Shown here piece after piece: positions 1 through 39,794 of a DNA stretch of 39,794 nucleotides. Where the stretch lies: UHGV virus genome UHGV-0220445. The stretch is one strand, 5' to 3'. Made by a program: the position numbers and the translations under genes. This stretch comes from a virus. The notes beneath the pieces were generated by a model. The model saw only the letters and a program-made list of their open reading frames with translations, did no database searches and was not told the DNA's origin. Numbering within the stretch: position 1 is the first letter of the stretch; the number at the start of each line of letters is the position of its first letter.

Positions 1-136
1 ACCCCCTTGTAATGCTTGGGGGAATAGCCCCGTCGATGATTCATGAGGAATGATTTTCCGAATTGGAACTGCAATTTTCCATAGAGATGTTGCAGTTACA
101 ATTTCTATTGCTCGTCTACAATCACCGTTAAAAGGC
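1..136. repeat. Inverted repeat IR1, left arm (136 bp, perfect reverse complement of 463-598)
   Basis: Direct comparison: rc(1..136) equals 463..598 base for base; repeat abuts window edge so full extent is unknown. Confidence 0.9.
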
Positions 137-398
137 TAATATCATCTTCATCAATCCACTGAGTAATACCAGCAATACAATCTTTGTAGACAATATCAAC
201 TACTTTACCAACAAGTGAATCAATTCTATCAAATAGCTTCTTACCAATGAATAATCTCTCAACAATATTACCTTGAAGATCATTACAATCTACTAGATAA
301 CGCTCTGAAAAATCATCAGTAGCTTTAAGAACACTAATACTATTCAATACAACTGCATTCAACTTCTTAGTTTCCGGTGCATTAATTAAAGTATTCAT
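105..398 (-). CDS. Hypothetical small protein (97 aa) whose 3' third lies inside IR2/IR1
   Basis: ORF track; weak ribosome-binding site; coding status uncertain. Confidence 0.3.
   Translation of the reverse strand: MNTLINAPETKKLNAVVLNSISVLKATDDFSERYLVDCNDLQGNIVERLFIGKKLFDRIDSLVGKVVDIVYKDCIAGITQWIDEDDISLLTVIVDEQ
137..218. repeat. Inverted repeat IR2, left arm (82 bp, perfect reverse complement of 613-694)
   Basis: rc(137..218) equals 613..694; flanking bases 136/695 and 219/612 mismatch, so IR2 has a different symmetry centre from IR1. Confidence 0.9.
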
Positions 399-462
399 AA
401 CACAAATAGCAATTACCTTTACATTGCGAGGTTCTAATTATTATTAATTGAATTAATTCCAT

Positions 463-598
463 GCCTTTTAACGGTGATTGTAGACGAGCAATAGAAATTG
501 TAACTGCAACATCTCTATGGAAAATTGCAGTTCCAATTCGGAAAATCATTCCTCATGAATCATCGACGGGGCTATTCCCCCAAGCATTACAAGGGGGT
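463..598. repeat. Inverted repeat IR1, right arm
   Basis: Perfect reverse complement of 1..136. Confidence 0.9.
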
Positions 599-612
599 GC
601 TGTCGTATAAGG

Positions 613-694
613 TCACTTGTTGGTAAAGTAGTTGATATTGTCTACAAAGATTGTATTGCTGGTATTACTCAGTGGATTGATGAAGATGATATTA
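613..694. repeat. Inverted repeat IR2, right arm
   Basis: Perfect reverse complement of 137..218; encodes the same 27-aa peptide SLVGKVVDIVYKDCIAGITQWIDEDDI as the minus-strand ORF 105..398. Confidence 0.9.
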
Positions 695-998
695 ACGAAG
701 AAGTTCGATTTCATACTGTAGATCATAAGCAAGTTGTTGATATTGTTAAAATTAATGATATTAATCTATTGATTGCTTGTATTAAAGCTGGTATGAAAGA
801 TATGTATAATGATTTAAAATTATTGAATCAATGAGAATTACTAGAGTTATACCTGGCACCACGTAAAATGCGCTTCGGTATCTCCGAAGGCATGGTGATG
901 GCTGCTGGCCCTGGCGGAAAAGATATCTTCCTGTTAAGCCCGGATGCTGGTGCTAAACCTGGCCACCAGGTTAAGTAATTAAACAACCTCTCTTCGCA

Positions 999-1025
999 AT
1001 GCCCGGCAACACGCCGGGCATTTTC
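999..1025 (+). terminator. Putative intrinsic terminator (atgcccggc-aacac-gccgggcat + TTTT)
   Basis: 9-bp GC-rich stem followed by T run. Confidence 0.55.
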
Positions 1026-1061
1026 ATATAGACACAATCCCTTCTGATTTACACAGTACCT

Positions 1062-1127
1062 AAAACAATTTGTTTTCTGCCTTTTGTTGATGGAGATAAT
1101 AAACCACATAAGAAAACAACTTGTTTT
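1062..1127 (+). promoter_or_regulatory. Early promoter region with two copies of palindromic motif AAAACAAnTTGTTTT flanking GATAAT
   Basis: aaaacaatttgtttt at ~1062-1076, gataat ~1095-1100, aaaacaacttgtttt ~1113-1127, then SD ggag and ATG 1140. Confidence 0.45.
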
Positions 1128-1139
1128 GGAGTGGTTGAA

Positions 1140-1439
1140 ATGTTGAACATTACCCAAGCCTACCAGGTGGCATTGATCAGCTCATCTCATACATCAGAGG
1201 AAGATGCTCGCCGGTTCATGATCGCAAGCAATGAGCTGGATTGGGTTTCACAAATTGACGGCGGTTGTATTGTCCACGCCGGGTTACAGGATGATGTCTG
1301 GAAAGAGGACTTGCGTCGATATGGTATATCCGAAGGCGCGATTGCTAACATTCAGAAAGTACTTGATGTAGGCTTTGACTCTGTACATTTTGATTGTGGT
1401 GCACCGGTCGTTGAAGGGCTTGAGTGCTGGAACTGGTAA
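1140..1439 (+). CDS. Hypothetical early protein (~99 aa)
   Basis: ORF track (1131..1439); ATG at 1140 is 8 nt after SD ggag. Confidence 0.5.
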   Translation: MLNITQAYQVALISSSHTSEEDARRFMIASNELDWVSQIDGGCIVHAGLQDDVWKEDLRRYGISEGAIANIQKVLDVGFDSVHFDCGAPVVEGLECWNW

Positions 1440-1484
1440 CAGATATTAAAGCATTGGTAGTTTGTTTTTAGGATTATCAAAGAA

Positions 1485-2219
1485 ATGAAAAAGTTGAAAA
1501 GTTTAGAAATCCCTGGAACTGGTTATAAATTCTTTATGGACAACGCGGAGTGTGCACCTAACGCGTTGGAAAAAATACAAAGTCTTATCAACAGCCTTAC
1601 TGAAGAAGCGAAAGAACTGAAGAGCGAGGCGACAAAGGACAATACAGCTAAAATCCAATGCTTAAATCTCGTCTCTTATTGTTTATATCAAGTATCCAAA
1701 ACACTGATTAAAGGCAATATCTATTACGACGATGAAGACACCTCGACACCTGAAGAAAAAGATAGCGATGAAGAACTCTACGAAGATATCTCTACTAGTG
1801 CGGGTCACGCTGCCTTCGATGCTATGGGTGAATCGTCAGGCATCAGATCGTTTGTTGAACAGAACAATTCGACAATAATGATTGAGTACTGTGAACAAAC
1901 AAGCTCCAAGGCCATACATGTTCTTCACGATGTTGCTGCAGGGGTTCGCTGTGAGGCTGAAGCGGTCAGAAAAGATGTATTTGGTGCAGACAGTAATACC
2001 GTGAAAGCGTTTATCAACAGTGCTCTGCTAAATTCTTACTCAAACCTTATAGTCAATGCGGCACTATGCGCAAATTCAGGTGAAGAACACATTGTCATAA
2101 CTGAAACCAAACATGAGCATCAACAGTCACCAACCATAGAAGAGGTAACTGCATTGGCTATCAAACAGGCGAGTGAAATTAGTGATGAAATTCTCTCTCT
2201 GCTAAACAAAACTAAGTAA
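1485..2219 (+). CDS. Hypothetical protein (244 aa) with acidic stretch
   Basis: ORF track; acidic segment YYDDEDTSTPEEKDSDEELYEDI; no family recognised. Confidence 0.5.
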   Translation: MKKLKSLEIPGTGYKFFMDNAECAPNALEKIQSLINSLTEEAKELKSEATKDNTAKIQCLNLVSYCLYQVSKTLIKGNIYYDDEDTSTPEEKDSDEELYEDISTSAGHAAFDAMGESSGIRSFVEQNNSTIMIEYCEQTSSKAIHVLHDVAAGVRCEAEAVRKDVFGADSNTVKAFINSALLNSYSNLIVNAALCANSGEEHIVITETKHEHQQSPTIEEVTALAIKQASEISDEILSLLNKTK

Positions 2220-2299
2220 GACATTGATAATGGCGGTCACAATTTGATTCTTTTCTATAAGAATCCGTTGATCGCCACTACTCCCCTTCCATACCCGCA

Positions 2300-3110
2300 A
2301 TCACATCCTTAAATATCAATAAGTTATAGTTGTTTATACAATCAAGAAAACAACTGAATAACAGATCAACGAAACATCAACGCTTTCACCCGATTTGGTC
2401 TAAAAAATTGACGTTTTCACACATCACTGCTTATACCCGTAATTCTACGCAGCAGACAGCGCCACAGCGTCCAATTTTCACCACAGACGACCCAACACAC
2501 TACCAACAAAAACACACGCTCAAAATCGCTCCCGTTGCGTTACACAACCATATAAACAACTTATTTTCAGGTATAACGAAACAACTAAATAACACATATG
2601 CCATTTCCAAAAACAACCAACCTCTTTATGGCAGGCTACCGAAAAGACCCACCTCTTCTCCCCAGGCTACCGGACAACCAACCTAACTTTCACAGGCAAT
2701 CCGAAAAACATTCATACGCGCGATACCCACGATACGCCATTCCCCCAAATAGCGAAGCACACCAGAATCACTGAAACCCCCAACGAAGCCTGTAACCGCA
2801 AGGATTCTCTCAATCCCAAAAGACACGAAACATAACAATCACGGGAAACGCCATTACCCAATACACGAATAACTACAAAAGCCTTTCACACTCCAGACAA
2901 ACAACTCAAACACAATAACGAAAGCAATCGCCCACCTGCCATTACTCCATAGACGGAGAAGAACAATCACCAAAACGACGAGAACACCCCATAGAAGAAC
3001 CACCGCAAAACTAACGAAACCACATACACCGACAGGGAAAACAACACACCCAATTCACCAACAGAATTAGTCGCCGTATAGAACGTTCTGGAAGGAGTGA
3101 GCATTAACGC
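2300..3110 (+). other. Non-coding tract with strong strand compositional asymmetry (A+C-rich, G- and T-poor on + strand)
   Basis: Manual count of one 60-nt row (2461-2520): A 24, C 23, G 6, T 7; same bias visible by eye across ~800 bp; only a low-complexity ORF overlaps. Confidence 0.7.
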
Positions 3111-3280
3111 CTATAGAGAGGTTGAAACAGATAAAACACGAAGAAAACACAACATGTATAGCGAACAAGACAGGTATGTATAAGTGGGGAGGGAAGGAGT
3201 GGTGTCGCCTCCTTTTTCGTATTTATTCAACTCCTGATTTTATCCCCCGTAACACCCCTACGGTCAGCCTTCGGTCCATA

Positions 3281-3411
3281 CAGGGAAAAGGCTGCATCCC
3301 GCTACAGAAACGGCTGGGTTGCCTTCGGGGAACGGCTGGGGATTTTCAGGGAAACGGTCGAGTTGCCTGTGTGGATTTCGGGAAAAGGCTCGATGCCGGT
3401 TCAGGAACGGC
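3281..3411 (+). repeat. Iteron-like array: six degenerate direct repeats C(A/G)GG(A/G)AA(A)CGGC
   Basis: Copies starting ~3281, 3305, 3326, 3347, 3379, 3402; spacing mostly 21-24 bp. Confidence 0.6.
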
Positions 3412-3730
3412 GGCGTACCGGTATAGCGAGAGGGAGAGTTGCGGCTACCCACCTGTAATGTGCGGGAAGAAGAGAGGCGCTCACGTGCAGGCGAACTTAC
3501 TTACCGCTGGATTCCCTCTGAATGCCCAGCTACAGCGTAATTGTGCCAGACAGCCAACGGGTCACAATCGATTTCAGTAGGTTTTCGGGGAGATGATTAT
3601 TCTGCCCACCAGCCACCTTCGGCCACTAAATCAGAATAATGTAAAAAGTGTACTCGGTACTGAACCTGAAAACTCACTGCCAAAACCACATTCACCGGAA
3701 TAAAATCCTTTTTCGCCTGTGCGTTATTGC

Positions 3731-3764
3731 GATAATAACACCATCAAGAAAACATGTTGTTTAA
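3731..3764 (+). promoter_or_regulatory. Early promoter (TGcGATAAT extended -10) plus leader motif caagaaaacatgttgttt
   Basis: gataat ~3731-3736 preceded by tgc; motif ~3745-3764; ATG 3775. Confidence 0.45.
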
Positions 3765-3774
3765 GGATTGCTTT

Positions 3775-4104
3775 ATGTTTGCAAATATCGACATCAACCA
3801 AATTAAGAAATTAACTCAAAAAGAGTTTGATCAGTTTTATGAGTTAGAAGGTTGGTCTTCCACTCTGATCAATTCGCGGTGGGTGCTTGAGCTGATGACT
3901 CGTGATGACGCACCTGCTTTGATGATTTGCGACATGGGTGAAGATGCTGACTTTATGGATATGAGCGAATTTTGTGTGGACACATACAACCGCAGCCAGA
4001 AGTACTACTTCACATGCGATAGCGAGAATGACGTTATTTCTAAGGTCTATCTTCACCTCGTCCAGCATTGGGACGTTCAGGAGTTTCTTGAAGTATTCGA
4101 GTAA
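3775..4104 (+). CDS. Hypothetical early protein (acidic)
   Basis: ORF track (3754..4104); ATG 3775 has SD aagga 7 nt upstream. Confidence 0.5.
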   Translation: MFANIDINQIKKLTQKEFDQFYELEGWSSTLINSRWVLELMTRDDAPALMICDMGEDADFMDMSEFCVDTYNRSQKYYFTCDSENDVISKVYLHLVQHWDVQEFLEVFE

Positions 4105-4210
4105 CCCCAACCAAAGCCAGCATTGCTGGCTTAATTTCTCTATAGCCGCAGGGAAGAACCTGCATATCGCTCATGCACCTGATCAATATGCTTTGTAGCC
4201 GTTTTCTCAC

Positions 4211-4248
4211 TGGTATTATTTACGCCATTGAGAAAACAAGTTGTTTAC
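4211..4248 (+). promoter_or_regulatory. Early promoter (TGgTATTAT) plus leader motif gagaaaacaagttgtttac
   Basis: Same architecture as other early genes. Confidence 0.4.
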
Positions 4249-4257
4249 GGAGTTGTA

Positions 4258-4569
4258 ATGAAAAAATCATTGGTTCTTGGTCTGGACAAAGACCAGAAGA
4301 GAAAAGAGAAGCCTGCACTGGTTGCTCAATTAACTTTGCTGGACATCGTTGCCAATGGAACCTCTATTCGTCTGTTCCGTGAAACAGCGGTGTCTTTCGA
4401 TAAAAACACCTTTACTCGTTATGTAATGAATGTTCGTCGCCAGCGTGGAAAAGGCTGGATGGCATTTCAAAGAATGTGGCCGGAACATCAGCTCGAACTG
4501 GCTTTGATGGAAGTTAACCGCGTGGCCCAGCAAGAAATTCAGAGAGCATCAGTGATGGCAATAGCCTGA
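4258..4569 (+). CDS. Hypothetical early protein (~103 aa)
   Basis: ORF track (4228..4569); ATG 4258 follows SD ggag. Confidence 0.5.
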   Translation: MKKSLVLGLDKDQKRKEKPALVAQLTLLDIVANGTSIRLFRETAVSFDKNTFTRYVMNVRRQRGKGWMAFQRMWPEHQLELALMEVNRVAQQEIQRASVMAIA

Positions 4570-4604
4570 TAATGTGCAAGTGGTAATTAGTCGACAGTAC
4601 GACA

Positions 4605-4631
4605 GCCCCGCCATCCTTACGGGGCTTTTTT
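4605..4631 (+). terminator. Intrinsic terminator (gccccg-ccatcctta-cggggc + TTTTTT)
   Basis: GC stem followed by T6. Confidence 0.65.
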
Positions 4632-4636
4632 GTATT

Positions 4637-4652
4637 GTAAGTACATACTTAC
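4637..4652. promoter_or_regulatory. Palindromic motif GTAAGTAcaTACTTAC (late-type element)
   Basis: Member of a motif family recurring before structural genes. Confidence 0.45.
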
Positions 4653-4695
4653 GATCATAGAATATAAAAATAACCAATACACTACGGAGAGTGAA

Positions 4696-5091
4696 ATGAC
4701 CATTAAACGCGAAAAACTGACAGTTGATGTTTACTATGCCTCTGAAACCGCCGAAGGTAAGAATGTGGCAAAAATCACCGTTGTTACGTACAACACCGAA
4801 ACTGGTGCCGAAGTCCAGGCCAGTACGATCGTGCGTAAAGGTGATGCCTCCGACGGCGAGTACGCGACTCAATACCAGTCTATTTTCGATGCAACTGACC
4901 CGCTGCTGCTGAAAATCGAGAACTACTTCCGCCAGGTTGATGAAGAGGTGTTTGAACCAATGATGAATATGGTTAACACCGTATTCGCCTCCAACCTGAA
5001 TACCAACACTACCTGGATTGGTCAGTACGGCCTGCGCATTACCTCCGGCATTCCTGCCGAGACCTTAATCCCTGAAAGCGTATTCGCTTAA
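4696..5091 (+). CDS. Hypothetical protein (131 aa), moron-like unit between two terminators
   Basis: ORF track (4630..5091); ATG 4696 follows SD ggagag. Confidence 0.55.
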   Translation: MTIKREKLTVDVYYASETAEGKNVAKITVVTYNTETGAEVQASTIVRKGDASDGEYATQYQSIFDATDPLLLKIENYFRQVDEEVFEPMMNMVNTVFASNLNTNTTWIGQYGLRITSGIPAETLIPESVFA

Positions 5092-5100
5092 TCCTCTTTA

Positions 5101-5127
5101 AATGGCGCGTAAACCGCGCCATTTTAT
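5101..5127 (+). terminator. Intrinsic terminator (aatggcgcg-taaac-cgcgccatt + TTTATT)
   Basis: 9-bp stem plus T-rich tail. Confidence 0.6.
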
Positions 5128-5137
5128 TAAGCCCGAT

Positions 5138-5183
5138 AACAATTTGTTTTCTGCCTTATCTGATTTGTGAAAATGATTTCACT
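5138..5183 (+). promoter_or_regulatory. Early promoter: motif aacaatTTGTTTtctgcc (-35-like TTGTTT) ~19 bp upstream of GAAAAT
   Basis: Sequence pattern shared with 1062-1100. Confidence 0.4.
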
Positions 5184-5208
5184 GAAGCAACTTAATAAGG
5201 AAACCATC

Positions 5209-5583
5209 ATGGGACTTGATATCTATATCGAGACACAGCCTAAAAACGATCTGAATAACGAGGCATCCAGAAAGCAGGTTGCTTACTTCCGTAAGTTCAA
5301 TGCGCTCGTTGGGTGGATGGAGCGCAACGTAGGTGAAGTCGAAAATTGTGAGCTTTTAGAATTAACGATGAATGACATTTGTTTTCTGAAGGCTCATTTG
5401 ATGCACATAAACGAAAGCAATTGCGAAGAGTACTTGCCTACCCGGGAAGGTTTTTTCTTCGGCAGTCAGGAGTACGATGAAGGTTACTGGCATGATGTGG
5501 GGCAGTTGAAAGAGCTTGTGGAAGACCTGATTAAGAACCACGACTTTCACAATAACAGACTGACCTTCTGCGCCTGGTGGTAA
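5209..5583 (+). CDS. Hypothetical early protein (~124 aa)
   Basis: ORF track (5167..5583); ATG 5209 follows SD aagga. Confidence 0.5.
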   Translation: MGLDIYIETQPKNDLNNEASRKQVAYFRKFNALVGWMERNVGEVENCELLELTMNDICFLKAHLMHINESNCEEYLPTREGFFFGSQEYDEGYWHDVGQLKELVEDLIKNHDFHNNRLTFCAWW

Positions 5584-5585
5584 AT

Positions 5586-5729
5586 ATGGGCGATTTCAAG
5601 AAACGCCTGAAGGAAAGAGCCGAGATGGTCAGAAAGCAAAACGCCTCTTCTGTCATCAGATACGCAAGGCAGTTTAGTCGCAACAACAAATCAGTTGAGG
5701 AAAAGATCCTTAGCGTAATCGGTCGATAA
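5586..5729 (+). CDS. Possible small basic protein (47 aa)
   Basis: ATG 3 nt after previous stop; followed by hairpin; below ORF-track length cut-off. Confidence 0.3.
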   Translation: MGDFKKRLKERAEMVRKQNASSVIRYARQFSRNNKSVEEKILSVIGR

Positions 5730-5734
5730 TTATT

Positions 5735-5758
5735 AAGGCCACCAGCATTGGTGGTCTT
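5735..5758 (+). repeat. Conserved stem-loop aaggccacca-gcat-tggtggtctt (copy 1)
   Basis: Near-identical copy at 6206-6229; both directly follow a gene. Confidence 0.6.
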
Positions 5759-5867
5759 AAATGACTTTTAATAACCGAAGGTTAGTTTGAAACCTGGCTA
5801 TCAACTTCCAGAACCTTTCTTGTGTATTCAGCCTGTATTAACTTCTTTTATGCCTTATCTACACTGC

Positions 5868-5901
5868 GATAATTACACCAACAAGAAAACAACATGTTTA
5901 C
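5868..5901 (+). promoter_or_regulatory. Early promoter (TGcGATAAT) plus leader motif caagaaaacaacatgtttac
   Basis: Same architecture as 3731-3764. Confidence 0.45.
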
Positions 5902-5912
5902 GCAGTGAGGAT

Positions 5913-6200
5913 ATGCTCATGACTGATTTCACCATTACCCCTAAAGCACAAAATGTATTCCTTGAATCATGGCTGGACTTGCCGGAAACAGAACAGCAAG
6001 AAATGGATCATGTGGATTATGACGAGCAGGTAAGCACGCGATTCTTCCACTTTGAGGGATGCGTTTACGACATTGCCGACTTCATGCGAGATGACCGCTT
6101 CCCTGGATGGCACGCCAGTTATCCACTAAACGCCTTTGCCATGCTGATGATCCGTGTGGGTGATTCAGGGGATACCATCGACATCGGTCTGCTCCACTAA
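5913..6200 (+). CDS. Hypothetical early protein (~95 aa)
   Basis: ORF track (5787..6200); start at ATG 5913 or 5919 downstream of promoter motif. Confidence 0.45.
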   Translation: MLMTDFTITPKAQNVFLESWLDLPETEQQEMDHVDYDEQVSTRFFHFEGCVYDIADFMRDDRFPGWHASYPLNAFAMLMIRVGDSGDTIDIGLLH

Positions 6201-6205
6201 AGACT

Positions 6206-6229
6206 AAGGCCACCAATGCTGGTGGCCTT
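6206..6229 (+). repeat. Conserved stem-loop aaggccacc-aatgct-ggtggcctt (copy 2)
   Basis: Perfect 9-bp stem; followed by C-rich G-poor tract 6236-6330. Confidence 0.6.
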
Positions 6230-6330
6230 AAATGACCATCCTGTTTCCCGCAGGCTAAAAACACCAACCTCTTACCTCCAGGCAACCGACAAACCCACCT
6301 GTTCCCGTCCGGCTACCGCAACTTTCCACT

Positions 6331-6389
6331 TTGACGCCTTATTCGTACAACGATAATTAACACCAACAAGAAAACAATATGTTATTTAC
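6331..6389 (+). promoter_or_regulatory. Early promoter TTGACG-15-GATAAT plus leader motif caagaaaacaatatgttatttac
   Basis: Best sigma70-like match among the early promoters. Confidence 0.5.
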
Positions 6390-6404
6390 GATAAGGAATT
6401 AATC

Positions 6405-6887
6405 ATGAATTTTATCGCTACTGTAAACGCACCCGCACATGGCAATATCGCTGTAACGTTCTCTGACATTGAAAAACGAGTACTTGGTGCCTGGCGTCAC
6501 AATGAGACGGTAGAACTGTCAGAACAAGAAAAATGCATTATTGCACGCGACATCATTGGCAATCGTCGTTACTCGCGGGTATTTGAGAAAGCGTATGTGG
6601 TAAATTCTGGGTTCGGAACGTTCGTCTTTCCGGTGCGCTCCGGGCGATTCTGCCAGTCCAAGCTGATTGAGTTCGCTACGCAGATTTCTGTCTGGATTAA
6701 AACTCAATCGTCGTTCAAATTTTCCGACGATGAAGCAGTATCGCAGGGGATGCGGATCGCCAACAATGCGATTAAATGCAAAAACATTACGTATACCGCT
6801 GGCGTTGACACATGGAAACTGTTTTGCGCTAACTTTATGCTGAATGTATACGCAAGCAACCGCATCCACATCCTTGATGGCGTGTAA
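6405..6887 (+). CDS. Hypothetical early protein (160 aa)
   Basis: ORF track; SD aagga upstream. Confidence 0.55.
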   Translation: MNFIATVNAPAHGNIAVTFSDIEKRVLGAWRHNETVELSEQEKCIIARDIIGNRRYSRVFEKAYVVNSGFGTFVFPVRSGRFCQSKLIEFATQISVWIKTQSSFKFSDDEAVSQGMRIANNAIKCKNITYTAGVDTWKLFCANFMLNVYASNRIHILDGV

Positions 6888-6890
6888 CTG

Positions 6891-6920
6891 AGAAGAGGGC
6901 CAGAAACGGCCCTTTCTCTA
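6891..6920 (+). terminator. Putative terminator (agggcc-agaaac-ggccct + TTTCTCT)
   Basis: Stem-loop immediately after stop at 6887. Confidence 0.45.
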
Positions 6921-6936
6921 TAGCCACCAGCTGCCG

Positions 6937-7014
6937 CAGGGAAATTTTCAGAAACGGCGAGGAACGTATTCATGAGCCGACGGGAAACGGCCAGGATTTT
7001 TTCGGGAAACGGCG
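6937..7014 (+). repeat. Second iteron-like array (cagggaaa, cagaaacggcg, cgggaaacggcc, cgggaaacggcg)
   Basis: Same repeat family as 3281-3411. Confidence 0.55.
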
Positions 7015-7436
7015 GGGGTCGCCTTTATGTAGAAAACTGAGCGGGAGAAACCCGGAATCGCGCCAGAAATTGCGTAGCGGCGCTGGGGTATCGCTGGTGG
7101 GGGGGTCAGCCCCTGGGCCATCCAGATAGCTTTCGCTATGTGATTATGTGAATCCGTGGGTAAATCACTGTAAGCGCGTACACGTTGCCCAACGTGGCAA
7201 TCATACGCGAGCGGATACGGAACAAAACAAAATGCCGATCTGCGCCGACAAATAAACGCGGATCACATAGCAAGACTAAAAGCCAATGATTAGCCATACG
7301 TTATAGCGCAATATAACGCATTTTGAGCGCGTTAATGTGTTAAGTAATGGGTATGTACTGGTAAGGATATAAAAGCGCGTCTATGGCGTTATTTTGGCGC
7401 TTATTTTTATGTTGTTGGAGTGAGTCAAAGACAATA

Positions 7437-7466
7437 AAAAAACGCGCCAATGATGGCGCGTTTTGG
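7437..7466. terminator. Bidirectional terminator-like hairpin (A-run, cgcgcca-atga-tggcgcg, T-run)
   Basis: Symmetric A/T tracts around a GC stem, between convergent gene blocks. Confidence 0.55.
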
Positions 7467-7486
7467 TGGGAGTATTGGAAACGAAA

Positions 7487-7507
7487 AAGCGCCCATAGTG
7501 GGCGCTT
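7487..7507 (-). terminator. Hairpin agcgccca-tag-tgggcgct, partial copy of the 37-bp leader repeat
   Basis: Immediately past the stop of 7512..7742; T-rich on minus strand. Confidence 0.5.
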
Positions 7508-7511
7508 GATT

Positions 7512-7742
7512 TTATTTGTGCAAACTGATTTTAAATCCCATTTCTACAAACGCTTTTAGCATTAAAAATATATCAGCGTCATTCACGTCTGCTTTTTTTC
7601 GCTCCTGGTCGCTCAATAAGTCAATTTTGCGCGTCGTTTCATCGATAAACTCGACTGAGCGCCCAGCGTAACCAGCGATCCCAGCGATGCGATTAACAAA
7701 ATATTCATTGCGCACGTTAACGCCAGCGATAAGAATAAACAT
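7512..7742 (-). CDS. Small hypothetical protein (76 aa), paralog A
   Basis: ORF track; N-terminus shares MxIxIxGVN...IAG.AGYA with 7785..8012. Confidence 0.55.
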   Translation of the reverse strand: MFILIAGVNVRNEYFVNRIAGIAGYAGRSVEFIDETTRKIDLLSDQERKKADVNDADIFLMLKAFVEMGFKISLHK

Positions 7743-7776
7743 GATTAAGCTCCTTAAAAGCGCCCATAGTGGGCGC
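7740..7776 (-). repeat. 37-bp perfect direct repeat (start codon + SD + hairpin), copy 1
   Basis: catgattaagctccttaaaagcgcccatagtgggcgc identical at 7740-7776 and 8010-8046. Confidence 0.85.
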
Positions 7777-7784
7777 TATTGTTT

Positions 7785-8012
7785 TTATTTTTCTAAGTGA
7801 ATATTAAAGCCAGCGTTTAAAAATTCTTGAAGCATTAAAGTTACATCAGCTTCATGGATTCCTGCGCGCGCTCTATGTTCTACGTCATTGATGTTTATTT
7901 TAAACGTTGTTTCGTCAACCACTTCAGAACTTAGAGCATACCCAGCTAAACCAGCAATATCATAAACAAGAGTATGATTGTTGATATTTACGCCAGAGAT
8001 GAAAATAACCAT
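7785..8012 (-). CDS. Small hypothetical protein (75 aa), paralog B
   Basis: ORF track; paralogous to 7512..7742. Confidence 0.55.
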   Translation of the reverse strand: MVIFISGVNINNHTLVYDIAGLAGYALSSEVVDETTFKININDVEHRARAGIHEADVTLMLQEFLNAGFNIHLEK

Positions 8013-8046
8013 GATTAAGCTCCTTAAAAGCGCCCATAGTGGGCGC
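8010..8046 (-). repeat. 37-bp perfect direct repeat, copy 2
   Basis: Identical to 7740-7776. Confidence 0.85.
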
Positions 8047-8059
8047 CAGATTCCATTAA

Positions 8060-8710
8060 TTACGCTTTGAAAGCATCAGCCAGATAGTTATAGAAATCAT
8101 TTTTAATAAAGCGATATTGCTGAGTACCAGCTTTCGCGCTCCCAGCTCCTTTGACTTTTTCAACAAGTCCGAGACGTTCGCAAAGATTGATCAACTGGTT
8201 GGCTTGAGTATAGCCAGCGTCCAATTTAATTTCACACGCTTTTTTAGCTTCATTCATTAAATCGAAAACAGCGCCATTAGTGAACGTGTCGATCTCGTCG
8301 TTAATCATATCGATTAAAGCGAATACACGAGATCCGGACATATCAGCGACGGAATAAACACACTTTCCAGCTTTAATGGATTTAACCAGATAAACCAGTT
8401 TTTCCAGAGAATAACTGTTAGTCATTGCATCACGGAAAAAAACTTCTGGCGCTTGTTTGCTTGCTTTGATCGCATAGTAGAAAACAGAGCATAATTTTTC
8501 GTCTTCTACAGCGTTTACAACGTTGTTGATGAAGTAAGCAAGTTTAGTGGTAGCAGCTTGCATATTTGCTTTATCTGCTTTGGTGTGCGTACCATTTTTA
8601 TAATGTTCGTTATATGTTTGAGTTGCCAGATCTGCTTTTTCGCGCAGTTCATCGGATACAATGGAAGCAGCTTCAATGATGGATTTTTTAGAAATGATAA
8701 TGTTAGTCAT
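8060..8710 (-). CDS. Hypothetical protein (216 aa)
   Basis: ORF track; no family recognised. Confidence 0.5.
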   Translation of the reverse strand: MTNIIISKKSIIEAASIVSDELREKADLATQTYNEHYKNGTHTKADKANMQAATTKLAYFINNVVNAVEDEKLCSVFYYAIKASKQAPEVFFRDAMTNSYSLEKLVYLVKSIKAGKCVYSVADMSGSRVFALIDMINDEIDTFTNGAVFDLMNEAKKACEIKLDAGYTQANQLINLCERLGLVEKVKGAGSAKAGTQQYRFIKNDFYNYLADAFKA

Positions 8711-8966
8711 GATAATATCCTTATGAAAGTTTAAAATTTAACTCAAGAAAGAAAGTGTTTTGCACTCGTTCCTGATGCGTTCAATTATCGACACGCGAAA
8801 AAAGATTGCAAGTGTTTTTTTTAATTTTTTGCAGGGACGAAAGTCCTAGAAATAAAAGCGAGATCGTCGAAGGTGTTCCCTAAATAAATAATAAATTCCG
8901 GCTTTTGACCTTATATATTTATACGGGGGAGAATTGAAAGGGTATTAAATGAATGGCATGTAAAAT

Positions 8967-8990
8967 AATAACCGGACTTAGCCGGTTATT
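8967..8990 (-). terminator. Putative terminator hairpin (aataaccgg-acttag-ccggttatt)
   Basis: 9-bp stem just past the stop of 9004..9525. Confidence 0.4.
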
Positions 8991-9003
8991 ACCCTTATAG
9001 AAA

Positions 9004-9525
9004 TTAAAACGGAAGGATTCGTTCAACCCAATCGAAGAAAACAAGTATTTTTCTGCCGTCTTCTAACTTAAGAGTGACCTGGCAAGCATCAACGCCTCTT
9101 GATACCCCTTCTATTTCACGACCGTCTGCCATGTAGACCCTTATAGATTGGTCGTTTTGATAAGCCTTGCGACATATCGCAAAAAAGTCACGACGTGATG
9201 GCTGATTAACCATCTGTTCATTGTTCAGTGTTAGTCGACCTGTGAATGAAGTGTCAACCTCTTCTATGCCTGACTCAATTGTGCTAATGCGCTCAAGAGG
9301 GAGCCTTACACGATTTGTGTTGCTAAACGGATCTGGTGTGAGGTTCAGCTTATTTCTTGCGCTCAACAGCCCGTAGACATACATGCAAAACACTTGGCCG
9401 TCTTCGAGAGTGACTCTTACAGGAAATTTTGCACTCCGCCAGAAGAGCAAGGTGCGCTCAGCATGTTCGTAGTCTCGCGGCCAGACTTCAGCCGGTATGC
9501 CGTAGGTGATGTCCAATGTTTTCAT
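9004..9525 (-). CDS. Hypothetical protein (173 aa)
   Basis: ORF track; start overlaps the stop of the upstream gene. Confidence 0.5.
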   Translation of the reverse strand: MKTLDITYGIPAEVWPRDYEHAERTLLFWRSAKFPVRVTLEDGQVFCMYVYGLLSARNKLNLTPDPFSNTNRVRLPLERISTIESGIEEVDTSFTGRLTLNNEQMVNQPSRRDFFAICRKAYQNDQSIRVYMADGREIEGVSRGVDACQVTLKLEDGRKILVFFDWVERILPF

Positions 9526-10115
9526 TCTGATACTCTTAGAGGTGTTTTCAGCAACCCAAATTTAAATTCTTTGTTACCAACGACAAAGAAGGGAACCTCA
9601 ACATAGATTTTTTTATCGACGGATTTAGAGTTCGCTGTTTTCTGTATGTCACGAACGATACGTTTTGAGGTATTTTCATCGATAAACAATACCTTTCCAC
9701 TTGTATTCCCTTCAGCCTTGGCGTAAGTAACGATAGGGTCTTCATTGCCAACCCTAATGTTTACTTGGCAACCTGTTGTAGCCATTTCATCACAGTAAAG
9801 TGTGCCGTCTTGAACTTCTAAAACAATTCCAGATGGCTTCATGGCTTCGTCAGAGCTTACATTAACGTTTTCTGGTACAGCGGTCCCGTTAATTTGCAAC
9901 CGTAATCTTTCTTTTCCTGCATTAAGTATTGTTTCTTCTGCGTTATCTGAGAATCTGAACCAGACTGGTTGAATCAGACCTCGTGATTCGTATTTTAGTA
10001 CGTCTTCAGAAGTATACATGCTGTACGTTTTTTGCATGTCGGAGACGATATCTGACAACGCATTTGCGGAAAATGACGAGAGGTATATACAAGCAAGAAG
10101 TAACGAACGTTTCAT
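9522..10115 (-). CDS. Secreted/periplasmic protein with N-terminal signal peptide (197 aa)
   Basis: N-terminus MKRSLLLACIYLSSFSANA: basic n-region, hydrophobic core, AxA cleavage motif. Confidence 0.55.
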   Translation of the reverse strand: MKRSLLLACIYLSSFSANALSDIVSDMQKTYSMYTSEDVLKYESRGLIQPVWFRFSDNAEETILNAGKERLRLQINGTAVPENVNVSSDEAMKPSGIVLEVQDGTLYCDEMATTGCQVNIRVGNEDPIVTYAKAEGNTSGKVLFIDENTSKRIVRDIQKTANSKSVDKKIYVEVPFFVVGNKEFKFGLLKTPLRVSE

Positions 10116-10200
10116 TTTTATACAGCGATTATTGCAAAGTAGAATTATAAATATCCAATAGTCTCAAACGATAAGTTTTCAACTGTAAATAGCAGACGTG

Positions 10201-10240
10201 TTTCTCTAAAAGCTGTGCGGCAAAGGCGTTGTTGCCGCAC
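10201..10240 (-). terminator. Intrinsic terminator on minus strand (gtgcggcaa / ttgccgcac stem + AGCTTTT)
   Basis: 9-bp stem followed by T-run on minus strand. Confidence 0.5.
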
Positions 10241-10295
10241 TCTGTCTATTAGCTCTTCAAGTCTGGCAATTCTGAAATTGACTAAGAATCCAATA

Positions 10296-10574
10296 TTACG
10301 GCAGTTTGCTTAGAATTTGCTCTAAATCTTCCTTTGTCATATTAGAGTTCTCATAGATGCGCATGATTTTCTCACGAGCCTTAGCAGAGACTCCAACGGC
10401 AGATGAAACTTTGTCAAATTCAGCCATTGTCATCGCTTCCAGAATGGTATTGATAACTTCAGCCTTAGACATTTTGATGTTTTTTTCTTTTAGTTTCATT
10501 TGAAACTTTCCAAGTTTGTCATTGGCCTTATCGGACAATGCCACCTGACAATAAGTTGTTTTCTTTTCGCTCAT
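10296..10574 (-). CDS. Hypothetical protein (92 aa), translationally coupled to helicase
   Basis: ORF track; starts 2 nt after the helicase stop. Confidence 0.45.
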   Translation of the reverse strand: MSEKKTTYCQVALSDKANDKLGKFQMKLKEKNIKMSKAEVINTILEAMTMAEFDKVSSAVGVSAKAREKIMRIYENSNMTKEDLEQILSKLP

Positions 10575-10576
10575 AA

Positions 10577-12136
10577 CTAATCTCGTTTCAGAACTCCAAA
10601 ATCGAATGCGCCATCAATAGGCAATACACCTTCTGCAAAGCCAGGTGTGGTGTCGATGATGTGTTTTCGCTCATAAGAGTGAGACAACAGGTATTTGTTG
10701 CTAATGTCAATGAAATCAGTGATAAAACACACGTTTGCCTGATTCTTCTTGGCTCGTAAGCCACGACCGACACGCTGCCTCATTTCAACTTCTGCTTTCC
10801 CACCACCAGCCAGAATGACCGCACCAACGCTTGGCACATCAACACCGACATCCAGAATAGTCGAGCCTATTAAAACATCTATTTCGCCAGACGCTAAACT
10901 GTTCAGCTTTGCTTGCCTTGTCGCCTGGTTCGATTCCCCATAGATGAAGTCAACTCTAAGGCCGGACTCCTTCATCATCTCCATCAGGATTTGCCCGTGG
11001 CGTTTAAGACGAACCAGAGTCATGCAATTGAGAGAATGTTGCTTATAGAGCAATGCTTCGCGCACAATGGCCTCGTTACGTCCCAAATTATACACGATCC
11101 CCAACTGATAAGCCTTTTGGTAGGCTGTGCTCATACCTACTCTAAAATTAAGGTGTTTGTTGGCAAGTTCCGCCTTGATTCTGACCTCGTCTGGCTTGTA
11201 AGCAACTTTATGATAAAGGAAGTACGGTTTTGCCAGAATGCCTCGATCAATCAGGTACTTTTCTGTGACTTTAATTTCAATTCGACCGGCCACAGCCATC
11301 AGACGCATGTTGGCTTCTGTAGAATCCTTCATGAACGGCGTGGCCGTAAGCGCCAGACGATAGTCTGCGTTCACACATAATCTGGCAATGTCATAGAAAT
11401 TAGAGCCTGAAGACTCATGCGCTTCTTCCAGAATAAGCAGAGACACACTTGAAAGGAAGCGTTTCACTAGCTCCCGACGTTTGAGGTGGTAGCTTTTCTT
11501 ATCTGGTGTCGCATCGCGTGGTGGTTCTTCGAGGAAACTTGCAAGAGTTTGAACTGTAGCGACGTTGATATGTCGTGATACCTGGAACTCACCCGAGCCA
11601 ATGACTCCAACCTTTTGGTCTTTTAACCACGGTTCGCCATTTTCGGCGCGGTAGTCGATGGATCTCTGGAAGTTTTCGGCCATTTGAAACATCAGAACAG
11701 AGCGGGTTGTTAAAAATAATGTCATTCGACCGATACGTGCAGCTGCTTTGCAGGCAACGTTAGATTTCCCGCCACCAGTAGCGATCTGCGCAATCATCAT
11801 TCCCTCTCGAACCAGTGTTTCCACAGTCTGATCCTGATACGCATAATCAGGATTGTATGGGAATGGGTTAACCGCCGGATTTGGTTTACCAAGCGCCGGG
11901 GCTTTGTCTTTGCGGATATGAACACATTTGATGCCCGCCTTGTTCAAGTTCGCCGCTACAGGCTTGGCAAAGCCAGCAGGGAACGAGTTTTTACTCCAGT
12001 TGAACATCGTGCTTGTGCCCTTCCAGTCGCCAGTCTCGACTTCGTAGCTCAACATTTGCTGCACCAGTTGCTTTACCTTGTCATCTGCGCCAGAAATAAG
12101 CGCATTTACTGCGTTAGATACAATCCGAACAGTCAT
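10577..12136 (-). CDS. Superfamily-2 DNA/RNA helicase (DEAH-like)
   Basis: Motif I AQIATGGGKS, motif II LILEEAH, motif III TATP, motif VI QRVGRGLR. Confidence 0.8.
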   Translation of the reverse strand: MTVRIVSNAVNALISGADDKVKQLVQQMLSYEVETGDWKGTSTMFNWSKNSFPAGFAKPVAANLNKAGIKCVHIRKDKAPALGKPNPAVNPFPYNPDYAYQDQTVETLVREGMMIAQIATGGGKSNVACKAAARIGRMTLFLTTRSVLMFQMAENFQRSIDYRAENGEPWLKDQKVGVIGSGEFQVSRHINVATVQTLASFLEEPPRDATPDKKSYHLKRRELVKRFLSSVSLLILEEAHESSGSNFYDIARLCVNADYRLALTATPFMKDSTEANMRLMAVAGRIEIKVTEKYLIDRGILAKPYFLYHKVAYKPDEVRIKAELANKHLNFRVGMSTAYQKAYQLGIVYNLGRNEAIVREALLYKQHSLNCMTLVRLKRHGQILMEMMKESGLRVDFIYGESNQATRQAKLNSLASGEIDVLIGSTILDVGVDVPSVGAVILAGGGKAEVEMRQRVGRGLRAKKNQANVCFITDFIDISNKYLLSHSYERKHIIDTTPGFAEGVLPIDGAFDFGVLKRD

Positions 12137-12182
12137 AAACCTCTTTCCTTAGTGCCTTTTGTATGTTATTTGGCTATTATAA

Positions 12183-12200
12183 TAAGTAAGTGATTACTTA
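12183..12200. promoter_or_regulatory. Palindrome TAAGTAA-gtga-TTACTTA in the 64-bp divergent intergenic region
   Basis: Late-type palindrome family. Confidence 0.45.
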
Positions 12201-12218
12201 GTGGATTGTAGCAATAAA

Positions 12219-12899
12219 ATGGATGTAAAAATCACGATTTTGCAGGTTGATGTTGCCAACCTTCGCCCGAATACCTGGAACACCAATTCGGTTGGTGCGC
12301 AGAATTTTGAAAAACTGAAAGGTTCTATCGAAAAATTGGGCTTTTTTAAGCCAATTTTGGCTCGTGAACTTGAAGATGGATTTTTTGAAATCCTCGGCGG
12401 CGAACATCGCTGGCGTGCTGCTATTGAGCAAGGAATTTCAACGGTTCCGGTGCTTTCTGTGGGCAAAATTAGCGATGTCGTAGCTAAACAGATGTCACTG
12501 GTGGACAACGAGCGATACGGTGAAGACGACCAAATCGCATTGCAACGCTTCATTGAAGAAATTCAGTCAGAACTTGACTATCAACTGTCTGAAATCGCCC
12601 CGTATGACGACGAAATCTCGATGGTTTTAGCAAAAGAGGCGGCAATCGACCTTGAAGCACTGGAGGCGTTGTCTCGTGGTAGTGATGAGCCTGTCGATAC
12701 CGACAAACGAGAGAAAACCGAACGTGTGGGTGCGGAACATCAGACCATGCGCTTCAAAGTAACTTTCGATGCGTCAGATCGTGTTGCAGAAACCATAAAA
12801 AACATCATCAAAGAGCAGGCTATTAACACCGGTAATGAAATGGAGAACGCTGGTGAGGCTCTGGTGTGGCTGGTCGACTACTACAAGGAGCGTATGTAA
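12219..12899 (+). CDS. ParB/Srx-fold (ParB N-terminal domain-like) protein
   Basis: ParB box-like motif ILGGEHRWRAA; ORF track 12201..12899 (GTG); ATG 12219 chosen. Confidence 0.6.
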   Translation: MDVKITILQVDVANLRPNTWNTNSVGAQNFEKLKGSIEKLGFFKPILARELEDGFFEILGGEHRWRAAIEQGISTVPVLSVGKISDVVAKQMSLVDNERYGEDDQIALQRFIEEIQSELDYQLSEIAPYDDEISMVLAKEAAIDLEALEALSRGSDEPVDTDKREKTERVGAEHQTMRFKVTFDASDRVAETIKNIIKEQAINTGNEMENAGEALVWLVDYYKERM

Positions 12900-13567
12900 T
12901 GACCAAAAAGTTTGAAATCGTATATCGCGACCCGGCAGATCTTATTCCCTATGAGATGAATGCCAAAAAGCATGATGAACAGCAGATCCGAGATCTGGCC
13001 GCAGCCATTAAAAAGCGCGGATTTGACCAGCCAATTACGGTCGATAAGAACGACGTAATTATTACTGGCCACGGCCGCCGTGAGGCTGCAATTTTTGCTG
13101 GACTTGAGCGCGTGCCGGTTATTGTTCGCGATGATCTGAGTGATGACGAGGTACGTGCAAAGCGCCTTGAAGATAACCGACTTGCCAGCATTGATTACGA
13201 TGCAATTAAGCTACAGAAAGAGCTTGAGTCGCTTGTTCTGGACGATATCGAGGTTTTCGGCTTCGAAGAGCGTGAGTTGAATGTTCTCGTTGGCAGTATG
13301 ACAGAAGAAATGGACACCGACTCGCTAGTTATCGATCTTGGCGAAGAAACTAAACGACAGAAGGATGAACACACCGAGATCAGTCGTGAAGTTGCAGCGG
13401 AAGAAGTACGTGTTGTCGACGTATTGGGCTTTAAAACGCTCCCTGCTGGCTCTGCCATTGTTGTTGGTGATTTGCTTGCCCATATGGAAGAAATGACGGG
13501 AGAAAGCGGGGTAGACGCATTTGTGGCATATGCGGAGAAGATCTCTTCCGGGGAGATGGCTGCATGA
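12899..13567 (+). CDS. Second ParB/Srx-fold protein (paralog)
   Basis: Motif ITGHGRREAA; ATG overlaps upstream stop (ATGTAATG). Confidence 0.6.
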   Translation: MTKKFEIVYRDPADLIPYEMNAKKHDEQQIRDLAAAIKKRGFDQPITVDKNDVIITGHGRREAAIFAGLERVPVIVRDDLSDDEVRAKRLEDNRLASIDYDAIKLQKELESLVLDDIEVFGFEERELNVLVGSMTEEMDTDSLVIDLGEETKRQKDEHTEISREVAAEEVRVVDVLGFKTLPAGSAIVVGDLLAHMEEMTGESGVDAFVAYAEKISSGEMAA

Positions 13568-14229
13568 GCAAATACATCATCAACGTATCGTTTCAGACAC
13601 GCGTAAATAAAACCACGCGCACGTTGGAAATCGCTGAGTCGTTCGGGCTTGGCCTGGACGAAAAAGAGTGGACGCTTTACGACAATCTGGAGCTGGAAGT
13701 GAAGCAGGGCGATGTGGTGTACATCACCGGCCAATCCGGTTCCGGCAAATCCGTTGTGCTGCGCGAGTTGCAACGACAGATGAAGGATGAAGGGCTGTCT
13801 GTAGCCTCCATCGATGATTTTACCTTCGATAATGAGGTTAACGTCATCGATCAGTTGGGCAAAACGACCAGTGATGCGCTTGGGTTGTTATCTATGGCTG
13901 GTCTGAACGATGCATATCTGTTTGTTCGCAAGCCTTCTGAAATGTCAGACGGCCAGAAATATCGTCTCAAGATTGCCAAACTGATTGAGTCAGGCGCTAA
14001 AGTATGGGCTGCTGACGAGTTCGGCGCTGTTCTCGACCGTGTAACCGCTCAGGTTGTGGCGTCTAACCTCCAGCGTGCCGCTCGAAAGGTTGGTGCGACG
14101 GTAATGGTGGCGACGACTCACGAAGACCTGAAGAACGCGCTGCGCCCTGATATGCAGATCACCAAGCACTACAAAGAACGCGTGAAGGTGGAATATCACA
14201 ATGGTAGTCATGATGAGGTCCATTCATGA
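13564..14229 (+). CDS. ABC-type ATPase, nucleotide-binding domain only (221 aa)
   Basis: Walker A GQSGSGKS, signature-like MSDGQKYR, Walker B VWAADE, H-loop ATTHE; ATGA overlap upstream. Confidence 0.65.
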   Translation: MSKYIINVSFQTRVNKTTRTLEIAESFGLGLDEKEWTLYDNLELEVKQGDVVYITGQSGSGKSVVLRELQRQMKDEGLSVASIDDFTFDNEVNVIDQLGKTTSDALGLLSMAGLNDAYLFVRKPSEMSDGQKYRLKIAKLIESGAKVWAADEFGAVLDRVTAQVVASNLQRAARKVGATVMVATTHEDLKNALRPDMQITKHYKERVKVEYHNGSHDEVHS

Positions 14230-15116
14230 CGGACATCATCATTAAACGCTACCGCCCTGAAGAGTTTCCGCGTCATCTGGACTTTCTGGAGCGAATGACT
14301 GTTACAAAGGGAACTGTAGAGGACTGGCACGCTCTTAAGTCGCTTCACTACAAAACAGACGGCAAACCTTTCGCGCCAACTTACTATCGCTGCGAACTTG
14401 ATGACCGTCTGGTGGGCGTCGTGGTTATGGCTTACCCGAAACTACTGTTGGCACCTCGCCACCGCATGTTTCCTAAGTTGAAACCAACCACTAATACCAC
14501 CGTGGCTAACCAGTACTGGGGTCGGTACGTGAATAACAACTTTGCGGTGATCAGTCGCTCAGTTGTGGATACTCAGTATCGTGGCGTAGGCGTCTCTTAT
14601 CGAATGATTAACCTGGTTAGCAGGATGCATGACCGGCCAATCATTGAGATCCAGTCCTCGATGAGCAAATACAATCCCTTCGCCATGAAAGCAGGGTTTA
14701 AGTTCATCCGCCCTGAGCGACCGAAGAGCTATGAAAGTGCACTGCGTGTGTTCCAGCGCCATTTCCGCTCCGACCCGGGTGATAACGAGGCGATCGTTAA
14801 AGAGTTGTTCGCTATGAGCGAGTCTCGTCGTCGCCGTGCACTGCGTGATCTGGTGGCGGACTACCACAAGAACAGTTCCCTGGCAAAAGCAGGGCGGAAT
14901 CGTGGCACGACGATTCAGGACATTGCCGACAGTCTGGTGGACGAGGCCAGCATTGTGAAGCTGCTCAAGGACATTCACAACCTGAGCTTTACGTCTCCGT
15001 TGTATGGTGTGTACCGAAACCCTGACTTTGGCCGTCGACTGCCTGAAACGCTGCCACTGCTGGCATTCGACAAACAACCTTTGGATAAACCGTTAGAAAT
15101 TGCTTTACCGGCATAA
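14226..15116 (+). CDS. Hypothetical protein with possible GNAT-like acyltransferase core (296 aa)
   Basis: Pattern VGVVVMAY ... FAVISRSVVDTQYRGVGVSYRMINLV resembles the GNAT acyl-CoA binding motif; tentative. Confidence 0.35.
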   Translation: MTDIIIKRYRPEEFPRHLDFLERMTVTKGTVEDWHALKSLHYKTDGKPFAPTYYRCELDDRLVGVVVMAYPKLLLAPRHRMFPKLKPTTNTTVANQYWGRYVNNNFAVISRSVVDTQYRGVGVSYRMINLVSRMHDRPIIEIQSSMSKYNPFAMKAGFKFIRPERPKSYESALRVFQRHFRSDPGDNEAIVKELFAMSESRRRRALRDLVADYHKNSSLAKAGRNRGTTIQDIADSLVDEASIVKLLKDIHNLSFTSPLYGVYRNPDFGRRLPETLPLLAFDKQPLDKPLEIALPA

Positions 15117-15125
15117 GGATTTGCC

Positions 15126-15392
15126 ATGACGTTAACCGATAAACAAAAGGACATCATCAAAACGCTCAATCTCGGTTATGAGCGAGGTCATCTACTTGAC
15201 CTGGACGAATTGCTTGAAGTTTTGCCGTACAAGACAACCAAGCAAAGTATCCAGTTCTCAATTCGCGCTCTGATAAAAAAGGGGCTGGTGGAGAAAGGGC
15301 ATACGCGCCAACGCAGTGACAATCGCTATCACCGCCGGACTCTTGGGTTAACCACTTTAGGTCGAGCCAAAGCGAAGTTACTGGTGATGTAA
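15126..15392 (+). CDS. Small basic protein, possible winged-helix DNA binder (88 aa)
   Basis: ORF track; size and charge only. Confidence 0.35.
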   Translation: MTLTDKQKDIIKTLNLGYERGHLLDLDELLEVLPYKTTKQSIQFSIRALIKKGLVEKGHTRQRSDNRYHRRTLGLTTLGRAKAKLLVM

Positions 15393-15416
15393 TCGGTCTG
15401 GGAGCTTATTTAAAGA

Positions 15417-15471
15417 CCTGCTTCTGTATATATAAATAATAAGTAACTTATTAAATATATACGGAAGCAGG
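15417..15471. repeat. ~55-bp imperfect AT-rich palindrome with GC clamps (cctgcttc ... gaagcagg)
   Basis: Core aataagtaacttatt belongs to the late-type palindrome family; ~115 bp upstream of terminase small subunit. Confidence 0.7.
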
Positions 15472-15505
15472 CTTCGTAAGACATGCCAGACCTAATTAAA
15501 CACCC

Positions 15506-15569
15506 CAGAAAACAAGTTGGTTAGCAGATGCAGTAAACAAGTTGTTTTAGAGCGCATGGACGCGCTCTG
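15506..15569 (+). promoter_or_regulatory. Two copies of early-type motif (gaaaacaagttggtt, gtaaacaagttgtttta) followed by hairpin agagcgc-atggac-gcgctct
   Basis: Sequence pattern directly upstream of 15588 start. Confidence 0.4.
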
Positions 15570-15587
15570 TGTGTTTTAGAGGGATCT

Positions 15588-16220
15588 ATGACGGTCGAAA
15601 AAGACGAGGTAAAAACTCGCCTGACACCAGCGGAGTGGGCCGAAGCTGAAGCCAAATGGACGTCAGGCGAATATACACTCTCAAAGCTGGAGGAAGAGTA
15701 CGGCATTCGTCGTGAAACACTCTCCAGACATTTCAAAAAGCGAGGATTAGAGAAAGGCGCGGACTCTGTTGGGAAGATGGTTCGTGAGTCTCTTAAATCT
15801 GACGCAGAGCTTCGCGCTAAAGCCCGTGCGGAAAAGATAGAAGAACGTCGTACACGTTATGACGGCTGGGCGTATGCGTTGGGGCAGATGGTGATGGTCG
15901 AAGTCACTACGGCCAAACGTGAGGGTAAGCCTTTAGGGGCGATTGAGGATTCTCTCAAGAGCTTACAGAGAGCCAGTAATACCCTTGCAAAATGCTTTGA
16001 AGTTTCGTCCAAAGCATTGGGCATGGATCATGCGGAAAATGACGAGGAAGAAATTCCGAACCTGGTATTTGGTGAGCTTACGCCTTCCCAGGTGGCGAAA
16101 TTACGTCAGGAAGACGACGAGCCTGAAATCATCGATGACGAATTGCTTGAGACGTTAGAAGAAGAAGCTCTAAGCGAATTTGATGCGACAGATGATGGAA
16201 GTGAAGGGGAGGACGAATAA
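15588..16220 (+). CDS. Putative terminase small subunit
   Basis: Directly upstream of and overlapping the large terminase; HTH-like N-terminus, acidic C-terminal tail. Confidence 0.5.
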   Translation: MTVEKDEVKTRLTPAEWAEAEAKWTSGEYTLSKLEEEYGIRRETLSRHFKKRGLEKGADSVGKMVRESLKSDAELRAKARAEKIEERRTRYDGWAYALGQMVMVEVTTAKREGKPLGAIEDSLKSLQRASNTLAKCFEVSSKALGMDHAENDEEEIPNLVFGELTPSQVAKLRQEDDEPEIIDDELLETLEEEALSEFDATDDGSEGEDE

Positions 16221-17476
16221 TGGCAATCCCGTCCTCGCTCAGTCTTGTGCAACTGCATTCTGGACAGATGAAAGTCTTCCAGTCTCCGCATCGATTTAAA
16301 GTTGTTTGTGCTGGTCGACGCTGGGGAAAATCCCGGTTGTCGATCTCCACTATTATTCGTGCGGCGGCAAAGGAAAAAAAGCAAAGAGTCTGGTATGTCG
16401 CTCCTACTTACCAGATGGCTCGCCAGATTTTGTGGGACGATCTACAGGAAGTTCTGCCTCGTAAGTGGGTTAGGAAAAAGAACGACACCACGATGACAAT
16501 CGTGTTGAAGAACGGTTCGGAGATCGCCCTCAAAGGTGCTGATAAGCCTGACACTCTGCGCGGCGTAGCGTTGCATTTTGTAGTGCTTGATGAATTTCAG
16601 GATATGAAGGCTGACACCTGGTACAAGGTGTTACGACCTACTCTTTCATCGACACGCGGCGGTGCACTGATCATTGGTACGCCAAAAGGCTTCTCGGAAT
16701 TTCACAAACTGTGGACTATAGGCCAGAACGTAGAGCTGCAAAGAAAGGGACAGTGGAAGAGCTGGCAGTTTGTAACTGCCGATTCTCCGTTTGTACCTAC
16801 GGCGGAAATTGAAGCTGCTAAGAACGATATGGACCCGAAATCGTTCGCTCAGGAGTACCTGGCGAGCTTTGAGAACATGTCCGGGCGCGTTTACTACCCG
16901 TTCGATCGTAACGTGCATGTAAAACCGCTTCAGTTCAACCCTCGGTTGCCTATATGGGTAGGGCAGGACTTCAACATTGACCCGATGTCTTCAGTAATTT
17001 TGCAACCTCAGCCAAATGGTGAGCTATGGGCAATTGATGAATTGGTGCTCTTTTCCTCTAACACGGCAGAGGTTTGTGATGAGCTTGAGAGACGCTTCTG
17101 GCGCTGGAAATCACAGATAACGGTATTTCCAGATCCGGCAGGTGCTTATCGCCAACATGCTCGCGGGGAGTCTGACGTCGACATATTCAAAGAGAAGGGA
17201 TTCTTACGTGTCGATTATTCGAAAAAGCACCCGCCAATTGCGGATCGTGTTAATGCTGTTAACCGAATGCTGATGACCGCATCTGGAGATATCCGGCTGT
17301 ATATCGATCCGAAGTGCAAGCATTTGATTGATTCACTGGAAAAAGTCATCTACAAGCCTGGAACACGAGATATGGATAAGACAGGTGGCATTGAGCATAG
17401 TGCAGACGCATTGGGCTATCCAGTACATCGTAGGTATCCAGTCAAAAACCGTGTTATTCTTGGTGGTTCTCGATAG
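16220..17476 (+). CDS. Terminase large subunit
   Basis: Walker A VVCAGRRWGKS, Walker B FVVLDEFQD; followed by portal. Confidence 0.85.
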   Translation: MAIPSSLSLVQLHSGQMKVFQSPHRFKVVCAGRRWGKSRLSISTIIRAAAKEKKQRVWYVAPTYQMARQILWDDLQEVLPRKWVRKKNDTTMTIVLKNGSEIALKGADKPDTLRGVALHFVVLDEFQDMKADTWYKVLRPTLSSTRGGALIIGTPKGFSEFHKLWTIGQNVELQRKGQWKSWQFVTADSPFVPTAEIEAAKNDMDPKSFAQEYLASFENMSGRVYYPFDRNVHVKPLQFNPRLPIWVGQDFNIDPMSSVILQPQPNGELWAIDELVLFSSNTAEVCDELERRFWRWKSQITVFPDPAGAYRQHARGESDVDIFKEKGFLRVDYSKKHPPIADRVNAVNRMLMTASGDIRLYIDPKCKHLIDSLEKVIYKPGTRDMDKTGGIEHSADALGYPVHRRYPVKNRVILGGSR

Positions 17477-17492
17477 GTAAGTAATTATCTAA
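17475..17492. promoter_or_regulatory. Late-type motif taGGTAAGTAATTATCTA upstream of portal
   Basis: Near-identical to the motif at 20897-20914. Confidence 0.45.
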
Positions 17493-17502
17493 GGTTATTC
17501 AA

Positions 17503-19077
17503 ATGGAATTGAACGACAAACAAATTAAGGATCTGGTGGCGCGACGCCACCCGGAATACGAAAAGAAAAAAGAACATTGGGACTTCCTCGCCAGCACTTA
17601 CGCTGGCGGGCGTGGTTGGTTTACAGACAATATCTTTCGTTACTTTAAAGAGGGAGATCAGGAGTTTAAGGAGCGAGTTGAACGTGCTTATCGCTTCAAC
17701 CACACTCGTGAGGTGGTAAACCTCATCAACAAATATCTCTTTAAAGAAGACATTCATAGAAATATCGAAGAGGCACCAGAGCAGATCCGCAATTTCTGGA
17801 AACGTGCGACTCGCCAGAATGCCTCTATTGACTCATTTATGGCCGCTATTGATTTGCAGTCGTCTATTTACGGTCGCATATGGGTTGTTGTCGATAGCAC
17901 GATGAGTGGTGATGTTGAGTCAGTAGCTGACGAGAAAAAGAAAGATGCTCGCGCCTACGCCTACTGGATTTCACCTCAGCAAATGCTGGATGTGGCATGG
18001 GACGACGACGGGAATATGTTGTGGGCGTTAATTGTGGAAGTCGCTCGTGATGACGCAGATCCTTTTACTTCTACAGGTCAGGAATACCAACGTTATCGTC
18101 TGTGGACACAAAACGAGTGGTATCTGTTCCGTGAGGAAGTGAAGAAGGGCGCTGGTGGAGCAGGTCGCCGTCAGGCAAAAGTTATTTTAGAGGATAGCGG
18201 TGAGCATAATCTCGGCGTAGTTCCTGTGTTTCCTGTTGATTGTATTGGAGAAAGTGAATCACCGTATTTCAGCCCATCGTTGATCGATGATATCGCTTAT
18301 CTTGATCGTGCGGTTGCAAACTATCTGTCAAACCTTGATGCCATTATTCAGGATCAGACATTTAGCCAGTTGGCTATACCGGTACAGTCGCTTTTACCTG
18401 GTGATGAAAACCACACTAAAGTGCTTGAAATGGGCACAAAGCGAGTCTTCACCTACGATTCTGAAGGCGGAAACCAGCCGTTTTATCTGTCACCAGACCC
18501 GAAACAAGCTCAGATGATCATCACTACGATTAAGACGGTGATTAACGAAATCTACCATTCAGTTGGTGTAGCTGGTGAGCGAACGAAGCAGGACAACGCA
18601 CAGGGAATCGATAATTCATCTGGTGCCGCAAAAATGTATGACTTCCAGCGTGTAAATAGCTTGCTTGTCACAAAAGCAGAGCGTCTGGAAAGGGCTGAAC
18701 GCCAAATCATGCTACTGGTTGCGAAATGGATGGGGGCAGATCTGGACGAAGACCACTCTTTAATTGCGTATCCAGAAAGTTTCGATATTCGTGGCCTTAC
18801 TGATGAATTTTCTGTTGCCGAGAAACTGTCATTACTTCAGGCACCGGACTCTGTACGTCGTCACCAGATGGAAATGCTTATTGAGAAGATTTTCCCGAAC
18901 ATTACTGAGGCGATGAAAAAGGAATTTGATAAAGATCTCTTGAATTTTCCTCCAAAAAATGATCTAAATACCCTTGAAAATAAGTCAGTACTTACTTATG
19001 ATCGTGGTACGGCCCAAGAAAGCGGGCAAGATCAACCCCGAGGGAATGGGGACTCATCTACTCAAGAGAACGAGTGA
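17503..19077 (+). CDS. Portal protein (524 aa)
   Basis: Size and position between terminase and scaffold. Confidence 0.7.
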   Translation: MELNDKQIKDLVARRHPEYEKKKEHWDFLASTYAGGRGWFTDNIFRYFKEGDQEFKERVERAYRFNHTREVVNLINKYLFKEDIHRNIEEAPEQIRNFWKRATRQNASIDSFMAAIDLQSSIYGRIWVVVDSTMSGDVESVADEKKKDARAYAYWISPQQMLDVAWDDDGNMLWALIVEVARDDADPFTSTGQEYQRYRLWTQNEWYLFREEVKKGAGGAGRRQAKVILEDSGEHNLGVVPVFPVDCIGESESPYFSPSLIDDIAYLDRAVANYLSNLDAIIQDQTFSQLAIPVQSLLPGDENHTKVLEMGTKRVFTYDSEGGNQPFYLSPDPKQAQMIITTIKTVINEIYHSVGVAGERTKQDNAQGIDNSSGAAKMYDFQRVNSLLVTKAERLERAERQIMLLVAKWMGADLDEDHSLIAYPESFDIRGLTDEFSVAEKLSLLQAPDSVRRHQMEMLIEKIFPNITEAMKKEFDKDLLNFPPKNDLNTLENKSVLTYDRGTAQESGQDQPRGNGDSSTQENE

Positions 19078-19098
19078 TAAGTAACAAAAGGAATTTTT

Positions 19099-19986
19099 AT
19101 GAATCTGTGGCAAATGCTTTTGGCCCGTCGTGGTCTGATGGATGTCGCTGAAGCGCATGAGCGTGGAGGCGCTGGCGGTGTAGCTGCTGATAATGAGCAG
19201 AGTACACAAGATCCTGACAAACAGGGTGAACAAAAAGAGCAGCCGAAGGGCGATGACGAATACGCTGGCATGACTCAGGAAGAGTTACTGGCCGAACTTC
19301 GTAAAACCAAGAAAGCTGGTGCTGAACTGCTGAAGGAGAACATGAAGCGCAAAGAGAAAGAGCGCACATTGGCCGATCAGCTTGCTCAGTACGGTGATAT
19401 CGATCCGGCTCGTGCTCGCCAGCTTTTAGAAGCTGAACAGGCCGCAGAAAACGCACGTCGTGAGGCGGAGCAAGCTGAACTGGAGCGTCGTGGTGAGTTC
19501 GATGCTGTTAAAAAACAGATGATCGAAGCACACCAGGCAGAGCTGGCACAGCGTGACGAACGTTATGCAGCACTGGAAAGTGAAAACGCATCACTGAAAT
19601 CTCAATTAGTCGAGATGACCGTGGGCGCTTCCTTCAGTAACTCTCTCTTCCTACGTGACAAAGTTCTGATGACCCCGGCAAAAGCCCGCGTGATCTACGG
19701 TTCTCATTTTGAAGTGGGTGAAGACGGTAGCGTAGTGGGTTATGACAAACCGGCAGGTCACAAAGAACGAGCTGTTCTGGTTGACGGTGAAGGTAAGCCG
19801 TTGCCGTTTGAATCCGCGATTGAACGCATTGTGCGGGCAGATCCGGAAGCTGACGCATTGATGCGTAGCGAAGCCAAGCAGGGTGTAGGCTCACATTCCA
19901 AATCGACCTACACAATATCCCAACCGAAGAACAAGTCGACTATGGATAAGTTGGCCTCCGGTCTGGGGAAAATTGGACTTAAGTAA
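19099..19986 (+). CDS. Scaffolding protein
   Basis: Charged, Ala/Glu/Arg-rich coiled-coil-like sequence immediately upstream of major capsid gene. Confidence 0.55.
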   Translation: MNLWQMLLARRGLMDVAEAHERGGAGGVAADNEQSTQDPDKQGEQKEQPKGDDEYAGMTQEELLAELRKTKKAGAELLKENMKRKEKERTLADQLAQYGDIDPARARQLLEAEQAAENARREAEQAELERRGEFDAVKKQMIEAHQAELAQRDERYAALESENASLKSQLVEMTVGASFSNSLFLRDKVLMTPAKARVIYGSHFEVGEDGSVVGYDKPAGHKERAVLVDGEGKPLPFESAIERIVRADPEADALMRSEAKQGVGSHSKSTYTISQPKNKSTMDKLASGLGKIGLK

Positions 19987-20011
19987 CATCTAAATCAAAG
20001 GGAATTGATAG

Positions 20012-20887
20012 ATGCCATTACTGCGTGAAGAAGCTGAAAAGCTGTCTAACAACGAACTTGAACAGGGTGTGATCGAAACTATCATCGATCGCGATGACCT
20101 GTTTGCCATCCTGCCTTTTATGAAAATTAATTCAAAGGCATATCTGTACAACCGTGAAAAAACGCTGAGTGAAGCTACCTTCATCGACGTTAACGACACC
20201 ATCCCTGAAGGTGCAGCAACCTTCGAAGAATGCGTTGCGAAACTGCGTATTCTGGCTGGTGACGTAGACGTTGATAAATTCCTGGCGACCACTATGGCCG
20301 ACACCAACAACCAGTTGGCTATTCAGGTTCGTCAGAAAGTTAAAGGTCTGGCTCGTGCGTTCCGTCGCAACCTGATTTTGGGTGACTCCAGCTCCAACAC
20401 CAAAGCGTTCGACGGCATTCCACGCCTGATGCACGCAGATCAGAAGATCGATATCGCCGGTGCATCTATGACTTTCTCTATGTTCGACGAACTGGTCGAT
20501 GCGGTGAAAGATCTTGGTGCTGACTGCATCATGATGCGTTCAGAGCACCTGCGTGCTTACCGTGCGCTGCTGCGTACAGTAAACGTAGGTCCGTCTGAAA
20601 TCATGATGGAGAACTTCGGTCGTCCGATGCTGTGTCATAACGGCGTTCCGTTCATCATCAACGACTTCATCCCGACCGATTCTGGCAAAGCAAGCATCTA
20701 CTGCCTGCATCTGTCAGAAGAGAACGGCGTTACTGGTCTGTATGGCGGCGACAACGCAGGTATCGTTGTTGAAAACATTGGTACTGTACAGAACAAAGAC
20801 GCAGTACGTACCCGTGTGAAGTGGTACTGCTCTCTGGCGAATAAGCACGATAAGGCTATCGCTGCACTGACCAATGTAAAAATTTAA
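20012..20887 (+). CDS. Major capsid protein (291 aa)
   Basis: Position after scaffold; followed by late motif and strong terminator. Confidence 0.75.
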   Translation: MPLLREEAEKLSNNELEQGVIETIIDRDDLFAILPFMKINSKAYLYNREKTLSEATFIDVNDTIPEGAATFEECVAKLRILAGDVDVDKFLATTMADTNNQLAIQVRQKVKGLARAFRRNLILGDSSSNTKAFDGIPRLMHADQKIDIAGASMTFSMFDELVDAVKDLGADCIMMRSEHLRAYRALLRTVNVGPSEIMMENFGRPMLCHNGVPFIINDFIPTDSGKASIYCLHLSEENGVTGLYGGDNAGIVVENIGTVQNKDAVRTRVKWYCSLANKHDKAIAALTNVKI

Positions 20888-20896
20888 TCAGTGAAG

Positions 20897-20914
20897 TAGA
20901 TAAGTAATTATCTA
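20897..20914. promoter_or_regulatory. Late-type palindrome TAGATAA-gtaa-TTATCTA
   Basis: Palindrome family. Confidence 0.45.
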
Positions 20915-20919
20915 TGTTA

Positions 20920-20947
20920 AAGGGTGGGCTATACGCCCACCCTTTTT
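20920..20947 (+). terminator. Intrinsic terminator after capsid gene (gggtgggc-tatac-gcccaccc + TTTTT)
   Basis: 8-bp GC stem plus T5. Confidence 0.7.
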
Positions 20948-20960
20948 GTAGGAGCGAGAA

Positions 20961-21881
20961 ATGCCAGAACAAAAGATGAAGATTACGGAAGAGGCATTTT
21001 CGGATTTTACGGGGCATATGTGCCGTGCCGGATTTACCAATTCTATCTCCGATGAACCTTTAACAGAGCGACAACAAAGTCAGCTATCTGCTTGTTTGCA
21101 GGCGGTTCCCTTCTCCCAATCCGTAAACATAACCCCGGCTTCACCGTCAGTTTTGGTTGGGAAAACTGTTCAACTTAGTGCAGGTATTACTATGGGTAAG
21201 AGTGCCAGTTCATTCACCTGGAAGTCAGCCAATGATCAAATTGCAACCGTCAACGGCACTGGATTAGTAACTGGCGTAGCACCAGGCAAAGTGAAAATTA
21301 CCGCAACTGATCAGGAAACCCAGCTTTCCGCGTCAGTGGAAGTCACCGTAAATCCGGTAGCCGTTCAATCCGTAACGGTAACGCCAGACTCAACCTCTGT
21401 TGAGAAAGGGAAATCAGTCAGTCTGAAAGCGAATGTTCAGCCGTCAAATGCGACGAATAAGGCAGTTACCTGGTCTTCCAAAAATAAAGACAAGGCAACG
21501 GTAGACCAGAGCGGGAACGTTACTGGTGTAGAAGTTGGCACTGCGACGATTGAGATCGTTTCCCAAGATGGCAGCAAAAAGGCAACTGCAACGGTGGAAG
21601 TAACTGCGCCTGTTGTGGCTGTTACCGGCGTCGAAATCGACCCAAATAGCACAACCGTTGAGGCAAACAAAACTGTTCAGCTGACCGCAAATGTCGAGCC
21701 GGCAGGAGCAACAAATAAAACCGTTACTTGGGAATCCAAAAATACCGAGTTTGCAACGGTGGATAGCGAAACAGGTGTTGTAACTGGCGTTGCGGCTGGT
21801 ACTGCCACAATCGAGGTTACTACCCAAGATGGTAGCCACAAAGCGACAGCGACCGTAGAAGTCACTGCTGCACAGGAATAA
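20961..21881 (+). CDS. Protein with tandem bacterial Ig-like (BIG2-type) domains, likely capsid decoration
   Basis: Four repeats of pattern V.V.P...TV..G.TVQLTA.V.P..ATNK.VTW.S.N...ATVD..G.VTGV..G.ATI. Confidence 0.65.
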   Translation: MPEQKMKITEEAFSDFTGHMCRAGFTNSISDEPLTERQQSQLSACLQAVPFSQSVNITPASPSVLVGKTVQLSAGITMGKSASSFTWKSANDQIATVNGTGLVTGVAPGKVKITATDQETQLSASVEVTVNPVAVQSVTVTPDSTSVEKGKSVSLKANVQPSNATNKAVTWSSKNKDKATVDQSGNVTGVEVGTATIEIVSQDGSKKATATVEVTAPVVAVTGVEIDPNSTTVEANKTVQLTANVEPAGATNKTVTWESKNTEFATVDSETGVVTGVAAGTATIEVTTQDGSHKATATVEVTAAQE

Positions 21882-21925
21882 TCAATATTGGGCGGCGAAA
21901 GCCGCCCATGTAGAGAGAATGCGTT

Positions 21926-22360
21926 ATGAAACCAGCAAAAATTGTTTTATTAGAACCGCAATTTTCCGGTTATTCGGGAATGTTGTGCGGCGTTCAGTTC
22001 GAGAACGGGGTGTCCGTAGCGGAGTTGCCTTTTATCGATCAGCAAAGGATTTGTGCCTCAATGCGAGCATCAACAGTCGAGGGCAAAAATGTTTCTCCGT
22101 CTGCCGCATACAGTGATCGTGGCGAGTTGACCGCAGACCTGATTACCGAGCCAGCAGCACCTGACATTGTGCCAATGAAACGTGGGACACCAGATGAACC
22201 GGCCAAACAGATCCAGACTTTCACACGAGAAGAGTTGGAGTCAATTGCAGACAATGAAGGCATTGCCGGTCTACGTGTGATTGGTAATCAGGTTGGTGTC
22301 AAAGCGAAAGGAATTGTCGAGATGATTGAAGGCATCCTGAAAGCACAAGGCGGTGAGTAA
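21926..22360 (+). CDS. Hypothetical head/neck module protein (144 aa)
   Basis: ORF track; position in structural module. Confidence 0.45.
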   Translation: MKPAKIVLLEPQFSGYSGMLCGVQFENGVSVAELPFIDQQRICASMRASTVEGKNVSPSAAYSDRGELTADLITEPAAPDIVPMKRGTPDEPAKQIQTFTREELESIADNEGIAGLRVIGNQVGVKAKGIVEMIEGILKAQGGE

Positions 22361-23193
22361 TGGCGCAGATCGACTCGTATCGTAGCGGTGAAGCTGTTTC
22401 CCTTTCATTTGCCTTCAACGTGCTGGATATCGAATCTGCTACCTACACAGTAAAGGACAGCACCGGGGCTATTCTCGTTGATGGAGAGCCGCTAGAAATT
22501 ACCAGCGGTCAAATGTCGATTCCGGTTGTCGTGTCGGCTGAATATAACCAGCTCTCTGAGAAAGAGCGAGATCTGCGGTACGTCATTGTGAAGGCTGTTG
22601 CATCGGGTCTGACGCATGAAGAGCGGCAAATGTATGTTCTGCTGAATAGTTTTGAACTGTCGATACCAGAACAGTCGTTTGCAACTGTCGCTGATGCTCA
22701 AATGCAGGCGATCGATATGCTGAATGGGGACACTTTGCTGTCGGATGGTGAAGGCTTAATGCGCAAGCGTCTCATTGAGGCTACCAGACGAATTAAAACT
22801 TTACCGTTCTCAATCCGCAAAATTCTACGTATCGACTTTGACCGATACGATCGCCCTCAAAATATGCTGAATGTGTATGACATTCCGTGGGGAGCAGATG
22901 GAGCGTACCGGCATGATTTAGTCGATTGGGAAAAGATGACGCAGGAGAAGTTTGAAGAGTTCCCTGACTACTTCAAAGAAGCGTTGATGCTTGCCGTTGT
23001 CAACGAAGCGTGTGAGATCGCAAATGGCAATGATGTTGCCGCAGCACGAGAGGATGGCATTTTGTCAGAGTCAATCGGTGAAACAACCAACATGTACCGT
23101 ACCGGTAAAGCTGCAAACGTGCATGTGGCTCGCAGTACCTGGCGCTTGCTGGTCAGTTACATCAACAACCGTATGATTGTTCGCCGTGCGTAA
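22360..23193 (+). CDS. Hypothetical structural module protein (277 aa)
   Basis: ORF track; start overlaps upstream stop. Confidence 0.45.
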   Translation: MAQIDSYRSGEAVSLSFAFNVLDIESATYTVKDSTGAILVDGEPLEITSGQMSIPVVVSAEYNQLSEKERDLRYVIVKAVASGLTHEERQMYVLLNSFELSIPEQSFATVADAQMQAIDMLNGDTLLSDGEGLMRKRLIEATRRIKTLPFSIRKILRIDFDRYDRPQNMLNVYDIPWGADGAYRHDLVDWEKMTQEKFEEFPDYFKEALMLAVVNEACEIANGNDVAAAREDGILSESIGETTNMYRTGKAANVHVARSTWRLLVSYINNRMIVRRA

Positions 23194-23272
23194 CGCCAGT
23201 CGCATTATTTACTTTTGGTCTAAAGGGTTTTTGGCCAGTAATGAGAGCGACCGACAACAACAGGGAGAGAGC

Positions 23273-23617
23273 ATGAATATTTCATGGCAAACAGAAATTG
23301 CGATCTACCGCTTTGGCGCAAAGAACGTTTACGGTGAGGCGCAATTACAATTCGTCAGGAAGACGAATGTCGGCGTGGTTAAGTTCGAACAGAGTAATGA
23401 GAAATCGTCAGTTCGTGCTGATAGCTCTGGTAGTCGTGGTAAGGCGAGTCTGGAGCTGTTTGATGCTGTGTTAGTTGTCCCTTTAGAAGCGGCTGTACAA
23501 CTTGATGATGTGCTGATCCTTGAAGGTCAAAAATTAAAGGTGTCCAGTGTTCATCGCCGCTGGGGGCTACGAGGAAGACCTGGGCATCTTGAAGTAGGGG
23601 CGAATATATGGGTCTGA
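23273..23617 (+). CDS. Hypothetical head-tail joining module protein (~114 aa)
   Basis: ORF track (23177..23617); ATG 23273 follows SD gggagag. Confidence 0.4.
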   Translation: MNISWQTEIAIYRFGAKNVYGEAQLQFVRKTNVGVVKFEQSNEKSSVRADSSGSRGKASLELFDAVLVVPLEAAVQLDDVLILEGQKLKVSSVHRRWGLRGRPGHLEVGANIWV

Positions 23618-24081
23618 AATACGATGCGCATCAGTTCAAACGTGCGGGGAATCGACTCAACAACAGCCAGAAAGCATTTAAGCGATATCTTATCCGGGAC
23701 ATGGAAAAGCTGGCGCGTTTGGTTGAGCGTCTCAGCCGTGCAATGGCCCCGCTGGAAACCGGATCTCTGGAGACAGCCATCTTTGCCAGGGTGATTAAAG
23801 AAGGTTATTCAGGGCTGCGTATTGAGCTTTCTGTGTCTGGAGCAAAACCACGTCAGGGGCATCCGGGCGTAGAAGTAGGTGACTATGCTAAGTACATGGA
23901 GCTGGGTAAATACCGACTCGGTTATCTTTCTCGAATGAAGAACGTGACAAACCCACCAATTGCCGGTGTTAAACCCCGTGTTGGGCCACACTTTCTGGAA
24001 AGAGCGGTGGAAATTAGCGAGAAGCAGTTCTCAGAAGCGATTCTTGAGGCTGCCAGAAAAGCCGGATTTACGAGAGGTTAA
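23608..24081 (+). CDS. Hypothetical neck/tail module protein (157 aa)
   Basis: ORF track; start overlaps upstream gene. Confidence 0.45.
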   Translation: MGLKYDAHQFKRAGNRLNNSQKAFKRYLIRDMEKLARLVERLSRAMAPLETGSLETAIFARVIKEGYSGLRIELSVSGAKPRQGHPGVEVGDYAKYMELGKYRLGYLSRMKNVTNPPIAGVKPRVGPHFLERAVEISEKQFSEAILEAARKAGFTRG

Positions 24082-24082
24082 T

Positions 24083-24466
24083 GTGTTTATTGAAGCGTTT
24101 GCAAGTTTGATGCAGAAGGCAAAGATTGGCACGGTCGGGACTGACATTTTCTGTCACTACTTGCCTGCCAATGTGAAATCTGGCGTCCTGCTTATTAACC
24201 CAAATACCGGCATCAGCATCGATCATGAGCTACAGGGCTTTTATCACGAATCATTCACAATCATTGTGCGTGGTTCGTCAATTACTACGACGGTTGAGAA
24301 AGCCAATAAAATCATTGAGATGTTTCCAGTAGAGGAAACGGAATCTGGTGGTGTTTATTTTCGACTGGTACGACCGATGGCGATGCCAATCATTTATCCC
24401 AAAAATGATGGAGCATTAATAGAAGCAGGCATTCCAGTTGAATTTGCTGGCTATTTATTGAATTAA
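24083..24466 (+). CDS. Hypothetical tail completion-type protein (~127 aa)
   Basis: ORF track (23960..24466); GTG 24083 follows SD gagagg. Confidence 0.4.
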   Translation: MFIEAFASLMQKAKIGTVGTDIFCHYLPANVKSGVLLINPNTGISIDHELQGFYHESFTIIVRGSSITTTVEKANKIIEMFPVEETESGGVYFRLVRPMAMPIIYPKNDGALIEAGIPVEFAGYLLN

Positions 24467-24474
24467 GTTAATCG

Positions 24475-24490
24475 GTAAGTATATACTTAC
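24475..24490. promoter_or_regulatory. Perfect 16-bp palindrome GTAAGTATATACTTAC upstream of major tail gene
   Basis: Self-complementary; late-type family. Confidence 0.5.
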
Positions 24491-24540
24491 TGTTAGCGCA
24501 ATGAATGCGTAGAATTAACGGAAAAAGGAGTTTTCCATCA

Positions 24541-25287
24541 ATGTCTAATACCCATGTAAAAAACATCAAACTTGGTGCCTGTAAGGTGTCGTTTGGTGGT
24601 GTGGATTTGGGTTACACCAAAGGTGGTGTTCAGGTTGAAGTAGCCACTGAAACGCTGAAAGTCACCGTCGATCAGTTGGGGCAGACCGTAATTTCCGAAT
24701 TAGTTCAGGGGCGCAACATTACCATCACCGCGCCTCTGGCTGAGTCTGTACTCCAAAACATGGTTGACCTGATGCCTGGTTCTACTCTGAGCGAAGATGA
24801 CAACTCTGTCACGATCACATCTGCACAGGGCGTTAACCTGATTGATGTGGCGAAGGAGCTGGTTCTGACTCCGCAGGACACCACCGACTATGTGTTGACC
24901 ATCCCGAAAGCGGCAACCGCGGGCAACTTCACTATGACCTACCAGTCTGATGATGTTCGTGTGTTCTCTGTTCAGTTCAGCGCATACCCGGATGATGAAG
25001 GCGTTCTGGGCAAAATGAGCGGTCCTAAACCGGTAAAAACTGTGTCGATCTCACCGGAATCTCCAACCGTAAAAGCTGGAGAAACTGTGCAACTGACAGC
25101 CGAAATCACTCCAGCTGATGCCGCAGACAAAACCGGTGTTTGGGAATCCGAAGACCAGGAAAAGGCCACGGTAGATCAAACGGGTCTGGTACGTGGTGTG
25201 GCGCAGGGTTCTACAAATATCTCCTTCACCAGCAATAGCGGTGGTAAGAAGGCAACTAAGTCAGTAACGATTAACCCCGCAGATTAA
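24541..25287 (+). CDS. Major tail protein with C-terminal Ig-like domain
   Basis: Position before G/T chaperone and tape measure; C-terminus has the same BIG2-like pattern as 20961..21881. Confidence 0.7.
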   Translation: MSNTHVKNIKLGACKVSFGGVDLGYTKGGVQVEVATETLKVTVDQLGQTVISELVQGRNITITAPLAESVLQNMVDLMPGSTLSEDDNSVTITSAQGVNLIDVAKELVLTPQDTTDYVLTIPKAATAGNFTMTYQSDDVRVFSVQFSAYPDDEGVLGKMSGPKPVKTVSISPESPTVKAGETVQLTAEITPADAADKTGVWESEDQEKATVDQTGLVRGVAQGSTNISFTSNSGGKKATKSVTINPAD

Positions 25288-25300
25288 TCAGTAATTAAGC

Positions 25301-25327
25301 AGAGGCTCAGGATGGGCCTCTCTTTTA
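25301..25327 (+). terminator. Terminator-like hairpin after major tail gene (agaggc ... gcctct + CTTTT)
   Basis: Stem-loop plus T-run. Confidence 0.5.
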
Positions 25328-25342
25328 AAAGGATTTTAACCA

Positions 25343-25660
25343 ATGACCAAATTACTCGATCTCGATTCCATTCTGCCTCCGAAGAAAAGCATCAAATTTG
25401 GCGGTCAGGAATATCCCATCGTTGAAATGACGGTAGGTCTGTTCGTTTCCATCAAGCAGATGGAAGGCAAAGATCTCATGAACATGTCTCCTGTTGAGCA
25501 AGTGACAGCTTATGCAGATCTGGTTCGTAAGGTTATCCCTTCAGTACCTGACGAAGTTCTTGAAAAACTGACTGTTCCGCAACTCCAGCAGATCTTCACC
25601 TTCGCTATGGAAGTGATTGATGAAGAAAACGAAAAAGCGGCTGGCGAAGGGGCAAAGTAA
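25343..25660 (+). CDS. Tail assembly chaperone (gpG-like)
   Basis: Size (105 aa), acidic C-terminus, directly upstream of tape measure. Confidence 0.6.
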   Translation: MTKLLDLDSILPPKKSIKFGGQEYPIVEMTVGLFVSIKQMEGKDLMNMSPVEQVTAYADLVRKVIPSVPDEVLEKLTVPQLQQIFTFAMEVIDEENEKAAGEGAK

Positions 25661-26010
25661 TTTCCCGCGATGAATCCGGGACAAGGACCGTCTCAATAGA
25701 TCTCGGATTCTATTTCAGTCGTGTAGTTGCTCACTACGCCGTGTCGCCATTAGAGCTACTGAACGTTCCTCTCACGATGTTCTGGATGCTCAGTCGCAAT
25801 ATAGACCGTCTGCGTGCGGAAGAGGATGTCCGCAACTTACAAGTCGCTCGTGCGTCCCAGGCGGATGGCGAGGCTGTGAAGGCGTTCATGGAGGGTTTGC
25901 AACTCAGGATTGGAAGACCAGTCGTAACAGATAAAGTCTACGATCCAAGCCAGGATAAGGCAGACCCTGACGCCAAAGAGCAACTGATGCAAATATTTGG
26001 CAGAGGATGA
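25624..26010 (+). CDS. gpT-like -1 frame extension, putative G-T frameshift product
   Basis: -1 frame is open from 25624 and overlaps the last 12 codons of gene G; ORF track lists 25741..26010; no canonical slippery heptamer found. Confidence 0.35.
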   Translation, partial: RKRKSGWRRGKVISRDESGTRTVSIDLGFYFSRVVAHYAVSPLELLNVPLTMFWMLSRNIDRLRAEEDVRNLQVARASQADGEAVKAFMEGLQLRIGRPVVTDKVYDPSQDKADPDAKEQLMQIFGRG

Positions 26011-29000
26011 CAAGGGAATGTCACAAAACGTAGAGTTTATCCTGTCGCTGGAAGACAAACAGTTTACAGCGTCAATCGATCGTGCGGGGAAACTGCTTAC
26101 TCGATTTGGTGAGCAGGTAACAAAGCCTGCTCAAAAAATCCAAACCTTTGAACGCTCTTTGGGTTCGGTCGCCCGTATCATTGGCGTTCTGGAAAGCAAG
26201 CTCGATTCTACGGCAGATAAACTACAGGATGTAGCTGCCGGTTTTGAGCTTGCTTCAGATGCTACGCGTAAAATGCGTGGCAACATCACCAGCCTCAATT
26301 CTGGTCTTAAAGCCCTGATTGAGCGCGTCGATACGACAACTTCTTCAGTAGATAAACTCACCGCGTCATTACGTAAAGTGCAATCAGAGCTAAATGATTT
26401 CTCTGATTGGGCGACCTATGCAAGCAAAAGCGCAAGCCGCTTTGGTACGGAGGTCAAAGAAGCCTCTGCGTCCGTGAGTGGTATGAATACGCGCCTTAAT
26501 ACCACGACGAAGCGACTCAGTAATTGGGGTGTCACAACGAGTCAGGCTGCCGAGGGACTGAAAAAGGTTCGTGAGCAGATGGACGAAGTTATCGGACGTC
26601 AGCAACTGATTAGCAAGCCGGTACGCGTTCGTACATCTGGAAGTGGTGATGGTGGTAGCGGGCGGCGTAGCGGCGCTTCTGGCCATAGCGGTAAAAGTAA
26701 CGAAGGAGGTATGTTCTCTGGCCTTCGTGGCAACATTTTCCTGCTTGGCGAGATCGGAGATGCAGCAAGAACGGTTACTGACATCATGTTTGGGTGGCAG
26801 AAGCCTATTGTTGAAGCTGCGGCCGAAATGGAACGTATGCGGGTGATGCTTCGAGGGTTGAATAAGGAGAAGTCCAACCCGGGTCAGGCTGCCGCTGATG
26901 ATATGAAGTACATCGTAGACATGGCTCAAAATGCGCCGTTCGCGATGCAGGCGTTAACAGACTCCTTCGTGAAGTTTCGTTCTGCTGGCTTAGATCCAAC
27001 CGATGGTTCTCTGAAGGCGCTGGTGGACTCCGTTGCTCGTTTTGGTGGTGATAGTGAGCTGTTGAAACGTGCGGCTGTGGCCGTTCAGCAGATGTCCGGT
27101 AAGGGCGTTGTGTCAATGGAAGAGCTACGTCAGCAATTAGGTGAAGCCGTTCCTAACGCGATGCAGGCAATGGCAGACGCCGCAGGCATCACTATGGGGG
27201 AACTGACTAAAGCCGTTGCCAGCGGTACGGTTGAGGCAAAACAGGCGTTGTCTCTGATGTTTGTTGGTCTGCGTGCGGAGAATGAGAACGCAGCGAAAGA
27301 CATGATGCAAACCTACACAGGTGCGCTGGCGCAACTTCAGACGTCATTCACGTTATTTGCTGATCGGGTTGGTCAGGCCGGATATCTGGATTCTCTATCG
27401 AAGGGGATGAAAGAACTGGCTTCAATCATGAATAGCGCCGAAGGGATTTCGTTTGCCAATTCTTTAGGTTCGGGGTTAACAACGGCAATCGATGGGTTGC
27501 GTCAGCTTGCTCAATGGTTAGCAAAGAACCAAGAGCTGGTAATTAATCTCGGTAAGGTCGTGGCCGCGATGGTTGCGTTCAAACTGATGCGAGCAGGGAT
27601 CATGGGGGTAGTTGTCGCTGGCAGCCAGATGGTTAGCACCTTTGCCACGATGGCGACCGCTATACAGACTCCATTTAACCTCGGCGCTACAGCAGTAACC
27701 CGATTCAATCGTGCGGCACGTATGGGGCTGGCTCCGATCCCCTCTCTTATTTTCGCCATCCGTGGGGCGATTACGGGGCTTAAAGGCGCTTTTGCTGGAT
27801 TAACGGCGTTCATTGCGGCAAACCCTATAGGGGCAGCATTTACAGTCGCCACTGTAGCTGTTGCTGGCCTAATCACGTACATGACCATGCTCCGCAGCGA
27901 AACTTCAAAGGTCGTTGACGAGATTAGGAAAATACCAGAGGCGATGACGGCGGCCAAACGTGCACAAATGGCCGACCGCGCAGAAAAGCTCGAAAAGCAG
28001 ATTCTTGCTGATCAACGAGCATTAAAAACTGGTGAGGGTGTTAATTACGTATCTAACTCTGCCGGTGTTATTACTCACAAAGAGTCGAAGGCTGACATCG
28101 AAGCACGCCTGAAAAAAAATCAGGAAGAGTATCAAAAGATAACCGGCACGATAGCTCTTGGTGACGGCGCTGTAGCAAAGCGTTTGGCTAAAGAGGCTGC
28201 CGAATCTCAGATTGAGAAAATTCGAGCGGAAAACCAGATTTTCGCGGCAACATTCGTGAAAGCCCGGCAGGAGGCTCTGGATAAGATCCAGAAAATCAAT
28301 GATGACGGTTCACTTTCAGATGACGAAAAGAACAAGCTATTGGCACCGTTACGTGAAACGGTAAACAAAAGCTATCTGGAGCCTGCGCAAAAACTGGTTG
28401 ATTCACTTTCTTCTCGTAAGAATGCGACCGAGAAGCAAATCGCGACTCTTAATGATCAGCTTGAAAAAGCCAAAAAGGATGGCAATACCGAGCAAATCCA
28501 GAAACTGCAAGGCAGTATTCGTGGTTATCAGGAGCATTTGGAAGCCGTTGCTCAGGAACTTACTCAGGCAGAGTTCGAGAGAGATAACGCGGCCAAAACT
28601 GGTAAGGGCGTAATGTCAAACCAGGGGACTGTTCTTGGGTTAGGTACAACTGATAAAGCTGCTCAGAAGGCGTTGGCGCAATATATGCGAAACCAGATGG
28701 ATTCTGCGACTTATCAGCGTACTTTGCCTGACGGCACTCCGATGATGGACTTCGAAGGTAAGCCGATTATTGGGCCTAAACAACTCAAGACGCAGCTTAA
28801 TTTGCAGAAAGCATCCAGCGCCAGCTCTCTGGAGAAAATGAGCGATGAAGAGCGTGCCGCAGCCATTGCTGCACTGACTAAAGCTCGTGAACAGGATGCA
28901 GCAGCTGCCGAGAAAGCAGCCCAACGATCAGCTAACGCCTCGCAGCGTGCGGCCAAGAAGGAACAGGCAGCGCAACAGAAACTGGCAGCCGGATACCAGA

Positions 29001-30589
29001 AGGCTCTGGACAAAGCCGATCAGCTTATGGGGCAAATGGGTGAAAGCTCTAAGGCTACGGTATCGTTTGATCAGTCTCTTCGCGATACAACGAAATCGCT
29101 GACAGATTTGGCTAATGCGGTTCCTAACGAGTTCATCACTCAAGAGATGATCGACAAGGCGAAAAAACGTCTTGAAGACCTCAAAAATGCGACACCTGAA
29201 TATCGCGAGATGTTTAATCGCCGCAATGTTGAGCAGATGATCTCCACTTGGGCACCGGAGGCGGATTCCATTATTAGTGCTGGCTATACGCCGTCTCGCG
29301 AAGAGAAAGTTACTGATTTCGAAGACACCTACAACCGCAATCTCAAAGCGTTGATAGAACTTCGTGATAAGGCGTCTGATCCTAAAGTTGTGGCGCTTTA
29401 TACAAAGAAAATCAATCAACTGATTGCTGCTGGCAATACCGCGCTTATTAAAGAGACGGGGACTGCGACGCAGAAGTTGGCACTGGAATACGAAAATCTG
29501 GCAGAGCAGATCGAAAGCACCTGGACTGATTTGTTTAGTGGCTTAACTGATGTCCTGACTGATTTCGTTATTAACGGGAAGATGAGCTTCTCCAGCCTAT
29601 CTCAGTCCATTTTGAAAGATATCACCAATATGGTCGTGAAGTCGCAGATCACGCTGCCTCTAATGAACATGTTGGGGATGGGAACCACCGCAGCTGGTAG
29701 TTCACAGAGTGGTAATTTGCTCACCGGGGTTGCTTCCGCAGTTGCCAATCAAGGTGTGCGCATAAGCAACACTGTTAATGGCGACAAGTCGGTAGGAGAA
29801 GCCACGAAGGAGACGTCCAGTTCGGTAACTGGATTGGGGCAAACGACACAGCAGACCACCAGCGCAATTGGCACAGCAACAAATGCGATTGGTAGCTGGG
29901 TATCAGGGCTATTTGATAGCACCGAAGCCAAAGATGCTGAGACAAAAGCAGTGAAGGATTCCATCTTCTCGATGCAGAACCTCAGCTCTGTTACCGGCGC
30001 TCTGTCTGCCGCGTTTGCAATGCTTGGAGCTAATGCTTCCGGCTCTGGTAATAAGTGGTTGAATTTCGGCGCGACAGTTGCATCTGGTTTGGTTTCAGTA
30101 TGGGCTGGTGGTGGATTCGATGGATTGATGTCCGGTTCTTCTGGCTCAACTTCCGGGTTCAACAATCTGACCAGTTCTGCTGCCGATGGCACGAATGGTA
30201 TTCCTGCAATTCCGAAGTTTGCAAATGGTGGCATATTCGGAAAAGACGGCGTGATCCCGCTCCGGGCATACCAGAAAGGCGGTATCGCCAACTCACCTCA
30301 ATTGGCGTTGTTTGGGGAAGGCGATATGAATGAGGCGTATGTTCCATTGCCTGATGGTCGAACAATCCCTGTAACGCTCAGTACCGATGGTATGAGTGGA
30401 GGAGGAAATGTTCTTTCTCCGGTATCAATTGAGATCAACGTCCATAGTGACGGTAGCACAACTGAATCCGGCGATACAGAAAGCATATGGAACAATGCCG
30501 CTCAACGGATGAAAGCAATCGCGCTTGAGACTATCGCTCAAGAGAAACGCCCTGGCGGATCACTCAACCCAAACACTCAACGTAACTAA
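25997..30589 (+). CDS. Tail tape measure protein (1530 aa)
   Basis: Length, Ala/Gln-rich helical character, hydrophobic Gly-rich segments, position. Confidence 0.85.
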   Translation: MAEDDKGMSQNVEFILSLEDKQFTASIDRAGKLLTRFGEQVTKPAQKIQTFERSLGSVARIIGVLESKLDSTADKLQDVAAGFELASDATRKMRGNITSLNSGLKALIERVDTTTSSVDKLTASLRKVQSELNDFSDWATYASKSASRFGTEVKEASASVSGMNTRLNTTTKRLSNWGVTTSQAAEGLKKVREQMDEVIGRQQLISKPVRVRTSGSGDGGSGRRSGASGHSGKSNEGGMFSGLRGNIFLLGEIGDAARTVTDIMFGWQKPIVEAAAEMERMRVMLRGLNKEKSNPGQAAADDMKYIVDMAQNAPFAMQALTDSFVKFRSAGLDPTDGSLKALVDSVARFGGDSELLKRAAVAVQQMSGKGVVSMEELRQQLGEAVPNAMQAMADAAGITMGELTKAVASGTVEAKQALSLMFVGLRAENENAAKDMMQTYTGALAQLQTSFTLFADRVGQAGYLDSLSKGMKELASIMNSAEGISFANSLGSGLTTAIDGLRQLAQWLAKNQELVINLGKVVAAMVAFKLMRAGIMGVVVAGSQMVSTFATMATAIQTPFNLGATAVTRFNRAARMGLAPIPSLIFAIRGAITGLKGAFAGLTAFIAANPIGAAFTVATVAVAGLITYMTMLRSETSKVVDEIRKIPEAMTAAKRAQMADRAEKLEKQILADQRALKTGEGVNYVSNSAGVITHKESKADIEARLKKNQEEYQKITGTIALGDGAVAKRLAKEAAESQIEKIRAENQIFAATFVKARQEALDKIQKINDDGSLSDDEKNKLLAPLRETVNKSYLEPAQKLVDSLSSRKNATEKQIATLNDQLEKAKKDGNTEQIQKLQGSIRGYQEHLEAVAQELTQAEFERDNAAKTGKGVMSNQGTVLGLGTTDKAAQKALAQYMRNQMDSATYQRTLPDGTPMMDFEGKPIIGPKQLKTQLNLQKASSASSLEKMSDEERAAAIAALTKAREQDAAAAEKAAQRSANASQRAAKKEQAAQQKLAAGYQKALDKADQLMGQMGESSKATVSFDQSLRDTTKSLTDLANAVPNEFITQEMIDKAKKRLEDLKNATPEYREMFNRRNVEQMISTWAPEADSIISAGYTPSREEKVTDFEDTYNRNLKALIELRDKASDPKVVALYTKKINQLIAAGNTALIKETGTATQKLALEYENLAEQIESTWTDLFSGLTDVLTDFVINGKMSFSSLSQSILKDITNMVVKSQITLPLMNMLGMGTTAAGSSQSGNLLTGVASAVANQGVRISNTVNGDKSVGEATKETSSSVTGLGQTTQQTTSAIGTATNAIGSWVSGLFDSTEAKDAETKAVKDSIFSMQNLSSVTGALSAAFAMLGANASGSGNKWLNFGATVASGLVSVWAGGGFDGLMSGSSGSTSGFNNLTSSAADGTNGIPAIPKFANGGIFGKDGVIPLRAYQKGGIANSPQLALFGEGDMNEAYVPLPDGRTIPVTLSTDGMSGGGNVLSPVSIEINVHSDGSTTESGDTESIWNNAAQRMKAIALETIAQEKRPGGSLNPNTQRN

Positions 30590-30631
30590 CTATCGACTGC
30601 CCCGACCGGGGCAGTCTCACAAGGATGTGAG

Positions 30632-30967
30632 ATGGAAAGACAAACGTTTAATTGGTATCCAGATTACGAATCTGAAAAAAGCGTAAAACCGAATGTAACG
30701 ATACTTAATTTTGGTGATGACTACGAGCAGCGACAGGCTCAAGGTCTTAATCGTATTAAAGAAGAATGGTCGTTAACCTTTACCAGATCATACAACGAAA
30801 TTAATGCAATCGATGACTTCCTGACTGAGCGAGCAGGCGTTGAGTCGTTCTATTGGGTTAATCCAAGAGGAAAACGGATTGTAGTTGTATGTGACAGTCA
30901 TACGGTCAAGCGATATCAGGGGTACTGTGTCTTAACTGCTACATTCAGACAAGTATTTGAGGCTTAA
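30632..30967 (+). CDS. Minor tail protein (lambda gpM-like, 111 aa)
   Basis: Size and position after tape measure. Confidence 0.65.
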   Translation: MERQTFNWYPDYESEKSVKPNVTILNFGDDYEQRQAQGLNRIKEEWSLTFTRSYNEINAIDDFLTERAGVESFYWVNPRGKRIVVVCDSHTVKRYQGYCVLTATFRQVFEA

Positions 30968-30972
30968 GTATC

Positions 30973-30997
30973 TAGATAAGTAAGTACTAATTTACTA
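30973..30997. promoter_or_regulatory. Late-type motif tagataagtaagtactaatttacta
   Basis: Palindrome family. Confidence 0.4.
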
Positions 30998-31049
30998 TCA
31001 TTGTGGCGCTGACAGGATGTTAGCGCCTACTTATTTCAAGGATGAAACA

Positions 31050-31748
31050 ATGGGAATTAAAGCTGATATTCAGAGCTTATCTCCCTCTGCACTCATTGAG
31101 TTGTTCGTACTGGATATGTCGAACACAACTTCAGGGGGGAAGCTATTCTTCCACGCCGGAACAAACGAACTGATGCAACCGGTCGTCTGGCAAGGAGTGA
31201 CATACGAGCCGTGGCCAATCAAAGCATCAGGCTTTGACAAAACGGGCCAGGGAACGTTGCCACGTCCAAAAATTCAGGTATCGAACTTTGCCGGAACTGT
31301 CTCTGCGGAAGTTCAGGCAAACGACGATCTTGTTGGCTGCCGCATTATTCGCAAGATGACGCTGGCTCGCTTCCTCGATGCCGTTAATTTTAAAGACGGC
31401 AACCCAACAGCAGATCCAAACCAACATTTCCCGGATGAAATGTGGTTTATCGAACAGAAAACTCTCGAAACTCATCAGGTTGTCGAGTTTGAATTGTCCA
31501 GTGTGTTCGATTTGATGGGGGTGCAACTTCCGTATCGTCAGATCATTAAAAACACCTGCCCGTGGAAATACCGAGGGCCAGAATGCGGCTATACCGGTCC
31601 ATATTTCGACAAAAATAACCAGCAGACGTCTATGTCTGGTGCGGATTACTGCACAAAACGTTATGACGCCTGTAATGCGCGTCGGAATTATTTTGCCGAC
31701 GGAGTGATCCATTTTGGCGGATTTATTGGAGCTACGCGGTATGGGTAA
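31050..31748 (+). CDS. Minor tail protein (lambda gpL-like) with C-terminal Cys cluster
   Basis: Cys motif CPWKYRGPECGY...YCTKRYDACNARRNYF; ORF track 31017..31748, ATG 31050 chosen. Confidence 0.7.
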   Translation: MGIKADIQSLSPSALIELFVLDMSNTTSGGKLFFHAGTNELMQPVVWQGVTYEPWPIKASGFDKTGQGTLPRPKIQVSNFAGTVSAEVQANDDLVGCRIIRKMTLARFLDAVNFKDGNPTADPNQHFPDEMWFIEQKTLETHQVVEFELSSVFDLMGVQLPYRQIIKNTCPWKYRGPECGYTGPYFDKNNQQTSMSGADYCTKRYDACNARRNYFADGVIHFGGFIGATRYG

Positions 31749-32538
31749 TAAAGCAATCCCTGAGCTTGGCTCTGACGTTATGCAGCAAATCTATCTCTGC
31801 GCCATAAATCGCTACCCTAATGAAGCGTGTGGCTTTCTGGTGAGAACTAATGGCGACAAATATCGCTTTATGGAAGCGCGAAATGTTTCGGAGAACCCGC
31901 AGAACACTTTTGTAATGCACGTTGACGACATTATGGCGGCAGAGGATGCGGGTGATGTTATCGCAATCTGGCATTCACATACTGATGAATCAGCAGAAGC
32001 ATCTGATGCCGATCGTGCAGGCTGCGAAGCGACGGAAGTTCCGTGGATGATTCTGGCTATTCGCAAGAATGTTGAGGGAGATGCCCCTTTCCATTTTAGC
32101 GAGATGAATGTGATCACACCTGATGGTTTCGAAATGCCATACCTGGGTAGACCGTATGTATTTGGCGTATTCGATTGCTGGATGTTGTGTCGGGACTATT
32201 TGAAGCGTGAGTTTAACGTCGAGCTTAACCCGAACGCACACCTGCATATTCCATCGTGGTACACCGGCGATAACGACATTCTCGACCAGAACTACCGAAA
32301 CGAGGGATTGGTACGGCTTGCGCCTGGAACAGAGCCTCAACGTGGGGACGTCTTCTTTATTCAATACGGGAAAATGCCAGATCACTGCGCGGTTTATATC
32401 GGCGATGGAATGATTCTTCATCACCAGATCGACCGTCTTAGTTGTCGTGCTTATTACGGCGGAATGTATCAGAAACATACGACGCATCACTTGCGTCACA
32501 GAGACTTGCTCAAGGGAGATGAGACGTGTCTGAGTTAG
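31741..32538 (+). CDS. Tail tip assembly protein (lambda gpK-like; JAB/MPN + NlpC/P60-like)
   Basis: JAMM motif WHSHTDESAEASDAD; ATG 31741 follows SD ggag. Confidence 0.7.
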   Translation: MGNKAIPELGSDVMQQIYLCAINRYPNEACGFLVRTNGDKYRFMEARNVSENPQNTFVMHVDDIMAAEDAGDVIAIWHSHTDESAEASDADRAGCEATEVPWMILAIRKNVEGDAPFHFSEMNVITPDGFEMPYLGRPYVFGVFDCWMLCRDYLKREFNVELNPNAHLHIPSWYTGDNDILDQNYRNEGLVRLAPGTEPQRGDVFFIQYGKMPDHCAVYIGDGMILHHQIDRLSCRAYYGGMYQKHTTHHLRHRDLLKGDETCLS

Positions 32539-33119
32539 TTCATGTGCAGCTTGGCGGCCCTATGGCCAAACATTTTGGCCGCCACTGGCATCTAAAGGTG
32601 CGCAATACAAAACAGGCTCTGGATTTAATTGAGGCCAACAAGCCTGGGTTTAAAGCATGGATGAAGCGCAATATCAAAACCTATGACCGTTACCACATCC
32701 AGATCACCAATAAACAGGGCCACAAGTGGTCTGTTGACGAAAGTGAATATCAGATGATGGGGCAGTCTGACAACATTGCCAAAATCCGCATTACACCTGT
32801 TCCGCGAGGAAGCGGTGGATCTGCTTTTGGGTGGTTTCAGACGGTAGTAGGGGCCGCTTTGTTGGTTGTATCGGCGGTAGTGATGCCTGCTTTAGCACCT
32901 CTCGGTTTGTCACTGATGATGGGCGGCATATCACAAATCATATCGCCACAAGCCACTAACGAAAGTGTGAGACAGGCAGATAACTCGAACTCTTATTATT
33001 TCGACGGCCCTCAAAATACAGAAAACCAGGGCAACCCAGTACAACTTATCTATGGCGAGGAAATTCTGGTTGGCTCACAGGTTGTGAGTTCTTCAATCAC
33101 GATTGACCAGCTAATGTAA
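32526..33119 (+). CDS. Tail assembly protein (lambda gpI-like)
   Basis: Size and position between K-like and J-like genes; hydrophobic Gly/Ala-rich segment. Confidence 0.65.
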   Translation: MSELVHVQLGGPMAKHFGRHWHLKVRNTKQALDLIEANKPGFKAWMKRNIKTYDRYHIQITNKQGHKWSVDESEYQMMGQSDNIAKIRITPVPRGSGGSAFGWFQTVVGAALLVVSAVVMPALAPLGLSLMMGGISQIISPQATNESVRQADNSNSYYFDGPQNTENQGNPVQLIYGEEILVGSQVVSSSITIDQLM

Positions 33120-33136
33120 ACAAGGATTTTTTGAAC

Positions 33137-36100
33137 ATGGAACAGTTCAAGAAGAAAAAGCTACCGCTGTTTATTGCCGGTGCGGGTGGTAAAAAAAGCA
33201 GCAAAAGCTCCAGCCGTACACCGGTTGAAGCCGACGATACCGTAAATTCTCGTGCAATGGCCGCTATCCTCGATCTTCTTGGGGAAGGGGTAATTGGCGG
33301 CTTAGTAAATGGCGCAAGATCTATTTTTATCGACGATCTGCCGATTGTAAATGAAGACGGTTCCTCCAACTTCAGCGGAATCACATGGGATTTTCGCGAC
33401 GGTTCACAAGACCAGACTCCAATGTCTGGCTTTGATTTCGTTGAAACGCCTAAATCCGTCAATATCCAGTTAAAAAAAACACATTATGTAACGGTTTCAA
33501 TCGATAACGATGAAGCTGATCGGGTTCGTGTCATCATGAAGTTTCCTTCTTTGCGAAGCATAGATAAAAAAACTGGTGACACGAACGGTACGACTGTTGA
33601 GTACAAGTTCCAGATAGCAAATGGCGACTCAACATTTGTAGATGTGGTCGCTGAAGGTGAAAAAAGCGTTGGCATTAAGCTAACAGCAAAGAAGACAGGT
33701 GTTTATTACCGTAGCTATGAGCTGAAGCTGCCTAAGCCTGGACGAGCATACAAGGTTCGTGTGGTCCGTATTACCGATGATAACAGCAGCCAGTATCTCT
33801 ATAACGATACATGGGTGGACTCAATAGGTGAGATTGTAGATACACCGATGAACTACCCAAACTCTGTGCTGGTGGGTCTGAAGGTTAATTCTGAGCAGTT
33901 TGGTAGCACCATGCCATCTCGTTCGTATTTGGTACGTGGATTAAAAATTCGCGTGCCGTCAAACTACAACGAGGCCAGCAACACTTATGATGGTGTATGG
34001 GATGGCACTTTTAAGCTGTTGTCTTCTTCAAACCCCGCGTGGATTCTCTTTGATTTGCTGACCAATGCTCGATATGGCCTTGGTCAGTATGTGTCGGAAT
34101 CTATGATTGACCTTGGCCAGTTGTACCAGATTGGTCGATATTGTGACGAAGAGGTCGATGATGGTTTTGGTGGCAAAGAGAAACGCTTTGCAATCAATAC
34201 GCAGATCACCAGTCGACAGGACGCATACCGGCTAATTCAGGATATTGCCGGAGCATTCCGCGGCATGGTGTTTTGGGCTGGTGGGATGGTTAACATCATG
34301 CAGGATAGCCCATCAGATCCGGTAATGATGTTTACCAACTCTAACGTCAAAGATGGATTGTTTACCTATAAAGGTTCTGCGCGTAAAGATCGCCCATCCG
34401 TTGCGCTCGTAACCTACAACAACAAGGAGGACGGTTATAAGCAAAACATCGAGTACGTCGAAGATCAGGACGCAATGCGCCGTTATGGTGAGCGTAAAAC
34501 AGAAGTCGTAGCATTTGGCTGTACAAGCCGAGGGCAGGCTCACCGAGTTGGTTTGTGGCTTTTATATACCGCCAGAATGGAGTCGGATGTAATTACATTT
34601 ACTGCCGGCTTAGACGCGTCATTTCTGATGCCTGGTGAAACCGTTCTGATTCAGAACAAATATCGCGCAGGCAAACGTAACTCAGGTCGAATTGTGGCGT
34701 TTACCAAAAACAGCGTCACACTCGATGCGCCTGTGTCGTTAGCCAAAGGCGGCTGCTTTATTCGAATACTGAATCAGGAAGGCAAAATCGTTGAACGCGA
34801 TGTTCTTGAAACTGGCGAAAATATAACAAAAGTTACGTTTTCAAAAGCCCTGTCTTCGGCTGAAACGCCTGTTTTGAACGGCGTCTGGACTATTACAGAA
34901 CCAGACCTCGAACCTATGCGCGTTCGCATCGTTAACATCGCGCAGGGGGAAACGCCGGGTAGCTTTGACATCACCGCTGTTGAGAACAATCCGTCTAAAT
35001 ATGAGGCAATCGACAATGGTGCAACGCTGATTCCGCAGAATACGACGGTATTGGACCCAACTTACTCCAAGCCATCTAATTTGCAAATCACTGAAGGGAC
35101 TTATCTCTCAAGCCCGGGCAACCTGTCAGTAAAACTGACTGCAACATGGGAAGGGAAATCTCCAGAGTATTGGATCAGTTGGCGACGTTCTGATGAAAAC
35201 AATGTATCGAACTGGCAATCGGCGCGTGTAACCGAAGAGCAATACGAAATCGTTAATGTCGCGGAGAATGGACGCTACGACTTCCAGCTGTATGCGGTTT
35301 CATTCAACGGTAAAAAAACAGAGATTATCAGTGCCGTTTATCAGGTGTTGGGCACAATGACACCGCCGGATTCCCCAACGTCATTAACGGCCGTTGGAGA
35401 CTATCGTAATGTGATACTGAATTGGGTTAATCCAGATTCGGTAGACCTTGATCACATTAATGTTTACGCATCCCAGACCAACAATCTGGATACGGCGAAA
35501 CTGATCGCAGAGTCTGCAAGCACCACCTTTACACATGCTGGTCTTGGGGATAGCGAAACGTGGTATTACTGGGTTCGAGCATCGAACAAGCGAGGTATGT
35601 TAAGTCCTCCGAACTCAAACTTGGGTACAGAGGCGACAACTCGCGATGTACTGTCGTTCCTGACTGGCAAAATTACATCTTCCGAGCTTGGTCAGGCTCT
35701 GCTTGAGGACATCAACAGCAAAGCCTCTCAAGAAGCAGTTGACGAGTTAAATGAGCATATCAACCAGAGCGTCGAATCTTTGGAGGGGGCGGTAAACGAC
35801 GTTAAGGAAGATATAGCTGAATTAGATAAGCAGTTCAGCGATAACCTCGCGGATTTTGAAATAAAATTCAACGAGCGTAGCGATGCTTTGGAGAACGCAC
35901 AAACCGAGCTTAAAGGTGAGGTTTCGGCAACGATCGACAAGGTCAATGAAGCGTTTGAAAAAATTGATGCTACTGATGCTGCAATTGTTGAAATCGAAAA
36001 CACCGTATCTGAACACGATAAAGCTCTCGCTAATACAGTCGAGGCAATAAAGGCTGCAAGAGATGAAGCGGCGGCTCTTATTGCTAAGGAAAGCGAGGCT

Positions 36101-37864
36101 CGTGTTGAAGGCGATGCTGCAAACGCTAAACAACTGGAAGTGTTGCAGTCAACGGTAGAGGAAAGCTCCGCTGCCGTTGAAGAAATGAAAAAGACGGTTG
36201 CAGAGGTCGATCGTGCCAGTGCAGAACTGACTACGAACATTGAGGCGTTAGCCAAAACAAATATTGACCTGGCTCTTCGTCAAGATGAAGACCAGCACAA
36301 GCAGATGGTCAATAACGCGAAGATCGCAACAACACAGAAAACCTTTGCTGATGATATGTCTGCAATGGCCACGAAGGTTGAGGAAATTCGCGTAGAAATT
36401 GGCGAAGACATTAAGGCCAGTATTCTGGAAGAGTCCACCGCTCGTGCCGATGGCGATGAAGCGTTGGCAAAGCGTGTCACTCAGCTGCAATCTAAGTTTG
36501 AAGGAGATATCAGCGCGGCGATTAGTACAGAGCAGGAGGCTCGTACATCTGCCGATGAAGCTCTGACGACACAGATCACTCAGCTTGAGTCGAAAGTAAG
36601 CAACGATATCGTCGCAGCTATTAAGGAAGAGCAAGAAGCCCGAGCAACGGAAGATTCGGCTCTGGCAAGCCAGATCACCCAACTTCAGGCAAAGGTTGAT
36701 GATGATATTTCTGCTGCAATACGTAGTGAGCAGGAGGCCCGAGCAAGCGGGGACTCTGCGTTAGCCAAACAAATAAACCAGCTTCAGTCAAAGGTTGACG
36801 GTGATATATCCGCTGCCATCACTCAGGAGCAGGAGGCCAGAGCAAGTGCTGACCAGGCGCTCTCACGAGAAATTAACAGCCTGCGAGCACAAACCGGAAC
36901 TGATATTGCCGCAGCGGTTGCTGTAGAGACAAAAGCAAGGACTGATGCCGATAGTGCATTGTCTACCCAGATTACGTCTCTTACAGCAAAAGCTAATGAT
37001 CTCGAGGCGTCTCTTGCCAGAGAAACAACGGCTCGTGCAGATGGTGATACCGCTTTAACAAAAGAGGTTTCAAGTTTAAAAGCACAGACAGCGAAAGATA
37101 TTAGTGCGGCCGTTGCAGTTGAAACGCAGGCTCGAACTGATGCTGACTCGGCGTTGTCGTCTCAGATCACCAAGCTGACCTCTCAATACAAAGAGGATAT
37201 TAAAGCGGCTGTAGCAACCGAAACGAAAACGCGTACAGAGCAAGATGCTGCATTGGCGACTCAAATCACAAACTTAGAGTCTCAAACGGCAGCCAACATT
37301 TCCGCGGCGGTAACAACTGAAACGACAGCGAGAACGCAGGCAGATAATGCTCTGAGTGGGCGAATCGATACTCTGAAAGCAGAGGTGGATGGAAATACCG
37401 CGACAATTCAACAGCAGGCAACAGCTATTGCTGATACCAACAAAAAAGTATCAACCGCGTGGACGTTGAAAATGGAGACTTCAACGAGCGGAGGGCAGAA
37501 GTATGTTGCCGGTATTGCGCTTGGTATTGACACCACTGGGCTATCTCAGTTTTTGGTTCAGGCGGACAGGTTTGGTTTGGTCAACTCTGTTAACGGGAAG
37601 ATCACAACGCCATTTGTTATCGAAAACAGTATCGCCTATATGAATGGAGCGTATATCAAGGATGGCACAATCACCAATGCAAAAGTAGGCGATCTGCAAT
37701 CTACCAATTTTGTTAGCGGTAGATCTGGATGGCGGTTCGGCAAAAATGGAACGCTTGAGATCAACGGTAATAGCGGCGGCAATGGGCGATTGGTTATAAA
37801 TGGTCAGCGGATTGACGTTTATGACGATAACAACGTCCTACGAGTAAGAATTGGCCGTCTGTGA
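33137..37864 (+). CDS. Tail tip / central fibre protein (lambda gpJ-like, ~1575 aa) with C-terminal 35-aa tandem repeats
   Basis: N-terminal half resembles J-family sequence (NPAWILFDLLTNARYGLGQY); ORF track starts at TTG 33131, ATG 33137 follows SD aagga. Confidence 0.8.
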   Translation: MEQFKKKKLPLFIAGAGGKKSSKSSSRTPVEADDTVNSRAMAAILDLLGEGVIGGLVNGARSIFIDDLPIVNEDGSSNFSGITWDFRDGSQDQTPMSGFDFVETPKSVNIQLKKTHYVTVSIDNDEADRVRVIMKFPSLRSIDKKTGDTNGTTVEYKFQIANGDSTFVDVVAEGEKSVGIKLTAKKTGVYYRSYELKLPKPGRAYKVRVVRITDDNSSQYLYNDTWVDSIGEIVDTPMNYPNSVLVGLKVNSEQFGSTMPSRSYLVRGLKIRVPSNYNEASNTYDGVWDGTFKLLSSSNPAWILFDLLTNARYGLGQYVSESMIDLGQLYQIGRYCDEEVDDGFGGKEKRFAINTQITSRQDAYRLIQDIAGAFRGMVFWAGGMVNIMQDSPSDPVMMFTNSNVKDGLFTYKGSARKDRPSVALVTYNNKEDGYKQNIEYVEDQDAMRRYGERKTEVVAFGCTSRGQAHRVGLWLLYTARMESDVITFTAGLDASFLMPGETVLIQNKYRAGKRNSGRIVAFTKNSVTLDAPVSLAKGGCFIRILNQEGKIVERDVLETGENITKVTFSKALSSAETPVLNGVWTITEPDLEPMRVRIVNIAQGETPGSFDITAVENNPSKYEAIDNGATLIPQNTTVLDPTYSKPSNLQITEGTYLSSPGNLSVKLTATWEGKSPEYWISWRRSDENNVSNWQSARVTEEQYEIVNVAENGRYDFQLYAVSFNGKKTEIISAVYQVLGTMTPPDSPTSLTAVGDYRNVILNWVNPDSVDLDHINVYASQTNNLDTAKLIAESASTTFTHAGLGDSETWYYWVRASNKRGMLSPPNSNLGTEATTRDVLSFLTGKITSSELGQALLEDINSKASQEAVDELNEHINQSVESLEGAVNDVKEDIAELDKQFSDNLADFEIKFNERSDALENAQTELKGEVSATIDKVNEAFEKIDATDAAIVEIENTVSEHDKALANTVEAIKAARDEAAALIAKESEARVEGDAANAKQLEVLQSTVEESSAAVEEMKKTVAEVDRASAELTTNIEALAKTNIDLALRQDEDQHKQMVNNAKIATTQKTFADDMSAMATKVEEIRVEIGEDIKASILEESTARADGDEALAKRVTQLQSKFEGDISAAISTEQEARTSADEALTTQITQLESKVSNDIVAAIKEEQEARATEDSALASQITQLQAKVDDDISAAIRSEQEARASGDSALAKQINQLQSKVDGDISAAITQEQEARASADQALSREINSLRAQTGTDIAAAVAVETKARTDADSALSTQITSLTAKANDLEASLARETTARADGDTALTKEVSSLKAQTAKDISAAVAVETQARTDADSALSSQITKLTSQYKEDIKAAVATETKTRTEQDAALATQITNLESQTAANISAAVTTETTARTQADNALSGRIDTLKAEVDGNTATIQQQATAIADTNKKVSTAWTLKMETSTSGGQKYVAGIALGIDTTGLSQFLVQADRFGLVNSVNGKITTPFVIENSIAYMNGAYIKDGTITNAKVGDLQSTNFVSGRSGWRFGKNGTLEINGNSGGNGRLVINGQRIDVYDDNNVLRVRIGRL
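36400..37400 (+). repeat. About ten tandem ~105-bp (35-aa) coding repeats inside the J-like gene
   Basis: Repeating unit like EEQEARASADEALTTQITQLESKVSNDIVAAIK; DNA copies diverged. Confidence 0.75.
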
Positions 37865-37899
37865 TGGTGGAAAAAAATTTTTATATCGGTAAAAATAGG

Positions 37900-37913
37900 T
37901 AAGTATTTACTTA
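37900..37913. promoter_or_regulatory. Late-type palindrome TAAGTA-tt-TACTTA upstream of tail fibre gene
   Basis: Palindrome family. Confidence 0.45.
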
Positions 37914-37957
37914 ATGGCGGGCAAGGATAACCCGCCAAATCAAGGAGCATATTCAAC

Positions 37958-39676
37958 ATGTGGTACAGGGAAGGTACTATCACATTTACACAGGGTAGCA
38001 ATACTCTGGTTGGGGCAGGGACAGCCTGGAACGTAACAGCTAATGGTGTGTTGCCGGGGATGATCGTCATTGGCCCCGACAATAAGCTGTATGAGATCAA
38101 GCGCGTAATAAGCGATACGAATATTGTTCTCTCAGAACCTTATACCGGCGAAACTCAGTCTGAGGTTCCGTGCCGAATCATTACGACCTATGAAGGCGAC
38201 TTAACACAGTTTAGCGCGCGCTTTACAGCACTAATGTCGCGTATGTCGGCTGATTCCAAGTCTATGCGCAGTTGGTTGACTGCTCTGGATGAGGTGACAA
38301 TCGAGCGTGAAGACGGTACAGAAGTAACCGTTAAGCCGCTAATGCAGATCGTCAACGAGCACAACGAAAACGTTGAGTGGTATAAAAATAACACTGACGC
38401 GATTGATGCTGCTGGCGACAAAGCTCGTGAGGCGGCGGCCAGTGCTGCCGCAGCAGCAGAAAGCGCCAATACCGCTGGAGAAAAAGCCTCTCAAGCGTCT
38501 CAAAGTGCATCCGCTGCGGCATCCTCACAAAGTGCCGCAAGTGCGAGTGCAACTGCTGCGAAAAAATCTGAAACGAATGCCGCAGCGTCACAACAATCAG
38601 CAGCCACTTCTGCATCCACCGCGACCACGAAAGCGTCAGAAGCTGCCACCTCAGCCCGGGATGCGGCGGCCTCAAAAGAGGCAGCGAAATCATCAGAAAC
38701 GAACGCATCCTTGAGCGCCAGTAGCGCAGCTTCCTCGGCAACGGCGGCAGCAAATTCCGCGAAGGCGGCAAAAACGTCCGAGACGAACGCTAAGTCTTCT
38801 GAGACGGCAGCGGGACAGAGCGCCTCAGCTGCGGCAGGCTCAAAAACAGCGGCTGCGTCGTCTGCCAGTGCCGCGTCAACAAGTGCCGGGCAGGCCTCAG
38901 CCAGTGCCACCGCCGCCGGAAAATCGGCAGAAAGCGCCGCATCATCCGCTTCAACAGCCACAACGAAGGCTGGCGAAGCCACTGAACAGGCCAGCGCAGC
39001 AGCGAGGTCTGCTTCCGCAGCGAAGACATCCGAAACGAACGCGAAAGCGTCGGAAACCCGTGCAGAATCCTCAAAAACGGCAGCCGCATCGTCCGCCAGT
39101 TCGGCAGCGTCATCGGCATCATCGGCGTCTGCTTCAAAAGATGAGGCGACCAGACAGGCGTCAGCAGCGAAGAGCAGCGCCACGACGGCATCCACGAAGG
39201 CGACAGAGGCAGCTGGCAGTGCGACGGCGGCAGCTCAGAGCAAAAGTACGGCGGAATCCGCGGCAACGCGCGCCGAGACAGCAGCTAAACGGGCAGAGGA
39301 TATTGCATCCGCCGTGGCGCTTGAGGATGCAAGTACGACGAAAAAGGGGATAGTACAGCTCAGCAGTGCGACCAACAGCACATCTGAAACGCTTGCCGCG
39401 ACACCGAAGGCAGTTAAAGCAGCGAATGACAATGCGAATGGCAGGGTACCATCTAACCGAAAAGTTAACGGGAAAGCACTGACTGCGGATATAACATTAA
39501 CACCGAAAGATATTGGCACTTTAAATTCAGTAACGATCTCTTTCTCTGGCGGGGCAGGGTGGTTCAAACTGGCAACGGTTACCATGCCACAAGCGAGTTC
39601 CATCGTTTACATCGCATTGATTGGTGGCGCTGGTTACAACGTCGGCTCCCCACAGTGTTTACACCTGGAAGGTTAA
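37958..39676 (+). CDS. Side tail fibre protein (Stf-like) with Ala/Ser-rich repeats
   Basis: Repeats of KxSETNA/AAxSA and motif QLSSATNSTSETLAATPKAVKAA, which I recall from P2 gpH / Stf-family fibres. Confidence 0.75.
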   Translation: MWYREGTITFTQGSNTLVGAGTAWNVTANGVLPGMIVIGPDNKLYEIKRVISDTNIVLSEPYTGETQSEVPCRIITTYEGDLTQFSARFTALMSRMSADSKSMRSWLTALDEVTIEREDGTEVTVKPLMQIVNEHNENVEWYKNNTDAIDAAGDKAREAAASAAAAAESANTAGEKASQASQSASAAASSQSAASASATAAKKSETNAAASQQSAATSASTATTKASEAATSARDAAASKEAAKSSETNASLSASSAASSATAAANSAKAAKTSETNAKSSETAAGQSASAAAGSKTAAASSASAASTSAGQASASATAAGKSAESAASSASTATTKAGEATEQASAAARSASAAKTSETNAKASETRAESSKTAAASSASSAASSASSASASKDEATRQASAAKSSATTASTKATEAAGSATAAAQSKSTAESAATRAETAAKRAEDIASAVALEDASTTKKGIVQLSSATNSTSETLAATPKAVKAANDNANGRVPSNRKVNGKALTADITLTPKDIGTLNSVTISFSGGAGWFKLATVTMPQASSIVYIALIGGAGYNVGSPQCLHLEG

Positions 39677-39794
39677 TATTTGCAGAACCGTCGAAAACAA
39701 CTCCACCGATAGATCTTGCCGTCTGCAATTTCGTGGCTGTACTTGCATTACCATTCAATGAACCAGTTAATCCACCTGTAACAGACAACGGACC
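39579..39794 (-). CDS. Partial minus-strand ORF with tail-fibre-like motif, 5' end beyond window
   Basis: Translation SVTGGLTGSLNGNASTATKLQTARSIGGVVFDGSANINLPGVNT; overlaps 3' end of plus-strand fibre gene. Confidence 0.3.
   Translation of the reverse strand, partial: GPLSVTGGLTGSLNGNASTATKLQTARSIGGVVFDGSANINLPGVNTVGSRRCNQRHQSMRCKRWNSLVAW

Follow-up and report, generated by a model that had tools for sequence, protein, structure and literature searches.

A crAss-like fold-back tip on an SSU5-like phage-plasmid contig, most probably an in vitro chimera and not a genetic switch

The left 850 bases of the window, a 39,794-nt stretch of viral DNA, are most probably a chimeric fold-back tip generated as an artefact in vitro and not a genetic switch (probability about 0.9, judged from sequence comparison). 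The observations behind this reading are direct: the mapping of the tip onto a phage locus, the single-copy, collinear state of that locus in native genomes, the blunt junctions, a join that crosses phyla, and a matching fold-back at the other end of the contig.

The biological importance of the arrangement is small, and its relevance is one of data hygiene. The two tips, about 850 nt of crAss-like DNA on the left and 140 nt of inverted tail-fibre sequence on the right, create a false 97-aa ORF, a false tail-fibre stop and a false truncation of metG. Such tips could be mistaken for an invertible switch, for inverted terminal repeats or for phage transfer across phyla. They can be recognized by unfolding the repeats, seeking the unfolded single-copy form elsewhere and inspecting the opposite end of the contig.

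Bases 1-850 and the native crAss-like locus

Two pairs of exact inverted arms are found at the left end of the window. In a repeat search, positions 1-136 and 463-598 are 100% complementary over 136 nt and lie 326 nt apart, while positions 137-218 and 613-694 are 100% complementary over 82 nt and lie 394 nt apart. No other self-repeat in the 39.8-kb window reaches 100% identity over more than 60 nt, and such exact arms are far beyond chance. A minus-strand ORF at 105-398 encodes 97 aa and spans both left repeat copies. A stretch of 27 aa from this ORF (SLVGKVVDIVYKDCIAGITQWIDEDDI) recurs on the plus strand in the frame at 613-834, where it runs on into a 46-aa tail with its stop at 832-834. 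No ATG, GTG or TTG is present near the beginning of this frame, and no ORF of at least 30 aa is listed in it.

The repeat pairs, the minus-strand ORF and the startless plus-strand frame had all been described correctly in a sequence-only reading of this DNA, which also had the geometry right in noting that inversion of 219-612 would fuse the 5′ part of the ORF to the tail. From this it proposed that the segment can invert and that the alternative 3′ end is a silent cassette. In a programmed switch of this kind, a recombinase acting on the 82-bp or the 136-bp repeats would flip 219-612 or 137-462 and thereby toggle between a 97-aa and a 133-aa form of the protein. The exact inverted repeats do overlap coding sequence, and inverting 219-612 would restore an intact 133-aa ORF. 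Gut bacteria are known to have intragenic invertons that produce premature stops (PMC10028968). The likeness extends to site-specific inversion systems of the shufflon type (Hin/Gin/Cin), in that the repeats overlap coding sequence and inversion would alter the C-terminus or create a premature stop. In one inverton, that of thiC, the repeat is 11 nt long, unlike the exact repeats of 82-136 nt found here. What decides the matter is the form that the locus takes in native phage genomes.

When the 5′ part of the minus-strand ORF is joined to the plus-strand “alternative tail”, the result is an unfolded protein of 133 aa. Its 20 homologues share 70-95% identity with it; 19 cover 100% of the query, and most are exactly 133 aa long. 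Since these full-length homologues match the unfolded protein, the uninterrupted gene is the native form.

Twelve native loci (L002-L013) were compared, taken from four ENA/Logan contigs and eight IMG/VR contigs of up to 94.5 kb. Every segment occurs once per native locus, in one fixed collinear order (12/12), and the piece-by-piece mapping of 1-850 is identical on all 12 independent loci. The orientation of the locus in related phages, to which the sequence-only reading had drawn attention, is likewise fixed in every one of the 12. Self-comparison of three loci revealed no long inverted repeats, only short imperfect AT-rich matches.

On these loci, bases 1-850 trace back to one native stretch of 632 bp, present as three pieces that overlap and switch orientation from one to the next (forward 136, reverse 476 and forward 238 nt). 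The pieces and the joins that end them are listed here, with L004 coordinates given so that the 133-aa gene is on the plus strand.

1-136, plus strand: segment A, equal to L004 249-384 forward; non-coding DNA that precedes the crAss-like 133-aa gene in the native locus; matches the reverse complement of 463-598 exactly.
136..137: junction J1, where native 384 continues on the reverse strand from native 710; a 326-nt jump ahead, inverted; blunt, 0 nt shared.
137-612, minus strand: middle piece, equal to L004 710 back to 235, a contiguous block at 97.5% identity; covers the upstream region and the first 87 codons of the 133-aa gene.
612..613: junction J2, from the reverse strand at native 235 to forward native 629; a 394-nt jump, inverted; blunt, 0 nt shared.
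613-850, plus strand: third piece, equal to L004 629-866; the 133-aa gene from codon 61 through codon 133 and the stop at 832-834, then the first 20 nt of the next gene.
850..851: junction J3, from crAss-like phage DNA into an E. coli phage-plasmid within metG; blunt, 0 nt shared.

The next native gene starts within 831-850, with its ATG at 831-833 in an ATGA overlap. Positions 613-694 duplicate 137-218. The repeats are 100% identical, abut at 136/137 and have different symmetry centres because they are the overlaps between consecutive pieces of one native stretch. Ongoing recombination, which had been suggested as one source of their perfect identity, is not supported. The 97-aa ORF consists of native codons 1-87 followed by 10 codons of read-through into segment A, that is, into inverted upstream non-coding DNA, and by this comparison it would be a truncation product of the artefact. 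The 46-aa “alternative tail” is the sole native 3′ end of the 133-aa gene, conserved as the C-terminus in its full-length homologues, with no second cassette.

Overlap at the junctions was determined by comparison with the native locus, with the plasmid and with the window’s own second copies. The junctions are blunt, and the repeat ends are therefore not crossover sites. The scans for junction strings had as their positive control the native C′-B′ join, which is found verbatim in seven IMG/VR viral contigs. In these scans the J1 string was absent from the viral and genome collections, the J2 string from the viral and metagenome collections, and the J3 string from the viral, metagenome and genome contigs. 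This absence is weak evidence, because the window’s own contig is absent from these collections too.

A switch at this locus is thus extremely unlikely. The native segments are single and in fixed orientation in 12/12 loci, the self-compared native loci have no long inverted repeats, one tail is the native C-terminus and the other comes from 10 codons of non-coding DNA in inverted orientation, the repeats end at blunt breakpoints, and the locus itself lies on foreign DNA at the tip of a contig. A nearby recombinase, for which the sequence-only reading had proposed a search, was found neither among the annotated genes of the near-identical plasmid over the span of the window, nor in a Pfam scan of the ORFs at 1131-12899, nor among Pfam matches for 20 kb of native locus. 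Three of the four defining features of an inversion switch, namely native inverted repeats, a recombinase and a true alternative cassette, were therefore not found, and it is in these features, along with the blunt repeat ends, that the locus differs from invertons and shufflons.

A structured RNA or a tRNA attachment site at the repeats was considered as well and rejected: the sole Rfam match in 1-1200 was a sub-threshold sRNA near the metG terminator, and ARAGORN called no tRNA in the window or in the native loci.

The donor of bases 1-850 appears to be a crAss-like gut phage, as indicated by the size of the native contigs, the exonuclease that neighbours the locus and an adjacent gene for a BACON-domain protein. 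The native contigs are 93.8-95.0 kb long and AT-rich, and besides the BACON-domain protein they encode a large intein-containing protein and a PIF1 helicase. The exonuclease neighbouring the native locus matches crAss-like and Bacteroides phages only, among them cr127_1 (at 49%), a Rudgehvirus from Bacteroides cellulosilyticus and several records of CrAssphage sp. Bases 1-850 are themselves AT-rich, at 34-38% GC compared to about 47%, and DNA searches with them gave no match to E. coli genomes, plasmids or GenBank phages. Compared with each public native locus, the fragment in the window shows 2-4% divergence.

Little can be said of the 133-aa protein beyond its conservation. Neither it nor the 97-aa ORF gave anything significant in Pfam or PHROGs, an exact protein look-up returned no record for the 97-aa ORF, and the phage collection yielded no tblastn match to the 133-aa protein. 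An AlphaFold2 model of the 133-aa protein, based on 18 aligned sequences, reached a mean pLDDT of 39.5 and was unusable. Upstream of the native gene is a stretch of about 2.4 kb without called genes (L005 7313-9753; L004 205-270), in which GC-rich patches, for example GGGTGGGGGTCTAGTGGGGCC and ACCCCC-N11-GGGGG, stand out from the AT-rich remainder of the genome. Three database forms of 184-196 aa (P0001, P0016 and P0018) start within this upstream region, and their gene calls are probably over-extended.

The phage-plasmid body and the right end

From position 851 on, the window matches E. coli plasmids of about 105-115 kb. Collinearity with NZ_CP061531.1, an E. coli plasmid of 108 kb, extends over positions 851-39654, at 99.1-99.6% identity outside a variable region at about 7036-10326. 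In the terminase/portal region the identity is 99.7% to Escherichia phage Cyrano and 82.5% to Salmonella phage SSU5. The collinearity and the terminase/portal identity together identify the body as an SSU5-like phage-plasmid. Like SSU5 and Cyrano, it encodes a terminase, portal, capsid, tape measure and tail fibre, ParB, a helicase and a plasmid-borne metG. It is unlike them in that the first 850 and the last 140 bases are outside the normal order of the replicon, and there is no other difference of note. The features at its two ends are as follows.

851-978, plus strand: metG 3′ end, the last 128 nt of the plasmid-borne metG, followed by the terminator region.
39654..39794, minus strand: right-end fold-back, a 141-nt inverted piece from 350-490 nt downstream in the same tail-fibre gene.

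At the left end of the body, relatives carry the full 2034-bp metG at the same position, with apbC upstream (L001 3095-5128; L015 41134-44001). The possibility that an integrated element had left 851-978 behind as an att-site copy of the metG 3′ end was rejected, since the relatives have a full plasmid-borne metG there.

The donor belongs to a phage family of Bacteroidales, while the body of the window replicates in E. coli, so that the join at 850/851 crosses phyla.

A second fold-back is found at the right end. Positions 36800-39654 are 100% identical to the plasmid, and the last ~140 nt are discontinuous with it. They correspond to L014 5217-5357 in inverted orientation, set against a break at L014 5707, which amounts to a jump of about 490 nt, and the position of the join is ambiguous by 1 nt. 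The tail-fibre ORF at 37958-39676 is broken at 39654 and runs into a false stop at 39674-39676, and the tail-fibre gene is single copy. Inverted jump-ahead joins are thus present at both termini of the contig, and only there, with terminal pieces of 136 and 141 nt. The sequence-only reading had added the caveat that a repeat starting at base 1 might be an assembly fold-back. The same defect at the opposite end of the contig bears this out, and it is this caveat, not the recombination switch, that survives from its overall interpretation.

Origin of the contig tips

The most probable course of events begins with chimeric molecules or reads that would have arisen in vitro. Their likeliest cause would be a polymerase that switched strand or template on branched DNA while DNA was being amplified or a library prepared, as happens in multiple displacement amplification (MDA). 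The assembler may then have extended a broken plasmid contig into the chimeric tips, where the true path would end at sequences repeated in E. coli, namely chromosomal metG and prophage tail-fibre modules. At the left plasmid-side breakpoint, chromosomal metG matches are found in 4585 of 5426 E. coli genomes, and at the right one the tail-fibre module is matched at 99% identity or more in 399 records. Being repeated in E. coli chromosomes, both breakpoints would be typical stopping places for an assembly path.

Confidence in MDA as the specific mechanism is much lower than in an in vitro artefact overall. Of the chimeras formed during MDA, 85% are inverted joins with an intervening deletion, and proximal segments of the same molecule are favoured (Lasken & Stockwell 2007, PMC1855051). 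J1, J2 and the right-end junction resemble these (PMC1855051) in that all three are inversions of the second segment. They also join proximal segments (<10 kb) with an intervening skip, the jumps being 326, 394 and 490 nt. A zig-zag made by consecutive switches and an occasional intermolecular join, here from crAss-like phage to plasmid, are likewise features of MDA or strand-displacement chimeras. However, complementarity of at least 2 bp is found at 93.5% of proximal inverted joins in MDA (Lasken & Stockwell, PMC1855051), whereas the three proximal joins here share 0, 0 and 1 nt. Switching driven by hairpins at the breakpoints is not supported, as DNA folding of the native sequence around them gave a z-score of -0.86. 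It is also unusual for a contig to take a chimeric branch twice, with each junction needing chimeric reads in the de Bruijn path, and this counts against an artefact.

The near absence of shared sequence bears equally on a purely computational misjoin, in which unrelated graph paths would have been linked via a common k-mer or repeat with no chimeric molecule involved. Both plasmid-side breakpoints do fall within sequences repeated in E. coli genomes, and the terminal pieces of 136 and 141 nt are about the length of one short read or a large k-mer. However, the parent sequences share 0, 0, 0 and 1 nt at the four junctions. A misjoin by k-mer overlap would therefore find no shared stretch to act on, and the junctions, with their k-mers, must already have been present in reads or molecules. 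A misjoin of this kind is accordingly rated highly improbable.

Two other ways of forming chimeric molecules were rejected. Against ligation chimeras of the 3C/Hi-C type, no restriction-site motif is common to the four junctions. Random blunt ligation of unrelated fragments would hardly explain J1 and J2, as three overlapping pieces of a 632-bp locus are improbable by chance from a genome of about 95 kb.

The joins might instead have formed in vivo. On one version, J1 and J2 would be real, as a snap-back or defective product of the crAss-like phage, and only J3 an artefact; on another, crAss-like DNA would have been captured by the phage-plasmid via illegitimate recombination or blunt end-joining, replacing most of metG. 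Blunt joins without microhomology are unusual for MDA mispriming and compatible with end-joining of broken DNA, and the divergence of the fragment by 2-4% from every public native locus would place its source in a strain not otherwise sampled. Against this, the donor family infects Bacteroidales and the recipient replicates in E. coli, three overlapping pieces from one 632-bp locus would be required, and the repeat begins exactly at base 1. The joins occur in no other assembly among the collections scanned. The fold-back at the other end of the contig, within an E. coli tail-fibre gene that is single copy, has the identical geometry, and this suggests that both ends share one technical cause. 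An origin in vivo is thus given only a small chance, and chimeric tips formed in vitro are the preferred explanation.

Other features of the phage-plasmid

The metG and apbC genes of SSU5-like phage-plasmids are chromosome-like housekeeping genes. The metG fragment at 851-978, taken together with the sequence up to position 1100, shares about 90-95% identity with metG of the E. coli chromosome. Just 3′ of metG, the plus-strand ORF at 1131-1439 matches the C-terminal domain of DUF5983 (E = 8e-11).

The region at 2330-3000 is gene-poor and strongly strand-skewed, with a GC skew of about -0.45 and an AT skew of +0.43. It includes three tandem repeats of about 31 nt at 2611-2702 (AAACAACCAACCTC...CAGGCTACCG). 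Iterons or another cis element of the plasmid could lie in this region.

The variable region at 7036-10326 is 92-95% identical to NZ_CP061531.1 or has no megablast match to it, with flanks that are at least 99% identical. It includes a FljA-like gene and two ORFs without a Pfam match. The FljA-like gene, a minus-strand ORF at 9004-9525, matches the Pfam family Flag1_repress (FljA-like repressor of phase-1 flagellin) with E = 3e-69 and is annotated merely as a “transcriptional regulator”. Relatives of this ORF were found by tblastn on 832 plasmids of Klebsiella, Escherichia, Enterobacter, Yersinia and Salmonella, which are mostly non-mobilizable and, among the best matches listed, about 105-166 kb in size.

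Follow-up and report, generated by a model that had tools for sequence, protein, structure and literature searches.

A short palindrome recurs before many genes in the DNA analyzed here (hereafter the window, 39,794 nt), raising the question of what it does there and which factor might recognize it. The window represents an SSU5-like phage-plasmid that is 98% identical to Escherichia phage Cyrano (pLF82). The palindrome, AAACAAnTTGTTT, consists of 13 bases with a one-base spacer (equivalently, AACA-N3-TGTT) and occupies two fixed positions around ~20 promoters of the SSU5-type phage-plasmid. It probably functions as a dual DNA operator for a candidate element-encoded repressor, whose binding to these sites is a prediction. 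We found no description of this motif in the published literature.

All nine copies listed in the preliminary description are present, with the 13-bp cores at the positions given below, and the genome-wide scan against background that it had called for shows strong over-representation of the AAACAAnTTGTTT core in the window and three relatives. With at most one mismatch, the core occurs 9 times in the window versus 0.1 expected, 18 times in Cyrano (0.4 expected), 20 times in SSU5 (0.2 expected) and 17 times in Klebsiella pJN2-26 (0.1 expected), a 50- to 100-fold enrichment over shuffled sequences across the four genomes. The exact string AACANNNTGTT is found 8 times in the window, in every case between genes, and 15 times in Cyrano versus 2.2 expected. 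The consensus originally proposed, AAAACAAnnTTGTTT, with a two-base spacer, is barely enriched (7 matches at up to two mismatches versus 2.7 expected, a number reached by 3 of 100 shuffles). Among seven orthologous leader triplets, invariant columns make up 92% of the core, compared with 29% at the centre base and 40-52% in the flanks. The symmetry stops at the core: beyond +/-6, the bases are conserved but unsymmetric, with pairing at +/-7 to +/-10 in only 22-34 of 146 sites. The flanks have the form AGA-[AAACAAnTTGTTT]-AA, with A-G-A on the left and A-A-(G) on the right, and this polarity is kept in both positional classes described below; the centres of the two half-sites are only ~7 bp apart. 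Two-fold symmetry, over-representation and conservation against diverging flanks, all displayed by this palindrome, are the marks of an operator.

The location of the palindrome relative to promoters was analyzed for 287 distinct sites from 79 related loci, of which 156 belong to class I and 131 to class II. In class I, a -10 box ends 20-21 nt before the palindrome centre in 143 of the 150 sites that have a -10-like hexamer, although many sites come from paralogous cassettes, so that part of this fixed spacing may reflect common descent. The centre would accordingly fall at about +13/+14 of the inferred transcript, whereas its distance to the ATG varies from 8 to >31 nt. The hexamer is GATAAT in 98 and TATTAT in 31 of these 150 sites and is preceded by TGn in 117; such extended -10 elements are seen in the window at 3728-3736, 4211-4219, 5165-5174 and 5865-5873. 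Class II is the same element inverted; among the 80 sites with a recognizable -10 box, 62 have their centre 26 nt ahead of it, at about -38, and the members of this class (131 of 287) are located upstream of the start of the gene that follows. Many promoters carry both classes, with the centres 51 bp apart. The position of the palindrome is tied to the geometry of the -10 box and not to the start codon. The term "leader element" used previously is therefore too narrow, given that about half of the copies in the family are found at about -38 instead; within 1062-6389, the placement after GATAAT and inside the leader applies to five of the seven copies (centres 1120, 3756, 4240, 5893 and 6378), whereas the copies at 1062-1076 and 5138-5150 are inverted and precede the -10 box, covering the -35 position. 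The individual sites in the window are as follows.

1063..1075: class II copy AAACAATTTGTTT, perfect; centre 1069, 26 nt before the GATAAT at 1095 and at about -38 for the ORF from 1140; the extended arm TTGTTTTCT points toward the promoter
1095..1100, + strand: -10 hexamer GATAAT of the first promoter cassette, read from the sequence, with palindromes on both sides, centres 51 bp apart
1114..1126, + strand: class I copy AAACAACTTGTTT, perfect; centre 1120, 20 nt past the -10 box; Shine-Dalgarno (SD) sequence GGAG directly after, ATG at 1140
2554..2566: degenerate copy AAACAACTTATTT, one mismatch, within an A/C-rich non-coding stretch; belongs to neither position class
3731..3762, + strand: promoter and operator unit, TGcGATAAT (hexamer 3731-3736), AACACCATC, AAGAAAACATGTTGTTT; core 3750-3762, centre 3756, 20 nt past the -10 box; SD AAGGA, then ATG at 3775; repeat families D2-D5
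4214..4246, + strand: promoter and operator unit, TGgTATTAT (hexamer 4214-4219); perfect core 4234-4246, centre 4240, 21 nt past the -10 box; SD GGAG, then ATG at 4258
5137..5174, + strand: promoter with a class II copy only; core 5137-5149 TAACAATTTGTTT, centre 5143; TTTTCTGCCTT; TGtGAAAAT (hexamer 5169-5174), 26 nt past the centre; ATG of the gene at 5209; repeat families D4 and D11
5868..5899, + strand: promoter and operator unit, TGcGATAAT (hexamer 5868-5873); core 5887-5899 AAACAACATGTTT, centre 5893, 20 nt past the -10 box; ATG at 5919; the upstream sequence TTTTATGCCTT (5847-5857) represents a class II arm that has decayed here but is intact in SSU5 and pJN2-26
6352..6384, + strand: promoter and operator unit, GATAAT 6352-6357; core 6372-6384 AAACAATATGTTA, two mismatches, centre 6378, 21 nt past the -10 box; ATG at 6405; SSU5 and pJN2-26 have perfect orthologous sites
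15510..15547, + strand: tandem pair of copies ahead of the small terminase gene, with cores at 15510-15522 and 15535-15547 and 25 bp between their centres; next in the terS leader comes a terminator-like hairpin (15548-15576), terS ATG at 15588

A consensus promoter scan of positions 900-7000 (at least 4 of 6 matches in each hexamer and at least 9 of 12 in total) called none of the motif-associated promoters because their -35 boxes are poor. Poor -35 boxes fit extended -10 promoters, whose activity would be expected in the absence of repression. Some copies (at nrdB and the helicase gene) lie between co-directional genes and lack a convincing -10 box at the standard distance. The genes that carry the motif are not limited to the early genes, the scope assigned to it previously, and include terS, parA, the replicative helicase, cobT and nrdB; the copies at these five genes are isolated, located outside the cassettes and conserved across genera. 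Elsewhere, unrelated small ORFs are separated by copies of a ~75-bp unit (repeat families D2-D5 and D11), and the gene content between the cassettes varies among relatives. In RNA-seq data from a Cyrano lysogen, the motif-bearing genes are at background, with the exception of the parA operon, which carries a copy yet is expressed at ~5-fold background (per-gene counts from the S1 table of PMC9928086).

These observations are best accommodated by a model in which SSU5-type phage-plasmids possess ~20 sigma-70 promoters that combine a good -10 box, extended in most cases (TGnGATAAT or TGnTATTAT), with the lack of a usable -35 box, and carry the palindrome at one or both of two positions, namely, about +13/+14, which is the position of lac O1, and, inverted, about -38, over the -35 region. 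An oligomeric, element-encoded DNA-binding protein produced in the plasmid (lysogenic) state would occupy these sites and block either the binding of RNA polymerase or its escape from the promoter; where the sites are paired, with centres 51 bp or about five helical turns apart, the protein could clamp the promoter by bridging them. An interval of whole helical turns between two operators suggests that binding is cooperative or involves looping. The small early genes, the replication and nucleotide genes, and the terminase operon would be kept silent by this mechanism until induction. Thus, the earlier proposal that a dimeric DNA-binding regulator acts at a group of promoters is retained as the best-supported reading, given the fixed distance to the -10 box, the second, inverted class, the lack of covariation, the weak RNA folds and the silence in the lysogen, whereas its restriction to leaders and to early genes and its two-base spacer are not. 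Several features count against the operator model: the asymmetric flanks with constant polarity are not explained by a simple symmetric dimer, and the ~7-bp half-site spacing is short for a classical helix-turn-helix dimer; the expression of parA in the lysogen and the copies without a convincing -10 box also count against it, as does the lack of lysogenic expression of one of the candidate binders (see below).

Among the closest known systems is the C1 repressor of phage P1, for which one operator is repeated at many promoters over a ~100-kb phage-plasmid, in some cases as inverted pairs; through it, operons for replication, late genes and accessory functions are controlled in the plasmid state. 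The C1 operator is an asymmetric 17-mer, ATTGCTCTAATAAATTT, bound by monomeric C1. The two systems share the dispersal of a single site over the promoters of a ~100-kb phage-plasmid but differ in that the motif described here has another sequence, with a 13-bp palindromic core, and takes up two fixed positions at promoters; unlike P1, Cyrano and SSU5 have no C1-type repressor, judging by annotation. The class I site, centred just past the start at about +13/+14, resembles lac O1, which is centred at +11, and a second operator on the far side of the polymerase site is reminiscent of the gal OE/OI clamps. Unlike in lac and gal, both sites overlap the polymerase footprint, only 51 bp apart, and many promoters, not a single operon, share the arrangement.

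The genes in the window that could encode the binding factor are the following.

9004..9525, - strand: FljA-like protein, candidate for an RNA route; full-length PF03614 match, E 3.4e-69, model positions 1-170 of 170
10296..10574, - strand: 92-aa protein CYRAN_117, candidate for the DNA route; present in Cyrano, SSU5 and pJN2-26
15126..15392, + strand: 88-aa MarR-like winged-helix protein, candidate for the DNA route; just upstream of the terS operators and conserved in the family

The candidate binders under the operator model are the 92-aa and 88-aa proteins. In the LF82 lysogen, CYRAN_117 reaches an expression level 12-fold above background; the protein shows a weak match to a PHROG family of "transcriptional repressors"; searches of Pfam and PDB sequences gave no match for this protein. 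The 88-aa winged-helix gene is at background in the lysogen. The annotated helix-turn-helix repressor CYRAN_45 is missing from SSU5, which retains the sites, another point against the operator model.

The principal alternative to DNA-bound repression, which we consider rather unlikely, is that the FljA homologue binds AAGAAAACAAnUUGUUUAAGG in mRNA 5' leaders, blocks translation and speeds decay, in the way reported for Salmonella FljA and fliC mRNA, forming a translational regulon of the RegA type. The FljA-like protein is predicted to consist of two tandem Sm/Hfq-like domains, with no helix-turn-helix, and to our knowledge, the family is known only as a flagellar phase-variation repressor. 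Its gene is present in SSU5, pJN2-26 and 97 viral loci, is conserved in all SSU5-like elements examined and occurs in every SSU5-like locus found, including elements recorded from Klebsiella. Because Klebsiella has no flagella, the target of the FljA-like protein would be expected on the element itself. The motif has an A-rich left arm and a U-rich right arm, matching the two kinds of sequence that the faces of Hfq bind; furthermore, class I copies fall within the predicted leader, many of them adjoining the SD sequence. Given the conservation of the FljA-like protein, its predicted Hfq-like fold and the reported action of its Salmonella relative on fliC mRNA, an RNA role is harder to dismiss than was claimed at first. 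T4 RegA, a small protein whose loosely conserved, A/U-rich site near the ribosome-binding site mediates the repression of many early mRNAs, would be an analogue (one small protein, many early mRNAs) only if this alternative were right; RegA sites, unlike the motif described here, overlap the AUG and are not palindromic. A passage in PMC2652032, citing Bonifield and Hughes 2003 and Yamamoto and Kutsukake 2006, states that Salmonella FljA acts on fliC mRNA and prevents its translation, and the presence of a PF03614 protein on the element and of class I copies in predicted 5' leaders next to the SD sequence is similar to the FljA/fliC system to the extent that it is described there. The fliC leaders themselves, however, score no better than shuffles against the position weight matrix of the motif (Salmonella, p 0.61; E. 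coli, p 0.26), sharing with it only the octamer CAAGTTGT; in addition, half of the copies are upstream of promoters, and ~20 targets are proposed as opposed to one. A further argument against an mRNA target is that, whereas the 156 class I sites fit the sense-strand 5' UTR (on the inferred starts), 131 of the 287 sites are inverted and upstream of the accompanying promoter, and that the position is fixed to the -10 box, not to the SD sequence or the AUG; no copy of the motif precedes the FljA-like gene. The set of sites, which admits at most one mismatch, includes none with deviations on both sides at positions 1-6; because of this limit, covariation was examined separately in variant contexts, where there were 0 genuine compensated double variants versus ~125 one-sided ones, the single formal case being a low-complexity A/T run. 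Five class I leaders fold no better than shuffles (z -0.70 to +1.17), the terS leader with its terminator-like hairpin (z -2.2) is the sole leader to reach such stability, and Rfam gave no match across the whole window. Strand polarity cannot settle whether DNA or RNA is the target because the core is identical on both strands. A broader version, in which the FljA family comprises tandem Sm/Hfq-like RNA-binding proteins and its member here is a global post-transcriptional regulator of ~20 SSU5-type mRNAs via the motif, with the inverted upstream copies serving divergent short transcripts or read-through RNAs, appears unlikely; if true, it would represent a phage-borne, sequence-specific Hfq-like regulon.

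Activation instead of repression seems quite unlikely. A lytic-phase protein, such as the 88-aa winged-helix protein, could act as a timing factor that recruits RNA polymerase from -38 to promoters without a -35 box, as would be compatible with the poor -35 hexamers, with a centre in the zone around -38 that overlaps that of class II activators, and with a winged-helix gene that is directly upstream of the terS operators and silent in the lysogen like the target genes. However, most of these promoters have an extended -10 box, for which the -35 contact is not needed, the commonest position (about +13/+14) is a repressor position from which activation cannot occur, and the identical site is found at both positions of one promoter. 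A host transcription factor as the binder is the least probable of the explanations considered and, in our view, highly improbable. The sites persist in elements recorded from Escherichia, Salmonella and Klebsiella, all of which a shared factor could in principle serve, but the 19-base extended motif is present in only 8 stretches among 185,579 species genomes (one per species), and we know of no E. coli factor with this half-site and spacing. Six of these 8 stretches are singletons in unrelated taxa, roughly the estimated chance number, and the two enterobacterial ones are a ~109 kb contig and a 58-kb contig with two copies; the near-absence of the extended motif from bacterial genomes outside phage-plasmid-like contigs argues for an element-encoded factor. 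Very unlikely, too, is an explanation without any dedicated trans factor, in which the palindrome is an A/T-rich upstream element or -35 surrogate combined with an initial transcribed sequence, within a mobile promoter/terminator cassette; being repeated, it would favour the shuffling of small genes by recombination. The PeSL (promoter-early stem-loop) cassettes, in which T4-type phages repeat a hairpin and early promoter unit between small variable ORFs of a plastic region, are similar in that a short conserved unit recurs between such ORFs, but they are not described as having the -10 box flanked by palindromic operators, and there is no sequence relationship. The recurrent ~75-bp unit, the differing gene content between cassettes and the transfer of one copy, together with a gene module, to the P1-like phages P7 and SJ46 favour this possibility. 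Nevertheless, the 12 bases of the palindrome hardly vary, in contrast to its centre base and the spacers, the cassette-free copies at parA, helicase, cobT, nrdB and terS are conserved across genera, and neither an upstream element nor an initial transcribed sequence needs an exact palindrome. Promotion of gene shuffling is compatible with the operator model, as a second role of the repeats.

The palindromic motif that recurs in the window is a real regulatory element, conserved and shared across the element family; the best reading is that of two inverted DNA operators, one on either side of an extended -10 promoter. All copies listed in the preliminary description were found in the window, but the consensus given there carried a spacer one base too long; as written, that pattern is barely enriched (7 found against 2.7 expected) and was dropped in favor of a core with a one-base spacer, AAACAAnTTGTTT. 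Copies of this core with at most one mismatch were counted and compared with the mean in shuffled sequences, in the window and in the complete genomes of Escherichia phage Cyrano (OV696614), Salmonella phage SSU5 and Klebsiella phage pJN2-26.

Copies of the core with at most one mismatch: observed number and shuffle mean
Window: 9 observed, 0.1 in shuffles
Cyrano: 18 observed, 0.4 in shuffles
SSU5: 20 observed, 0.2 in shuffles
pJN2-26: 17 observed, 0.1 in shuffles

Exact copies of the core in the window are intergenic without exception. A position-weight scan of Cyrano yielded approximately 17 distinct sites, compared with 0-2 raw matches in shuffles, and the genes with a site upstream include terS, parA, the replicative helicase gene, cobT, CYRAN_58, nrdB, tciA, CYRAN_87 and an Eae-like gene; the small genes of the window are likewise preceded by motif sites. 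The promoter and leader cassette around the motif was recovered independently by a repeat finder (families D2-D5 and D11). Cyrano is the pLF82 phage-plasmid of E. coli LF82 and is SSU5-like (PMC9928086); it is 98% identical to the window over 852-7000, a stretch for which the weaker matches are Klebsiella phage-plasmids. The homology with Cyrano starts only at about 852. Ahead of it, 1-136 forms a perfect inverted repeat with 463-598, and 137-218 does so with 613-694 (100% complementarity in each case); this arrangement in 1-694 looks more like a fold-back chimera at the end of the contig than like a biological feature.

An exact scan of IMG/VR with a 19-base extended motif returned 77 stretches, nearly all of them SSU5-like, and the same scan of bacterial genomes, one per species, returned only 8; thus, the motif belongs to the element family rather than to a host regulon. 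Of the 8 bacterial stretches, six occur singly in unrelated taxa, a number near the chance estimate of about 4, and the other two are enterobacterial phage-plasmid-like contigs. Some 25 viral loci of low similarity that carry the motif are P1-like phages, including P7 and SJ46. An independent regulon in these phages was rejected given that they contain a single copy in one transferred module beside upf93.6. In P7 (AF503408, approximately 2600-2720) and in SJ46, this module comprises one inverted copy of the motif and its promoter, downstream of upf93.6 and adjoining IS903, in a stretch with 90-91% identity to SSU5-like elements, which is evidence of module exchange between the P1-like and SSU5-like phage-plasmid families.

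The geometry of the sites was analyzed across 79 related loci, which together gave 287 distinct sites; these sites form two classes of comparable size. Class I sites (n=156; consensus ttG.gaTAaTaACaCCAAcAAGAAAACAAnTTGTTTA.gga) lie downstream of a -10 box, with 20 or 21 nt between the end of the hexamer and the center of the palindrome in 143 of 150 cases; the hexamer is most often GATAAT (98) or TATTAT (31) and is preceded by TGn in 117 of 150 sites. The distance from the center to the ATG, in contrast, varies from 8 to more than 31 nt. Class II sites (n=131; ccc.tAAACAAnTTGTTTTCtgcctT) are the reverse complement of class I and lie upstream of the -10 box, the center being 26 nt ahead of its first base in 62 of the 80 sites with a recognizable box. 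If transcription starts about 7 nt past the hexamer, the centers would be located at about +13/+14 in class I and about -38 in class II. Many promoters carry both classes, with a center-to-center distance of 51 bp.

Centers of motif sites in the window
Class I: 1120, 3756, 4240, 5893, 6378
Class II: 1069, 5143
Promoter with both classes: -10 box at 1095-1100

The placement originally proposed, within the leader and downstream of GATAAT, accordingly holds for the five class I centers but not for the two of class II. A divergent minus-strand promoter, TGtTATTAT, that would place class II sites in a leader as well is absent from promoters with class II only and was rejected. A consensus promoter scan of the window did not call the motif-associated promoters because their -35 hexamers are poor, as expected for extended -10 promoters. 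The annotated starts of CYRAN_105 and CYRAN_110 in Cyrano (window 3754 and about 5855) fall within or upstream of the motif; the probable starts are instead the ATGs at 3775 and 5919, which have a Shine-Dalgarno sequence and lie downstream of the deposited ones.

SSU5 and pJN2-26 retain the site at the same genes as Cyrano and the window. In seven orthologous leader triplets aligned by the palindrome, the twelve specified columns of the core show no variation in 92% of cases, compared with 29% for the center base, 52% for the upstream flank and 40% for the downstream flank.

In RNA-seq data for the LF82 lysogen (PMC9928086, S1 table), where the background is about 10 normalized reads, motif-bearing genes are expressed at or near background, with the exception of the parA operon (50-89 reads).

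Normalized reads of motif-bearing genes in the LF82 lysogen
terS: 7
cobT: 8
CYRAN_58: 6
tciA: 7
CYRAN_101: 7
CYRAN_108: 6
CYRAN_110: 7

These promoters appear able to work unaided, yet they remain silent in the plasmid state, which suggests that a repressor is produced in that state; activation is disfavored because a site at +13/+14 cannot activate. Three proteins encoded in the window are candidates for binding the motif.

10296-10574, minus strand: 92-aa protein, CYRAN_117
15126-15392, plus strand: 88-aa MarR-like winged-helix protein
9004-9525, minus strand: FljA-like protein (PF03614)

CYRAN_117 (114 normalized reads in the LF82 lysogen, 12-fold over background) and the UvsW-like helicase gene upstream of it (46 reads) are among the few Cyrano genes expressed in the lysogen, at levels comparable to that of the annotated helix-turn-helix repressor CYRAN_45 (96 reads). 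CYRAN_117 shows a weak PHROG match to a transcriptional repressor family; Pfam searches and PDB sequence and profile searches did not support a ribbon-helix-helix fold for this protein. A putative autoregulatory site at the start of its gene (10549-10561) is not kept in SSU5 or pJN2-26 and was taken as chance. CYRAN_45 itself and the S24 protein CYRAN_98 were rejected as binders, both being missing in SSU5, where about 20 sites persist. The FljA-like protein is predicted to consist of two tandem Sm/Hfq-like domains, without a helix-turn-helix, and no sequence-related solved structures were found; an Hfq-like fold is probable for the FljA family, a point relevant to the long-standing issue of DNA versus RNA as the target of FljA. 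A motif copy within its coding region (9039-9051) has 2 mismatches and was set aside. When viral contigs were scanned with alignments of the FljA-like and winged-helix proteins, only SSU5-like loci were returned, and because all three candidate genes are restricted to SSU5-like elements, co-occurrence and phyletic patterns cannot separate them.

The main alternative to a DNA operator is that the same sequence would be read in RNA by the FljA-like protein with its predicted Sm fold. The core is identical on both strands, and a constant distance from the transcription start is also a constant distance from the RNA 5' end, both of which are compatible with such recognition. Several observations argue for DNA: the motif keeps a set distance from the -10 box but not from the ribosome-binding site; close to half of the copies precede their own promoter; approximately 125 one-sided variant contexts contrast with no genuine compensated double change; the folds of five class I leaders are no better than those of shuffles (z -0.70 to +1.17); and an Rfam search of the window gave no match. 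The weak folds, the lack of compensation and the promoter-locked position agree with the earlier judgment that an RNA element is less likely, but RNA recognition deserves more weight than that judgment gave it and is still the principal competitor. The dimeric DNA-binding regulator proposed at the outset fits the operator reading in part: the flanks are asymmetric, AGA flanking one arm and AA(G) the other, with the AGA arm toward the -10 box in both classes, unlike the prediction for a simple symmetric dimer. The sequence CAAGTTGT is present in the Salmonella fliC leader, as confirmed against a published primer; the leader was rejected as an instance of the motif, the position-weight matrix test being not significant.

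Searches of the literature on SSU5/pHCM2 regulation found neither a description of the motif nor an account of lytic-gene silencing in these phage-plasmids, which are frequent in Escherichia, Salmonella and Klebsiella; resistance genes have been reported on phage-plasmids (PMC9600943). Read as an operator pair, the element would add a variant to the dispersed-operator regulons known in P1 and large plasmids. The motif groups about twenty promoters into a candidate regulon, including those of early genes, the helicase gene, nrdB, cobT, parA and the terminase operon, pinpoints targets for footprinting, ChIP or CLIP, and reporter mutagenesis, and narrows the possible regulators to a few small conserved proteins.

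Several other features of the window were observed. A terminator-like hairpin at 15548-15576 (AGAGCGCATGGACGCGCTCT followed by GTGTGTTTT), kept in SSU5 and pJN2-26, separates the terS operators from the ribosome-binding site of terS, and the late operon may need antitermination. In long A/C-rich non-coding stretches (the 2220-3700 and 6229-7030 regions), units of about 30 nt at 2610-2706 are repeated at 6229-6322, and GGGAAACGGC-type repeats are found at 3283-3416 and 6951-7029; both could be iterons or protein-binding arrays. The left arm of the motif is also found on its own, as AAGAAAACAAC or a close variant, near 2343, 3035 and 3141. On the minus strand, 7485-8050 contains two similar tandem small ORFs (7512-7742 and 7785-8012), each bracketed by an identical hairpin, aaaagcgcccatagtgggcgc.

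Follow-up and report, generated by a model that had tools for sequence, protein, structure and literature searches.

The window analysed here is the whole 39,794-nucleotide stretch of virus genome UHGV-0220445, one strand, numbered 5' to 3'. Past the 3' end of a cargo gene it carries a two-tier stem-loop, a long non-coding tract whose plus strand is dominated by A and C, and an array of short repeats; a miniature of the same arrangement lies farther downstream (Table 1). A sequence search with positions 2200 to 3250 returned four records of ~108-kb E. coli phages at 94 to 97% identity, namely, Cyrano (OV696614), PhiR41_1, and two CMS-2020a records. At the tract region the identity to Cyrano is 97%, and homology to this phage begins at window position 851. 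From its matches to Cyrano-type phages, to plasmids, and to Salmonella phage SSU5, the window is therefore identified, at the level of sequence, as a fragment of an SSU5-type phage-plasmid.

The Cyrano counterpart of the tract maps to 94.3 to 95.3 kb within a long series of plus-strand genes, with a variable accessory-gene block on one side and a conserved cluster of small genes on the other. The cargo gene preceding it (CYRAN_102 in Cyrano) is replaced by different genes in other lineages. In 29 of 34 homologous loci, a plus-strand open reading frame (ORF) ends 15 to 241 nt before the stem-loop, usually 15 to 77 nt (the gap of 241 nt is found in a few of these loci only), and these ORFs have at least eight distinct lengths. 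Thus, the element forms a common 3' end for whichever cargo gene is the last one. In the Klebsiella lineage, the adjacent upstream gene is divergent (DUF262, with a type I R-M system), and the stem-loop and the A+C bias are still kept. The early genes downstream of the tract have their own promoters, which share a palindromic candidate operator.

Table 1. Features at and around the A+C-rich tract (window coordinates)
Feature	Position	Strand	Description
Upstream cargo gene	1485..2219	+	244 aa; phrog_20845 (PHROG match); CYRAN_102 (Cyrano annotation)
Two-tier stem-loop, no U-run after it	2231..2277	+	Outer stem GGCGGTCA/TGATCGCC; inner stem GATTCTT/AAGAATC
A+C-rich, G-/T-poor non-coding tract	2280..3110	+	Defined by composition, folding, absence of a conserved ORF and of Pfam/Rfam matches, and bias in 40 loci
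Most conserved block	2342..2440	+	92-98% column conservation; starts with AAGAAAACAA
Three tandem 31-nt repeats	2611..2702	+	ACC(C/A)ACCTCTT-N5-6-CAGGCTACCG-AAAAG; conservation 0.87-0.95
Motif ACGCCATTAC(C/T)..ATAC.CGGAGAAGAAC, three copies	2734..2966	+	Starts at 2734, 2848, and 2936
About six 22-nt repeats	3283..3425	+	Core GG(G/A)AA(A/C)GG; beyond the tract
Second, short locus	6205..6330	+	Stop of gene 5787-6200, then stem-loop 6205-6230, then three 31-nt C-rich repeats 6236-6330
Second 22-nt GGRAAMGG array	6930..7020	+	About 600 bp past the second 31-nt array

Composition and conservation of the tract

The 811 nt from 2300 to 3110 consist of A at 0.391, C at 0.303, G at 0.129, and T at 0.176 (C/G = 2.34), compared to 0.284, 0.221, 0.248, and 0.247, respectively, for the window as a whole; the tract is 69% A+C and 43% G+C. 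When A+C was computed over 200 nt at a time, it averaged 0.505 +/- 0.051, and all values of at least 0.68 were confined to 2333-3178, with the maximal-scoring A+C segment at 2479-3066 (74% A+C). At a scale of 600 nt, the tract peaks at 0.735 and the remainder of the window does not exceed 0.605, while 222 kb of unrelated bacterial contigs gave 0.504 +/- 0.037 with a maximum of 0.645, which places the tract about 6 SD above them. It is the sole stretch with A+C of at least 0.64 in the complete Cyrano genome, and a scan of the first 50 kb of phage P1 revealed nothing comparable (A+C maximum, 0.587). Elsewhere, the Cyrano plus strand shows a steady excess of G over C, and the tract therefore opposes the genomic trend. 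The strand bias of about 800 bp that a sequence-only reading had described at 2300-3110 is thus real and unique in the window. A spot count given in that reading for 2461-2520 was right for G (6) and T (7) and had A and C swapped, the true counts being C 24 and A 23.

In a sensitive search, the element was found in 839 plasmid records, 811 of them non-mobilizable. By genus, 431 of the records come from Klebsiella, 224 from Escherichia, 90 from Enterobacter, and 49 from Salmonella. The plasmid loci that were fetched are typed IncFIB, except for one rep_cluster_763 plasmid. SSU5 carries the element at 66% identity. The same reading had advised comparing the region in related phages, and we compared 40 homologous loci from IMG/VR, plasmids, phages, a Buttiauxella genome, and one metagenome-assembled genome (MAG) contig; the latter two (L060 and L072, respectively) were the only homologous loci in a scan of genome contigs with a loose pattern, which otherwise gave chance matches. 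The tract and its bias are kept in all 40 loci: A+C is 0.64 to 0.74 in the 600 nt past a shared anchor, compared to ~0.5 past chance matches to this anchor, and the bias persists down to ~60% identity.

An alignment of 13 lineages (about 50 to 97% identity) provided insights into how the bias is maintained. Invariant columns are 74% A+C and variable columns 66.5%. Columns with A<->C transversions (n=73) are as common as those of either transition class, and G<->T columns are few (n=11). Four-fold degenerate sites in a neighbouring orthologous gene are saturated, with 27 to 36% identity between lineages. Since neutral sites are saturated, drift would have erased the bias, and by this comparison the composition of the tract is evidently under selection. 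Identity of the tract to distant lineages is 72 to 76%, versus 63 to 65% for composition-matched shuffles (z about 4 to 7). Judged from the alignment, it is thus the sequence and not just the composition that is constrained, albeit less than raw identity suggests, and the conservation profile shows this constraint to be clustered in islands. The length between fixed landmarks is nearly constant across lineages (621 to 681 nt). In one natural relative, an IS is inserted within the tract.

Conserved islands, repeats, and a second locus

The stem-loop at the head of the tract begins 12 nt past the stop codon of the upstream gene. It has a folding energy of -19.1 kcal/mol (z = -4.6), and its consensus fold scores z = -4.8. 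The outer stem does not vary among the lineages; the inner stem differs in sequence and still pairs. Lineages that differ in cargo become homologous from this structure onward, and ACUACUCCCC directly follows it. We consider it a candidate 3'-end protective hairpin.

The most conserved block opens with a half-copy of the promoter/operator module of the early genes and includes a promoter-like site, TTGACG-18-TATACC (2408-2437), which is present in 13 of 13 lineages and scores ~7 bits. A second promoter-like site lies at about 2224-2251. The -35-like TTGAC(A/G) hexamers of the two sites are conserved in 12 to 13 of the 13 lineages; the -10 elements are poor and lack the -7 T. A reading of the tract as an array of disabled promoter/5'UTR modules was rejected: a hidden Markov model (HMM) built from 12 early-gene modules recovered five real modules at E values of 1e-16 to 1e-23 and matched the tract at 0.45.

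Repeats were searched in the window and in the SSU5 and Klebsiella loci. The ACGCCATTAC..CGGAGAAGAAC motif occurs in three to six copies among lineages, five to six of them in SSU5, and the most recurrent 7-mer in all six lineages belongs to it. From lineage to lineage, the 22-nt array beyond the tract differs in copy number by whole units. In appearance it resembles iterons, yet it is distinct from the RepA iterons (CTCTATAGTGGWT), which are found together with DnaA boxes at 60.4 to 62.4 kb in Cyrano; RepA iterons were also rejected as an explanation of the tract repeats, from which they differ and lie 33 kb away. Stem-loop, 0.8-kb tract, and phased 31-nt and 22-nt arrays add up to a non-coding block of 1.2 kb. 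This block is the largest conserved non-coding region of SSU5-type replicons.

A second, shorter tract of the same type, which the sequence-only reading had placed at 6236-6330 behind a conserved stem-loop, was recovered as described. Its hairpin (-19.4 kcal/mol) also has no U-run and carries a Chi site, and the stretch behind it (C 0.43, G 0.13) consists of three more copies of the 31-nt repeat of the main tract. At both loci, the 31-nt array is followed by the 22-nt array in equal order and at equal spacing of ~600 bp. At the second locus, the two arrays flank gene 6405-6887, an arrangement that is conserved in the SSU5, Klebsiella, Enterobacter, and Cronobacter loci, that is, in all lineages examined. 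The 160-aa protein encoded by this gene had no match in PDB, Pfam, or NCBIfam, and its single-sequence AlphaFold model was uninformative (pLDDT 41.8).

Coding capacity and RNA structure

No reading frame is conserved across lineages; open frames shift in frame and length even between relatives with 94% identity. The longest ORFs of the tract had no Pfam match at E <= 1. These results agree with the earlier view that 2300-3110 holds no credible ORF. A pseudogene of a neighbouring gene was rejected, because tblastn with the neighbouring proteins found no trace of them in the tract. PGAP annotated no gene here in most plasmids, whereas the Cyrano annotation lists the 118-aa ORF CYRAN_103 at window 2330-2686. 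Stop codons are few in A+C-rich DNA, and open frames therefore arise easily. From sequence comparison, the ORFs annotated in the tract (CYRAN_103, CYRAN_104, and their equivalents) are probably artefacts.

The RNA read from the plus strand of the tract is predicted to be poorly structured. For 671 nt, its folding energy is -84 kcal/mol, half of that of the complement, and both strands behave like their shuffles. Segments of 300 nt within the tract reach -24 to -39 kcal/mol, compared to a window-wide value of -83 +/- 14. Of the six 300-nt segments that fold least in the entire window, the tract contains five. Across 10 lineages, the consensus minimum free energy within the tract is ~0. Conserved RNA structure inside the tract was rejected on these grounds; some z-scores are low, but the energies behind them are trivial (at most 5 kcal/mol). 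Rfam 15 was searched with the whole window at gathering thresholds and with 2150-3800 at E <= 1, and neither search gave a match. The near-zero consensus fold, the shuffle-like energy, and the lack of an Rfam match exclude a structured non-coding RNA, which had been among the alternatives offered initially.

Evidence bearing on a proposed Rho-dependent termination

A C-rich, G-poor transcript that does not fold is suggestive of Rho utilisation (rut), and the sequence-only reading had accordingly proposed Rho-dependent termination after a gene that lacks an intrinsic terminator. A consensus scan indeed found no intrinsic terminator after 2219, although the stem-loop without a U-run is present there. 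Stretches of 78 nt with C/G of at least 3 start at 2234, 15 nt past the stop codon, and cover 2234-2362, 2452-2671, and 2828-2957. With RhoTermPredict-style rules (78-nt window, C/G > 1, six C residues spaced 11 to 13 nt apart), 437 of 841 tract windows scored positive compared to 8.8% window-wide, rules of this C>G type being not specific. The pause-site pattern GG-N8-YG has two matches in 2200-3110 (2235 and 2630), and conserved hairpins are absent from the inside of the tract. The tract begins past the stop codon at 2219 and, with no conserved frame, is predicted to be untranslated.

In E. coli, Rho-dependent transcripts end at exonuclease-protective stem-loops that lack a U tract, with rut immediately downstream (Dar and Sorek 2018, PMC6061677). 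The same layout of gene, U-run-less stem-loop, and C-rich stretch is found at 2219-2280 and is repeated in miniature at 6205-6330.

Published strand-resolved RNA-seq of E. coli LF82, the host of Cyrano (reads in GEO GSE154648), allows a look at transcription across this layout. The log2(FPKM+5) values are 5.6 to 9.2 for CYRAN_102, which the authors of that study classed as a moron expressed in lysogeny, and 2.32 to 4.27 for CYRAN_103. By our own conversion of these gene-level values, CYRAN_102 reaches 45 to 590 FPKM and CYRAN_103 0 to 14 FPKM in all 10 samples. At gene-level resolution, RNA thus drops 8- to 270-fold where the tract begins, over a distance of no more than a few hundred bases. 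Pause sites aside, the tract shows the defining features of a Rho-dependent terminator that can be assessed in silico, plus an RNA drop in vivo.

Discussion

We consider the chances about even that the tract is a Rho-dependent termination zone, or insulator, that bounds the variable cargo region on its right-hand side. According to this model, transcripts of the last cargo gene, expressed in lysogeny, would run beyond the stop codon at 2219. There, the ribosomes would leave, and Rho would load on the emerging RNA, because this RNA is C-rich, G-poor, and unable to fold. RNA polymerase would be released by Rho inside the next few hundred bases, and exonucleases would trim the RNA back to the stem-loop at 2231-2277, which would protect the cargo mRNA. 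The downstream early genes, having their own promoters, would thereby be shielded from read-through. We infer Rho to be the cause of the drop in RNA, the hairpin to mark the mature 3' end, and insulation to be the function for which the tract has been selected.

The initial proposal of Rho utilisation is only partly upheld by this evidence. C-rich and G-poor composition, the selection evident on it, lack of structure and of translation, the layout behind the cargo gene, and the RNA drop are in its favour, and three observations are left unexplained by it. First, a rut site needs about 80 nt, and the tract, with ~800 nt, has ten times this length. Second, Rho is not known to make any use of the conserved islands, the 31-nt repeats, or the GCCATTAC motifs. 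Third, stem-loop and bias are retained in the Klebsiella lineage, in which the upstream gene is divergent. Moreover, the RNA drop could equally reflect decay or processing linked to the hairpin.

Alternative readings

One alternative, possible though on balance unlikely, is that the tract has a promoter of its own, either the site at 2408-2437 or that at about 2224-2251, which would be repressed in lysogeny and switched on in lytic growth to yield a long untranslated leader or non-coding RNA. Lacking structure, this RNA would serve as a conditional attenuator or have some other role at the RNA level, for example, in binding a phage or host protein via its GCCATTAC..CGGAGAAGAAC and 31-nt motifs. 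Because two -35-like TTGAC(A/G) sites are conserved, the tract may, as far as its sequence tells, have a weak promoter that is silent in lysogens, and this possibility of a feed of its own keeps the model of a lytic-phase leader or attenuator alive. In line with the model, conservation in the tract peaks in the block around the candidate promoter, the -35-like hexamers recur in nearly every lineage, conserved islands exceed what mere composition would give, and the Klebsiella lineage retains the tract without a co-directional gene to feed it. Silence in lysogens would be expected of a lytic-phase RNA; the lysogen RNA-seq shows no expression that would argue for it. Both candidate promoters are weak (~7 bits, without the -7 T), and a convincing terminator that would close the RNA is missing: a hairpin at 3186-3222, considered for this role, was rejected (z = -0.7, not conserved). 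Rfam, even at E <= 1, offered no relative.

Tests for the two best-known sponge types failed, which also speaks against such an RNA. An Hfq sponge was rejected, since runs of (ARN)>=4 number 0 versus 10.8 +/- 10 expected, and a CsrA sponge, including the GGGAAACGG array, was rejected with 7 GGA in the tract versus 6.1 +/- 1.8 expected and GGA only partly conserved. Hence, the idea of a decoy RNA, put forward from the sequence at the outset, gained no support from Hfq or CsrA motifs. A decoy for the FljA-like repressor encoded at 9004-9525 was rejected as well: the E. coli fliC 5'UTR aligned to the tract with a score of 20, compared to 18.7 +/- 2.8 for shuffles.

It is rather improbable, in our view, that the tract acts as a DNA-level element, be it a T4-type lytic R-loop origin or a scaffold for proteins on phased repeats. 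In the origin variant, the unstructured origin transcript would prime synthesis via an R-loop, which the UvsW-like helicase would later remove, and the phage does encode a T4-like set comprising UvsW (window 10577-12136), UvsX, UvsY, a gp32-like SSB, and RNase H. In favour of a DNA-level role, the repeats have periods of 31 and 22 bp, close to three and two helical turns; the pair of arrays is present at two places, each time in the same order and ~600 bp apart, and copy number changes by whole units. The leaders of T4 oriF and oriG also lean toward A+C (0.66 to 0.67 over ~50 nt). Against this stand the energetics: calculated with RNA:DNA and DNA:DNA nearest-neighbour parameters, the hybrid-minus-duplex energy came to 0.277 (mean of the window, 0.244 +/- 0.027), a value that is not favourable, and the energies are average on both strands. 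At 43% G+C, the tract is therefore not easily melted. Cumulative GC skew, followed along the complete Cyrano genome, increases monotonically and does not turn at the tract. Furthermore, C-rich unstructured RNA is the best possible substrate for Rho, so that a persistent R-loop is disfavoured. The plasmid origin with its RepA iterons is 33 kb away and has unrelated repeats, and a natural variant (L019) carries the IS inside the tract. With hybrid energetics and GC skew both neutral, the R-loop-prone origin that had been suggested from the sequence finds no support in either.

It is also conceivable, albeit with little probability, that the 1.2-kb block and its miniature duplicate around gene 6405-6887 form an undescribed, dedicated control element, either a lytic origin or a regulated Rho 'gate.' In the latter form, it is possible that a phage factor bound at the repeats opens the gate and so couples transcription of the cargo region to the lysogeny-lysis switch.

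Further DNA-level candidates were rejected. ParA is encoded at 29 kb, which does not fit a partition site at the tract, and the likeness of a CGCCATT sequence to the P1 parS boxes was judged to be due to chance. Chi is strongly enriched in the window and absent from the tract; a Chi/RecA hotspot was rejected for this absence and because the orientation logic does not fit. A G-quadruplex on the G+T strand was dismissed by eye, the C-runs being 20 to 100 nt apart and thus too far from each other.

The reading as a decayed coding region, or as a relic of composition without present function, is highly improbable. In its favour, ORFs such as the 118-aa CYRAN_103 have been annotated here, and open frames readily arise in stop-poor A+C-rich DNA. 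Against it, frames and lengths vary between close relatives, neither Pfam nor tblastn found a match, the bias is kept at variable sites across lineages with saturated neutral sites, and 839 plasmid records carry the element.

Relation to known systems and implications

Known rut regions and Rho-dependent terminators, such as rutA/rutB of lambda tR1 and the E. coli set in PMC6061677, resemble the tract in giving C-rich, G-poor, unstructured, and untranslated RNA directly after a gene. The E. coli Rho-dependent 3' ends (PMC6061677) share with it the upstream stem-loop lacking a U tract, and at the tract RNA also drops steeply. Described Rho terminators, in contrast, show a mere excess of C over G and not the extreme amino (A+C) skew of the tract. 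Unlike a rut of ~80 nt, the ~800-nt, 69% A+C tract has embedded conserved repeats and is kept as a unit in hundreds of replicons.

Rho also acts within long untranslated leaders, such as those of rho, mgtA, corA, and rpoS, in which it decides whether the downstream genes are reached and which are regulated by leader peptides, riboswitches, or small RNAs. The tract differs from these leaders in that no conserved leader ORF, structure, or antisense partner of the repeats was found in it, and in that its downstream genes have their own promoters. In the immunity regions of P4 and N15, where the untranslated stretch is likewise long, the Rho-dependent terminator 'timm' controls the lysogeny-lysis decision of a plasmid-prophage.

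The UvsW-controlled T4 origins oriF (uvsY) and oriG (gene 34) have A+C-leaning, G-poor leaders like the tract, but these origin elements are ~50 nt long, A+T-rich, and located after a strong middle promoter, whereas the tract comprises 800 nt of 43% G+C with weak promoter-like sites and lacks the energetic or skew signature of an origin. The sponge RNAs CsrB/RsmZ (for CsrA) and CrcZ (for Hfq) are, like the tract, long and non-coding with recurring short motifs; their defining motifs are not enriched in the tract, which gives only 0 to 14 FPKM in lysogens. In the literature searched, we found no description of the element and no lytic-phase or Rho-inhibition transcriptome for an SSU5-like phage-plasmid.

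Clinical Klebsiella, E. coli, Enterobacter, and Salmonella commonly carry SSU5-type phage-plasmids, and resistance, defence, and toxin genes accumulate in the variable cargo region of these phage-plasmids. If the tract is a fixed and very strong terminator or insulator next to this region, arbitrary cargo could be expressed in lysogens without switching on the adjacent early genes, and the tract would represent a natural, portable, orientation-dependent insulator of about ten rut-lengths. Should it prove to be an origin or a regulated gate instead, the SSU5-type phage-plasmid family would have its first defined control element. Either way, a testable function is proposed here for the largest conserved non-coding region of these replicons.

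Promoter modules and repeat arrays

Two distinct phased arrays, composed of 22-nt GGRAAMGG units and 31-nt C-rich units, respectively, are each present at two loci of the window, in identical order and with a 31-nt to 22-nt spacing of about 600 bp. The second array pair flanks the conserved gene 6405-6887 (phrog_1641) on both sides. Its 160-amino-acid product matched no known fold or family in PDB, Pfam, or NCBIfam.

Five small early genes of the window have one promoter/5'UTR module in common, comprising a (C)TTT..GCC -35 region, GATAAT or TATTAT, N9-10, AAGAAAACAA(gt)TGTTTA, an SD, and ATG. The palindrome AAACAA-N-TTGTTT found 3' of the -10 hexamer in these modules resembles an operator at which a shared repressor would bind. 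Both the SSU5 and the Klebsiella lineages have kept the module. A 42- to 50-nt insertion at 3119-3168, present only in the E. coli lineage, bears a further promoter/operator-like module (GATAAA...AAGAAAACAcAACATGT), directed into the 22-nt repeat region. Expression of this region (CYRAN_104 in the near-identical phage-plasmid Cyrano) was weak, at about 0-20 FPKM, in LF82, the E. coli strain carrying Cyrano.

Coordinates of sequence features (window positions unless stated otherwise)
Feature	Position	Strand
Early-gene promoter modules	1057-1147, 3693-3782, 4176-4270, 5830-5925, 6314-6409	
Weaker further promoter-module match	15493-15526	
31-nt C-rich arrays	2611-2702, 6236-6330	
22-nt GGRAAMGG arrays	3283-3425, 6930-7020	
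Chi sites (examples)	3606, 5739, 6218, 6924, 7093	
T4-like set and replication genes	10577-12136 (UvsW-like helicase); in Cyrano, 52-58 kb and 103.5-105 kb	- (window)

Sequence interruptions and accessory functions

In one relative (IMG/VR UViG 2617270940_000004), the sequence diverges abruptly inside the A+C-rich tract, from aligned position ~2930 onward, and what lies past this point looks like the end of an insertion sequence. Interruption of the tract in this relative implies that a broken tract is compatible with at least the plasmid state.

Positions 1-850, with a G+C content of 33%, are unrelated to Cyrano and were without a match in the plasmid collection; homology to Cyrano begins at 851, within the 3' end of a metG-like gene. 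Positions 1-136 and 137-218 are 100% reverse complementary to 463-598 and 613-694, respectively. This perfect 218-nt fold-back lies at the extreme end of the sequence, which points to an assembly artefact at the contig end or to an insertion acquired recently.

A Pfam match (PF03614, "Repressor of phase-1 flagellin"; E 3e-69) marks the 173-amino-acid product of 9004-9525 (- strand) as FljA-like. FljA blocks translation of fliC mRNA, and by analogy the phage-plasmid may thus silence host flagellin via this protein. Comparison of the fliC 5'UTR with the tract revealed no similarity.

Replication and recombination

Chi (GCTGGTGG) occurs 13 times in the window, compared to 0.8 sites expected from shuffles, and 5 of the 13 sites fall within 3.6-7.1 kb. 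The strong stem-loops at 5733-5760 and 6205-6230 each incorporate one Chi, in opposite orientations, and a third Chi lies within the inverted repeat ATTATTCTG...CAGAATAAT at 3597-3640.

The phage-plasmid carries a T4-like recombination/replication set, including a UvsW-like SF2 helicase, UvsX/RecA, UvsY, a gp32-like SSB, SbcCD, and RNase H, and also encodes a Pol III alpha, a primase, and a helicase of its own. By analogy, this gene content suggests T4-style lytic replication, dependent on both origins and recombination. In phage T4, the ~50 nt transcribed just 3' of the origin promoters of oriF (L088 2322) and oriG (L089 4948) are G-poor and 66-67% A+C, close to the top of the T4 range for stretches of this length (0.50 +/- 0.06). 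Origin transcripts that form R-loops may in general share such an A+C-rich, G-poor leader.

Follow-up and report, generated by a model that had tools for sequence, protein, structure and literature searches.

Conserved, helically phased direct-repeat arrays in SSU5-like phage-plasmids as probable protein-binding sites

Introduction

What purpose is served by two arrays of short, evenly spaced direct repeats in an SSU5-like phage-plasmid? The window analysed here, a stretch of 39,794 nt taken at its full length, belongs to such an element and is ~98% identical to Escherichia phage Cyrano, whose plasmid form is pLF82 of host E. coli LF82. By megablast, the top match to window positions 2800-7400 is phage Cyrano (OV696614, 97.9% identity), and the next-best are other SSU5-like phage-plasmids from Escherichia, Klebsiella and Salmonella. 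The window is the reverse strand of the 108,379-bp pLF82 genome, window position x being pLF82 position 78047-x.

The SSU5-like elements, among them pHCM2 of S. Typhi, pMT1 of Y. pestis, pLF82 and ~110-kb resistance-carrying plasmids of Klebsiella, are among the commonest phage-plasmids of clinical Enterobacteriaceae, and only their plasmid replicon is understood. No other conserved non-coding feature of the family is as conspicuous as the arrays, which stand in the records unannotated or mis-annotated as a gene. The searchable literature yielded neither a description of the array repeats nor, for SSU5-type elements, a lytic origin or termini; for Cyrano, termini are also missing from the LF82 virome paper.

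Layout of the repeats

The repeats form two arrays and one vestigial copy:

3277-3417, plus strand: array 1, six 22-bp units starting at 3277, 3299, 3321, 3343, 3374 and 3396
4137-4171, plus strand: vestigial third copy, TCTCTATAGCC then GCAGGGAAGAACCTGCATATCGCT, homologous to the start of both arrays
6934-7023, plus strand: array 2, three full units starting at 6943, 6976 and 6998, plus one partial unit
6937, plus strand: the partial unit of array 2, CAGGGAAAT

All nine full units lie on the same strand and share a core of ~10 bp, GGGAAA(C/A)GGC. A position matrix trained on 63 units from 15 arrays of several lineages, the window's own units among them, gives the unit consensus (C/T)(A/C)GGGAAA(C/A)GGC(T)(G/A)G, with the information mostly confined to those ~10 bp. 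The nine window units, which are part of the training set, score 15.9-24.2 bits, against a 99th percentile of 6.9 in the background (71-nt windows) and a maximum of 16.2 outside the arrays.

The original prediction listed six copies in array 1, at 3281, 3305, 3326, 3347, 3379 and 3402, and a regular-expression search finds the motif at every one. The phasing it described also holds, with actual values tighter than the 21-24 bp given for the spacing: anchored on the conserved A(C/A)GG, the units of array 1 follow each other at 22, 22, 22, 31 and 22 bp. The second array that it placed at 6937-7014 is real as well, having motifs at 6949, 6981 and 7003 after the partial unit at 6937, with spacings of 33 and 22 bp by the same anchor. 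Array 2 ends in a small hairpin, GGCGGGGGTCGCC, then TTTAT. The regular expression also finds the motif in a terminator loop at 6901.

Motif counts show an excess over chance in the window, with clusters only in the arrays. GGRAAMGGC occurs 7 times in the window against an expectation of 1.39, with five of the matches inside the two arrays; a count of 7 was not attained in any of 100 shuffles. Over the whole of pLF82 (108,379 bp), clusters of the strict motif are found at array 1 and array 2 only.

The prefix that single related copies had been said to share is present as TCTCTATAGCC at 4137 and 6915, and there is an additional copy on the minus strand at 3109; in the pattern TCTCTATAGSC these are three copies in the window (3109 minus, 4137 plus, 6915 plus). 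Reverse-complemented, the TCTCTATAG prefix equals the 3' half of the RepA iteron (CTATAGAGA). We treat it as a side observation because it is limited to the E. coli lineage, SSU5-type elements differing there.

Conservation and helical phasing

Array 1 is positionally conserved in 20+ lineages. It is found at the homologous site in SSU5, in the pHCM2-type S. Typhi plasmid, and in Klebsiella, Enterobacter, Citrobacter and other Salmonella plasmids, relatives in which identity over the array-1 region is only 68-79%. Array 2 is also present in SSU5, in a Y. pestis pMT1-type contig and in others. The 521 nt around array 1 match 715 PLSDB plasmids, nearly all of them non-mobilizable, IncFIB-typed and ~110 kb long, from Klebsiella, Escherichia, Enterobacter, Salmonella, Citrobacter, Cronobacter and Shigella hosts. 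Searching IMG/VR with an exact pattern gave 77 loci. Except for three or four, these are SSU5-like contigs, and in many of them the two arrays share a strand at a distance of 3.0-4.2 kb. A further scan, of GTDB species genomes, adds Kluyvera, Buttiauxella and one 108-kb Yersinia pestis contig, taken to be pMT1; its matches comprise enterobacterial SSU5-like contigs plus seemingly unrelated ones, several of them closely spaced multiples, and no second family emerged from it. The pair of arrays, with one polarity and a separation of 3-4.2 kb, is likewise conserved in the 715 PLSDB plasmids and in the Kluyvera, Buttiauxella and Y. pestis contigs.

The spacing is kept more rigidly than the sequence. 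The series 22, 22, 22, 31, 22 of array 1 is identical across the Escherichia, Salmonella, Enterobacter and Citrobacter types, which are ~30% diverged; Klebsiella has 22, 22, 22, with 42-44 where one unit has decayed. In array 2 the spacing across lineages is 33-34, 22. The two most divergent elements retain the motif with a looser spacing (24/10/26 and 11/12/22). Among seven lineage representatives, mean pairwise identity is 0.85 in the cores and 0.60 in the spacers (permutation p<1e-4). Natural loss of exactly one 22-bp unit is seen in PhiR41_1 and again in one other locus (L024).

Composition shows a period as well. The autocorrelation of GGG within array 1 peaks at lag 11 (0.47), the A content of array 1 has Fourier power at 10.5-11 bp (p=0.0005), and the arrays are 55-59% G+C. 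With 2.1 helical turns in 22 bp and ~3 in 31-34 bp, all cores are expected on one face of B-DNA.

Genes and signals around the arrays

The features that matter for the interpretation are these:

2300-3180, plus strand: A+C-rich, G+T-poor tract of ~880 nt without a conserved gene, 5' of array 1
3122-3583, plus strand: chance ORF of 152 codons with a TTG start, overlapping array 1; CYRAN_104 in Cyrano
3194-3218, plus strand: G-rich hairpin and T-run, AAGGAG-9 nt-CTCCTT-TTT, read from the sequence
6405-6887, plus strand: gene of a 160-aa protein (phrog_1641), predicted fold without a known match
6897-6919, plus strand: terminator of gene 6405-6887, GGGCC-AGAAAC-GGCCC-TTTCTCT, with the array motif in its loop
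8060-8710, minus strand: 216-aa protein (phrog_1513), candidate binder
9004-9525, minus strand: FljA-like regulator of 173 aa (Pfam Flag1_repress, E 3e-69), alternative candidate binder

The tract 5' of array 1 has 70-77% A+C on the plus strand, an AT skew reaching +0.58 and a GC skew reaching -0.5, and its composition, more than its sequence, is kept across all lineages. Together with array 1 it makes up a gene-free stretch of ~1.5 kb that has no PGAP annotation. Its start is a copy of the promoter/leader module found before each small gene of the cassette described below, and its end, just 5' of array 1, is the hairpin at 3194-3218, which is paralogous to the terminator before array 2 and is flanked by conserved columns in the array-1 alignment. 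The terminator before array 2 has compensatory stem changes in other lineages, with the loop (G/A)GAAAC retained. Because the sequences 5' of both arrays are recognisably paralogous (TAAG-GGGxAGGGG...CTTTCT), we infer that a 'terminator plus array' module was duplicated. Both arrays and the vestigial copy sit directly 3' of terminators in the direction of transcription, the vestigial copy directly following that of gene 3754-4104.

Between the arrays lies a cassette of six small genes sharing the conserved promoter/leader module, with zero Pfam, NCBIfam or PADLOC matches among them. Gene 6405-6887 always ends 30-60 bp 5' of array 2, the most divergent elements included. On the 3' side of array 2 there is a convergent operon. 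Its products are, in order, a pair of 75-aa paralogues, the 216-aa protein, the 173-aa Flag1_repress protein, and proteins of 197 and 92 aa followed by a UvsW-like helicase; beyond the helicase come a ParB_N pair, ATPases and the terminase.

A probable phased DNA site and its putative binder

The arrays are probably cis-acting double-stranded DNA sites for a putative sequence-specific protein that would assemble on one face of the helix. This DNA-level reading comes from comparing sequences: it is favoured by the rigid 22/31-bp spacing across ~30% divergence, by cores that are better conserved than spacers, by insertions and deletions of whole units, by the compositional period of 10.5-11 bp, and by the absence of a coding or RNA-structure signal. 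The spacing, core conservation, unit indels and periodicity thus support the general idea of the original prediction, that phased direct repeats form a putative protein-binding array.

In the mechanism that we propose, a protein encoded by the phage-plasmid would recognise the ~10-bp core GGGAAA(C/A)GGC. With a core every 22 bp (two turns) or 31-34 bp (three turns), its molecules would be aligned on one face of the DNA and could polymerise into a phased nucleoprotein complex, comparable to that of initiators on iterons or of adaptors on parC/tubC. Two such complexes of the same polarity, 3-4 kb apart, would bracket the cassette of small genes with their own promoters, and perhaps they pair, looping the segment between them. 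Their role might lie in a DNA transaction of the lytic phase: besides the plasmid oriV, the element would then have a second origin, of phage type, or an origin enhancer.

As binder, our tentative first choice, guided by a predicted fold, is the 216-aa winged-helix protein, which the original prediction had also named. It has an N-terminal helical domain and a predicted C-terminal winged helix (~residues 126-201), whose recognition helix and wing are invariant in the family; its winged-helix matches are generic, with ArsR and MarR equal in score. In all lineages that bear the arrays, the gene is no more than ~1 kb from array 2. In the LB lysogen its expression is at the floor (PMC9928086 supplementary table), which agrees with a function in the lytic phase. 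The proposal is weakened by a Serratia relative that keeps the protein (63% identity) with almost no array: two degenerate units 22 bp apart remain at the array-1 position, array 2 is missing, and the FljA-like gene and gene 6405 are absent. In this one case, co-occurrence favours the FljA-like protein and gene 6405 over the 216-aa protein.

The FljA-like regulator is the alternative candidate. Its gene is present even in the elements of non-flagellated Klebsiella and Y. pestis. In another relative (locus L095) identity of the FljA-like protein has dropped to 28%, with the array motif unchanged.

Two further binders suggested originally, the ParB-like pair and the putative small terminase, showed no link to the arrays, from which (array 2) they lie 5.2 and 8.6 kb away. 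The plasmid replication initiator RepA, the remaining kind of candidate, is excluded as array binder because its own iterons are a different sequence 34 kb off. In pLF82, repA is at 31-1086 with iterons of the ATCCACTATAGAGAG type on both sides, spaced at 21 bp, and the Rep3 gene of the Serratia relative is accompanied by the same iteron type. The array motif is unrelated to those iterons, so the arrays are not RepA iterons.

A possible lytic origin

Among functions we rank a replication role first, as a possible lytic-phase origin or origin enhancer, by analogy and with due reserve. The element has a complete phage replisome without a known lytic origin; the arrays resemble iterons yet are unlike the oriV; P4 and SPP1 offer a precedent in which the origin consists of two arrays for the initiator with kilobases between them; and the protein that we favour as binder is silent in the lysogen.

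Measured against an iteron origin, the geometry of the arrays agrees: they are direct tandem repeats in a single orientation with a period of ~22 bp. An adjacent initiator gene was not found, the neighbours being without Pfam or NCBIfam assignment. Within 300 nt of either array there is no DnaA box (allowing one mismatch) and no IHF consensus, and beside the arrays there is no AT-rich unwinding element, the local G+C being 55-59%. The cumulative GC skew of pLF82 was discarded as an origin marker, as it tracks gene orientation and carries no origin signal. The phage's own replication genes (DnaE, DnaB-like helicase, primase, ligase) are remote, at 45-70 kb from the arrays. Against the origin model stands the placement of both arrays behind terminators, which it leaves unexplained.

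Alternative explanations

That placement is what a structural or regulatory role explains, and for this reason it comes a close second. A phage protein would coat and pair the arrays, looping or insulating the 3.5-kb early-gene cassette, which would thereby be silenced or shielded from read-through, each array acting as a roadblock behind its terminator. This explanation opposes the replication role and leaves the DNA-level binding reading intact; we regard it as a less probable alternative that deserves to be kept in view. The vestigial copy shares the position directly 3' of a terminator, the bracketed genes with their shared promoter/leader module are weakly expressed in lysogens, and the same polarity and the separation of 3-4.2 kb recur across lineages. 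Proteins that might do the coating are at hand, since the FljA-like protein and the 92-aa, regulator-like CYRAN_117 are expressed in LF82 lysogens (PMC9928086 supplementary table). On the other hand, no promoter is overlapped by the arrays, and CYRAN_109 is well expressed in lysogens, so silencing of the cassette is not uniform.

An element acting at the RNA level is unlikely. Here the GGGAAAC repeats of lytic transcripts would bind the FljA-like protein, as its target or as a sponge of the CsrB/CsrA type. Salmonella FljA binds the fliC mRNA leader, and a bona fide Flag1_repress protein is encoded 2 kb from array 2; its gene and the arrays are jointly missing from the Serratia relative. The motif contains GGA, every unit is on the same strand, and the terminator loops before array 2 keep (G/A)GAAAC over compensatory stems. 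An exact 12-mer, TGAGCCGACGGG, at window 6974-6985 is common to the E. coli fliC leader and the E. coli-type array 2. The notion of arrays as fliC-leader mimics for FljA nevertheless fails: the array matrix gives the verified leader -8.0, no more than the background median, and a slightly better local match to the leader lies elsewhere in the window (26 vs 24). The array motif also remains unchanged beside the divergent L095 protein, and the 22/31-bp spacing and 11-bp periodicity are properties of a DNA helix.

Structure searches give this RNA explanation no help. In an Rfam scan (E<=10) no family reached its gathering score at or near the arrays, the sole overlap with array 1 being DUF3800-VIII at 3241-3289 on the minus strand (19.8 bits vs a cut-off of 40.2). 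RNAalifold on 23 diverse array-1 sequences gave -4.15 kcal/mol with covariation 0.02 for the plus strand, and on 12 sequences -15.9 with covariation +0.9 for the minus strand, where 3 of 28 pairs are kept through two-sided changes; neither consensus fold is supported. Complementarities of GGGA with TCCC, seen by eye, are not consistently retained and were set aside. Both arrays lie behind terminators, and in the LF82 lysogen transcriptomes CYRAN_104 is near the prophage background in LB, cell-culture medium and macrophages, while CYRAN_103, 5' of it, is at the detection floor under those conditions (PMC9928086 supplementary table). As far as can be tested, then, the arrays are not structured RNA.

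It is also rather improbable that the ~1.5-kb module works as a single device, of a hitherto undescribed kind, made of the promoter module, the 880-nt unfoldable A+C-rich tract, the hairpin and the G-rich phased array, which recurs 3.6 kb further 3'. Two variants can be imagined: (i) a transcription-activated lytic origin, in which the early transcript might open the DNA or form an R-loop near the initiator filament, to be resolved later, perhaps, by the UvsW-like helicase as at T4 origins; (ii) a decoy, in which the C-rich, G-poor RNA might absorb Rho or another host RNA-binding protein, the arrays holding the FljA-like protein.

A partition centromere has little in its favour. It would be parC- or tubC-like, with a winged-helix or ribbon-helix-helix adaptor polymerising on it, and dispersed like the centromeres of N15. 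The winged-helix similarity of the 216-aa protein is the generic one noted above, and its gene is at the floor in the lysogen, just where a partition adaptor would be expected, though the FljA-like and 92-aa proteins are expressed there. The ParA-like gene is ~40 kb from the arrays, with no array found in its vicinity; the genes beside the arrays encode no motor domain, and TubZ or ParM genes are not annotated. Partitioning of pMT1 is reportedly by a P1/P7-type parABS, and array 2 is conserved there despite it.

We think even less of a packaging site, pac or cosB, at which a ring of the small terminase would wrap the phased repeats to begin packaging. TerS sites (SPP1 pacL/pacR, lambda cosB) typically consist of short, intrinsically bent repeats in phase, and the A-tract periodicity of 10.5-11 bp is compatible with wrapping. 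Sites of this kind are normally in or beside terS; the terS candidate here, at 15588-16220, is 8.6 kb from array 2 and 12 kb from array 1, and two sites 3.6 kb apart would be unexpected. An E. albertii derivative of 62 kb, in which the terminase and every virion gene have been deleted, keeps arrays of 97% identity, which counts weakly against packaging, as the deletion is possibly recent.

That the repeats are internal to a 152-aa protein is hardly credible: the ORF at 3122-3583 exists and is annotated in Cyrano, but close relatives have frameshifting indels within it (-1, +1, -2, -4, -11 and -22 nt) that rule it out as a gene, the ORFs annotated over array 1 in the SSU5 (SSU5_109) and PhiR41_1 records disagree with it in frame and extent, PGAP calls none in hundreds of RefSeq plasmids and leaves 1.5-2 kb without annotation at array 1 in every RefSeq relative examined, and array 2 is intergenic.

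Significance and comparison with known systems

The immediate gain is a correction of annotation, since CYRAN_104, SSU5_109 and similar ORFs are not genes. If these probable DNA sites serve as a lytic origin, as a centromere or as a scaffold for regulation, they would be markers of the changeover between maintenance as a plasmid and growth as a phage. In that case they would also offer a target for incompatibility or curing, and a defined DNA ligand for one of the several conserved proteins that have no assigned function.

Several known systems invite comparison. With the CsrB/RsmZ sponge RNAs the arrays share many GGA motifs ~20 nt apart on one strand; they differ in having no Rfam match, GGA loop hairpins, covariation or abundant lysogen transcript, and in a core that reaches well past GGA, to AAACGGC. 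Among centromeres, R1 parC (5+5 iterons of 11 bp, bound by ParR) likewise consists of two phased clusters of direct repeats, and its adaptor polymerises; at tubC of pBtoxis or phage c-st the adaptor, TubR, is a winged helix like our 216-aa candidate. Those sites adjoin parMR or tubRZ, whereas here no actin- or tubulin-like motor is annotated and the candidate adaptor is silent in the lysogen.

The iteron arrays of F, P1, R6K, RK2 and pPS10 (Rep3/RepA) have in common with ours tandem direct repeats in one orientation, a 22-bp period, partial conservation of the unit and more than one array per replicon (P1 incC/incA, the R6K origins). Ours are G+C-rich, in contrast, and lack an adjacent initiator, DnaA box, IHF site or AT-rich element. 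In the ori and crr of P4 (iterons of the alpha protein, 4.5 kb apart) and in oriL and oriR of SPP1 (G38P boxes), there are likewise two clusters of the same repeat, kilobases apart, in elements with their own replication proteins. In P4 and SPP1 one cluster is in or beside the initiator gene and binding is experimental, whereas our arrays are known from sequence alone. As phased repeats that probably bind a protein, the arrays are of a known kind; their arrangement is unusual and previously undescribed.

Repeated modules of the cassette and the tract before array 1

Every small gene of the cassette, the six-gene segment between the two arrays of phased repeats (array 1, 3277-3417, and array 2, 6934-7023), is preceded by a repeated module, ...GCCTTATC...TGCGATAAT-ACACCAACAAGAAAACAA-ATGTT, whose copies resemble early promoters under shared regulation, with a common 5' leader. 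The module is conserved in the Serratia relative too, and a further copy of it marks the start of an A+C-rich tract, which ends in a hairpin.

3695-3770, 4201-4253, 5141-5176, 5832-5907, 6329-6383, and also about 2290-2365: promoter and leader module
2300-3180 (+): A+C-rich tract of 880 nt, with 70-77% A+C and G and T very scarce
3109-3119 (-), 4137-4147 (+), 6915-6925 (+): three copies of TCTCTATAG(G/C)C

The tract contains no conserved ORF, and CYRAN_103, the phage Cyrano gene annotated within it, is probably spurious. Its composition is kept across all lineages except the divergent element at locus L095, where an A+G-rich tract takes its place. Neither strand can fold; as RNA, C-rich and G-poor, the tract would be an ideal Rho-loading or decoy sequence. 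In lysogens its transcript does not rise above floor level. The short repeat TCTCTATAG(G/C)C is restricted to the E. coli lineage of the SSU5-like family, and its reverse complement is identical to the 3' half of the iteron that serves the plasmid's RepA (CCACTATAGAGAG). The copies may be RepA half-sites, or may merely be the scar of a lineage-specific duplication.

Hairpins and Chi sites around array 2

6897-6912: terminator hairpin of gene 6405-6887
6924-6931 (CCACCAGC) and 7093-7100 (GCTGGTGG): Chi sites either side of array 2
5733-5760 and 6204-6231: near-identical 28-nt terminator hairpins in opposite orientation

Homologs of the 6897-6912 hairpin occur at three loci in relatives (L017, L037, L096). 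Its loop, (G/A)GAAAC, is the array core and is constant between lineages, while the stem shows compensatory changes among them (GGGCC/GGCCC, GGGGC/GCCCC, GCGTC/GGCGC). Both Chi sites flanking array 2 are oriented for recognition by RecBCD travelling towards the array; the downstream site is conserved in all core SSU5-type lineages, with differing flanks, and the upstream one in most of them. Over the 108 kb of plasmid pLF82, Chi occurs 25 times, which is about the host density. A Chi octamer also lies inside each of the two inverted hairpins, which are 96% complementary, 445 nt apart, and bound gene 5787-6200; this pair could support inversion or cassette exchange.

Neighboring genes and the FljA-like protein

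7512-7742 and 7785-8012 (-): paralogous gene pair in tandem, encoding phrog_1585 proteins of 75-76 aa
9004-9525 (-): FljA-like protein, full-length Pfam Flag1_repress
12201-15116 (+): operon of two ParB_N-domain proteins and two ABC/AAA-type ATPases

The phrog_1585 pair, about 46% identical to each other and reduced to a single copy in some lineages, is placed between array 2 and the gene for the 216-aa candidate binding protein (8060-8710). The ParB_N/ATPase operon, silent in lysogens, immediately precedes the terminase genes. It has the look of a late or packaging-associated module, not of a system for plasmid partition. One deletion derivative of the SSU5-like family, the 62-kb E. albertii plasmid NZ_CP126909.1, has no terminase, portal, capsid or tail genes and retains the replication genes, arrays, cassette, and 216-aa and FljA-like genes.

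The E. coli fliC 5' leader (...ATTGAGCCGACGGGTGGAAACCC...) contains an exact 12-mer of array 2, TGAGCCGACGGG (6974-6985). This match is confined to the E. coli-type array 2 and does not stand out statistically in the 40-kb window, and a position matrix built from 63 units of 15 arrays gives no support to a real fliC likeness.

FljA is the repressor of phase-1 flagellin. The FljA-like protein is conserved in SSU5-like phage-plasmids, including those of non-flagellated Klebsiella and those of Y. pestis, and LF82 lysogens express it at a moderate level. Its targets could be host fliC or phage mRNAs, which it would repress, and Salmonella fljA may have come from this phage-plasmid family.

Follow-up and report, generated by a model that had tools for sequence, protein, structure and literature searches.

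Stem-loop/SD/ATG motifs of T4-like phages, known as PeSLs (promoter-early stem-loops), act as terminators or attenuators and as recombination linkers (Arbiol et al. 2010, PMC2839356; Comeau et al. 2014, PMC4122927). We describe here a small locus of the virus genome UHGV-0220445, of which one stretch of 39,794 nucleotides (hereafter the window) was analysed as a whole, and for which PeSL-mediated modular shuffling is the closest analogue. In both cases, a conserved short intergenic motif contains a terminator/attenuator stem-loop, behind which come the SD and ATG that start the next small ORFan; copies of this motif lie where variable accessory genes begin and end, and indels or replacements between close relatives map to it, with crossovers in its SD-proximal part and a single motif left behind at "empty" sites. 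However, the PeSL motif comes with a strong sigma-70 early promoter, whereas the motif of the window has none and its cassettes would depend on read-through, so that it is not a PeSL in the strict sense. PeSL cassettes also give rise to excised mini-circles through recombination between their flanking motifs. The two also differ in scale and setting, with ca. 50 motifs of loose consensus per genome in T4-like myoviruses compared to no more than three copies of one fixed 17-mer stem in a single slot of a temperate siphovirus-type phage-plasmid.

Intercistronic stem-loops and leaky terminators are known to grade expression within operons, e.g., at the REP-stabilised malE-malF junction. There, as in the window, a GC-rich hairpin lies between cistrons of one transcript, and the expected effect of this arrangement is that the upstream cistron is stabilised or over-represented while distal expression is reduced. 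Unlike REP/BIME elements, the 17-mer of the window does not form a dispersed family and is confined to the slot. Classical phage morons, in the concept of Hendrix and Juhala, have their own promoter and lack a conserved flanking linker. Like the genes described below, they are small and non-essential, sit between conserved genes, bring their own downstream terminator hairpin and vary in presence among close relatives (the concept is also discussed in PMC2839356), but the modules studied here have no promoter and all share an identical 3' hairpin.

Anatomy of the locus

The region is matched by 12 phage records and 752 PLSDB plasmids, among them SSU5, Cyrano/pLF82 and PhiR41_1, and by sequence the source replicon of the window is a phage-plasmid of the SSU5/pHCM2/pLF82 type. 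The locus itself appears to be a small slot for accessory genes, polymorphic among relatives, with which one transcription unit closes; in the window, this unit runs from a candidate promoter through p216, gene B and gene A, each followed by a hairpin, to a second terminator (term2):

8784..8811, minus strand: candidate sigma-70 promoter of the p216-B-A unit, TTGCAA-16 nt-GATAAT (weak, 9/12 matches in a consensus scan)
8060..8710, minus strand: p216, the anchor gene, 216 aa, phrog_1513, a conserved hypothetical gene of SSU5-like phage-plasmids
8030..8046, minus strand: hairpin copy 1, putative 3' stem-loop/leaky terminator of p216, 13 nt past the p216 stop and followed by T4
8010..8029, minus strand: translation initiation region of B, TTTT-AAGGAG-CTTAATC-ATG, which together with hairpin copy 1 forms the first 37-mer (8010-8046)
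7785..8012, minus strand: gene B, 75 aa, phrog_1585, paralog of A, intact ORF
7760..7776, minus strand: hairpin copy 2, which closes cassette B at its 3' end, with T4 after it and, before it, the B-specific spacer AAACAATA that is also found behind B in X-B and B'-only relatives
7740..7759, minus strand: translation initiation region of A, TTTT-AAGGAG-CTTAATC-ATG, which together with hairpin copy 2 forms the second 37-mer (7740-7776)
7512..7742, minus strand: gene A, 76 aa, phrog_1585, intact ORF
7487..7507, minus strand: hairpin copy 3, terminal, with a 9-bp stem followed by TTTTTCGTTTCC, putative main intrinsic terminator (hit of the terminator scan on both strands)
7439..7464, minus strand: term2, a second, unrelated terminator hairpin (AAAACGCGCCATCATTGGCGCGTTTT and a T-run) that would back up the array terminator

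The candidate promoter is placed, from its context, in a 293-nt gap past the upstream gene's own, different terminator hairpin. A consensus scan of the minus strand found no promoter-like site between 7512 and 8060, where there is also no room for an internal promoter of A or B; with only 20 nt between hairpin and ATG, B and A would therefore have to be transcribed by read-through. Both of these ORFs had already been proposed by an earlier, sequence-only reading of this DNA and are indeed present and intact. For p216, the structural model predicts long N-terminal helices and a winged-helix-like C-terminal domain. Neither p216 nor its neighbours gave a recombinase match in Pfam, NCBIfam, PHROGs or the PDB, and a PDB sequence search with the p216 profile returned nothing significant.

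The 17-nt hairpin GCGCCCACTATGGGCGC occurs in three minus-strand copies (at 7489, 7760 and 8030) compared to 0.00 expected from 100 shuffles. Stems of the window copies comprise 8 to 9 bp with six G-C pairs and enclose a 3-nt loop at -13.6 to -14.5 kcal/mol (for copy 1, 8 bp and about -13.6 kcal/mol), and the distance from stop codon to hairpin is 6 to 16 nt for p216, B, A and also X, an alternative cassette gene of relatives. The hairpin thus has the GC-rich stem-loop (ca. 5-12 bp with a short loop) and the location at the 3' end of a cistron that mark intrinsic, or Rho-independent, terminators, and the U-rich tract is present at the terminal copy (TTTTTCGTTTCC) and in part at the internal copies (T4 in the window). 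The T-score rises from 3.13 at the internal copies to 4.22 at the terminal one, and term2 reaches 5.44. The terminal copy precedes term2 at a convergent gene junction, and the tandem terminator region that they form folds with z = -7.9. The identical 37-mer (CATGATTAAGCTCCTTAAAAGCGCCCATAGTGGGCGC) described in the sequence-only reading is exact at both sites, 7740-7776 and 8010-8046, with identity ending at either border. What had been called a partial third copy at 7487-7507 does lack the SD and ATG, but its hairpin is complete and followed by a T-run.

Apart from term2, no further GCGCC..GGCGC hairpin besides the three copies exists in the 39.8-kb window, and an Rfam search of positions 6500-9200 at E <= 1 gave only sub-threshold chance matches that overlap the terminators. 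Across 596 Gb of genomes, pairs of the 17-mer at cassette-like spacing are limited to three Enterobacterales contigs (two of Kluyvera, one of Yersinia) and one Bacillota-labelled MAG, and the remaining 17-mer total of 87 stretches is near a hand-computed chance estimate of ca. 70 (2 x 596e9 / 4^17). The hairpin is private to this slot. A dispersed repeat of the REP/BIME or MITE kind was rejected because all three copies lie in the slot and the frequency outside SSU5-like elements is about that of chance, and an RNase III site was discarded because a stem of 8 to 9 bp is too short for one.

Variation of the slot among relatives

Among IMG/VR loci that reach the second terminator, counted as contigs and not as independent events, the slot is empty in 10, holds X only in 25, A only in 12, B' only in 4, X-A or X-B in 13, and B-A in 2 besides the window. 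The six slot architectures have identical boundaries, with term2 as the downstream limit of the variable part in every relative, and four of them (A, X-A, X-B and B-A) coexist within a p216 clade of at least 97% identity. Arrays reach a ceiling of two cassettes and three hairpins. At empty slots, the hairpin lies 14 to 16 nt past the stop codon of p216, and T6 and term2 come immediately after it, so that it exists without any downstream gene. In occupied slots, each cassette comes with a hairpin copy and a stop-to-hairpin spacer of its own: TAAAAACAATA-hairpin closes B whether the slot is of the B-A, X-B or B'-only kind, while A ends in TAAAATCRA-hairpin and X in TAAGCAATA-hairpin.

The length of the T-run differs with what comes next: no more than four consecutive Ts follow 76 of the 82 hairpins with a cassette behind them, and five to seven Ts follow 89 of the 94 others. 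The stem is conserved, with an apparent invariance that is inflated by the gathering of loci through exact matches to the 17-mer, and the loop varies freely and even flips (ACTAT in 144 cases, ATAGT in 20, eight other loops in 12). More distant lineages have other hairpins at the same position (e.g., GCGCCAGAAATGGCGC or CGCGCTCCATAGTGGGCGCG) and T-runs are still present, which argues that structure matters more than the specific loop sequence. Tandem gene-less arrays of 44-47-nt hairpins are also seen in distant lineages.

These data bear on the proposal, made in the sequence-only reading, that every small gene has a 5' leader made up of hairpin, SD and ATG, which controls translation or protects the mRNA 5' end and was kept identical by selection or gene conversion after a tandem duplication. 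We consider this unlikely. It is known that 5' stem-loops can stabilise E. coli mRNAs, and the hairpin does sit just 4 nt before a strong SD (AAGGAG) and, in most cassettes, 17 to 20 nt before the ATG; moreover, AAGGAGCTTAATCATG is conserved between A and B despite only 47% protein identity, and gene-conversion-like chimeras exist. However, the same hairpin is found with no gene behind it in the 10 empty-slot loci, before the unrelated X and, as last copy of an array, before a T6 run, and at X-A and X-B junctions the hairpin is lost while T8, the SD and intact A or B genes are kept. The SD also lies outside the stable hairpin stem in centroid folds and in most predicted leader structures; a single 71-nt minimum-energy fold pairs it partly and weakly, and the centroid of that fold does not. 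Translational occlusion is therefore not indicated. The "RNA-stability control" that had been suggested may be right but would act on the upstream cistron, and a role of the hairpin in RNA 3'-end formation, attenuation or stability is plausible. The hairpin makes better sense as the closing element of the gene before it than as a leader of the one that follows.

Origin of the B-A array

The two cassettes had been interpreted as a duplicated gene-plus-leader unit. A repeated gene-plus-flank unit is indeed there, and the B and A cassettes align across all 300 nt, but the coding parts match only patchily at the DNA level and the low protein identity speaks against a recent duplication. Since A and B are old paralogs that occur singly or together with the unrelated X in relatives, the array is better explained by the stacking of two pre-existing modules. 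When one 270-bp unit is taken out of the window, the arrangement of Cyrano results, with 8 mismatches in ca. 300 nt before a difference in T-run length.

The view that the leader is kept identical stands only in part. In pEHP91H1-1, as in the window, both leaders have the same sequence, but they differ in four other B-A arrays, in three of them by one base and in pNT1F34-108k by more. Recombination or conversion nevertheless does act on the leader and the 5' coding region: in four of six B-A arrays the first leader fuses an X-type start (TTTAAAGGAGCTT) to a B-type end (AATCATGG), and the chimeric proteins P0035, P0038 and P0049 begin with ca. 12 B-type residues before they continue as A-type. 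Together with the hairpin-free X-A and X-B junctions, these directly observed chimeras point to homologous recombination at a hairpin/SD "linker". Stretches of 17-37 bp are short for RecA-dependent exchange, so that a phage recombinase or replication slippage would have to be assumed.

Direct repeats of 37 nt that lie 270 nt apart could in principle reflect a collapsed or expanded repeat and thus a false tandem copy in the assembly. The probability of such an artefact is practically negligible, given that the units differ at many coding positions and encode proteins of such low identity, and that the B-A array recurs in 6 of the 752 related PLSDB plasmids with the full-length B-to-A junction in all six. 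These are complete and independent plasmids (sources include chicken, pig, sheep and E. marmotae), and two IMG/VR contigs carry the same junction, which settles the earlier concern about a misassembled duplication. One plasmid match (H78) that looked like a "three-piece" array was resolved as an ordinary B-A array.

The cassette genes

A and B had been described as sharing an N-terminal pattern with a divergent remainder, whereas they in fact align end to end (47% identity, 66% positives, E = 3e-22) and each match the whole length of phrog_1585. With dN/dS values of 0.19 and 0.18 (0.18 for B), they are supported as paralogs under purifying selection. B-type genes are present in 123 PLSDB plasmids, including 62 Yersinia records, and gene A contains a 9-nt (IAG)n repeat. 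The structural model of A shows a predicted beta-alpha-beta-beta-alpha-beta order and may be ACT/ferredoxin-like. ACT domains are defined by such a fold over ca. 70-80 aa and by the binding of a ligand, an amino acid, at a dimer interface. A PDB sequence search with A/B profiles gave no significant match, and a BFVD fold search of viral structures with the A model gave none at E <= 0.001. For A, B, X and p216 alike, searches of Pfam, NCBIfam and PADLOC gave no match that reached the threshold.

X is unrelated to A and B and also occupies the slot in relatives; the cassette genes belong to the families phrog_1585 and phrog_6145. Matches in PHROGs are to families of "unknown function" only, with the exception of X, for which we rejected the label "MIT family metal ion transporter" as unfit for a 67-aa soluble-looking protein. 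Phages often carry genes for host interaction or anti-defence at such positions, which makes A, B and X reasonable choices for functional screening.

Proposed mechanism and alternatives

Building on the directly observed anatomy and population polymorphism, we think that the locus is probably a cassette slot bounded by terminator hairpins, with leaky internal terminators and linker-mediated exchange. Each module, i.e., p216 and every promoterless small gene after it, closes with GCGCCCA-NNN-TGGGCGC and a T-run, and this hairpin most likely serves the preceding gene as an intrinsic terminator or attenuator and as a stem-loop that protects its 3' end. The T-run contrast was seen directly, whereas terminator activity, read-through, polarity and the recombination mechanism are here deduced from sequence. 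With its long U-tract intact, the last copy should be an efficient terminator; at internal copies the SD of the next cassette cuts the U-tract to one to four Us, from which we infer leaky termination with partial read-through into B and then A and, as a consequence of this series, stepwise lower expression of distal cassettes. All the same, a 4-U tract behind a strong stem can cause substantial termination.

The hairpin with its T-run (ca. 21 nt), or 37 nt with the shared SD/ATG, would at the same time be the linker at which homologous recombination or copy-choice adds, deletes and swaps cassettes between related plasmids. The B-A array would then consist of two old paralogous modules stacked by exchange rather than of a newly duplicated unit, and the 37-mer would be nearly identical because it is a conserved functional boundary and crossover zone. 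This linker model covers exchange and not the first acquisition of the same 3' hairpin by the unrelated X and A/B.

An invariant stem with a free central spacer would also fit a perfectly palindromic duplex site (GCGCCCA-N3-TGGGCGC) for a dimeric protein such as the adjoining p216 with its predicted winged-helix domain, which would make the array operator-, centromere- or recombination-site-like. We give this possibility little credence: the palindrome is found at gene 3' ends, terminal copies are followed by a conserved T5-7 that a DNA site would not need, distant lineages swap in different hairpins while fold and T-run are kept, and the neighbouring term2 hairpin behaves alike. The promoter region of p216 has no half-site, and the window as a whole shows no enrichment of half-sites apart from the three hairpins (8 found vs 4.9 expected). 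An autoregulatory operator for p216 was rejected on the same ground, with zero half-sites upstream of the gene. That the palindrome is both terminator and recognition site, bound as duplex by the p216 winged helix or as RNA by ferredoxin/RRM-like A/B, strikes us as a long shot. If true, the locus would be a protein-assisted cassette-capture or self-regulating phage-plasmid module, i.e., a minimal integrase-free analogue of integrons, and the gene-less 44-47-nt hairpin arrays of distant lineages would be arrays of binding sites.

The attC sites of integrons are imperfect inverted repeats of roughly 57-141 nt with R and L boxes and a GTTRRRY core, and integron arrays lie next to a tyrosine-recombinase integrase (IntI) and attI. 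Integron arrays resemble the slot in their tandem promoterless ORFs, each followed by an inverted repeat and read from one upstream promoter, and in a cassette content that differs between otherwise near-identical backbones. Site-specific capture of an integron-like kind, with the hairpin in the role of attC and a dedicated recombinase that acts on its folded single strand, is nonetheless very improbable, as no integrase-like gene is adjacent and the repeat is a much shorter, perfect 17-nt hairpin without attC architecture or GTTRRRY core. Furthermore, arrays stop at two cassettes or three hairpins, and the junctions fit homologous better than site-specific exchange and are explained by crossovers in shared T-run/SD sequence, even where they are hairpin-free.

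For the flipped loops, a precedent exists in the inversion of spacers within inverted repeats by replication template switching between the repeat arms (PMC8604942, PMC8794818). A matching signature is the occurrence of the hairpin loop in both orientations (ACTAT/ATAGT) on an unchanged stem, and term2 loops are likewise flipped (TTGT/ACAA, ATGA/TCAT, TTGA/TCAA) with stems unchanged. Here, the flips are a population polymorphism of phage-plasmid terminators that may arise by the same template-switch mechanism.

Biological significance

Overall, the locus looks like ordinary though unusually tidy phage mosaicism; a special 5' regulatory leader is not favoured, and current understanding is not overturned. 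Phage-plasmids of the SSU5/pHCM2/pMT1 type occur widely in E. coli, Klebsiella, Salmonella and Yersinia pestis, and their cargo includes accessory genes and resistance genes. For these elements, the slot would be a clean, small example of accessory-gene swapping at a defined "safe" site, where the repeated terminator/SD linker would keep every insertion transcriptionally tidy. It would also widen the PeSL idea, which was described for lytic phages of the T4-like kind, to cover a temperate phage-plasmid and a motif that lacks a promoter, and may offer a simple test system for read-through-graded expression, cassette exchange through short homology and the flipping of hairpin loops.

A polymorphic gene slot downstream of p216

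Downstream of the anchor gene p216 (phrog_1513), the window carries two paralogous small genes, B and A, interleaved with three copies of a hairpin-forming 17-mer (GCGCCCA-NNN-TGGGCGC) and closed by a second, different terminator hairpin (term2):

8060-8710, minus: p216, 216-aa ORF, stop TAA
8046-8030, minus: hairpin copy 1, GCGCCCACTATGGGCGC, 13 nt past the p216 stop, followed by TTTT, AAGGAG, CTTAATC and the ATG of B
8012-7785, minus: gene B, 75-aa ORF, stop TAA, followed by spacer AAACAATA
7776-7760, minus: hairpin copy 2 (17-mer), after AAACAATA, followed by TTTTAAGGAGCTTAATCATG, as after copy 1, and then A
7742-7512, minus: gene A, 76-aa ORF, stop TAA, followed by AATCAA
7505-7489, minus: hairpin copy 3 (17-mer), after AATCAA, followed by TTTTTCGTTTCC
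7464-7439 (also given as 7444-7459), minus: term2 hairpin with long T-run, ca. 25 nt beyond copy 3

The 37-mer described in the sequence-only reading (17-mer, T-run, SD, and ATG) is indeed exact at 7740 and 8010, its match ending sharply on either side, and the 17-mer occurs three times in the window versus zero expected. What had been called a partial third copy lacks SD and ATG, but its hairpin is complete. At every occurrence among relatives, the spacer between stop codon and hairpin is specific to the cassette (AAACAATA for B, AATCRA for A, and GCAATA for the unrelated alternative gene X); each hairpin therefore goes with the gene before it as a 3' element, copy 1 being that of p216, rather than forming the leader of the next gene as originally proposed. 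Beyond term2, ca. 550 nt with few ORFs (6888-7438) separate convergent gene sets; they contain GCGC-rich motifs and, on one strand or the other, several more terminator-like hairpins (7011-7023+, 7377-7401+, 7250-7233-). This stretch has no Rfam match, and a 40-aa ORF is annotated in its SSU5 counterpart.

The region matches the SSU5-like phage-plasmids SSU5, Cyrano/pLF82, and PhiR41_1 as well as 752 PLSDB plasmids from Klebsiella, Escherichia, Enterobacter, Yersinia, Salmonella, and Citrobacter. Scanning IMG/VR with the 17-mer gave 104 stretches, and 107 loci were examined including three annotated phage regions; 93 of these have a p216 homolog, the remainder being single matches in unrelated contexts. 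Loci were oriented on p216 and read as far as the second terminator.

Slot architectures among the loci compared
Empty slot (p216, hairpin, T6, term2): 10 loci
X only (67-aa unrelated gene, SSU5 type): 25 loci
A only (Cyrano type): 12 loci
B' only: 4 loci
X-A or X-B: 13 loci
B-A: 2 loci and the window

No locus has more than three hairpin copies. Four architectures occur side by side within a p216 clade of at least 97% identity, so the cassettes turn over quickly compared with the divergence of the backbone. Among PLSDB plasmids, X is found in 517 and B-type genes in 123, of which 62 are Yersinia records. A B'-type cassette (ca. 85% DNA identity to B, flanking hairpins 307 nt apart; Y. pestis plasmid matches H104 and H105, locus L161) occurs in the 62 Yersinia records, some of them large Y. 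pestis plasmids of ca. 96 to 101 kb; this Yersinia plasmid lineage thus shares the slot. Species-representative genomes totalling 596 Gb contain the 17-mer 87 times versus ca. 70 by chance (a hand estimate, 2 x 596e9 / 4^17); cassette-spaced pairs are confined to two contigs of Kluyvera, one of Y. pestis, and a MAG labelled Bacillota.

The hairpin as a putative terminator or attenuator

Its predicted fold and context suggest that the 17-mer hairpin is a terminator or attenuator. The stem has 8 to 9 bp with six G-C pairs and a 3-nt loop (-13.6 to -14.5 kcal/mol in predicted folds); a terminator scan calls copy 3 and term2, which folded together give z = -7.9. Among relatives, 5 to 7 consecutive T follow 89 of 94 hairpins without a downstream cassette, and at most four follow 76 of 82 hairpins with one, the SD of the following gene starting at that point; hairpins that depart from this are tandem or truncated cases that were mis-scored. 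In the window, T-scores of the d'Aubenton-Carafa type, a relative measure only, rise from 3.13 (internal copies) through 4.22 (terminal copy) to 5.44 (term2). A different terminator hairpin (AACCGGCTAAGTCCGGTT with a T-rich tail; 8955-9004, minus) closes the 173-aa gene that precedes the p216 unit and whose counterparts in relatives are annotated as transcriptional regulators, so the 17-mer is not the generic terminator of this genome.

On the minus strand, our scan of 7512-8060 turned up nothing promoter-like, and only 20 nt separate stem and ATG; transcription of B and A would therefore have to come from upstream read-through, probably from a candidate promoter (TTGCAA-16-GATAAT, 8811-8784) placed after the upstream gene's own, different terminator. 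In centroid folds of the leader the SD falls outside the stable stem, so translational occlusion by the hairpin is not indicated.

Across 176 hairpin copies the stem is constant, an invariance overstated by ascertaining loci through the exact 17-mer, and the loop reads ACTAT in 144 copies and is flipped to the reverse complement, ATAGT, in 20, with eight other variants making up the remaining 12; non-ascertained copies within these loci vary mainly in the loop as well. Flipped loops occur at first or last copies in several architectures, and the loops of the unrelated term2 also flip on unchanged stems (TTGT/ACAA, ATGA/TCAT, TTGA/TCAA). The sites concerned are 7489-7505, 7760-7776, 8030-8046, and 7444-7459 in the window, and the loci include L001, L007, L016, L023, L041, L048, L064, L087, L091, and L098, among others. 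At the population level this is a signature of spacer inversion between inverted repeats, probably by replication template switching, and it matches the footprint described for that process (PMC8604942, PMC8794818).

Distant lineages (p216 48% to 53% identical) carry other hairpins at the homologous position with the T-run kept, and we infer that structure rather than sequence is conserved. A minority reading takes the palindrome for a protein-binding site; against it stand this substitution of other hairpins, the conserved T-runs, and the absence of half-sites from the p216 promoter region. Lineages with divergent p216 (48% to 62% identity) show two or three hairpins with T-runs in tandem at 44- to 47-nt spacing without a gene between (L026 8081-8141, L060 1498-1602, L032 11796-11859, L071, L080, L104), which may be either stacked terminators or leftovers of deleted cassettes.

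Genes carried in the slot

Genes A and B are real: recovered ortholog ORFs are intact, with a median dN/dS of 0.19 across 22 distinct alleles of A and of 0.18 across 7 alleles of B. The two had been thought to share only an N-terminus, but they are homologous end to end (47% identity, E=3e-22), each covers phrog_1585 entirely, and the 300-nt cassettes align over their full extent. Homologs are confined to SSU5-like elements of Enterobacterales. Within gene A lies a 9-nt tandem repeat, ATCGCTGGG ATCGCTGGT TACGCTGGG (7662-7690, minus), encoding (I/Y)AG three times; homologs of A, 73, 76, or 79 aa long, differ in their number of complete IAG units, a pattern suggestive of length change through slippage. 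X (L002 2807-3010, SSU5_119; phrog_6145) is a charged protein of 67 aa labelled "MIT family metal ion transporter CorA" in SSU5 and PHROGs; this looks like a propagated annotation error because Pfam gives only a weak DUF6899 match (E=0.015).

Probable recombination at the linker

The B-to-A junction is found at full length in six independent complete plasmids and two IMG/VR contigs (L030, L081), so the array is no misassembly. Its identical leaders hold for the window and pEHP91H1-1 and are not a feature of the array type, since the first leader in four of six B-A arrays (L110, L112, L030, L081) is TTTAAAGGAGCTTAATCATGG, the start of an X-type leader fused to the end of a B-type leader at their common AAGGAGCTT, as would be expected had X been deleted from an X-B parent; the second leader of L112 carries TATT. 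X-A and X-B junctions retain T8 and SD without a hairpin, three proteins (P0035, P0038, P0049) are B-type over their first 12 residues and A-type thereafter, and the window minus one 270-bp unit has the Cyrano arrangement. Together, these patterns fit short-homology exchange or copy-choice within the hairpin/T-run/SD zone.

Relation to known systems

By analogy, the nearest described system is PeSL of T4-like phages, conserved stem-loops (terminator/attenuator) with SD and ATG at the 3' end that are repeated around ORFans and have been demonstrated to bring about insertions, deletions, and mini-circles (PMC2839356, PMC4122927). Like PeSL, the slot element has a stem-loop/SD/ATG linker and shows the indel pattern, but it lacks the promoter that defines PeSL and is restricted to one slot and one fixed 17-mer. 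Its cassettes resemble morons, though promoterless, and their likeness to integron cassettes is superficial given a slot without integrase or attC architecture. One paper on SSU5-group phage-plasmids, consulted in a non-exhaustive literature search, makes no mention of terminators, hairpins, or hotspots at this slot. Overall, the observation behind the sequence-only reading is confirmed and its interpretation holds in part; judged from comparative sequence data, the slot is a tidy case of a phage-plasmid shuffling gene modules linked by putative terminators.

Follow-up and report, generated by a model that had tools for sequence, protein, structure and literature searches.

A late phage operon beside the terminase genes encodes a predicted split ATP-driven acyltransferase with two ParB-like partners

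What does a phage do with an ATPase, a GNAT-fold protein and two ParB-like proteins encoded together just ahead of its terminase genes? This question is raised by the virus genome UHGV-0220445, a stretch of 39,794 nucleotides (here, the window) whose source is an SSU5/Cyrano-type Escherichia coli phage-plasmid. Five genes in one orientation occupy positions 12201 to 15392, four of them translationally coupled, and they lie between a divergent helicase gene and the TerS and TerL genes. The order within the operon is ParB1, ParB2, ABC ATPase, GNAT-fold protein and a basic 88-amino-acid (aa) protein, here called ORF5. The locus contains the following features.

10577-12136, minus strand: UvsW/SF2-type helicase (Pfam ResIII, DEAD and Helicase_C)
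12176-12181, plus strand: −10-like TATAAT, preceding the palindrome in the region upstream of ParB1
12183-12200, plus strand: 18-bp palindrome TAAGTAA-GTGA-TTACTTA, directly upstream of ParB1
12201-12899, plus strand: ParB1, GTG start, 232 aa (226 aa from the in-frame ATG at 12219)
12899-13567, plus strand: ParB2, 222 aa, TAATG overlap with ParB1 at 12897-12901
13564-14229, plus strand: ABC ATPase, 221 aa, ATGA overlap at 13564-13567
14226-15116, plus strand: GNAT-fold protein, 296 aa, pI 9.8, ATGA overlap at 14226-14229
15126-15392, plus strand: ORF5, 88 aa, basic, pI 10.2
15417-15471, no strand assigned: large AT-rich inverted repeat between ORF5 and the TerS-like gene, closing the operon
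15548-15569: terminator-like hairpin that follows the inverted repeat
15588-16220, plus strand: TerS-like protein, 210 aa (phrog_867, E = 2e-100)
16220-17476, plus strand: TerL, the large terminase, whose homologues in relatives carry Terminase_6N

The four open reading frames with overlapping stop and start codons that an earlier note on this DNA had described are all present, as is each motif that it quoted (GGEHRWRAA, GHGRREAA, GQSGSGKS, SDGQ, VWAADE and TTHE). The first overlap, TAATG, does lie at 12897 to 12901, but the full string ATGTAATG spans 12894 to 12901, so the note contained a small coordinate slip. For ParB1, the Cyrano record uses the ATG at 12219 as the start codon and the SSU5 record uses 12201. 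The reading of the locus as a coupled operon is supported, its products being two members of the ParB family, a soluble ABC ATPase of minimal size, a protein with a GNAT fold and a small basic protein. The operon also resists placement in a known module, as had been claimed: PHROGs, Pfam, NCBIfam and PADLOC yield generic names only, and our literature search found no paper describing the module. An ordinary adenine methyltransferase is also encoded elsewhere in the phage. The operon is genuine, late and uncharacterised, and its core is a predicted split ATP-driven acyltransferase with two ParB-like partners.

The ABC motifs are not chance matches, as the ATPase scores 50.1 bits against ABC_tran, twice the cut-off of 25. 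It has a Walker A motif (GQSGSGKS), a signature (MSDGQ), a Walker B motif (VWAADE), a D-loop (LDR) and an H-loop (TTHE), and it belongs to the transporter-type NBD class rather than to the DNA-handling SMC/Rad50/MutS/UvrA classes, without OLD/Rad50-type inserts. We rejected the identity of an ABC transporter. No transmembrane-strength hydrophobic segment was found in any operon protein. The GNAT protein consists of a GNAT fold (residues ∼20 to 165) with an intact CoA loop (R119-G-V-G122-V-S) and a C-terminal, mainly helical domain of ∼130 aa. When its profile was used for searching, 70 of 148 cluster representatives (50% identity) had the same ABC subfamily at the N terminus (E values down to 1e-63), and among the distant homologues, about half consist of one ABC-GNAT fusion protein of ∼480 aa. 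When the ABC and GNAT sequences are concatenated, they can be aligned over their full length with 29 fusions (28 to 34% identity). The pair and the fusions have in common an invariant set of motifs, namely Walker A, LSDGQ, DEF..LDR, the H-loop, HY(K/R), R-G-x-G and Glu141, and the CoA loop and Glu141 are invariant in more than 2,000 homologues. AF2 models one fused homologue confidently as one unit (pLDDT, 88.7; pTM, 0.80).

These comparisons establish that the ABC ATPase and the GNAT protein together make up a single enzyme, here split into two translationally coupled genes, and that its ATP-binding, ATP-hydrolysis and CoA-binding motifs are, as judged from the alignments, intact and invariant. 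That the two genes are halves of one conserved enzyme is a new observation. The functional partner of the ATPase is the GNAT protein and not the ParB proteins, a relationship that the earlier note missed; roughly half of the family members have the two on the same polypeptide. The junction between the two genes is an insertion hotspot in relatives. Rare fusions of the enzyme to PolB, Gins51_C and TFIIB were also seen, and one ATPase contains an intein.

The fusions are of the MK0520 type, which we take to be COG2401. JGI labels the homologues “ABC-type ATPase with predicted acetyltransferase domain,” the name also used in the Cyrano record; literature searches with COG2401, MK0520 and this descriptive name found no paper on the family. 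The fusions have the same domain order (ABC NBD, GNAT and helical tail) and share all catalytic motifs with the window pair, the difference being that the enzyme here is encoded by two genes with a 4-nt overlap. Other soluble, nontransport ABC modules power enzymes (PhnK/PhnL in C-P lyase, component A2 in the methyl-coenzyme M reductase activation complex, and SufC/SMS), but these have no GNAT fusion and are nonviral, and what similarity they show is that of NBD folds in general.

In Foldseek searches, the best matches to the 296-aa protein were TmcA, NAT10 and Kre33, with alignments of 300 to 380 columns that reach beyond the GNAT core and TM-scores of ∼0.3; no sequence similarity to these three was detectable. 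These ATP-dependent RNA cytidine N4-acetyltransferases likewise combine a P-loop NTPase, a GNAT domain and a C-terminal substrate-binding domain, but their NTPase is of the helicase type instead of ABC, their substrate is RNA and they serve cellular housekeeping, not a virus. The Mom protein of phage Mu, a late-made, anti-restriction DNA adenine modifier with a GNAT fold, differs in having neither an ATPase or ParB partner nor terminase linkage, and its structural similarity does not stand out from that of many unrelated GNATs.

The characterised GNATs that match about equally well are mostly protein or small-amine acetyltransferases (Naa10, RimI, HP0935 and Pat), which speaks for an alternative in which the enzyme acetylates a packaging or nucleoid protein (TerS, TerL, the portal, the ParB partners or a host HU/Alba-type protein) and thereby switches the DNA from replication or transcription to packaging. 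Translational coupling to TerL would be in keeping with a protein that modifies the packaging motor stoichiometrically, and the acetylation of the ABC-type head of Smc3 by Eco1 illustrates that a GNAT can regulate an ABC ATPase. Furthermore, the two phage GNAT families described by Iyer et al. (2017) were assigned to a RimI-like, protein-modifying clade, a placement that favours a protein acceptor and counts against DNA. We nevertheless regard a protein acceptor as unlikely. The GNAT protein has no sequence affinity to any protein-acetyltransferase family (Pfam GNAT matches are below the cut-off, and a profile search of PDB sequences came back empty), and the invariant R78 and R111 near the predicted acceptor side would fit a phosphate-bearing substrate. 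This alternative also leaves unexplained the ParB/Srx partners, the likeness of ParB2 to a methyltransferase-associated module and the PolB/GINS fusions.

The ParB motifs are likewise no coincidence, with ParB_N scores of 49.9 and 35.2 bits for the two proteins against a cut-off of 26.3. Both are acidic, have the ParB/Srx fold and are paralogues of each other (33% identity over 116 aa; E = 6e-10). ParB1, with the box GGEHRWRAA (Pfam ParB_N, E = 3e-13; phrog_723, E = 2e-79), aligns with the Spo0J/ParB/Noc N-domain (GEHRWRAA versus GERRYRAA) and falls under the NCBIfam parB_part cut-off (43 versus 58 bits). It has N-P-x-N-P-N and G-x-HR motifs in common with the solo ParB partners of fused ABC-GNAT genes (loci L009, L091 and L093). 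ParB2, with the box GHGRREAA (Pfam ParB_N, E = 1e-8; phrog_930, E = 1e-112), matches phrog_498 “DNA methyltransferase” (E = 2e-31; profile positions 31 to 179 of 633) and PADLOC MTase_II PDLC03229 (E = 3e-17). By these profile matches, which cover the first ∼150 residues of the fusions, ParB2 resembles the N-terminal module of phage ParB-methyltransferase fusions (phrog_498, PDLC03229 and Bce_0392-type), where a ParB/Srx module is combined with a DNA-modifying enzyme, as here. ParB/Srx proteins accompany DNA-modifying enzymes in several known cases (DpdB with DpdA, DndB, and ParB-methylase [PMC12839542; PMC5512222]), and DpdB, which we liken to the present proteins by description, is a ParB-like ATPase required for preQ0 insertion into DNA by DpdA (PMC12839542). 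The present locus differs in having two separate ParB paralogues and in that the catalytic partner is ABC-GNAT instead of a methyltransferase or transglycosylase.

The names in PHROG and GenBank read “ParB-like partition protein,” and Pfeifer et al. (2021) listed two ParB copies as partition genes in a related Acinetobacter group of phage-plasmids, both in line with a plasmid partition system of two ParB centromere binders and an unusual ATPase. We rejected this reading, to which we assign next to no probability: neither ParB protein reaches the NCBIfam cut-off for partition ParB, and there is no ParA gene next to them. The MinD/ParA-like gene of Cyrano lies ∼15 kb away and is lysogen expressed, whereas the operon is not listed as expressed. 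Moreover, one provirus within a 3.3-Mb contig has the module too, as do archaeal proviruses, for which partition is not needed.

Throughout the SSU5-like lineage, the gene after GNAT is that of ORF5 (phrog_900, E = 2e-45), a position kept in 47 loci. ORF5 is probably a winged-helix DNA binder, a tentative fold assignment drawn from weak profile matches (Sta1/Lrs14, E = 0.003 to 0.004; LexA_DNA_bind, E = 0.07; C-terminal region of PADLOC CARF3, E = 4.5e-5). Upstream of ParB1, the −10 hexamer and palindrome (12176 to 12200) form a probable lineage-specific late promoter/operator. The same palindrome type recurs at 18981 to 18998 and 37896 to 37913, each time after a −10-like hexamer, and in Chitinibacter and Ectothiorhodospira relatives, ATAAGTMA-N4-TKACTTAT palindromes are found at the corresponding site and also precede TerS, portal and capsid genes. 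That the element is met again ahead of other late genes, in this phage as well as in distant relatives, fits the suggested co-regulation with structural genes. The operon is not among the Cyrano genes reported as lysogen expressed (PMC9928086). The inverted repeat at 15417 to 15471, with outer arms of 17 nt (94% complementarity) and inner arms of 16 nt (88%), contains the ends of both the SSU5 and Cyrano GenBank records and could serve as a terminator or as a cos/pac element, or combine the two.

All SSU5-like loci with sufficient flank, down to 43% aa identity, have the order helicase, ParB, ParB, ABC, GNAT, wHTH, TerS, TerL and portal; the divergent helicase is the left neighbour wherever the upstream flank suffices, and the same order is found in Proteobacteria from Ectothiorhodospira to E. 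coli. Synteny in related phages is therefore strictly kept, and the operon is a fixed syntenic core of a deep phage lineage, not a variable accessory island. Such strict synteny and deep conservation are unlike fast-turnover counter-defence genes, which weighs against cargo of the phage P1 Dar type, i.e., proteins that are produced late, packaged in the capsid and delivered along with the DNA to block host restriction or other immunity. The location of late genes beside virion genes would agree with such cargo, as would the anti-restriction role that had been proposed, and phage “polyvalent” proteins predicted to be injected contain ParB-like and GNAT domains, with a ParB-like domain also in P1 DdrB (PMC5512222). 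However, the operon proteins are without capsid-targeting or protease domains, and in a comparison that included neither the DdrB-type domain nor P1 DdrB, the ParB domains were nearest to chromosomal ParB/Noc and ParB-methyltransferase modules. We consider this cargo role improbable.

The pairing of an ABC ATPase with ParB-family, potentially nuclease, proteins had also invited analogy with immunity pairs such as Septu (PtuAB), PARIS (AriAB) and OLD. In these, as in Gabija, an ATPase gene likewise sits beside a potential nuclease gene; borne by a plasmid prophage, such a pair would exclude other phages. An SSU5-like Klebsiella plasmid does reduce lytic-phage plating, an effect that its authors credit to a restriction-modification system (PMC8969562). 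PADLOC called no system: the PtuA matches are limited to Walker A (E = 4e-4 or worse), and AriA, OLD and Gabija are not matched. The NBD is of another class, its true partner is a GNAT domain, and the operon is a fixed, terminase-linked part of the late region, not among the lysogen-expressed genes of Cyrano. An immunity pair is largely refuted and highly improbable; of the functions proposed earlier, the defence-pair analogy is unsupported, whereas DNA modification or packaging is favoured by the comparative data.

All contexts examined were tailed phages, proviruses or IMG/VR viral contigs, with one exception (a Gemmata locus surrounded by cellular genes). In 22 of 35 fused loci, and in the Bathyarchaeia-type provirus L175, the distance between TerL and the fused gene is no more than 1.2 kb; in IMG/VR contigs and an archaeal provirus, the fused gene directly follows TerL, often with a 4-nt overlap. 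Overlap with the stop codon of TerL is frequent for the fused gene in proviruses of Nitrososphaerota, Bathyarchaeia and Aigarchaeota, and fused homologues from metagenome-assembled genomes (MAGs) of these three groups had tail, connector or terminase neighbours in each of the four contexts examined. Four separate lineages, among them a Thaumarchaeota MAG and a Planctomycetota MAG, have a neighbouring ParB_N gene. The enzyme is virus borne, with genetic linkage to the large terminase and, in many cases, to a ParB/Srx protein. Both the terminase linkage and the restriction to tailed (pro)viruses are first observed in the present analysis; the earlier note had missed the terminase link across bacterial and archaeal viruses.

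TerL adjacency in several lineages, together with the position of the operon immediately upstream of TerS/TerL and beside the inverted repeat where the SSU5 and Cyrano records are cut, could also point to an accessory of packaging initiation. In that case, ParB1 and ParB2 (with ORF5) would recognise, and perhaps nick, a site near cos/pac, and ABC-GNAT would act mainly as an ATP-driven terminase clamp or adaptor with the GNAT domain as a ligand sensor, not a transferase. Accessory packaging nucleases have a precedent in the HNH nucleases that adjoin terminases in HK97-like phages, and in some archaeal proviruses the gene after the fused one encodes another nuclease (SNase or PLD-type). Some proteins with a ParB domain nick DNA without sequence specificity (PMC5512222). 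We judge this accessory role, taken as a whole, to be unlikely, as the invariant CoA loop and Glu141 argue for true catalysis, a separate TerS-like gene is already there, and in an SPbeta-like phage the gene is located in the replication module, far from the packaging genes.

The explanation that we tentatively prefer, while holding it short of probable, is that phage DNA receives an acyl group before it is packaged, in an ATP-gated and ParB-assisted transfer with a logic like that of TmcA/NAT10 and an outcome like that of Mom. The late-expressed acyltransferase would act on the phage's own DNA, or on nucleoprotein awaiting packaging, at the hand-over from replication to packaging. ATP binding would close two ABC heads into a sandwich dimer and bring two modules of GNAT and C-terminal domain onto the substrate; the GNAT domain would then move an acyl group from acyl-CoA to an amino group, most likely the exocyclic amine of a DNA base, and ATP hydrolysis would reset the enzyme, as in P-loop-ATPase-plus-GNAT enzymes. 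The two ParB/Srx proteins would bind DNA and deliver it to the enzyme, possibly as NTP-dependent clamps or nickases (compare ParB-methyltransferase fusions and DpdB), and the basic wHTH protein would contribute site recognition or regulation.

Acyl transfer to DNA is favoured by the equivalence of split and fused forms, the TmcA-like Foldseek matches, the linkage to terminase and ParB, the match of ParB2 to a methyltransferase-fusion module, the published cases of ParB/Srx proteins beside DNA-modifying enzymes, the PolB, Gins51_C and TFIIB fusions and the SPbeta-like replication context. Late expression, as suggested by the shared palindromic promoter element and the absence from the lysogen-expressed Cyrano gene list, also counts in its favour. 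Besides the RimI-like placement, the transporter-type NBD, which is not of a DNA-handling class, and the phage's ordinary adenine methyltransferase count against it. Our literature search yielded no report that the DNA of SSU5-like phages is modified. Most of the archaeal loci examined are without ParB, so this protein cannot be a universal means of DNA targeting.

Given that bacterial and archaeal tailed viruses alike have this enzyme beside the terminase, its role is probably to mark viral DNA for packaging or make it ready for that step. If acyl transfer to DNA is indeed its function, the DNA would be marked before it enters the capsid and would thus be shielded from host nucleases.

An earlier note had picked out, between the helicase and terminase genes, a coupled operon that it did not recognise, and all five ORFs, their stop/start overlaps and the quoted motifs were found where it placed them. 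The overlap of ParB1 and ParB2 is TAATG at 12897-12901, but the longer string given for it, ATGTAATG, begins at 12894. ATGA overlaps follow at 13564-13567 and 14226-14229, and the start of ParB1 may be read as GTG 12201 (SSU5 record) or ATG 12219 (Cyrano record). The genes and the elements around them are as follows.

10577-12136, minus strand: helicase
12201-12899, plus strand: ParB1
12899-13567, plus strand: ParB2
13564-14229, plus strand: ABC ATPase
14226-15116, plus strand: GNAT protein, 296 aa
15126-15392, plus strand: ORF5, 88 aa
15417-15471: nested large inverted repeat between ORF5 and TerS, inside which the SSU5 and Cyrano GenBank records end
15509-15569: second inverted repeat, AAAACAAGTTGGTTA / TAAACAAGTTGTTTT, then a terminator-like hairpin
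15588-16220: TerS-like gene
16220-17476: TerL

Over 12183-15392, identity is 99.1% to Escherichia phage Cyrano, which is pLF82, an SSU5-like phage-plasmid in E. coli LF82, and 85% to genes 125-130 of Salmonella phage SSU5. In PLSDB, the operon is present at ≥80% identity in nearly all of 772 plasmids, among them plasmids of Klebsiella (307), Escherichia (218), Enterobacter (91), Yersinia (62) and Salmonella (49); the Yersinia and Salmonella records presumably include the pMT1 and pHCM2 lineages. The SSU5 and Cyrano records name the five products, in order, "ParB protein," "ParB-like nuclease domain containing protein," "ABC transporter," [quoted passage not shown] and "DNA binding domain containing protein"; further records label the genes just as hypothetical. 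ORF5 is basic (pI 10.2), with weak winged-helix matches. Cyrano carries a second "ABC transporter ATP-binding protein" gene elsewhere (CYRAN_75; OV696614, 74621-75265), among ThyX, DHFR, polynucleotide kinase and exonuclease genes.

Judged from their sequences, the ABC ATPase and the GNAT protein are two halves of one predicted enzyme. A search with the ABC ATPase returned near-identical enterobacterial copies only. Among 1.84 billion cluster representatives, a profile built from 34 homologues of the 296-aa protein detected 878 relatives (E ≤ 0.001). In 70 of the 148 best new representatives, the N-terminal part is a full-length match to the ABC ATPase of the window (E down to 1e-63), and the concatenated window pair aligns end to end with 29 fusions of ~480 aa at 28-34% identity. 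Across this alignment, the Walker A, LSDGQ signature, Walker B/DEF, LDR D-loop and H-loop motifs are invariant in the ABC half, and HY(K/R), Arg78, Arg111, the R-G-x-G CoA loop (Arg119, Gly122), Glu141 and Tyr260 in the GNAT half. These patterns show an intact ABC ATPase and an intact-looking GNAT, joined either physically or by translational coupling. The pair is thus a split form of the "ABC-type ATPase fused to predicted acetyltransferase" (MK0520 type), as the source names agree; many homologues are labelled "ABC-type ATPase with predicted acetyltransferase domain" by JGI. We take this fused family to be COG2401.

The ABC half belongs to the ABC ATPase superfamily (PF00005; ABC_tran, 50.1 bits, above the Pfam cut-off), with Walker A, Q/signature, Walker B with catalytic Glu, D-loop and H-loop. 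The earlier note had suggested a possible GNAT core in the 296-aa protein and a Foldseek comparison; the GNAT fold is now assigned, with TmcA/NAT10 as the top matches, at the level of structure and not of sequence homology (E = 2e-5; TM, ~0.3). The acyl-CoA pyrophosphate loop (R/Q-x-x-G-x-G/A) reads R119-G-V-G122-V-S in the window, and CoA binding is predicted; in alignments A1, A2 and A4 the R and G are invariant, with G, A or S in last place. No curated GNAT model scored above threshold for the 296-aa protein (Acetyltransf_10, E = 0.037; 14.5 bits against a cut-off of 23.6), NCBIfam gave nothing, and single and profile searches of PDB sequences gave chance matches only; among the fused relatives, some do match Acetyltransf_1, _7 or _10. 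TmcA/NAT10 membership itself (DUF1726, helicase-type ATPase, GNAT and tRNA-binding parts) was rejected, as the ATPase here is ABC-type and there is no sequence match, yet GNAT plus tail show a structural resemblance, and the enzyme may function in a similar way.

The junction between the two halves, a 4-nt overlap in the window (14226-14229), is an insertion hotspot in relatives, where the median gap is 433 nt and the largest 1.8 kb. The inserts are small unrelated ORFs (homologue loci L002, 8013-8267; L004, 6961-7999; L058, 8648-10483); SSU5 has an additional 84-aa ORF there, and an Ectothiorhodospira prophage has Phage_gp49_66 and RyR-domain ORFs.

Both upstream genes encode ParB/Srx superfamily proteins: ParB_N (PF02195) scores 49.9 bits for ParB1 and 35.2 bits for ParB2 against a cut-off of 26.3, so that neither these motifs nor those of the ABC ATPase are chance matches. 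As paralogues, the two share 33% identity across 116 aa (E = 6e-10). In the arginine-rich box, ParB1 GEHRWRAA aligns with Spo0J GERRYRAA, and ParB2 GHGRREAA lies in register. With regard to CTP binding and hydrolysis and parS-dependent clamp loading, ParB1 retains G-E-x-R-x-R-A-A and a downstream Asn, and in ParB2 the GERR arginines are missing in register. Phage ParB-methyltransferases have an N-terminal module that ParB2 matches (E = 2e-31). That these proteins serve plasmid partition we consider extremely unlikely. Both score 43 bits with the partition model TIGR00180 (cut-off, 58.45), no ParA lies within the operon, and integrated proviruses carry the module too. In Cyrano, the MinD/ParA-like gene is ~15 kb away and is listed as lysogen-expressed, with CYRAN_119-123 unlisted (PMC9928086).

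The earlier note had likened the ATPase and ParB proteins to ATPase-nuclease defence pairs, an analogy that did not survive. PADLOC matches to PtuA (E = 4e-4 to 2e-2) are confined to the P-loop. The operon gave no AriA, AriB, GajA or OLD match, nor did its GNAT protein or ORF5 match anything relevant. As a Septu, PARIS, OLD or Gabija pair, the operon would have the wrong NBD class, and the partner of its ATPase is a GNAT; Septu/PARIS-like defence is accordingly very improbable. That the products are instead injected as Dar-like counter-defence cargo we regard as distinctly unlikely. Two further identities were rejected. An ABC transporter would need a permease, and the operon and its neighbours lack any segment of transmembrane strength (maximum KD19, 1.46-1.59), with all NCBIfam transporter equivalogs far below their cut-offs. 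As for a small terminase, the five proteins have no TerS-family match beyond the P-loop (phrog_800, E = 0.002, to the ATPase), and a separate TerS-like gene lies downstream.

The gene order is conserved across SSU5-like relatives, a point on which the earlier note had proposed a check. Locus markers were mapped by jackhmmer over all ORFs, and the order helicase (minus strand), ParB, ParB, ABC, GNAT, wHTH, TerS, TerL, portal was seen in all loci with enough flank. Of the 55 split-form loci, 29 have the full set of eight markers and 47 have both ParB genes, with the shortfalls at contig ends. This conservation reaches down to 43% amino acid identity and includes contigs from Ectothiorhodospira, Chitinibacter, a Sphingomonadales MAG, a Tara record and a 3.3-Mb contig. 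In a second lineage, abundant in IMG/VR, the gene is fused and TerL lies ≤1.2 kb away in 22 of 35 loci; at least eight of these show a 4-nt overlap between TerL stop and fused-gene start. Jackhmmer with the window ParBs found no ParB in this fused-after-TerL lineage, a search that a more divergent ParB or other partners could escape. The IMG/VR loci are not phylogenetically independent, and these linkages are consistent patterns rather than statistics.

A profile search yielded at least 2,252 homologues at E ≤ 1e-20, mostly of 480-500 aa; where a source is named, it is a Nitrososphaerota, Bathyarchaeia, Aigarchaeota or Thermoproteota MAG. Virus-type neighbours were present in all four archaeal chromosomal contexts examined: in one, the enzyme gene comes after genes for a tail tube, an HK97-gp10-like protein and terminase; two have large genes ahead of it (one with a YQBQ Pfam match, of tail type) and an SNase gene behind it, after which host-type genes begin; and in one, it adjoins a head-tail connector gene and a PLD-type nuclease gene. 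An SNase or PLD-type nuclease takes the place of ParB/Srx after the fused gene in Nitrososphaerota and Aigarchaeota proviruses (L171, L173, L174 [8473-8970]; L172 [9673-10257]), and the different nuclease-like partners may be interchangeable. ParB_N directly follows the enzyme in a Sedimentisphaerales MAG (E = 2e-10) and in a prophage-like JGI metagenome contig (CI-type repressor, then terminase, portal-like and capsid genes), and a Thaumarchaeota MAG has the order fused gene, ParB_N (E = 4e-10), 156-aa ORF, Terminase_6N. Elsewhere, the fused gene lies among DnaB, DHH and gyrase genes in the replication module of an SPbeta-like phage, and one Gemmata copy lies among cytochrome genes. Putative single-cluster fusions join ABC-GNAT to PolB (two), Gins51_C and a TFIIB repeat, and a LAGLIDADG intein lies inside one ATPase (distant homologues P0205, P0180, P0191, P0156 and P0166). 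A scan of genome contigs, which is not a census, gave 7 true family members among the 80 matches listed, the remainder being ordinary ABC transporters. Together, these occurrences show that the ABC-GNAT enzyme is virus-borne, terminase-linked and often ParB-linked.

An 18-bp palindrome, TAAGTAA-N4-TTACTTA, occurs three times in the window (12183-12200, 18981-18998 and 37896-37913), each time after a −10-like hexamer and just upstream of a late gene or operon. In the Chitinibacter (L095) and Ectothiorhodospira (L004) relatives, palindromes of related form, ATAAGTMA-N4-TKACTTAT, occupy equivalent positions, and the element is probably the late promoter/operator of the lineage. Adjoining the helicase gene is a gene for a 92-aa protein (phrog_1466; 10296-10574, minus strand) with a weak "transcriptional repressor" PHROG match, which may regulate the divergent late promoter. 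Unlike the operon, its orthologue in Cyrano (CYRAN_117) is listed for the lysogen, at 12-fold above the local background (PMC9928086). The nested repeat at 15417-15471 may be cos/pac, or merely the chosen zero point of the records. That the operon serves as an accessory to packaging initiation, with ParB as binder or nickase, we think unlikely. Farther upstream, ~850 nt at 2230-3090 have no ORF of ≥90 aa and are A+C-rich with extreme strand bias (GC skew of −0.35 and AT skew of +0.29 at 2001-3000). Rfam found no family across the whole window, this stretch included, and Tandem Repeats Finder found no tandem repeat in 1-12200.

What the enzyme might do can be outlined from its parts. ATP would drive dimerisation of the ABC heads, placing two GNAT modules on the substrate, and an acyl group would pass to it from acyl-CoA. 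We tentatively favour DNA as this substrate, for several reasons: the nearest precedent for a P-loop ATPase with a GNAT and a tail is TmcA/NAT10, also the top Foldseek match; the GNAT fold is able to modify DNA, as in Mom; ParB/Srx modules recurrently accompany DNA modifiers; the PolB, GINS and TFIIB fusions and the SPbeta-like replication-module location point to DNA transactions; and coupling to TerL suits the marking of DNA right before encapsidation. Among ParB precedents, DpdB is a ParB-like ATPase acting with DpdA (PMC12839542), and ParB-methylase and Dnd links have been discussed (PMC5512222). However, structure favours TmcA, NAT10 or Mom only slightly over ordinary GNATs, the NBD lies outside the DNA-handling classes, most archaeal loci lack ParB, and no modified base has been reported for SSU5-like phages. 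The enzyme could instead acetylate packaging or nucleoid proteins, which would make it a regulatory switch on the packaging motor; this seems to us somewhat unlikely. The fuller form of the DNA reading, in which ABC-GNAT is a categorically new, ATP-driven DNA acyltransferase that acylates (e.g., acetylates) bases of the viral genome at hand-over to terminase, is a real if minor possibility. On the favoured reading, with DNA as the substrate, the operon would be akin to ParB-assisted nucleic-acid modification enzymes and ATPase-coupled GNATs.

The core claim of the earlier note, an unrecognised coupled operon deserving tests, therefore stands, and its interpretation is in part kept and sharpened: defence aside, the unit is an ABC-GNAT enzyme with ParB partners in a DNA-packaging context. 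Each domain family is already known, and the fused ABC-acetyltransferase architecture is labelled in databases. The literature searched, with the ABC-ATPase classification of Krishnan et al. (2020) outside its coverage, held no description of the module or of the family's function, virus restriction, or terminase or ParB linkage, and no paper naming a writer of acylated DNA bases. The labels "ABC transporter" and "ParB partition protein" mislead and are spreading through phage-plasmid studies; one published screen, for instance, used an SSU5 parB as a marker gene.

The core enzyme has >2,000 homologues, many in archaeal proviruses and none functionally characterised. The module is widespread, deeply conserved, medically adjacent through enterobacterial phage-plasmids and experimentally tractable: SSU5 plates on Salmonella, and Cyrano is ciprofloxacin-inducible. 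Structural and packaging proteins aside, modules with a catalytic function are rarely tied to terminase in tailed viruses of bacteria as well as archaea, and the linkage across both domains suggests an old, overlooked step of the virus cycle. If the viral DNA is modified, the enzyme would be a candidate writer for acylated DNA bases and would offer a new explanation for the resistance of some phage DNA to restriction or to sequencing-based calling. DNA acylation, if true, would amount to a chemically new class of virus DNA modification whose writer is identified, conserved from tailed viruses of Thaumarchaeota and Bathyarchaeia to the SSU5/pHCM2/pMT1 phage-plasmids in Enterobacteriaceae.

Follow-up and report, generated by a model that had tools for sequence, protein, structure and literature searches.

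Between a predicted winged-helix gene of 88 aa (orf88) and a terS-like gene, a spacer of 195 bases (15393-15587) raises the question of whether the DNA ahead of a phage's terminase genes is a place where packaging starts, a promoter or a divider between gene blocks. The window, i.e. the whole stretch of 39,794 nucleotides that was analysed and to which all coordinates refer, comes from an SSU5-family phage-plasmid, the family of the pHCM2-like Salmonella and pMT1-like Yersinia pestis plasmids. Such phage-plasmids are common in Escherichia, Klebsiella, Salmonella, Enterobacter and Yersinia, and some carry resistance genes; the nearest complete plasmid relative, pCTX, carries blaCTX-M-55. How about 60 kb of lytic genes are silenced in the plasmid state and then switched on for virion production is essentially undescribed, and a literature search found no paper on the regulation or the DNA ends of SSU5-type phage-plasmids.

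The spacer contains three modules (Table 1): a palindrome, two copies of a dyad and an RNA stem-loop, all kept across the SSU5 family. It is conserved in 801 PLSDB plasmids, 755 of which cover ≥80% of a 401-nt query, and the region folds much better than its shuffles (z = -8.25); an Rfam search returned microRNA-hairpin look-alikes only, all below threshold. Downstream follow the terS-like gene for a putative DNA-binding protein, whose ATG at 15588 was confirmed by direct reading, the large terminase gene (TerL, Terminase_6N) and the portal gene. This gene order and the family-wide conservation of all elements support the original prediction of a complex regulatory region before the small terminase gene. 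Our preferred explanation, held tentatively and with less than even confidence, is that the spacer is a late-operon boundary and control region with three separable modules, namely a boundary palindrome, dyads for a shared regulator and a CsrA-type stem-loop.

The proteins on either side were characterised as far as models and searches allow. The terS-like protein has a helix-turn-helix-like segment at its N terminus and an acidic tail, and had no sequence match in Pfam or PDB; a sequence search against PDB gave nothing useful for orf88 either. An AlphaFold2 model of orf88 (pLDDT 82.2) matched 2pg4, MepR and MarR in Foldseek at E about 1e-4, predicting a MarR-like winged helix and making orf88 a candidate binder of the palindrome.

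Table 1. Features of the spacer and the flanking genes
Feature	Position	Strand	Remarks
orf88, 88 aa, phrog_900	15126-15392	+	Final gene of the upstream ParB-like/ABC-ATPase block
Outer left arm GGTCTGG	15395-15401	.	Starts 3 nt past the orf88 stop codon; conserved in the terS-copy alignment
GC-clamped AT-rich palindrome, 55 bp	15417-15471	.	Arms 15417-15433 / 15455-15471, centre 15444
TATAAATA	15431-15438		In palindrome left arm/core
Late-type word ATAAGTAA	15439-15446		In palindrome core
Outer right arm CCAGACC	15486-15492	.	Followed by weak -10-like TAATTA, 15493-15498
Early-type leader copy 1, ACACCCCAGAAAACAAGTTGGTT	15500-15522	+	Dyad 15510-15522, 1 mismatch
Early-type dyad copy 2, AAACAAGTTGTTT	15535-15547	.	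Perfect, operator-like; conserved in all aligned terS copies
10-nt direct repeat TGTTTTAGAG	15543-15552 and 15572-15581	+	Copies bracket the stem-loop (repeat finder)
RNA stem-loop	15548-15569	+	Stem 15550-15555 / 15562-15567 plus 2 closing pairs; loop AUGGAC 15556-15561, GGA 15558-15560
U-rich tail TGTGTTTT	15570-15577	+	Makes the stem-loop terminator-like in the source lineage only
Shine-Dalgarno AGAGGGA	15578-15584	+	Second GGA 15582-15584, 24 nt past the loop GGA; invariant in the family
terS-like gene, 210 aa, phrog_867	15588-16220	+	Annotated 'Terminase small subunit' in Cyrano
Large terminase gene (TerL)	16220-17476	+	Terminase_6N E 3e-9, Terminase_6C; PHROG terminase families

A palindrome repeated at three sites

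The imperfect palindrome of ~55 bp that had been predicted here is plain on direct reading, with GC clamps (cctgcttc at 15417-15424, gaagcagg at 15464-15471) around an AT-rich core. According to a repeat finder, its 17-nt main arms are 94% complementary and its inner arms (15429-15444 / 15446-15461) 88%, and a further outer arm pair (15383-15401 / 15486-15504), which had escaped the original prediction, shares the same centre; on the minus strand, its left arm reads CCCAGACC (15395-15402). The RNA is predicted to fold with 17 bp in its lower stem and 7 bp in its upper one, the two being separated by an asymmetric internal loop, at an energy of -27.7 kcal/mol.

The 'late-type core' attributed to this palindrome proved real in that, within the window, ATAAGTAA has 6 occurrences (0.92 expected) and GTAAGTA has 11 (2.66 expected), the copies of the late-type word lying mostly in late intergenic spacers. 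The co-occurrence of early- and late-type motifs here only also stood: judged from match positions, this is the sole place in the window where the two lie ≤100 nt apart. By comparison, the proposed promoter was not borne out, as a scan of the spacer gave no sigma-70 consensus promoter, nor did one turn up downstream of the other two palindrome copies described below. Since this consensus scan was negative, the -10 candidates read by hand (TAATTA, TATCAT, TAGAAT/TAAAAT) are to be regarded as weak. A T4-type late promoter was considered as well, its motif TATAAATA being present in the left arm, and rejected: the motif is not enriched in the window (3 vs 0.87 expected, with 8/100 shuffles reaching 3), and its sense bias over the palindrome copies (26 vs 6) is not independent evidence.

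In complete relatives, phage SSU5 itself among them, each genome has three paralogous copies of the palindrome, located in pCTX at about 65.1 kb (the equivalent of the window copy), 32,698-32,750 and 95,567-95,623, in SSU5 at 0, 33.5 and 78.4 kb, and thus spaced roughly evenly round a genome of 100-112 kb. The 81 copies found in IMG/VR fall into exactly three contexts: before terS, before the DnaB-helicase operon and before the gene downstream of dam. Each copy lies 3′ of a gene block, ~25-35 nt past the stop codon where the upstream gene is co-directional, and the distance to the next start codon (~105-117 nt) is similar at all three sites. At the helicase site, some copies match the window copy over 55/55 positions, and paralogues inside one genome share lineage-specific arms. 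These arms are nearly invariant in sequence; substitutions are mainly one-sided, some break pairs, and just 2 double changes were seen. The gene-proximal half, which at terS is the terS-proximal one, is the better conserved of the two. The restriction of the 81 copies to three orthologous contexts and the lack of flanking duplications speak against a mobile repeated palindromic element (MITE, REP or Correia-like): all 43 distinct upstream regions examined have the terS copy, either intact or in modified form, and none of them showed a target-site duplication around it.

Departures from this pattern are instructive. In relatives L197-L199, the junction of palindrome and terS leader is exactly where a 297-aa gene on the opposite strand has been inserted, leaving the palindrome 13 nt past orf88 and terS 1.1 kb away. 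In lineage L193/L203, a small canonical terminator, AGAGC-ACG-GCTCT with 7 T in a row behind it, stands in for the right arm. A sister lineage, with a TerS 55-59% identical, retains this architecture with clamps that differ in sequence and are complementary to each other (CCTWGCTCCCATA...TATGGGAGCWAGG); at least two more copies with these clamps were seen in the two genomes examined. In this lineage, the left arm of the terS copy is degenerate, and one copy, that of L262, consists of the gene-proximal arm only. A scan for the sister-lineage arm gave 84 matches, mostly on contigs outside the SSU5-like relatives that were compared, and the two that were read (L272, L276) were unrelated. orf88 always adjoins the terS copy, and no orf88 paralogue is found at the other two sites.

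Boundary, operator, processing site or packaging site

In the preferred reading, the spacer would divide the ParB-like/ABC/orf88 block from the packaging-morphogenesis (late) block, and the palindrome would act as a 'punctuation' element at three operon boundaries per genome. It would most likely be a long transcript hairpin that stops or insulates upstream read-through, in both directions where genes converge, and would probably also be recognised in a sequence-specific manner by a factor encoded by the family. Termination, protein binding and CsrA control are what we infer from the sequences, copy number, positions, conservation and covariation of the modules. For termination, we count the T-rich tails of the helicase and dam copies (a mean of 5.5 T in the 9 nt after the palindrome vs 3.1 at terS copies), the terminator swap in L193/L203 and the insertion site in L197-L199; for a trans-acting factor, the near-invariant arms and the winged-helix model of the neighbouring orf88. 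The sister lineage, whose clamps have another sequence and still pair, also speaks for the hairpin, as its structure persists through sequence change. Because of its poor U tract (CUUCGUAAG), the terS copy in the window would be a weak intrinsic terminator by itself. What counts against the hairpin role is that arm sequence is conserved beyond what a hairpin needs, and the degenerate or missing distal arm in the sister lineage and L262 would fit a DNA site or promoter better. The comparison of sense and antisense stability was discarded as a pointer to an RNA-level signal, given that folding energies favour the sense strand inconsistently between copy types, in 6/10 terS, 13/15 helicase and 1/9 dam copies. 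RNA-seq of the LF82 lysogen says nothing on insulation, since the genes upstream of the spacer and terS are both at background.

The sequence conservation of the arms also suits a less probable reading, in which a dimeric protein specific to the family, most obviously orf88, would bind the palindrome as a symmetric operator or activator site in the DNA. It would thereby turn packaging/structure, helicase/replication and the block after dam, as three lytic blocks, on or off together, and the hairpin would be incidental. It would explain why the arms are near-invariant across genera and three paralogues, why lineage-specific arms are common to the paralogues of one genome, and why the gene-proximal half is better conserved and persists with a degenerate or missing distal arm; the similar start-codon distance at all three sites and the modelled MarR-like DNA-binding fold of orf88, always beside the terS copy, agree with it. 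However, no promoter was identified, and the -10 boxes read by hand at the helicase and dam copies lie ~70 nt past the palindrome, placing its centre near -110, far for a simple activator or repressor. Nor would one expect of such an operator that it be separable from terS by 1.1 kb, that an ordinary terminator partly replace it in L193/L203, or that two of its three sites be without an orf88 paralogue. A more speculative extension, to which we give little credence, is that SSU5-type phage-plasmids use a three-site system in which orf88 would bind the palindrome heading each lytic block as one plasmid-versus-virion switch or insulator, with packaging perhaps also starting at the terS copy.

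Two further possibilities take up the stem and the base composition of the element. We consider it rather unlikely that the palindromes are RNase III processing sites of the intercistronic type known from phage T7, which would cut long lytic transcripts into separately stable, translatable segments instead of terminating them. Stems of the predicted length (17-bp lower plus 7-bp upper, around the asymmetric loop) suffice for RNase III, every copy is intercistronic in a genome transcribed nearly one way, and it would be clear why the terS copy has no U tract; yet the sense strand shows no consistent bias in pairing, compensatory arm changes are almost absent, an arm is degenerate or missing in some copies, and RNase III has little need of conserved primary sequence. 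Most improbable of all is that the palindromes serve lytic replication, carried out by the element's own DnaB-like helicase, primase and Pol III alpha, as origins or as places where DNA is unwound or the primosome loaded. The AT-rich cores with GC clamps, the flanking CCAGAC-type boxes, the position of one copy immediately 5′ of the helicase operon and the roughly even spacing would suit such a role, but no initiator was identified (the helicase neighbour phrog_2500 being without known function), CCCAGACC boxes are not enriched in the window, the positions follow operon boundaries exactly, and one lineage has an ordinary terminator at the terS site.

This leaves the packaging site of the original prediction. 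In its most specific form, the terS copy would be a cos or pac site within which terminase cuts via flanking sites towards terS, the other two copies being look-alikes without such sites. Beyond the neighbourhood of terS/terL, the idea draws on the GenBank record of SSU5 (JQ965645), whose final letters are ...ACTTATTA and whose first ones, AATATATACGGAAGCAGG..., lie within the right arm, 133 nt before terS; the record start corresponds to 15454 of the window, 10 nt right of the palindrome centre, and the junction shows zero bases lost or duplicated. The terS-proximal half is the most conserved one, repeated boxes lie between palindrome and terS as in lambda cosB, and the arms vary between lineages together with a TerS that is only 55-59% identical. 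Against this stand the three copies per genome, SSU5 included, where a cos site should be single-copy: the other two sites are unrelated to packaging, and some helicase-site copies are identical over all 55 bp. As for cos-type flanking elements, the dyads between palindrome and terS are common to early genes and hence not terminase-specific, and the search for an IHF site gave a single 1-mismatch match lacking the conserved key C. The palindrome also stays with orf88 where terS is displaced by 1.1 kb.

Record ends add little to this case. Cyrano starts one base from SSU5, which is not independent evidence, as its record probably follows that of SSU5: the LF82 paper gives no termini for Cyrano. 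The records of PhiR41_1, p4727 and pJN2-26 start elsewhere, and many draft contigs end in orf88 beside the palindrome, pointing to assembly breaks in its vicinity as a possible cause of the SSU5 start. IMG/VR contig ends were unusable as a proxy for DNA ends, reflecting locus or chunk boundaries and assembly breaks. TerL gives no guidance either, since the relatives whose packaging type is known share only about 25% identity with it and differ in type among themselves; among the nearest phages outside the family (25-41% identical), types are mixed or unknown. The best of these phages, Vibrio 1.240.O, is represented by an incomplete genome whose break lies within terS. Literature searches found no paper on SSU5 termini. 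The packaging idea rests only on the start of the SSU5 GenBank record and, as judged from sequence, is weakened by the three copies, and we regard it as improbable; with three copies marking operon boundaries, it is unlikely that the palindrome serves as a unique site of packaging cleavage, and the SSU5 GenBank origin should not be read as a mapped cos site.

Dyads and a stem-loop in the terS leader

Between the boundary palindrome and terS, the two predicted early-type leader motifs were recovered by a repeat finder (15506-15522 and 15531-15547). Their core is a 13-bp dyad, AAACAANTTGTTT, with 14 matches at ≤2 mismatches in the window against 3.9 expected (0/100 shuffles reach 14), other good sites being at 1063, 1114, 2554, 3750, 4234, 5137 and 5887. 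At least eight early genes also have the form AAACAAGTTGTTT in their leaders and share the layout GATAAT-ACACCA-CAAGA-dyad-SD, i.e. with the dyad between a GATAAT-type -10 box and the ribosome-binding site. A dyad-symmetric site ahead of several genes, above chance and in a shared promoter-leader layout is what a repressor operator would look like. Leader copy 1 has been lost together with 26 nt in the Klebsiella lineage. The only candidate for a dyad-binding protein is the FljA-like product of a repressor gene at 9004-9525; FljA acts on mRNA, so the dyad could act at the RNA level. Because the same dyad occurs in the early leaders and in the terS leader, a regulator of the early genes would also hold the late block via the two leader dyads.

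Immediately in front of the terS ribosome-binding site, the predicted GC hairpin (15550-15569) is present and slightly larger than described, comprising 15548-15569 with 8 pairs (5 G-C) and a 6-nt loop, followed by TGTGTTTT. Its stem covaries across the family: 92.9% of cells are paired, 4/6 pairs have changed on both sides, 0/500 shuffles reach the score, and the one-sided changes give G-U on the + strand. With a GC-rich stem, a short loop and a U tract (TGTGTGTTTT), 15548-15569 has the form of an intrinsic terminator, and the U-rich tail may make the stem-loop also an attenuator in the source lineage. The U tract is not conserved with the stem, the tail reading UGGUGGUUU in L196, AUUAAGUU in L197 and UGGUAGUA in L193; it is lost in L193, L196-L201 and L203, all of which retain the hairpin.

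What every lineage keeps is A(N)GGA in the loop, as AUGGAC here and AAGGAU, AAGGAA, AUGGAU or AGGAA in relatives. Together with the GGA of the Shine-Dalgarno sequence, this is a CsrA-type layout by analogy, one that CsrA/RsmA dimers use to block translation and that may likewise control terS. The CsrA consensus is RUACARGGAUGU with GGA in a hairpin loop, and the SSU5-type loop CAAGGAUG is the core of the SELEX consensus (PMC4347634). The candidate site thus has one GGA in the loop and a second in the Shine-Dalgarno sequence at a bridging distance of 24 nt; the ACA 5′ of GGA is replaced by GCA in all lineages, and the match in the window (loop AUGGAC, no ACA) is partial. For ColE7 cel, a lysis gene that is carried extrachromosomally, regulation by CsrA has been reported (PMC2896534), and a stem-loop of this type could couple packaging to host physiology. 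The locus thereby offers three handles that can be mutated: the boundary palindrome in its three copies, the dyad common to the early and terS leaders, and the CsrA-type stem-loop.

Relation to known systems

Among known systems, intrinsic and bidirectional terminators at phage operon and moron boundaries resemble the palindrome in the GC-rich hairpin base right after a stop codon, the U-rich tails (here at the helicase and dam copies), and the foreign opposite-strand gene just beyond, with a canonical terminator in its place in one lineage. The palindrome differs in its unusually long (about 25 bp), AT-rich stem, in a terS copy without a good U tract and in a primary sequence kept across genera and three paralogues. 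The RNase III sites of T7 and the Correia/ERIC-type repeats are likewise repeated, sequence-similar long intercistronic hairpins, whereas the palindrome has only three copies at fixed orthologous positions in every member examined and showed no target-site duplication or empty sites.

Lambda offers two parallels. Its late control (pR′-tR′, Q antitermination) shares the short leader that ends in a hairpin and U tract right before terS as the first late gene, but no Q-like gene or qut site was identified here. Lambda cos (cosN-cosB upstream of Nu1) shares a partly symmetric element with repeated boxes before terS, about 130 nt from the deposited genome end; here, however, the symmetric element is present three times, TerL is a Terminase_6N protein and not a lambda GpA-type terminase, and the end is that of a deposited record only.

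The stem-loop shares with CsrA/RsmA sites an A(N)GGA in a C-G-closed loop of 5-6 nt, a Shine-Dalgarno GGA 24 nt further on and a covarying hairpin with an invariant loop motif; it differs in having CA instead of ACA and the loop AUGGAC, and its motif also simply resembles a Shine-Dalgarno sequence. The dyads, finally, recall the P1 C1 operators and +10-type operators such as lacO1, in that a short dyad recurs at many early units just past the -10 box and precedes a late function as well, while differing in their unrelated sequence, their place in a transcribed leader next to the Shine-Dalgarno sequence and the nearby FljA-like candidate repressor.

Elements of the spacer and their relatives

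The original prediction described a complex regulatory region upstream of the small terminase gene, made up of a palindrome, early- and late-type motifs and a GC hairpin. Sequence and repeat searches confirmed all of these elements where it had placed them and support the regulatory reading. Because an outer pair shares its centre with the palindrome, the symmetric unit spans ~98 bp and starts 3 nt past the upstream stop codon. Predicted folding of the spacer region is far more stable than that of shuffled sequence (z = -8.25).

Features of the spacer and its surroundings (window coordinates unless the plasmid pCTX is named)
Feature	Coordinates	Description
orf88 (88 aa)	15126-15392	phrog_900, upstream of spacer
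Spacer	15393-15587	195 bp, between orf88 and terS-like gene
Outer pair GGTCTGG / CCAGACC	15395-15401 / 15486-15492	centre common with palindrome
Palindrome, main arms	15417-15433 / 15455-15471	17 nt, 94% complementary
Palindrome, inner arm pair	15429-15444 / 15446-15461	
GC hairpin	15548-15569	followed by TGTGTTTT
terS-like gene (210 aa)	15588-16220	phrog_867; 'Terminase small subunit' in the Cyrano annotation
TerL (Terminase_6N/6C), then portal		downstream of terS-like gene
Palindrome, helicase copy (pCTX)	32,698-32,750	upstream of phrog_2500 gene and DnaB-like helicase operon
Palindrome, dam copy (pCTX)	95,567-95,623	between dam-type methyltransferase gene and 76-aa gene

The 4-kb stretch around the spacer is 97-99% identical to the Escherichia phage-plasmids CMS-2020a, PhiR41_1 and Cyrano (pLF82), and ~80% identical to Salmonella phage SSU5 and Klebsiella SSU5-like phages. 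With 401 nt centred on the spacer as query, 801 PLSDB plasmids matched, 755 of them across ≥80% of the query; their hosts are Klebsiella, Escherichia, Enterobacter, Yersinia pestis, Salmonella and Citrobacter. The SSU5-type family is widespread and medically relevant, and the elements of this spacer are now precisely defined. The closest complete relative is the E. coli plasmid pCTX (NZ_CP047004.1, 112 kb), which holds the window on its reverse strand; it carries ISEcp1-blaCTX-M-55 and, near the helicase-site palindrome, an IS1 (pCTX 23170-25560 and 33470-34167). Upstream of orf88, a block at 12201-15116 (+) has genes for an ABC-type ATPase, two proteins with a ParB N-terminal domain and one of 296 aa without a Pfam match; they are expressed at background level in LF82 lysogens.

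The centre of the palindrome is one copy of the late-type motif ATAAGTAA/GTAAGTA, which is 4-6-fold enriched in the window and whose copies lie for the most part in spacers between late genes. ATAAGTAA words and small GTAAGTA...TACTTAC palindromes occur at 4637-4652 and 24475-24490, and also at 17477, 19077, 20900, 30976 and 37899; they are intergenic, mostly between late genes, 10-40 nt ahead of the next ribosome-binding site. TAAGTAAGTAA also supplies stop codons in all three frames. A canonical stem-loop with a T run, AAAGGGTGGGC...GCCCACCCTTTTT, lies at ~20925-20955, directly past ORF 20012-20887; the corresponding ORFs of Cyrano and SSU5 carry the annotation major capsid protein.

A palindrome in three genomic contexts

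Single-copy inside the window, the palindrome (53-55 bp) occurs three times in pCTX, where the window copy lies at ~65.1 kb. All three copies recur in phage SSU5, at 0, 33.5 and 78.4 kb. A pattern scan of IMG/VR returned >80 copies; every copy with complete flanks belongs to one of the three contexts, which are represented by 21, 27 and 15 distinct sequences. Where a 66-kb Shigella plasmid and a 204-kb IncY plasmid gave short matches, it is the helicase copy that they carry, together with its module. The palindrome sits ~25-35 nt past the upstream stop codon in each context with a co-directional upstream gene, and ~105-117 nt ahead of the next start codon in every context. Some helicase copies are identical to the terS copy of the window over 55/55 bp; the copies have therefore been exchanged or co-selected and presumably perform one common job.

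The arms CCTGCTTCYGTATATA are nearly invariant across copies. At arm positions 1-14 of 34 distinct copies, one-sided changes gave 28 G-U pairs and 12 mismatches, and both sides changed in only two cells. RNA stability is not consistently higher on the sense than on the antisense strand among copies. The 9-nt tail holds 5.5 T at helicase and dam copies versus 3.1 at terS copies. Most informative are the more divergent relatives: L196-L201 retain the clamps around a different core, and L193/L203 carry a small canonical terminator, AGAGC-ACG-GCTCT with a 7-T run, in place of the right arm. An opposite-strand 297-aa gene is inserted exactly between palindrome and terS leader in L197-L199, leaving the palindrome 13 nt past orf88 and 1.1 kb away from terS; this moron-like insert (L197:1285-2178 (-)) is present in all three. 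In the sister lineage L206-L212, whose TerS is 55-59% identical, the post-orf88 position is occupied by a longer AT-rich region between clamps of another sequence that again complement each other, CCTWGCTCCCATA...TATGGGAGCWAGG. At three loci in a single genome of this lineage the lineage-specific right arm is present: one with the full palindrome followed by CUUUCUUUUU, another with the right arm alone, and the terS copy, whose left arm is degenerate. Scanning IMG/VR with the sister-lineage arm pattern ATAAATAYTATGGGAGC gave 84 matches (L222-L293), of which only those on SSU5-like contigs are relevant; most lie on contigs other than those of the SSU5-like relatives compared here, and the two inspected, L272 and L276, are unrelated, the former being a ribosome-binding-site and start-codon context.

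The reading that we rank first, and hold tentatively, is a boundary hairpin that is probably recognised by a protein. Its position, the complementarity of the clamps across lineages, the U tracts, the plain terminator that stands in for it in one lineage and the insertion point of the moron suggest a hairpin that would terminate or insulate transcription at an operon boundary. Sequence conservation in excess of this role, together with the better-kept gene-proximal arm, suggests that a protein may additionally read the sequence. For this protein, orf88 is the obvious candidate, given its confident MarR-like winged-helix model (pLDDT 82) and its constant adjacency to the terS copy. A pure DNA operator or activator site comes second and appears rather unlikely.

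That the terS copy is a cos or pac site, as the original prediction had proposed for the region, is unproven and weakened, and we consider it improbable. The only positive evidence is the SSU5 record (GenBank JQ965645), which ends in ...ACTTATTA and starts with AATATATACGGAAGCAGG, 10 nt right of the palindrome centre and 133 nt ahead of terS; its junction is colinear with the plasmids, with 0 bases lost or duplicated. The Cyrano record starts one base past the SSU5 start; the accompanying paper re-annotated pLF82 and compared it with SSU5, reports nothing on termini and failed to find virion reads exceeding the plasmid background. Three other virion- or plasmid-derived phage records begin elsewhere. 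Many of the orf88 homologues (P0035-P0119) are 'partial', truncated at contig ends of draft assemblies, so short-read assemblies may break near the palindrome, which would explain the origin of the SSU5 record. Since three interchangeable copies occur per genome and the palindrome goes with orf88 rather than with terS, a unique cos/pac function is unlikely, even if specificity could lie in the flanks. TerL is no guide to packaging type: outside the family, its best matches share 25-41% identity and have mixed or unknown types.

Dyads and a GGA stem-loop in the terS leader

The early-type motif is a dyad, AAACAANTTGTTT, with 14 sites in the window versus 3.9 expected. Early genes share a fixed layout (GATAAT-type -10 box, ACACCA, CAAGA, dyad, ribosome-binding site, ATG), which the first leader copy (15500-15522) matches from ACACC on, with a poor -10 position (CCTAAT/TAATTA). 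The -10-like hexamer is not conserved among relatives, and no sigma-70 consensus promoter was detected in the spacer. Dyad copy 2 is kept in all lineages; copy 1 was lost with 26 nt in the Klebsiella lineage. Judged by these two dyads, the terS leader belongs to a predicted regulon with the early genes. At 9004-9525 (-), the window encodes a 173-aa FljA-like protein (Pfam Flag1_repress, PF03614; FljA, phase-1 flagellin repressor; E 3e-69) that also matches the PHROG 'transcriptional repressor'. The target of FljA is the 5′ leader of fliC mRNA. As the dyads lie in transcribed leaders and adjoin the ribosome-binding site, the FljA-like protein is, by analogy, a reasonable candidate reader of the AAACAAGTTGTTT leader dyads.

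The six-pair stem of the GC hairpin was paired in 92.9% of cells across 14 lineage representatives. Four pairs changed on both sides (11 cells), a covariation score reached in 0/500 shuffles, and one-sided changes in the close family give G-U on the + strand; the hairpin is therefore an RNA structure of the terS transcript. The window version resembles an intrinsic terminator. Stem and loop persist without the U tract in L193, L196-L201 and L203, which rules out termination as the conserved function. Invariant are A(N)GGA in the loop (AUGGAC, AAGGAU, AAGGAA, AUGGAU, AGGAA) and a GGA-containing Shine-Dalgarno sequence, AGAGGGA, with its GGA 24 nt 3′ of the loop GGA. An exact 10-nt direct repeat, TGTTTTAGAG (15543-15552 and 15572-15581), flanks the stem-loop, and the dyad of early genes lies directly beside the ribosome-binding site, so that the hairpin resembles an insertion into an early-type leader.

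Comparison with known systems

An Rfam search of the spacer gave no match above threshold, and a literature search found no description of these elements. The arrangement of loop and Shine-Dalgarno GGA in the terS leader resembles CsrA/RsmA targets, the CsrA SELEX consensus being RUACARGGAUGU with GGA in a hairpin loop (PMC4347634). The SSU5-type loop CAAGGAUG differs from it in that ACA is reduced to CA, and the window loop is a weaker match; by analogy, we infer that CsrA may control terS translation. With lambda, the likeness is one of logic: a leader and terminator ahead of the first late gene, and a symmetric element close to terS. Taken singly, the modules recall known kinds: the palindrome a boundary terminator or protein-bound palindrome, the dyads a multi-site operator and the stem-loop a CsrA-type element or attenuator. 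The unusual part is the three-copy, sequence-conserved palindrome with its adjoining winged-helix gene.
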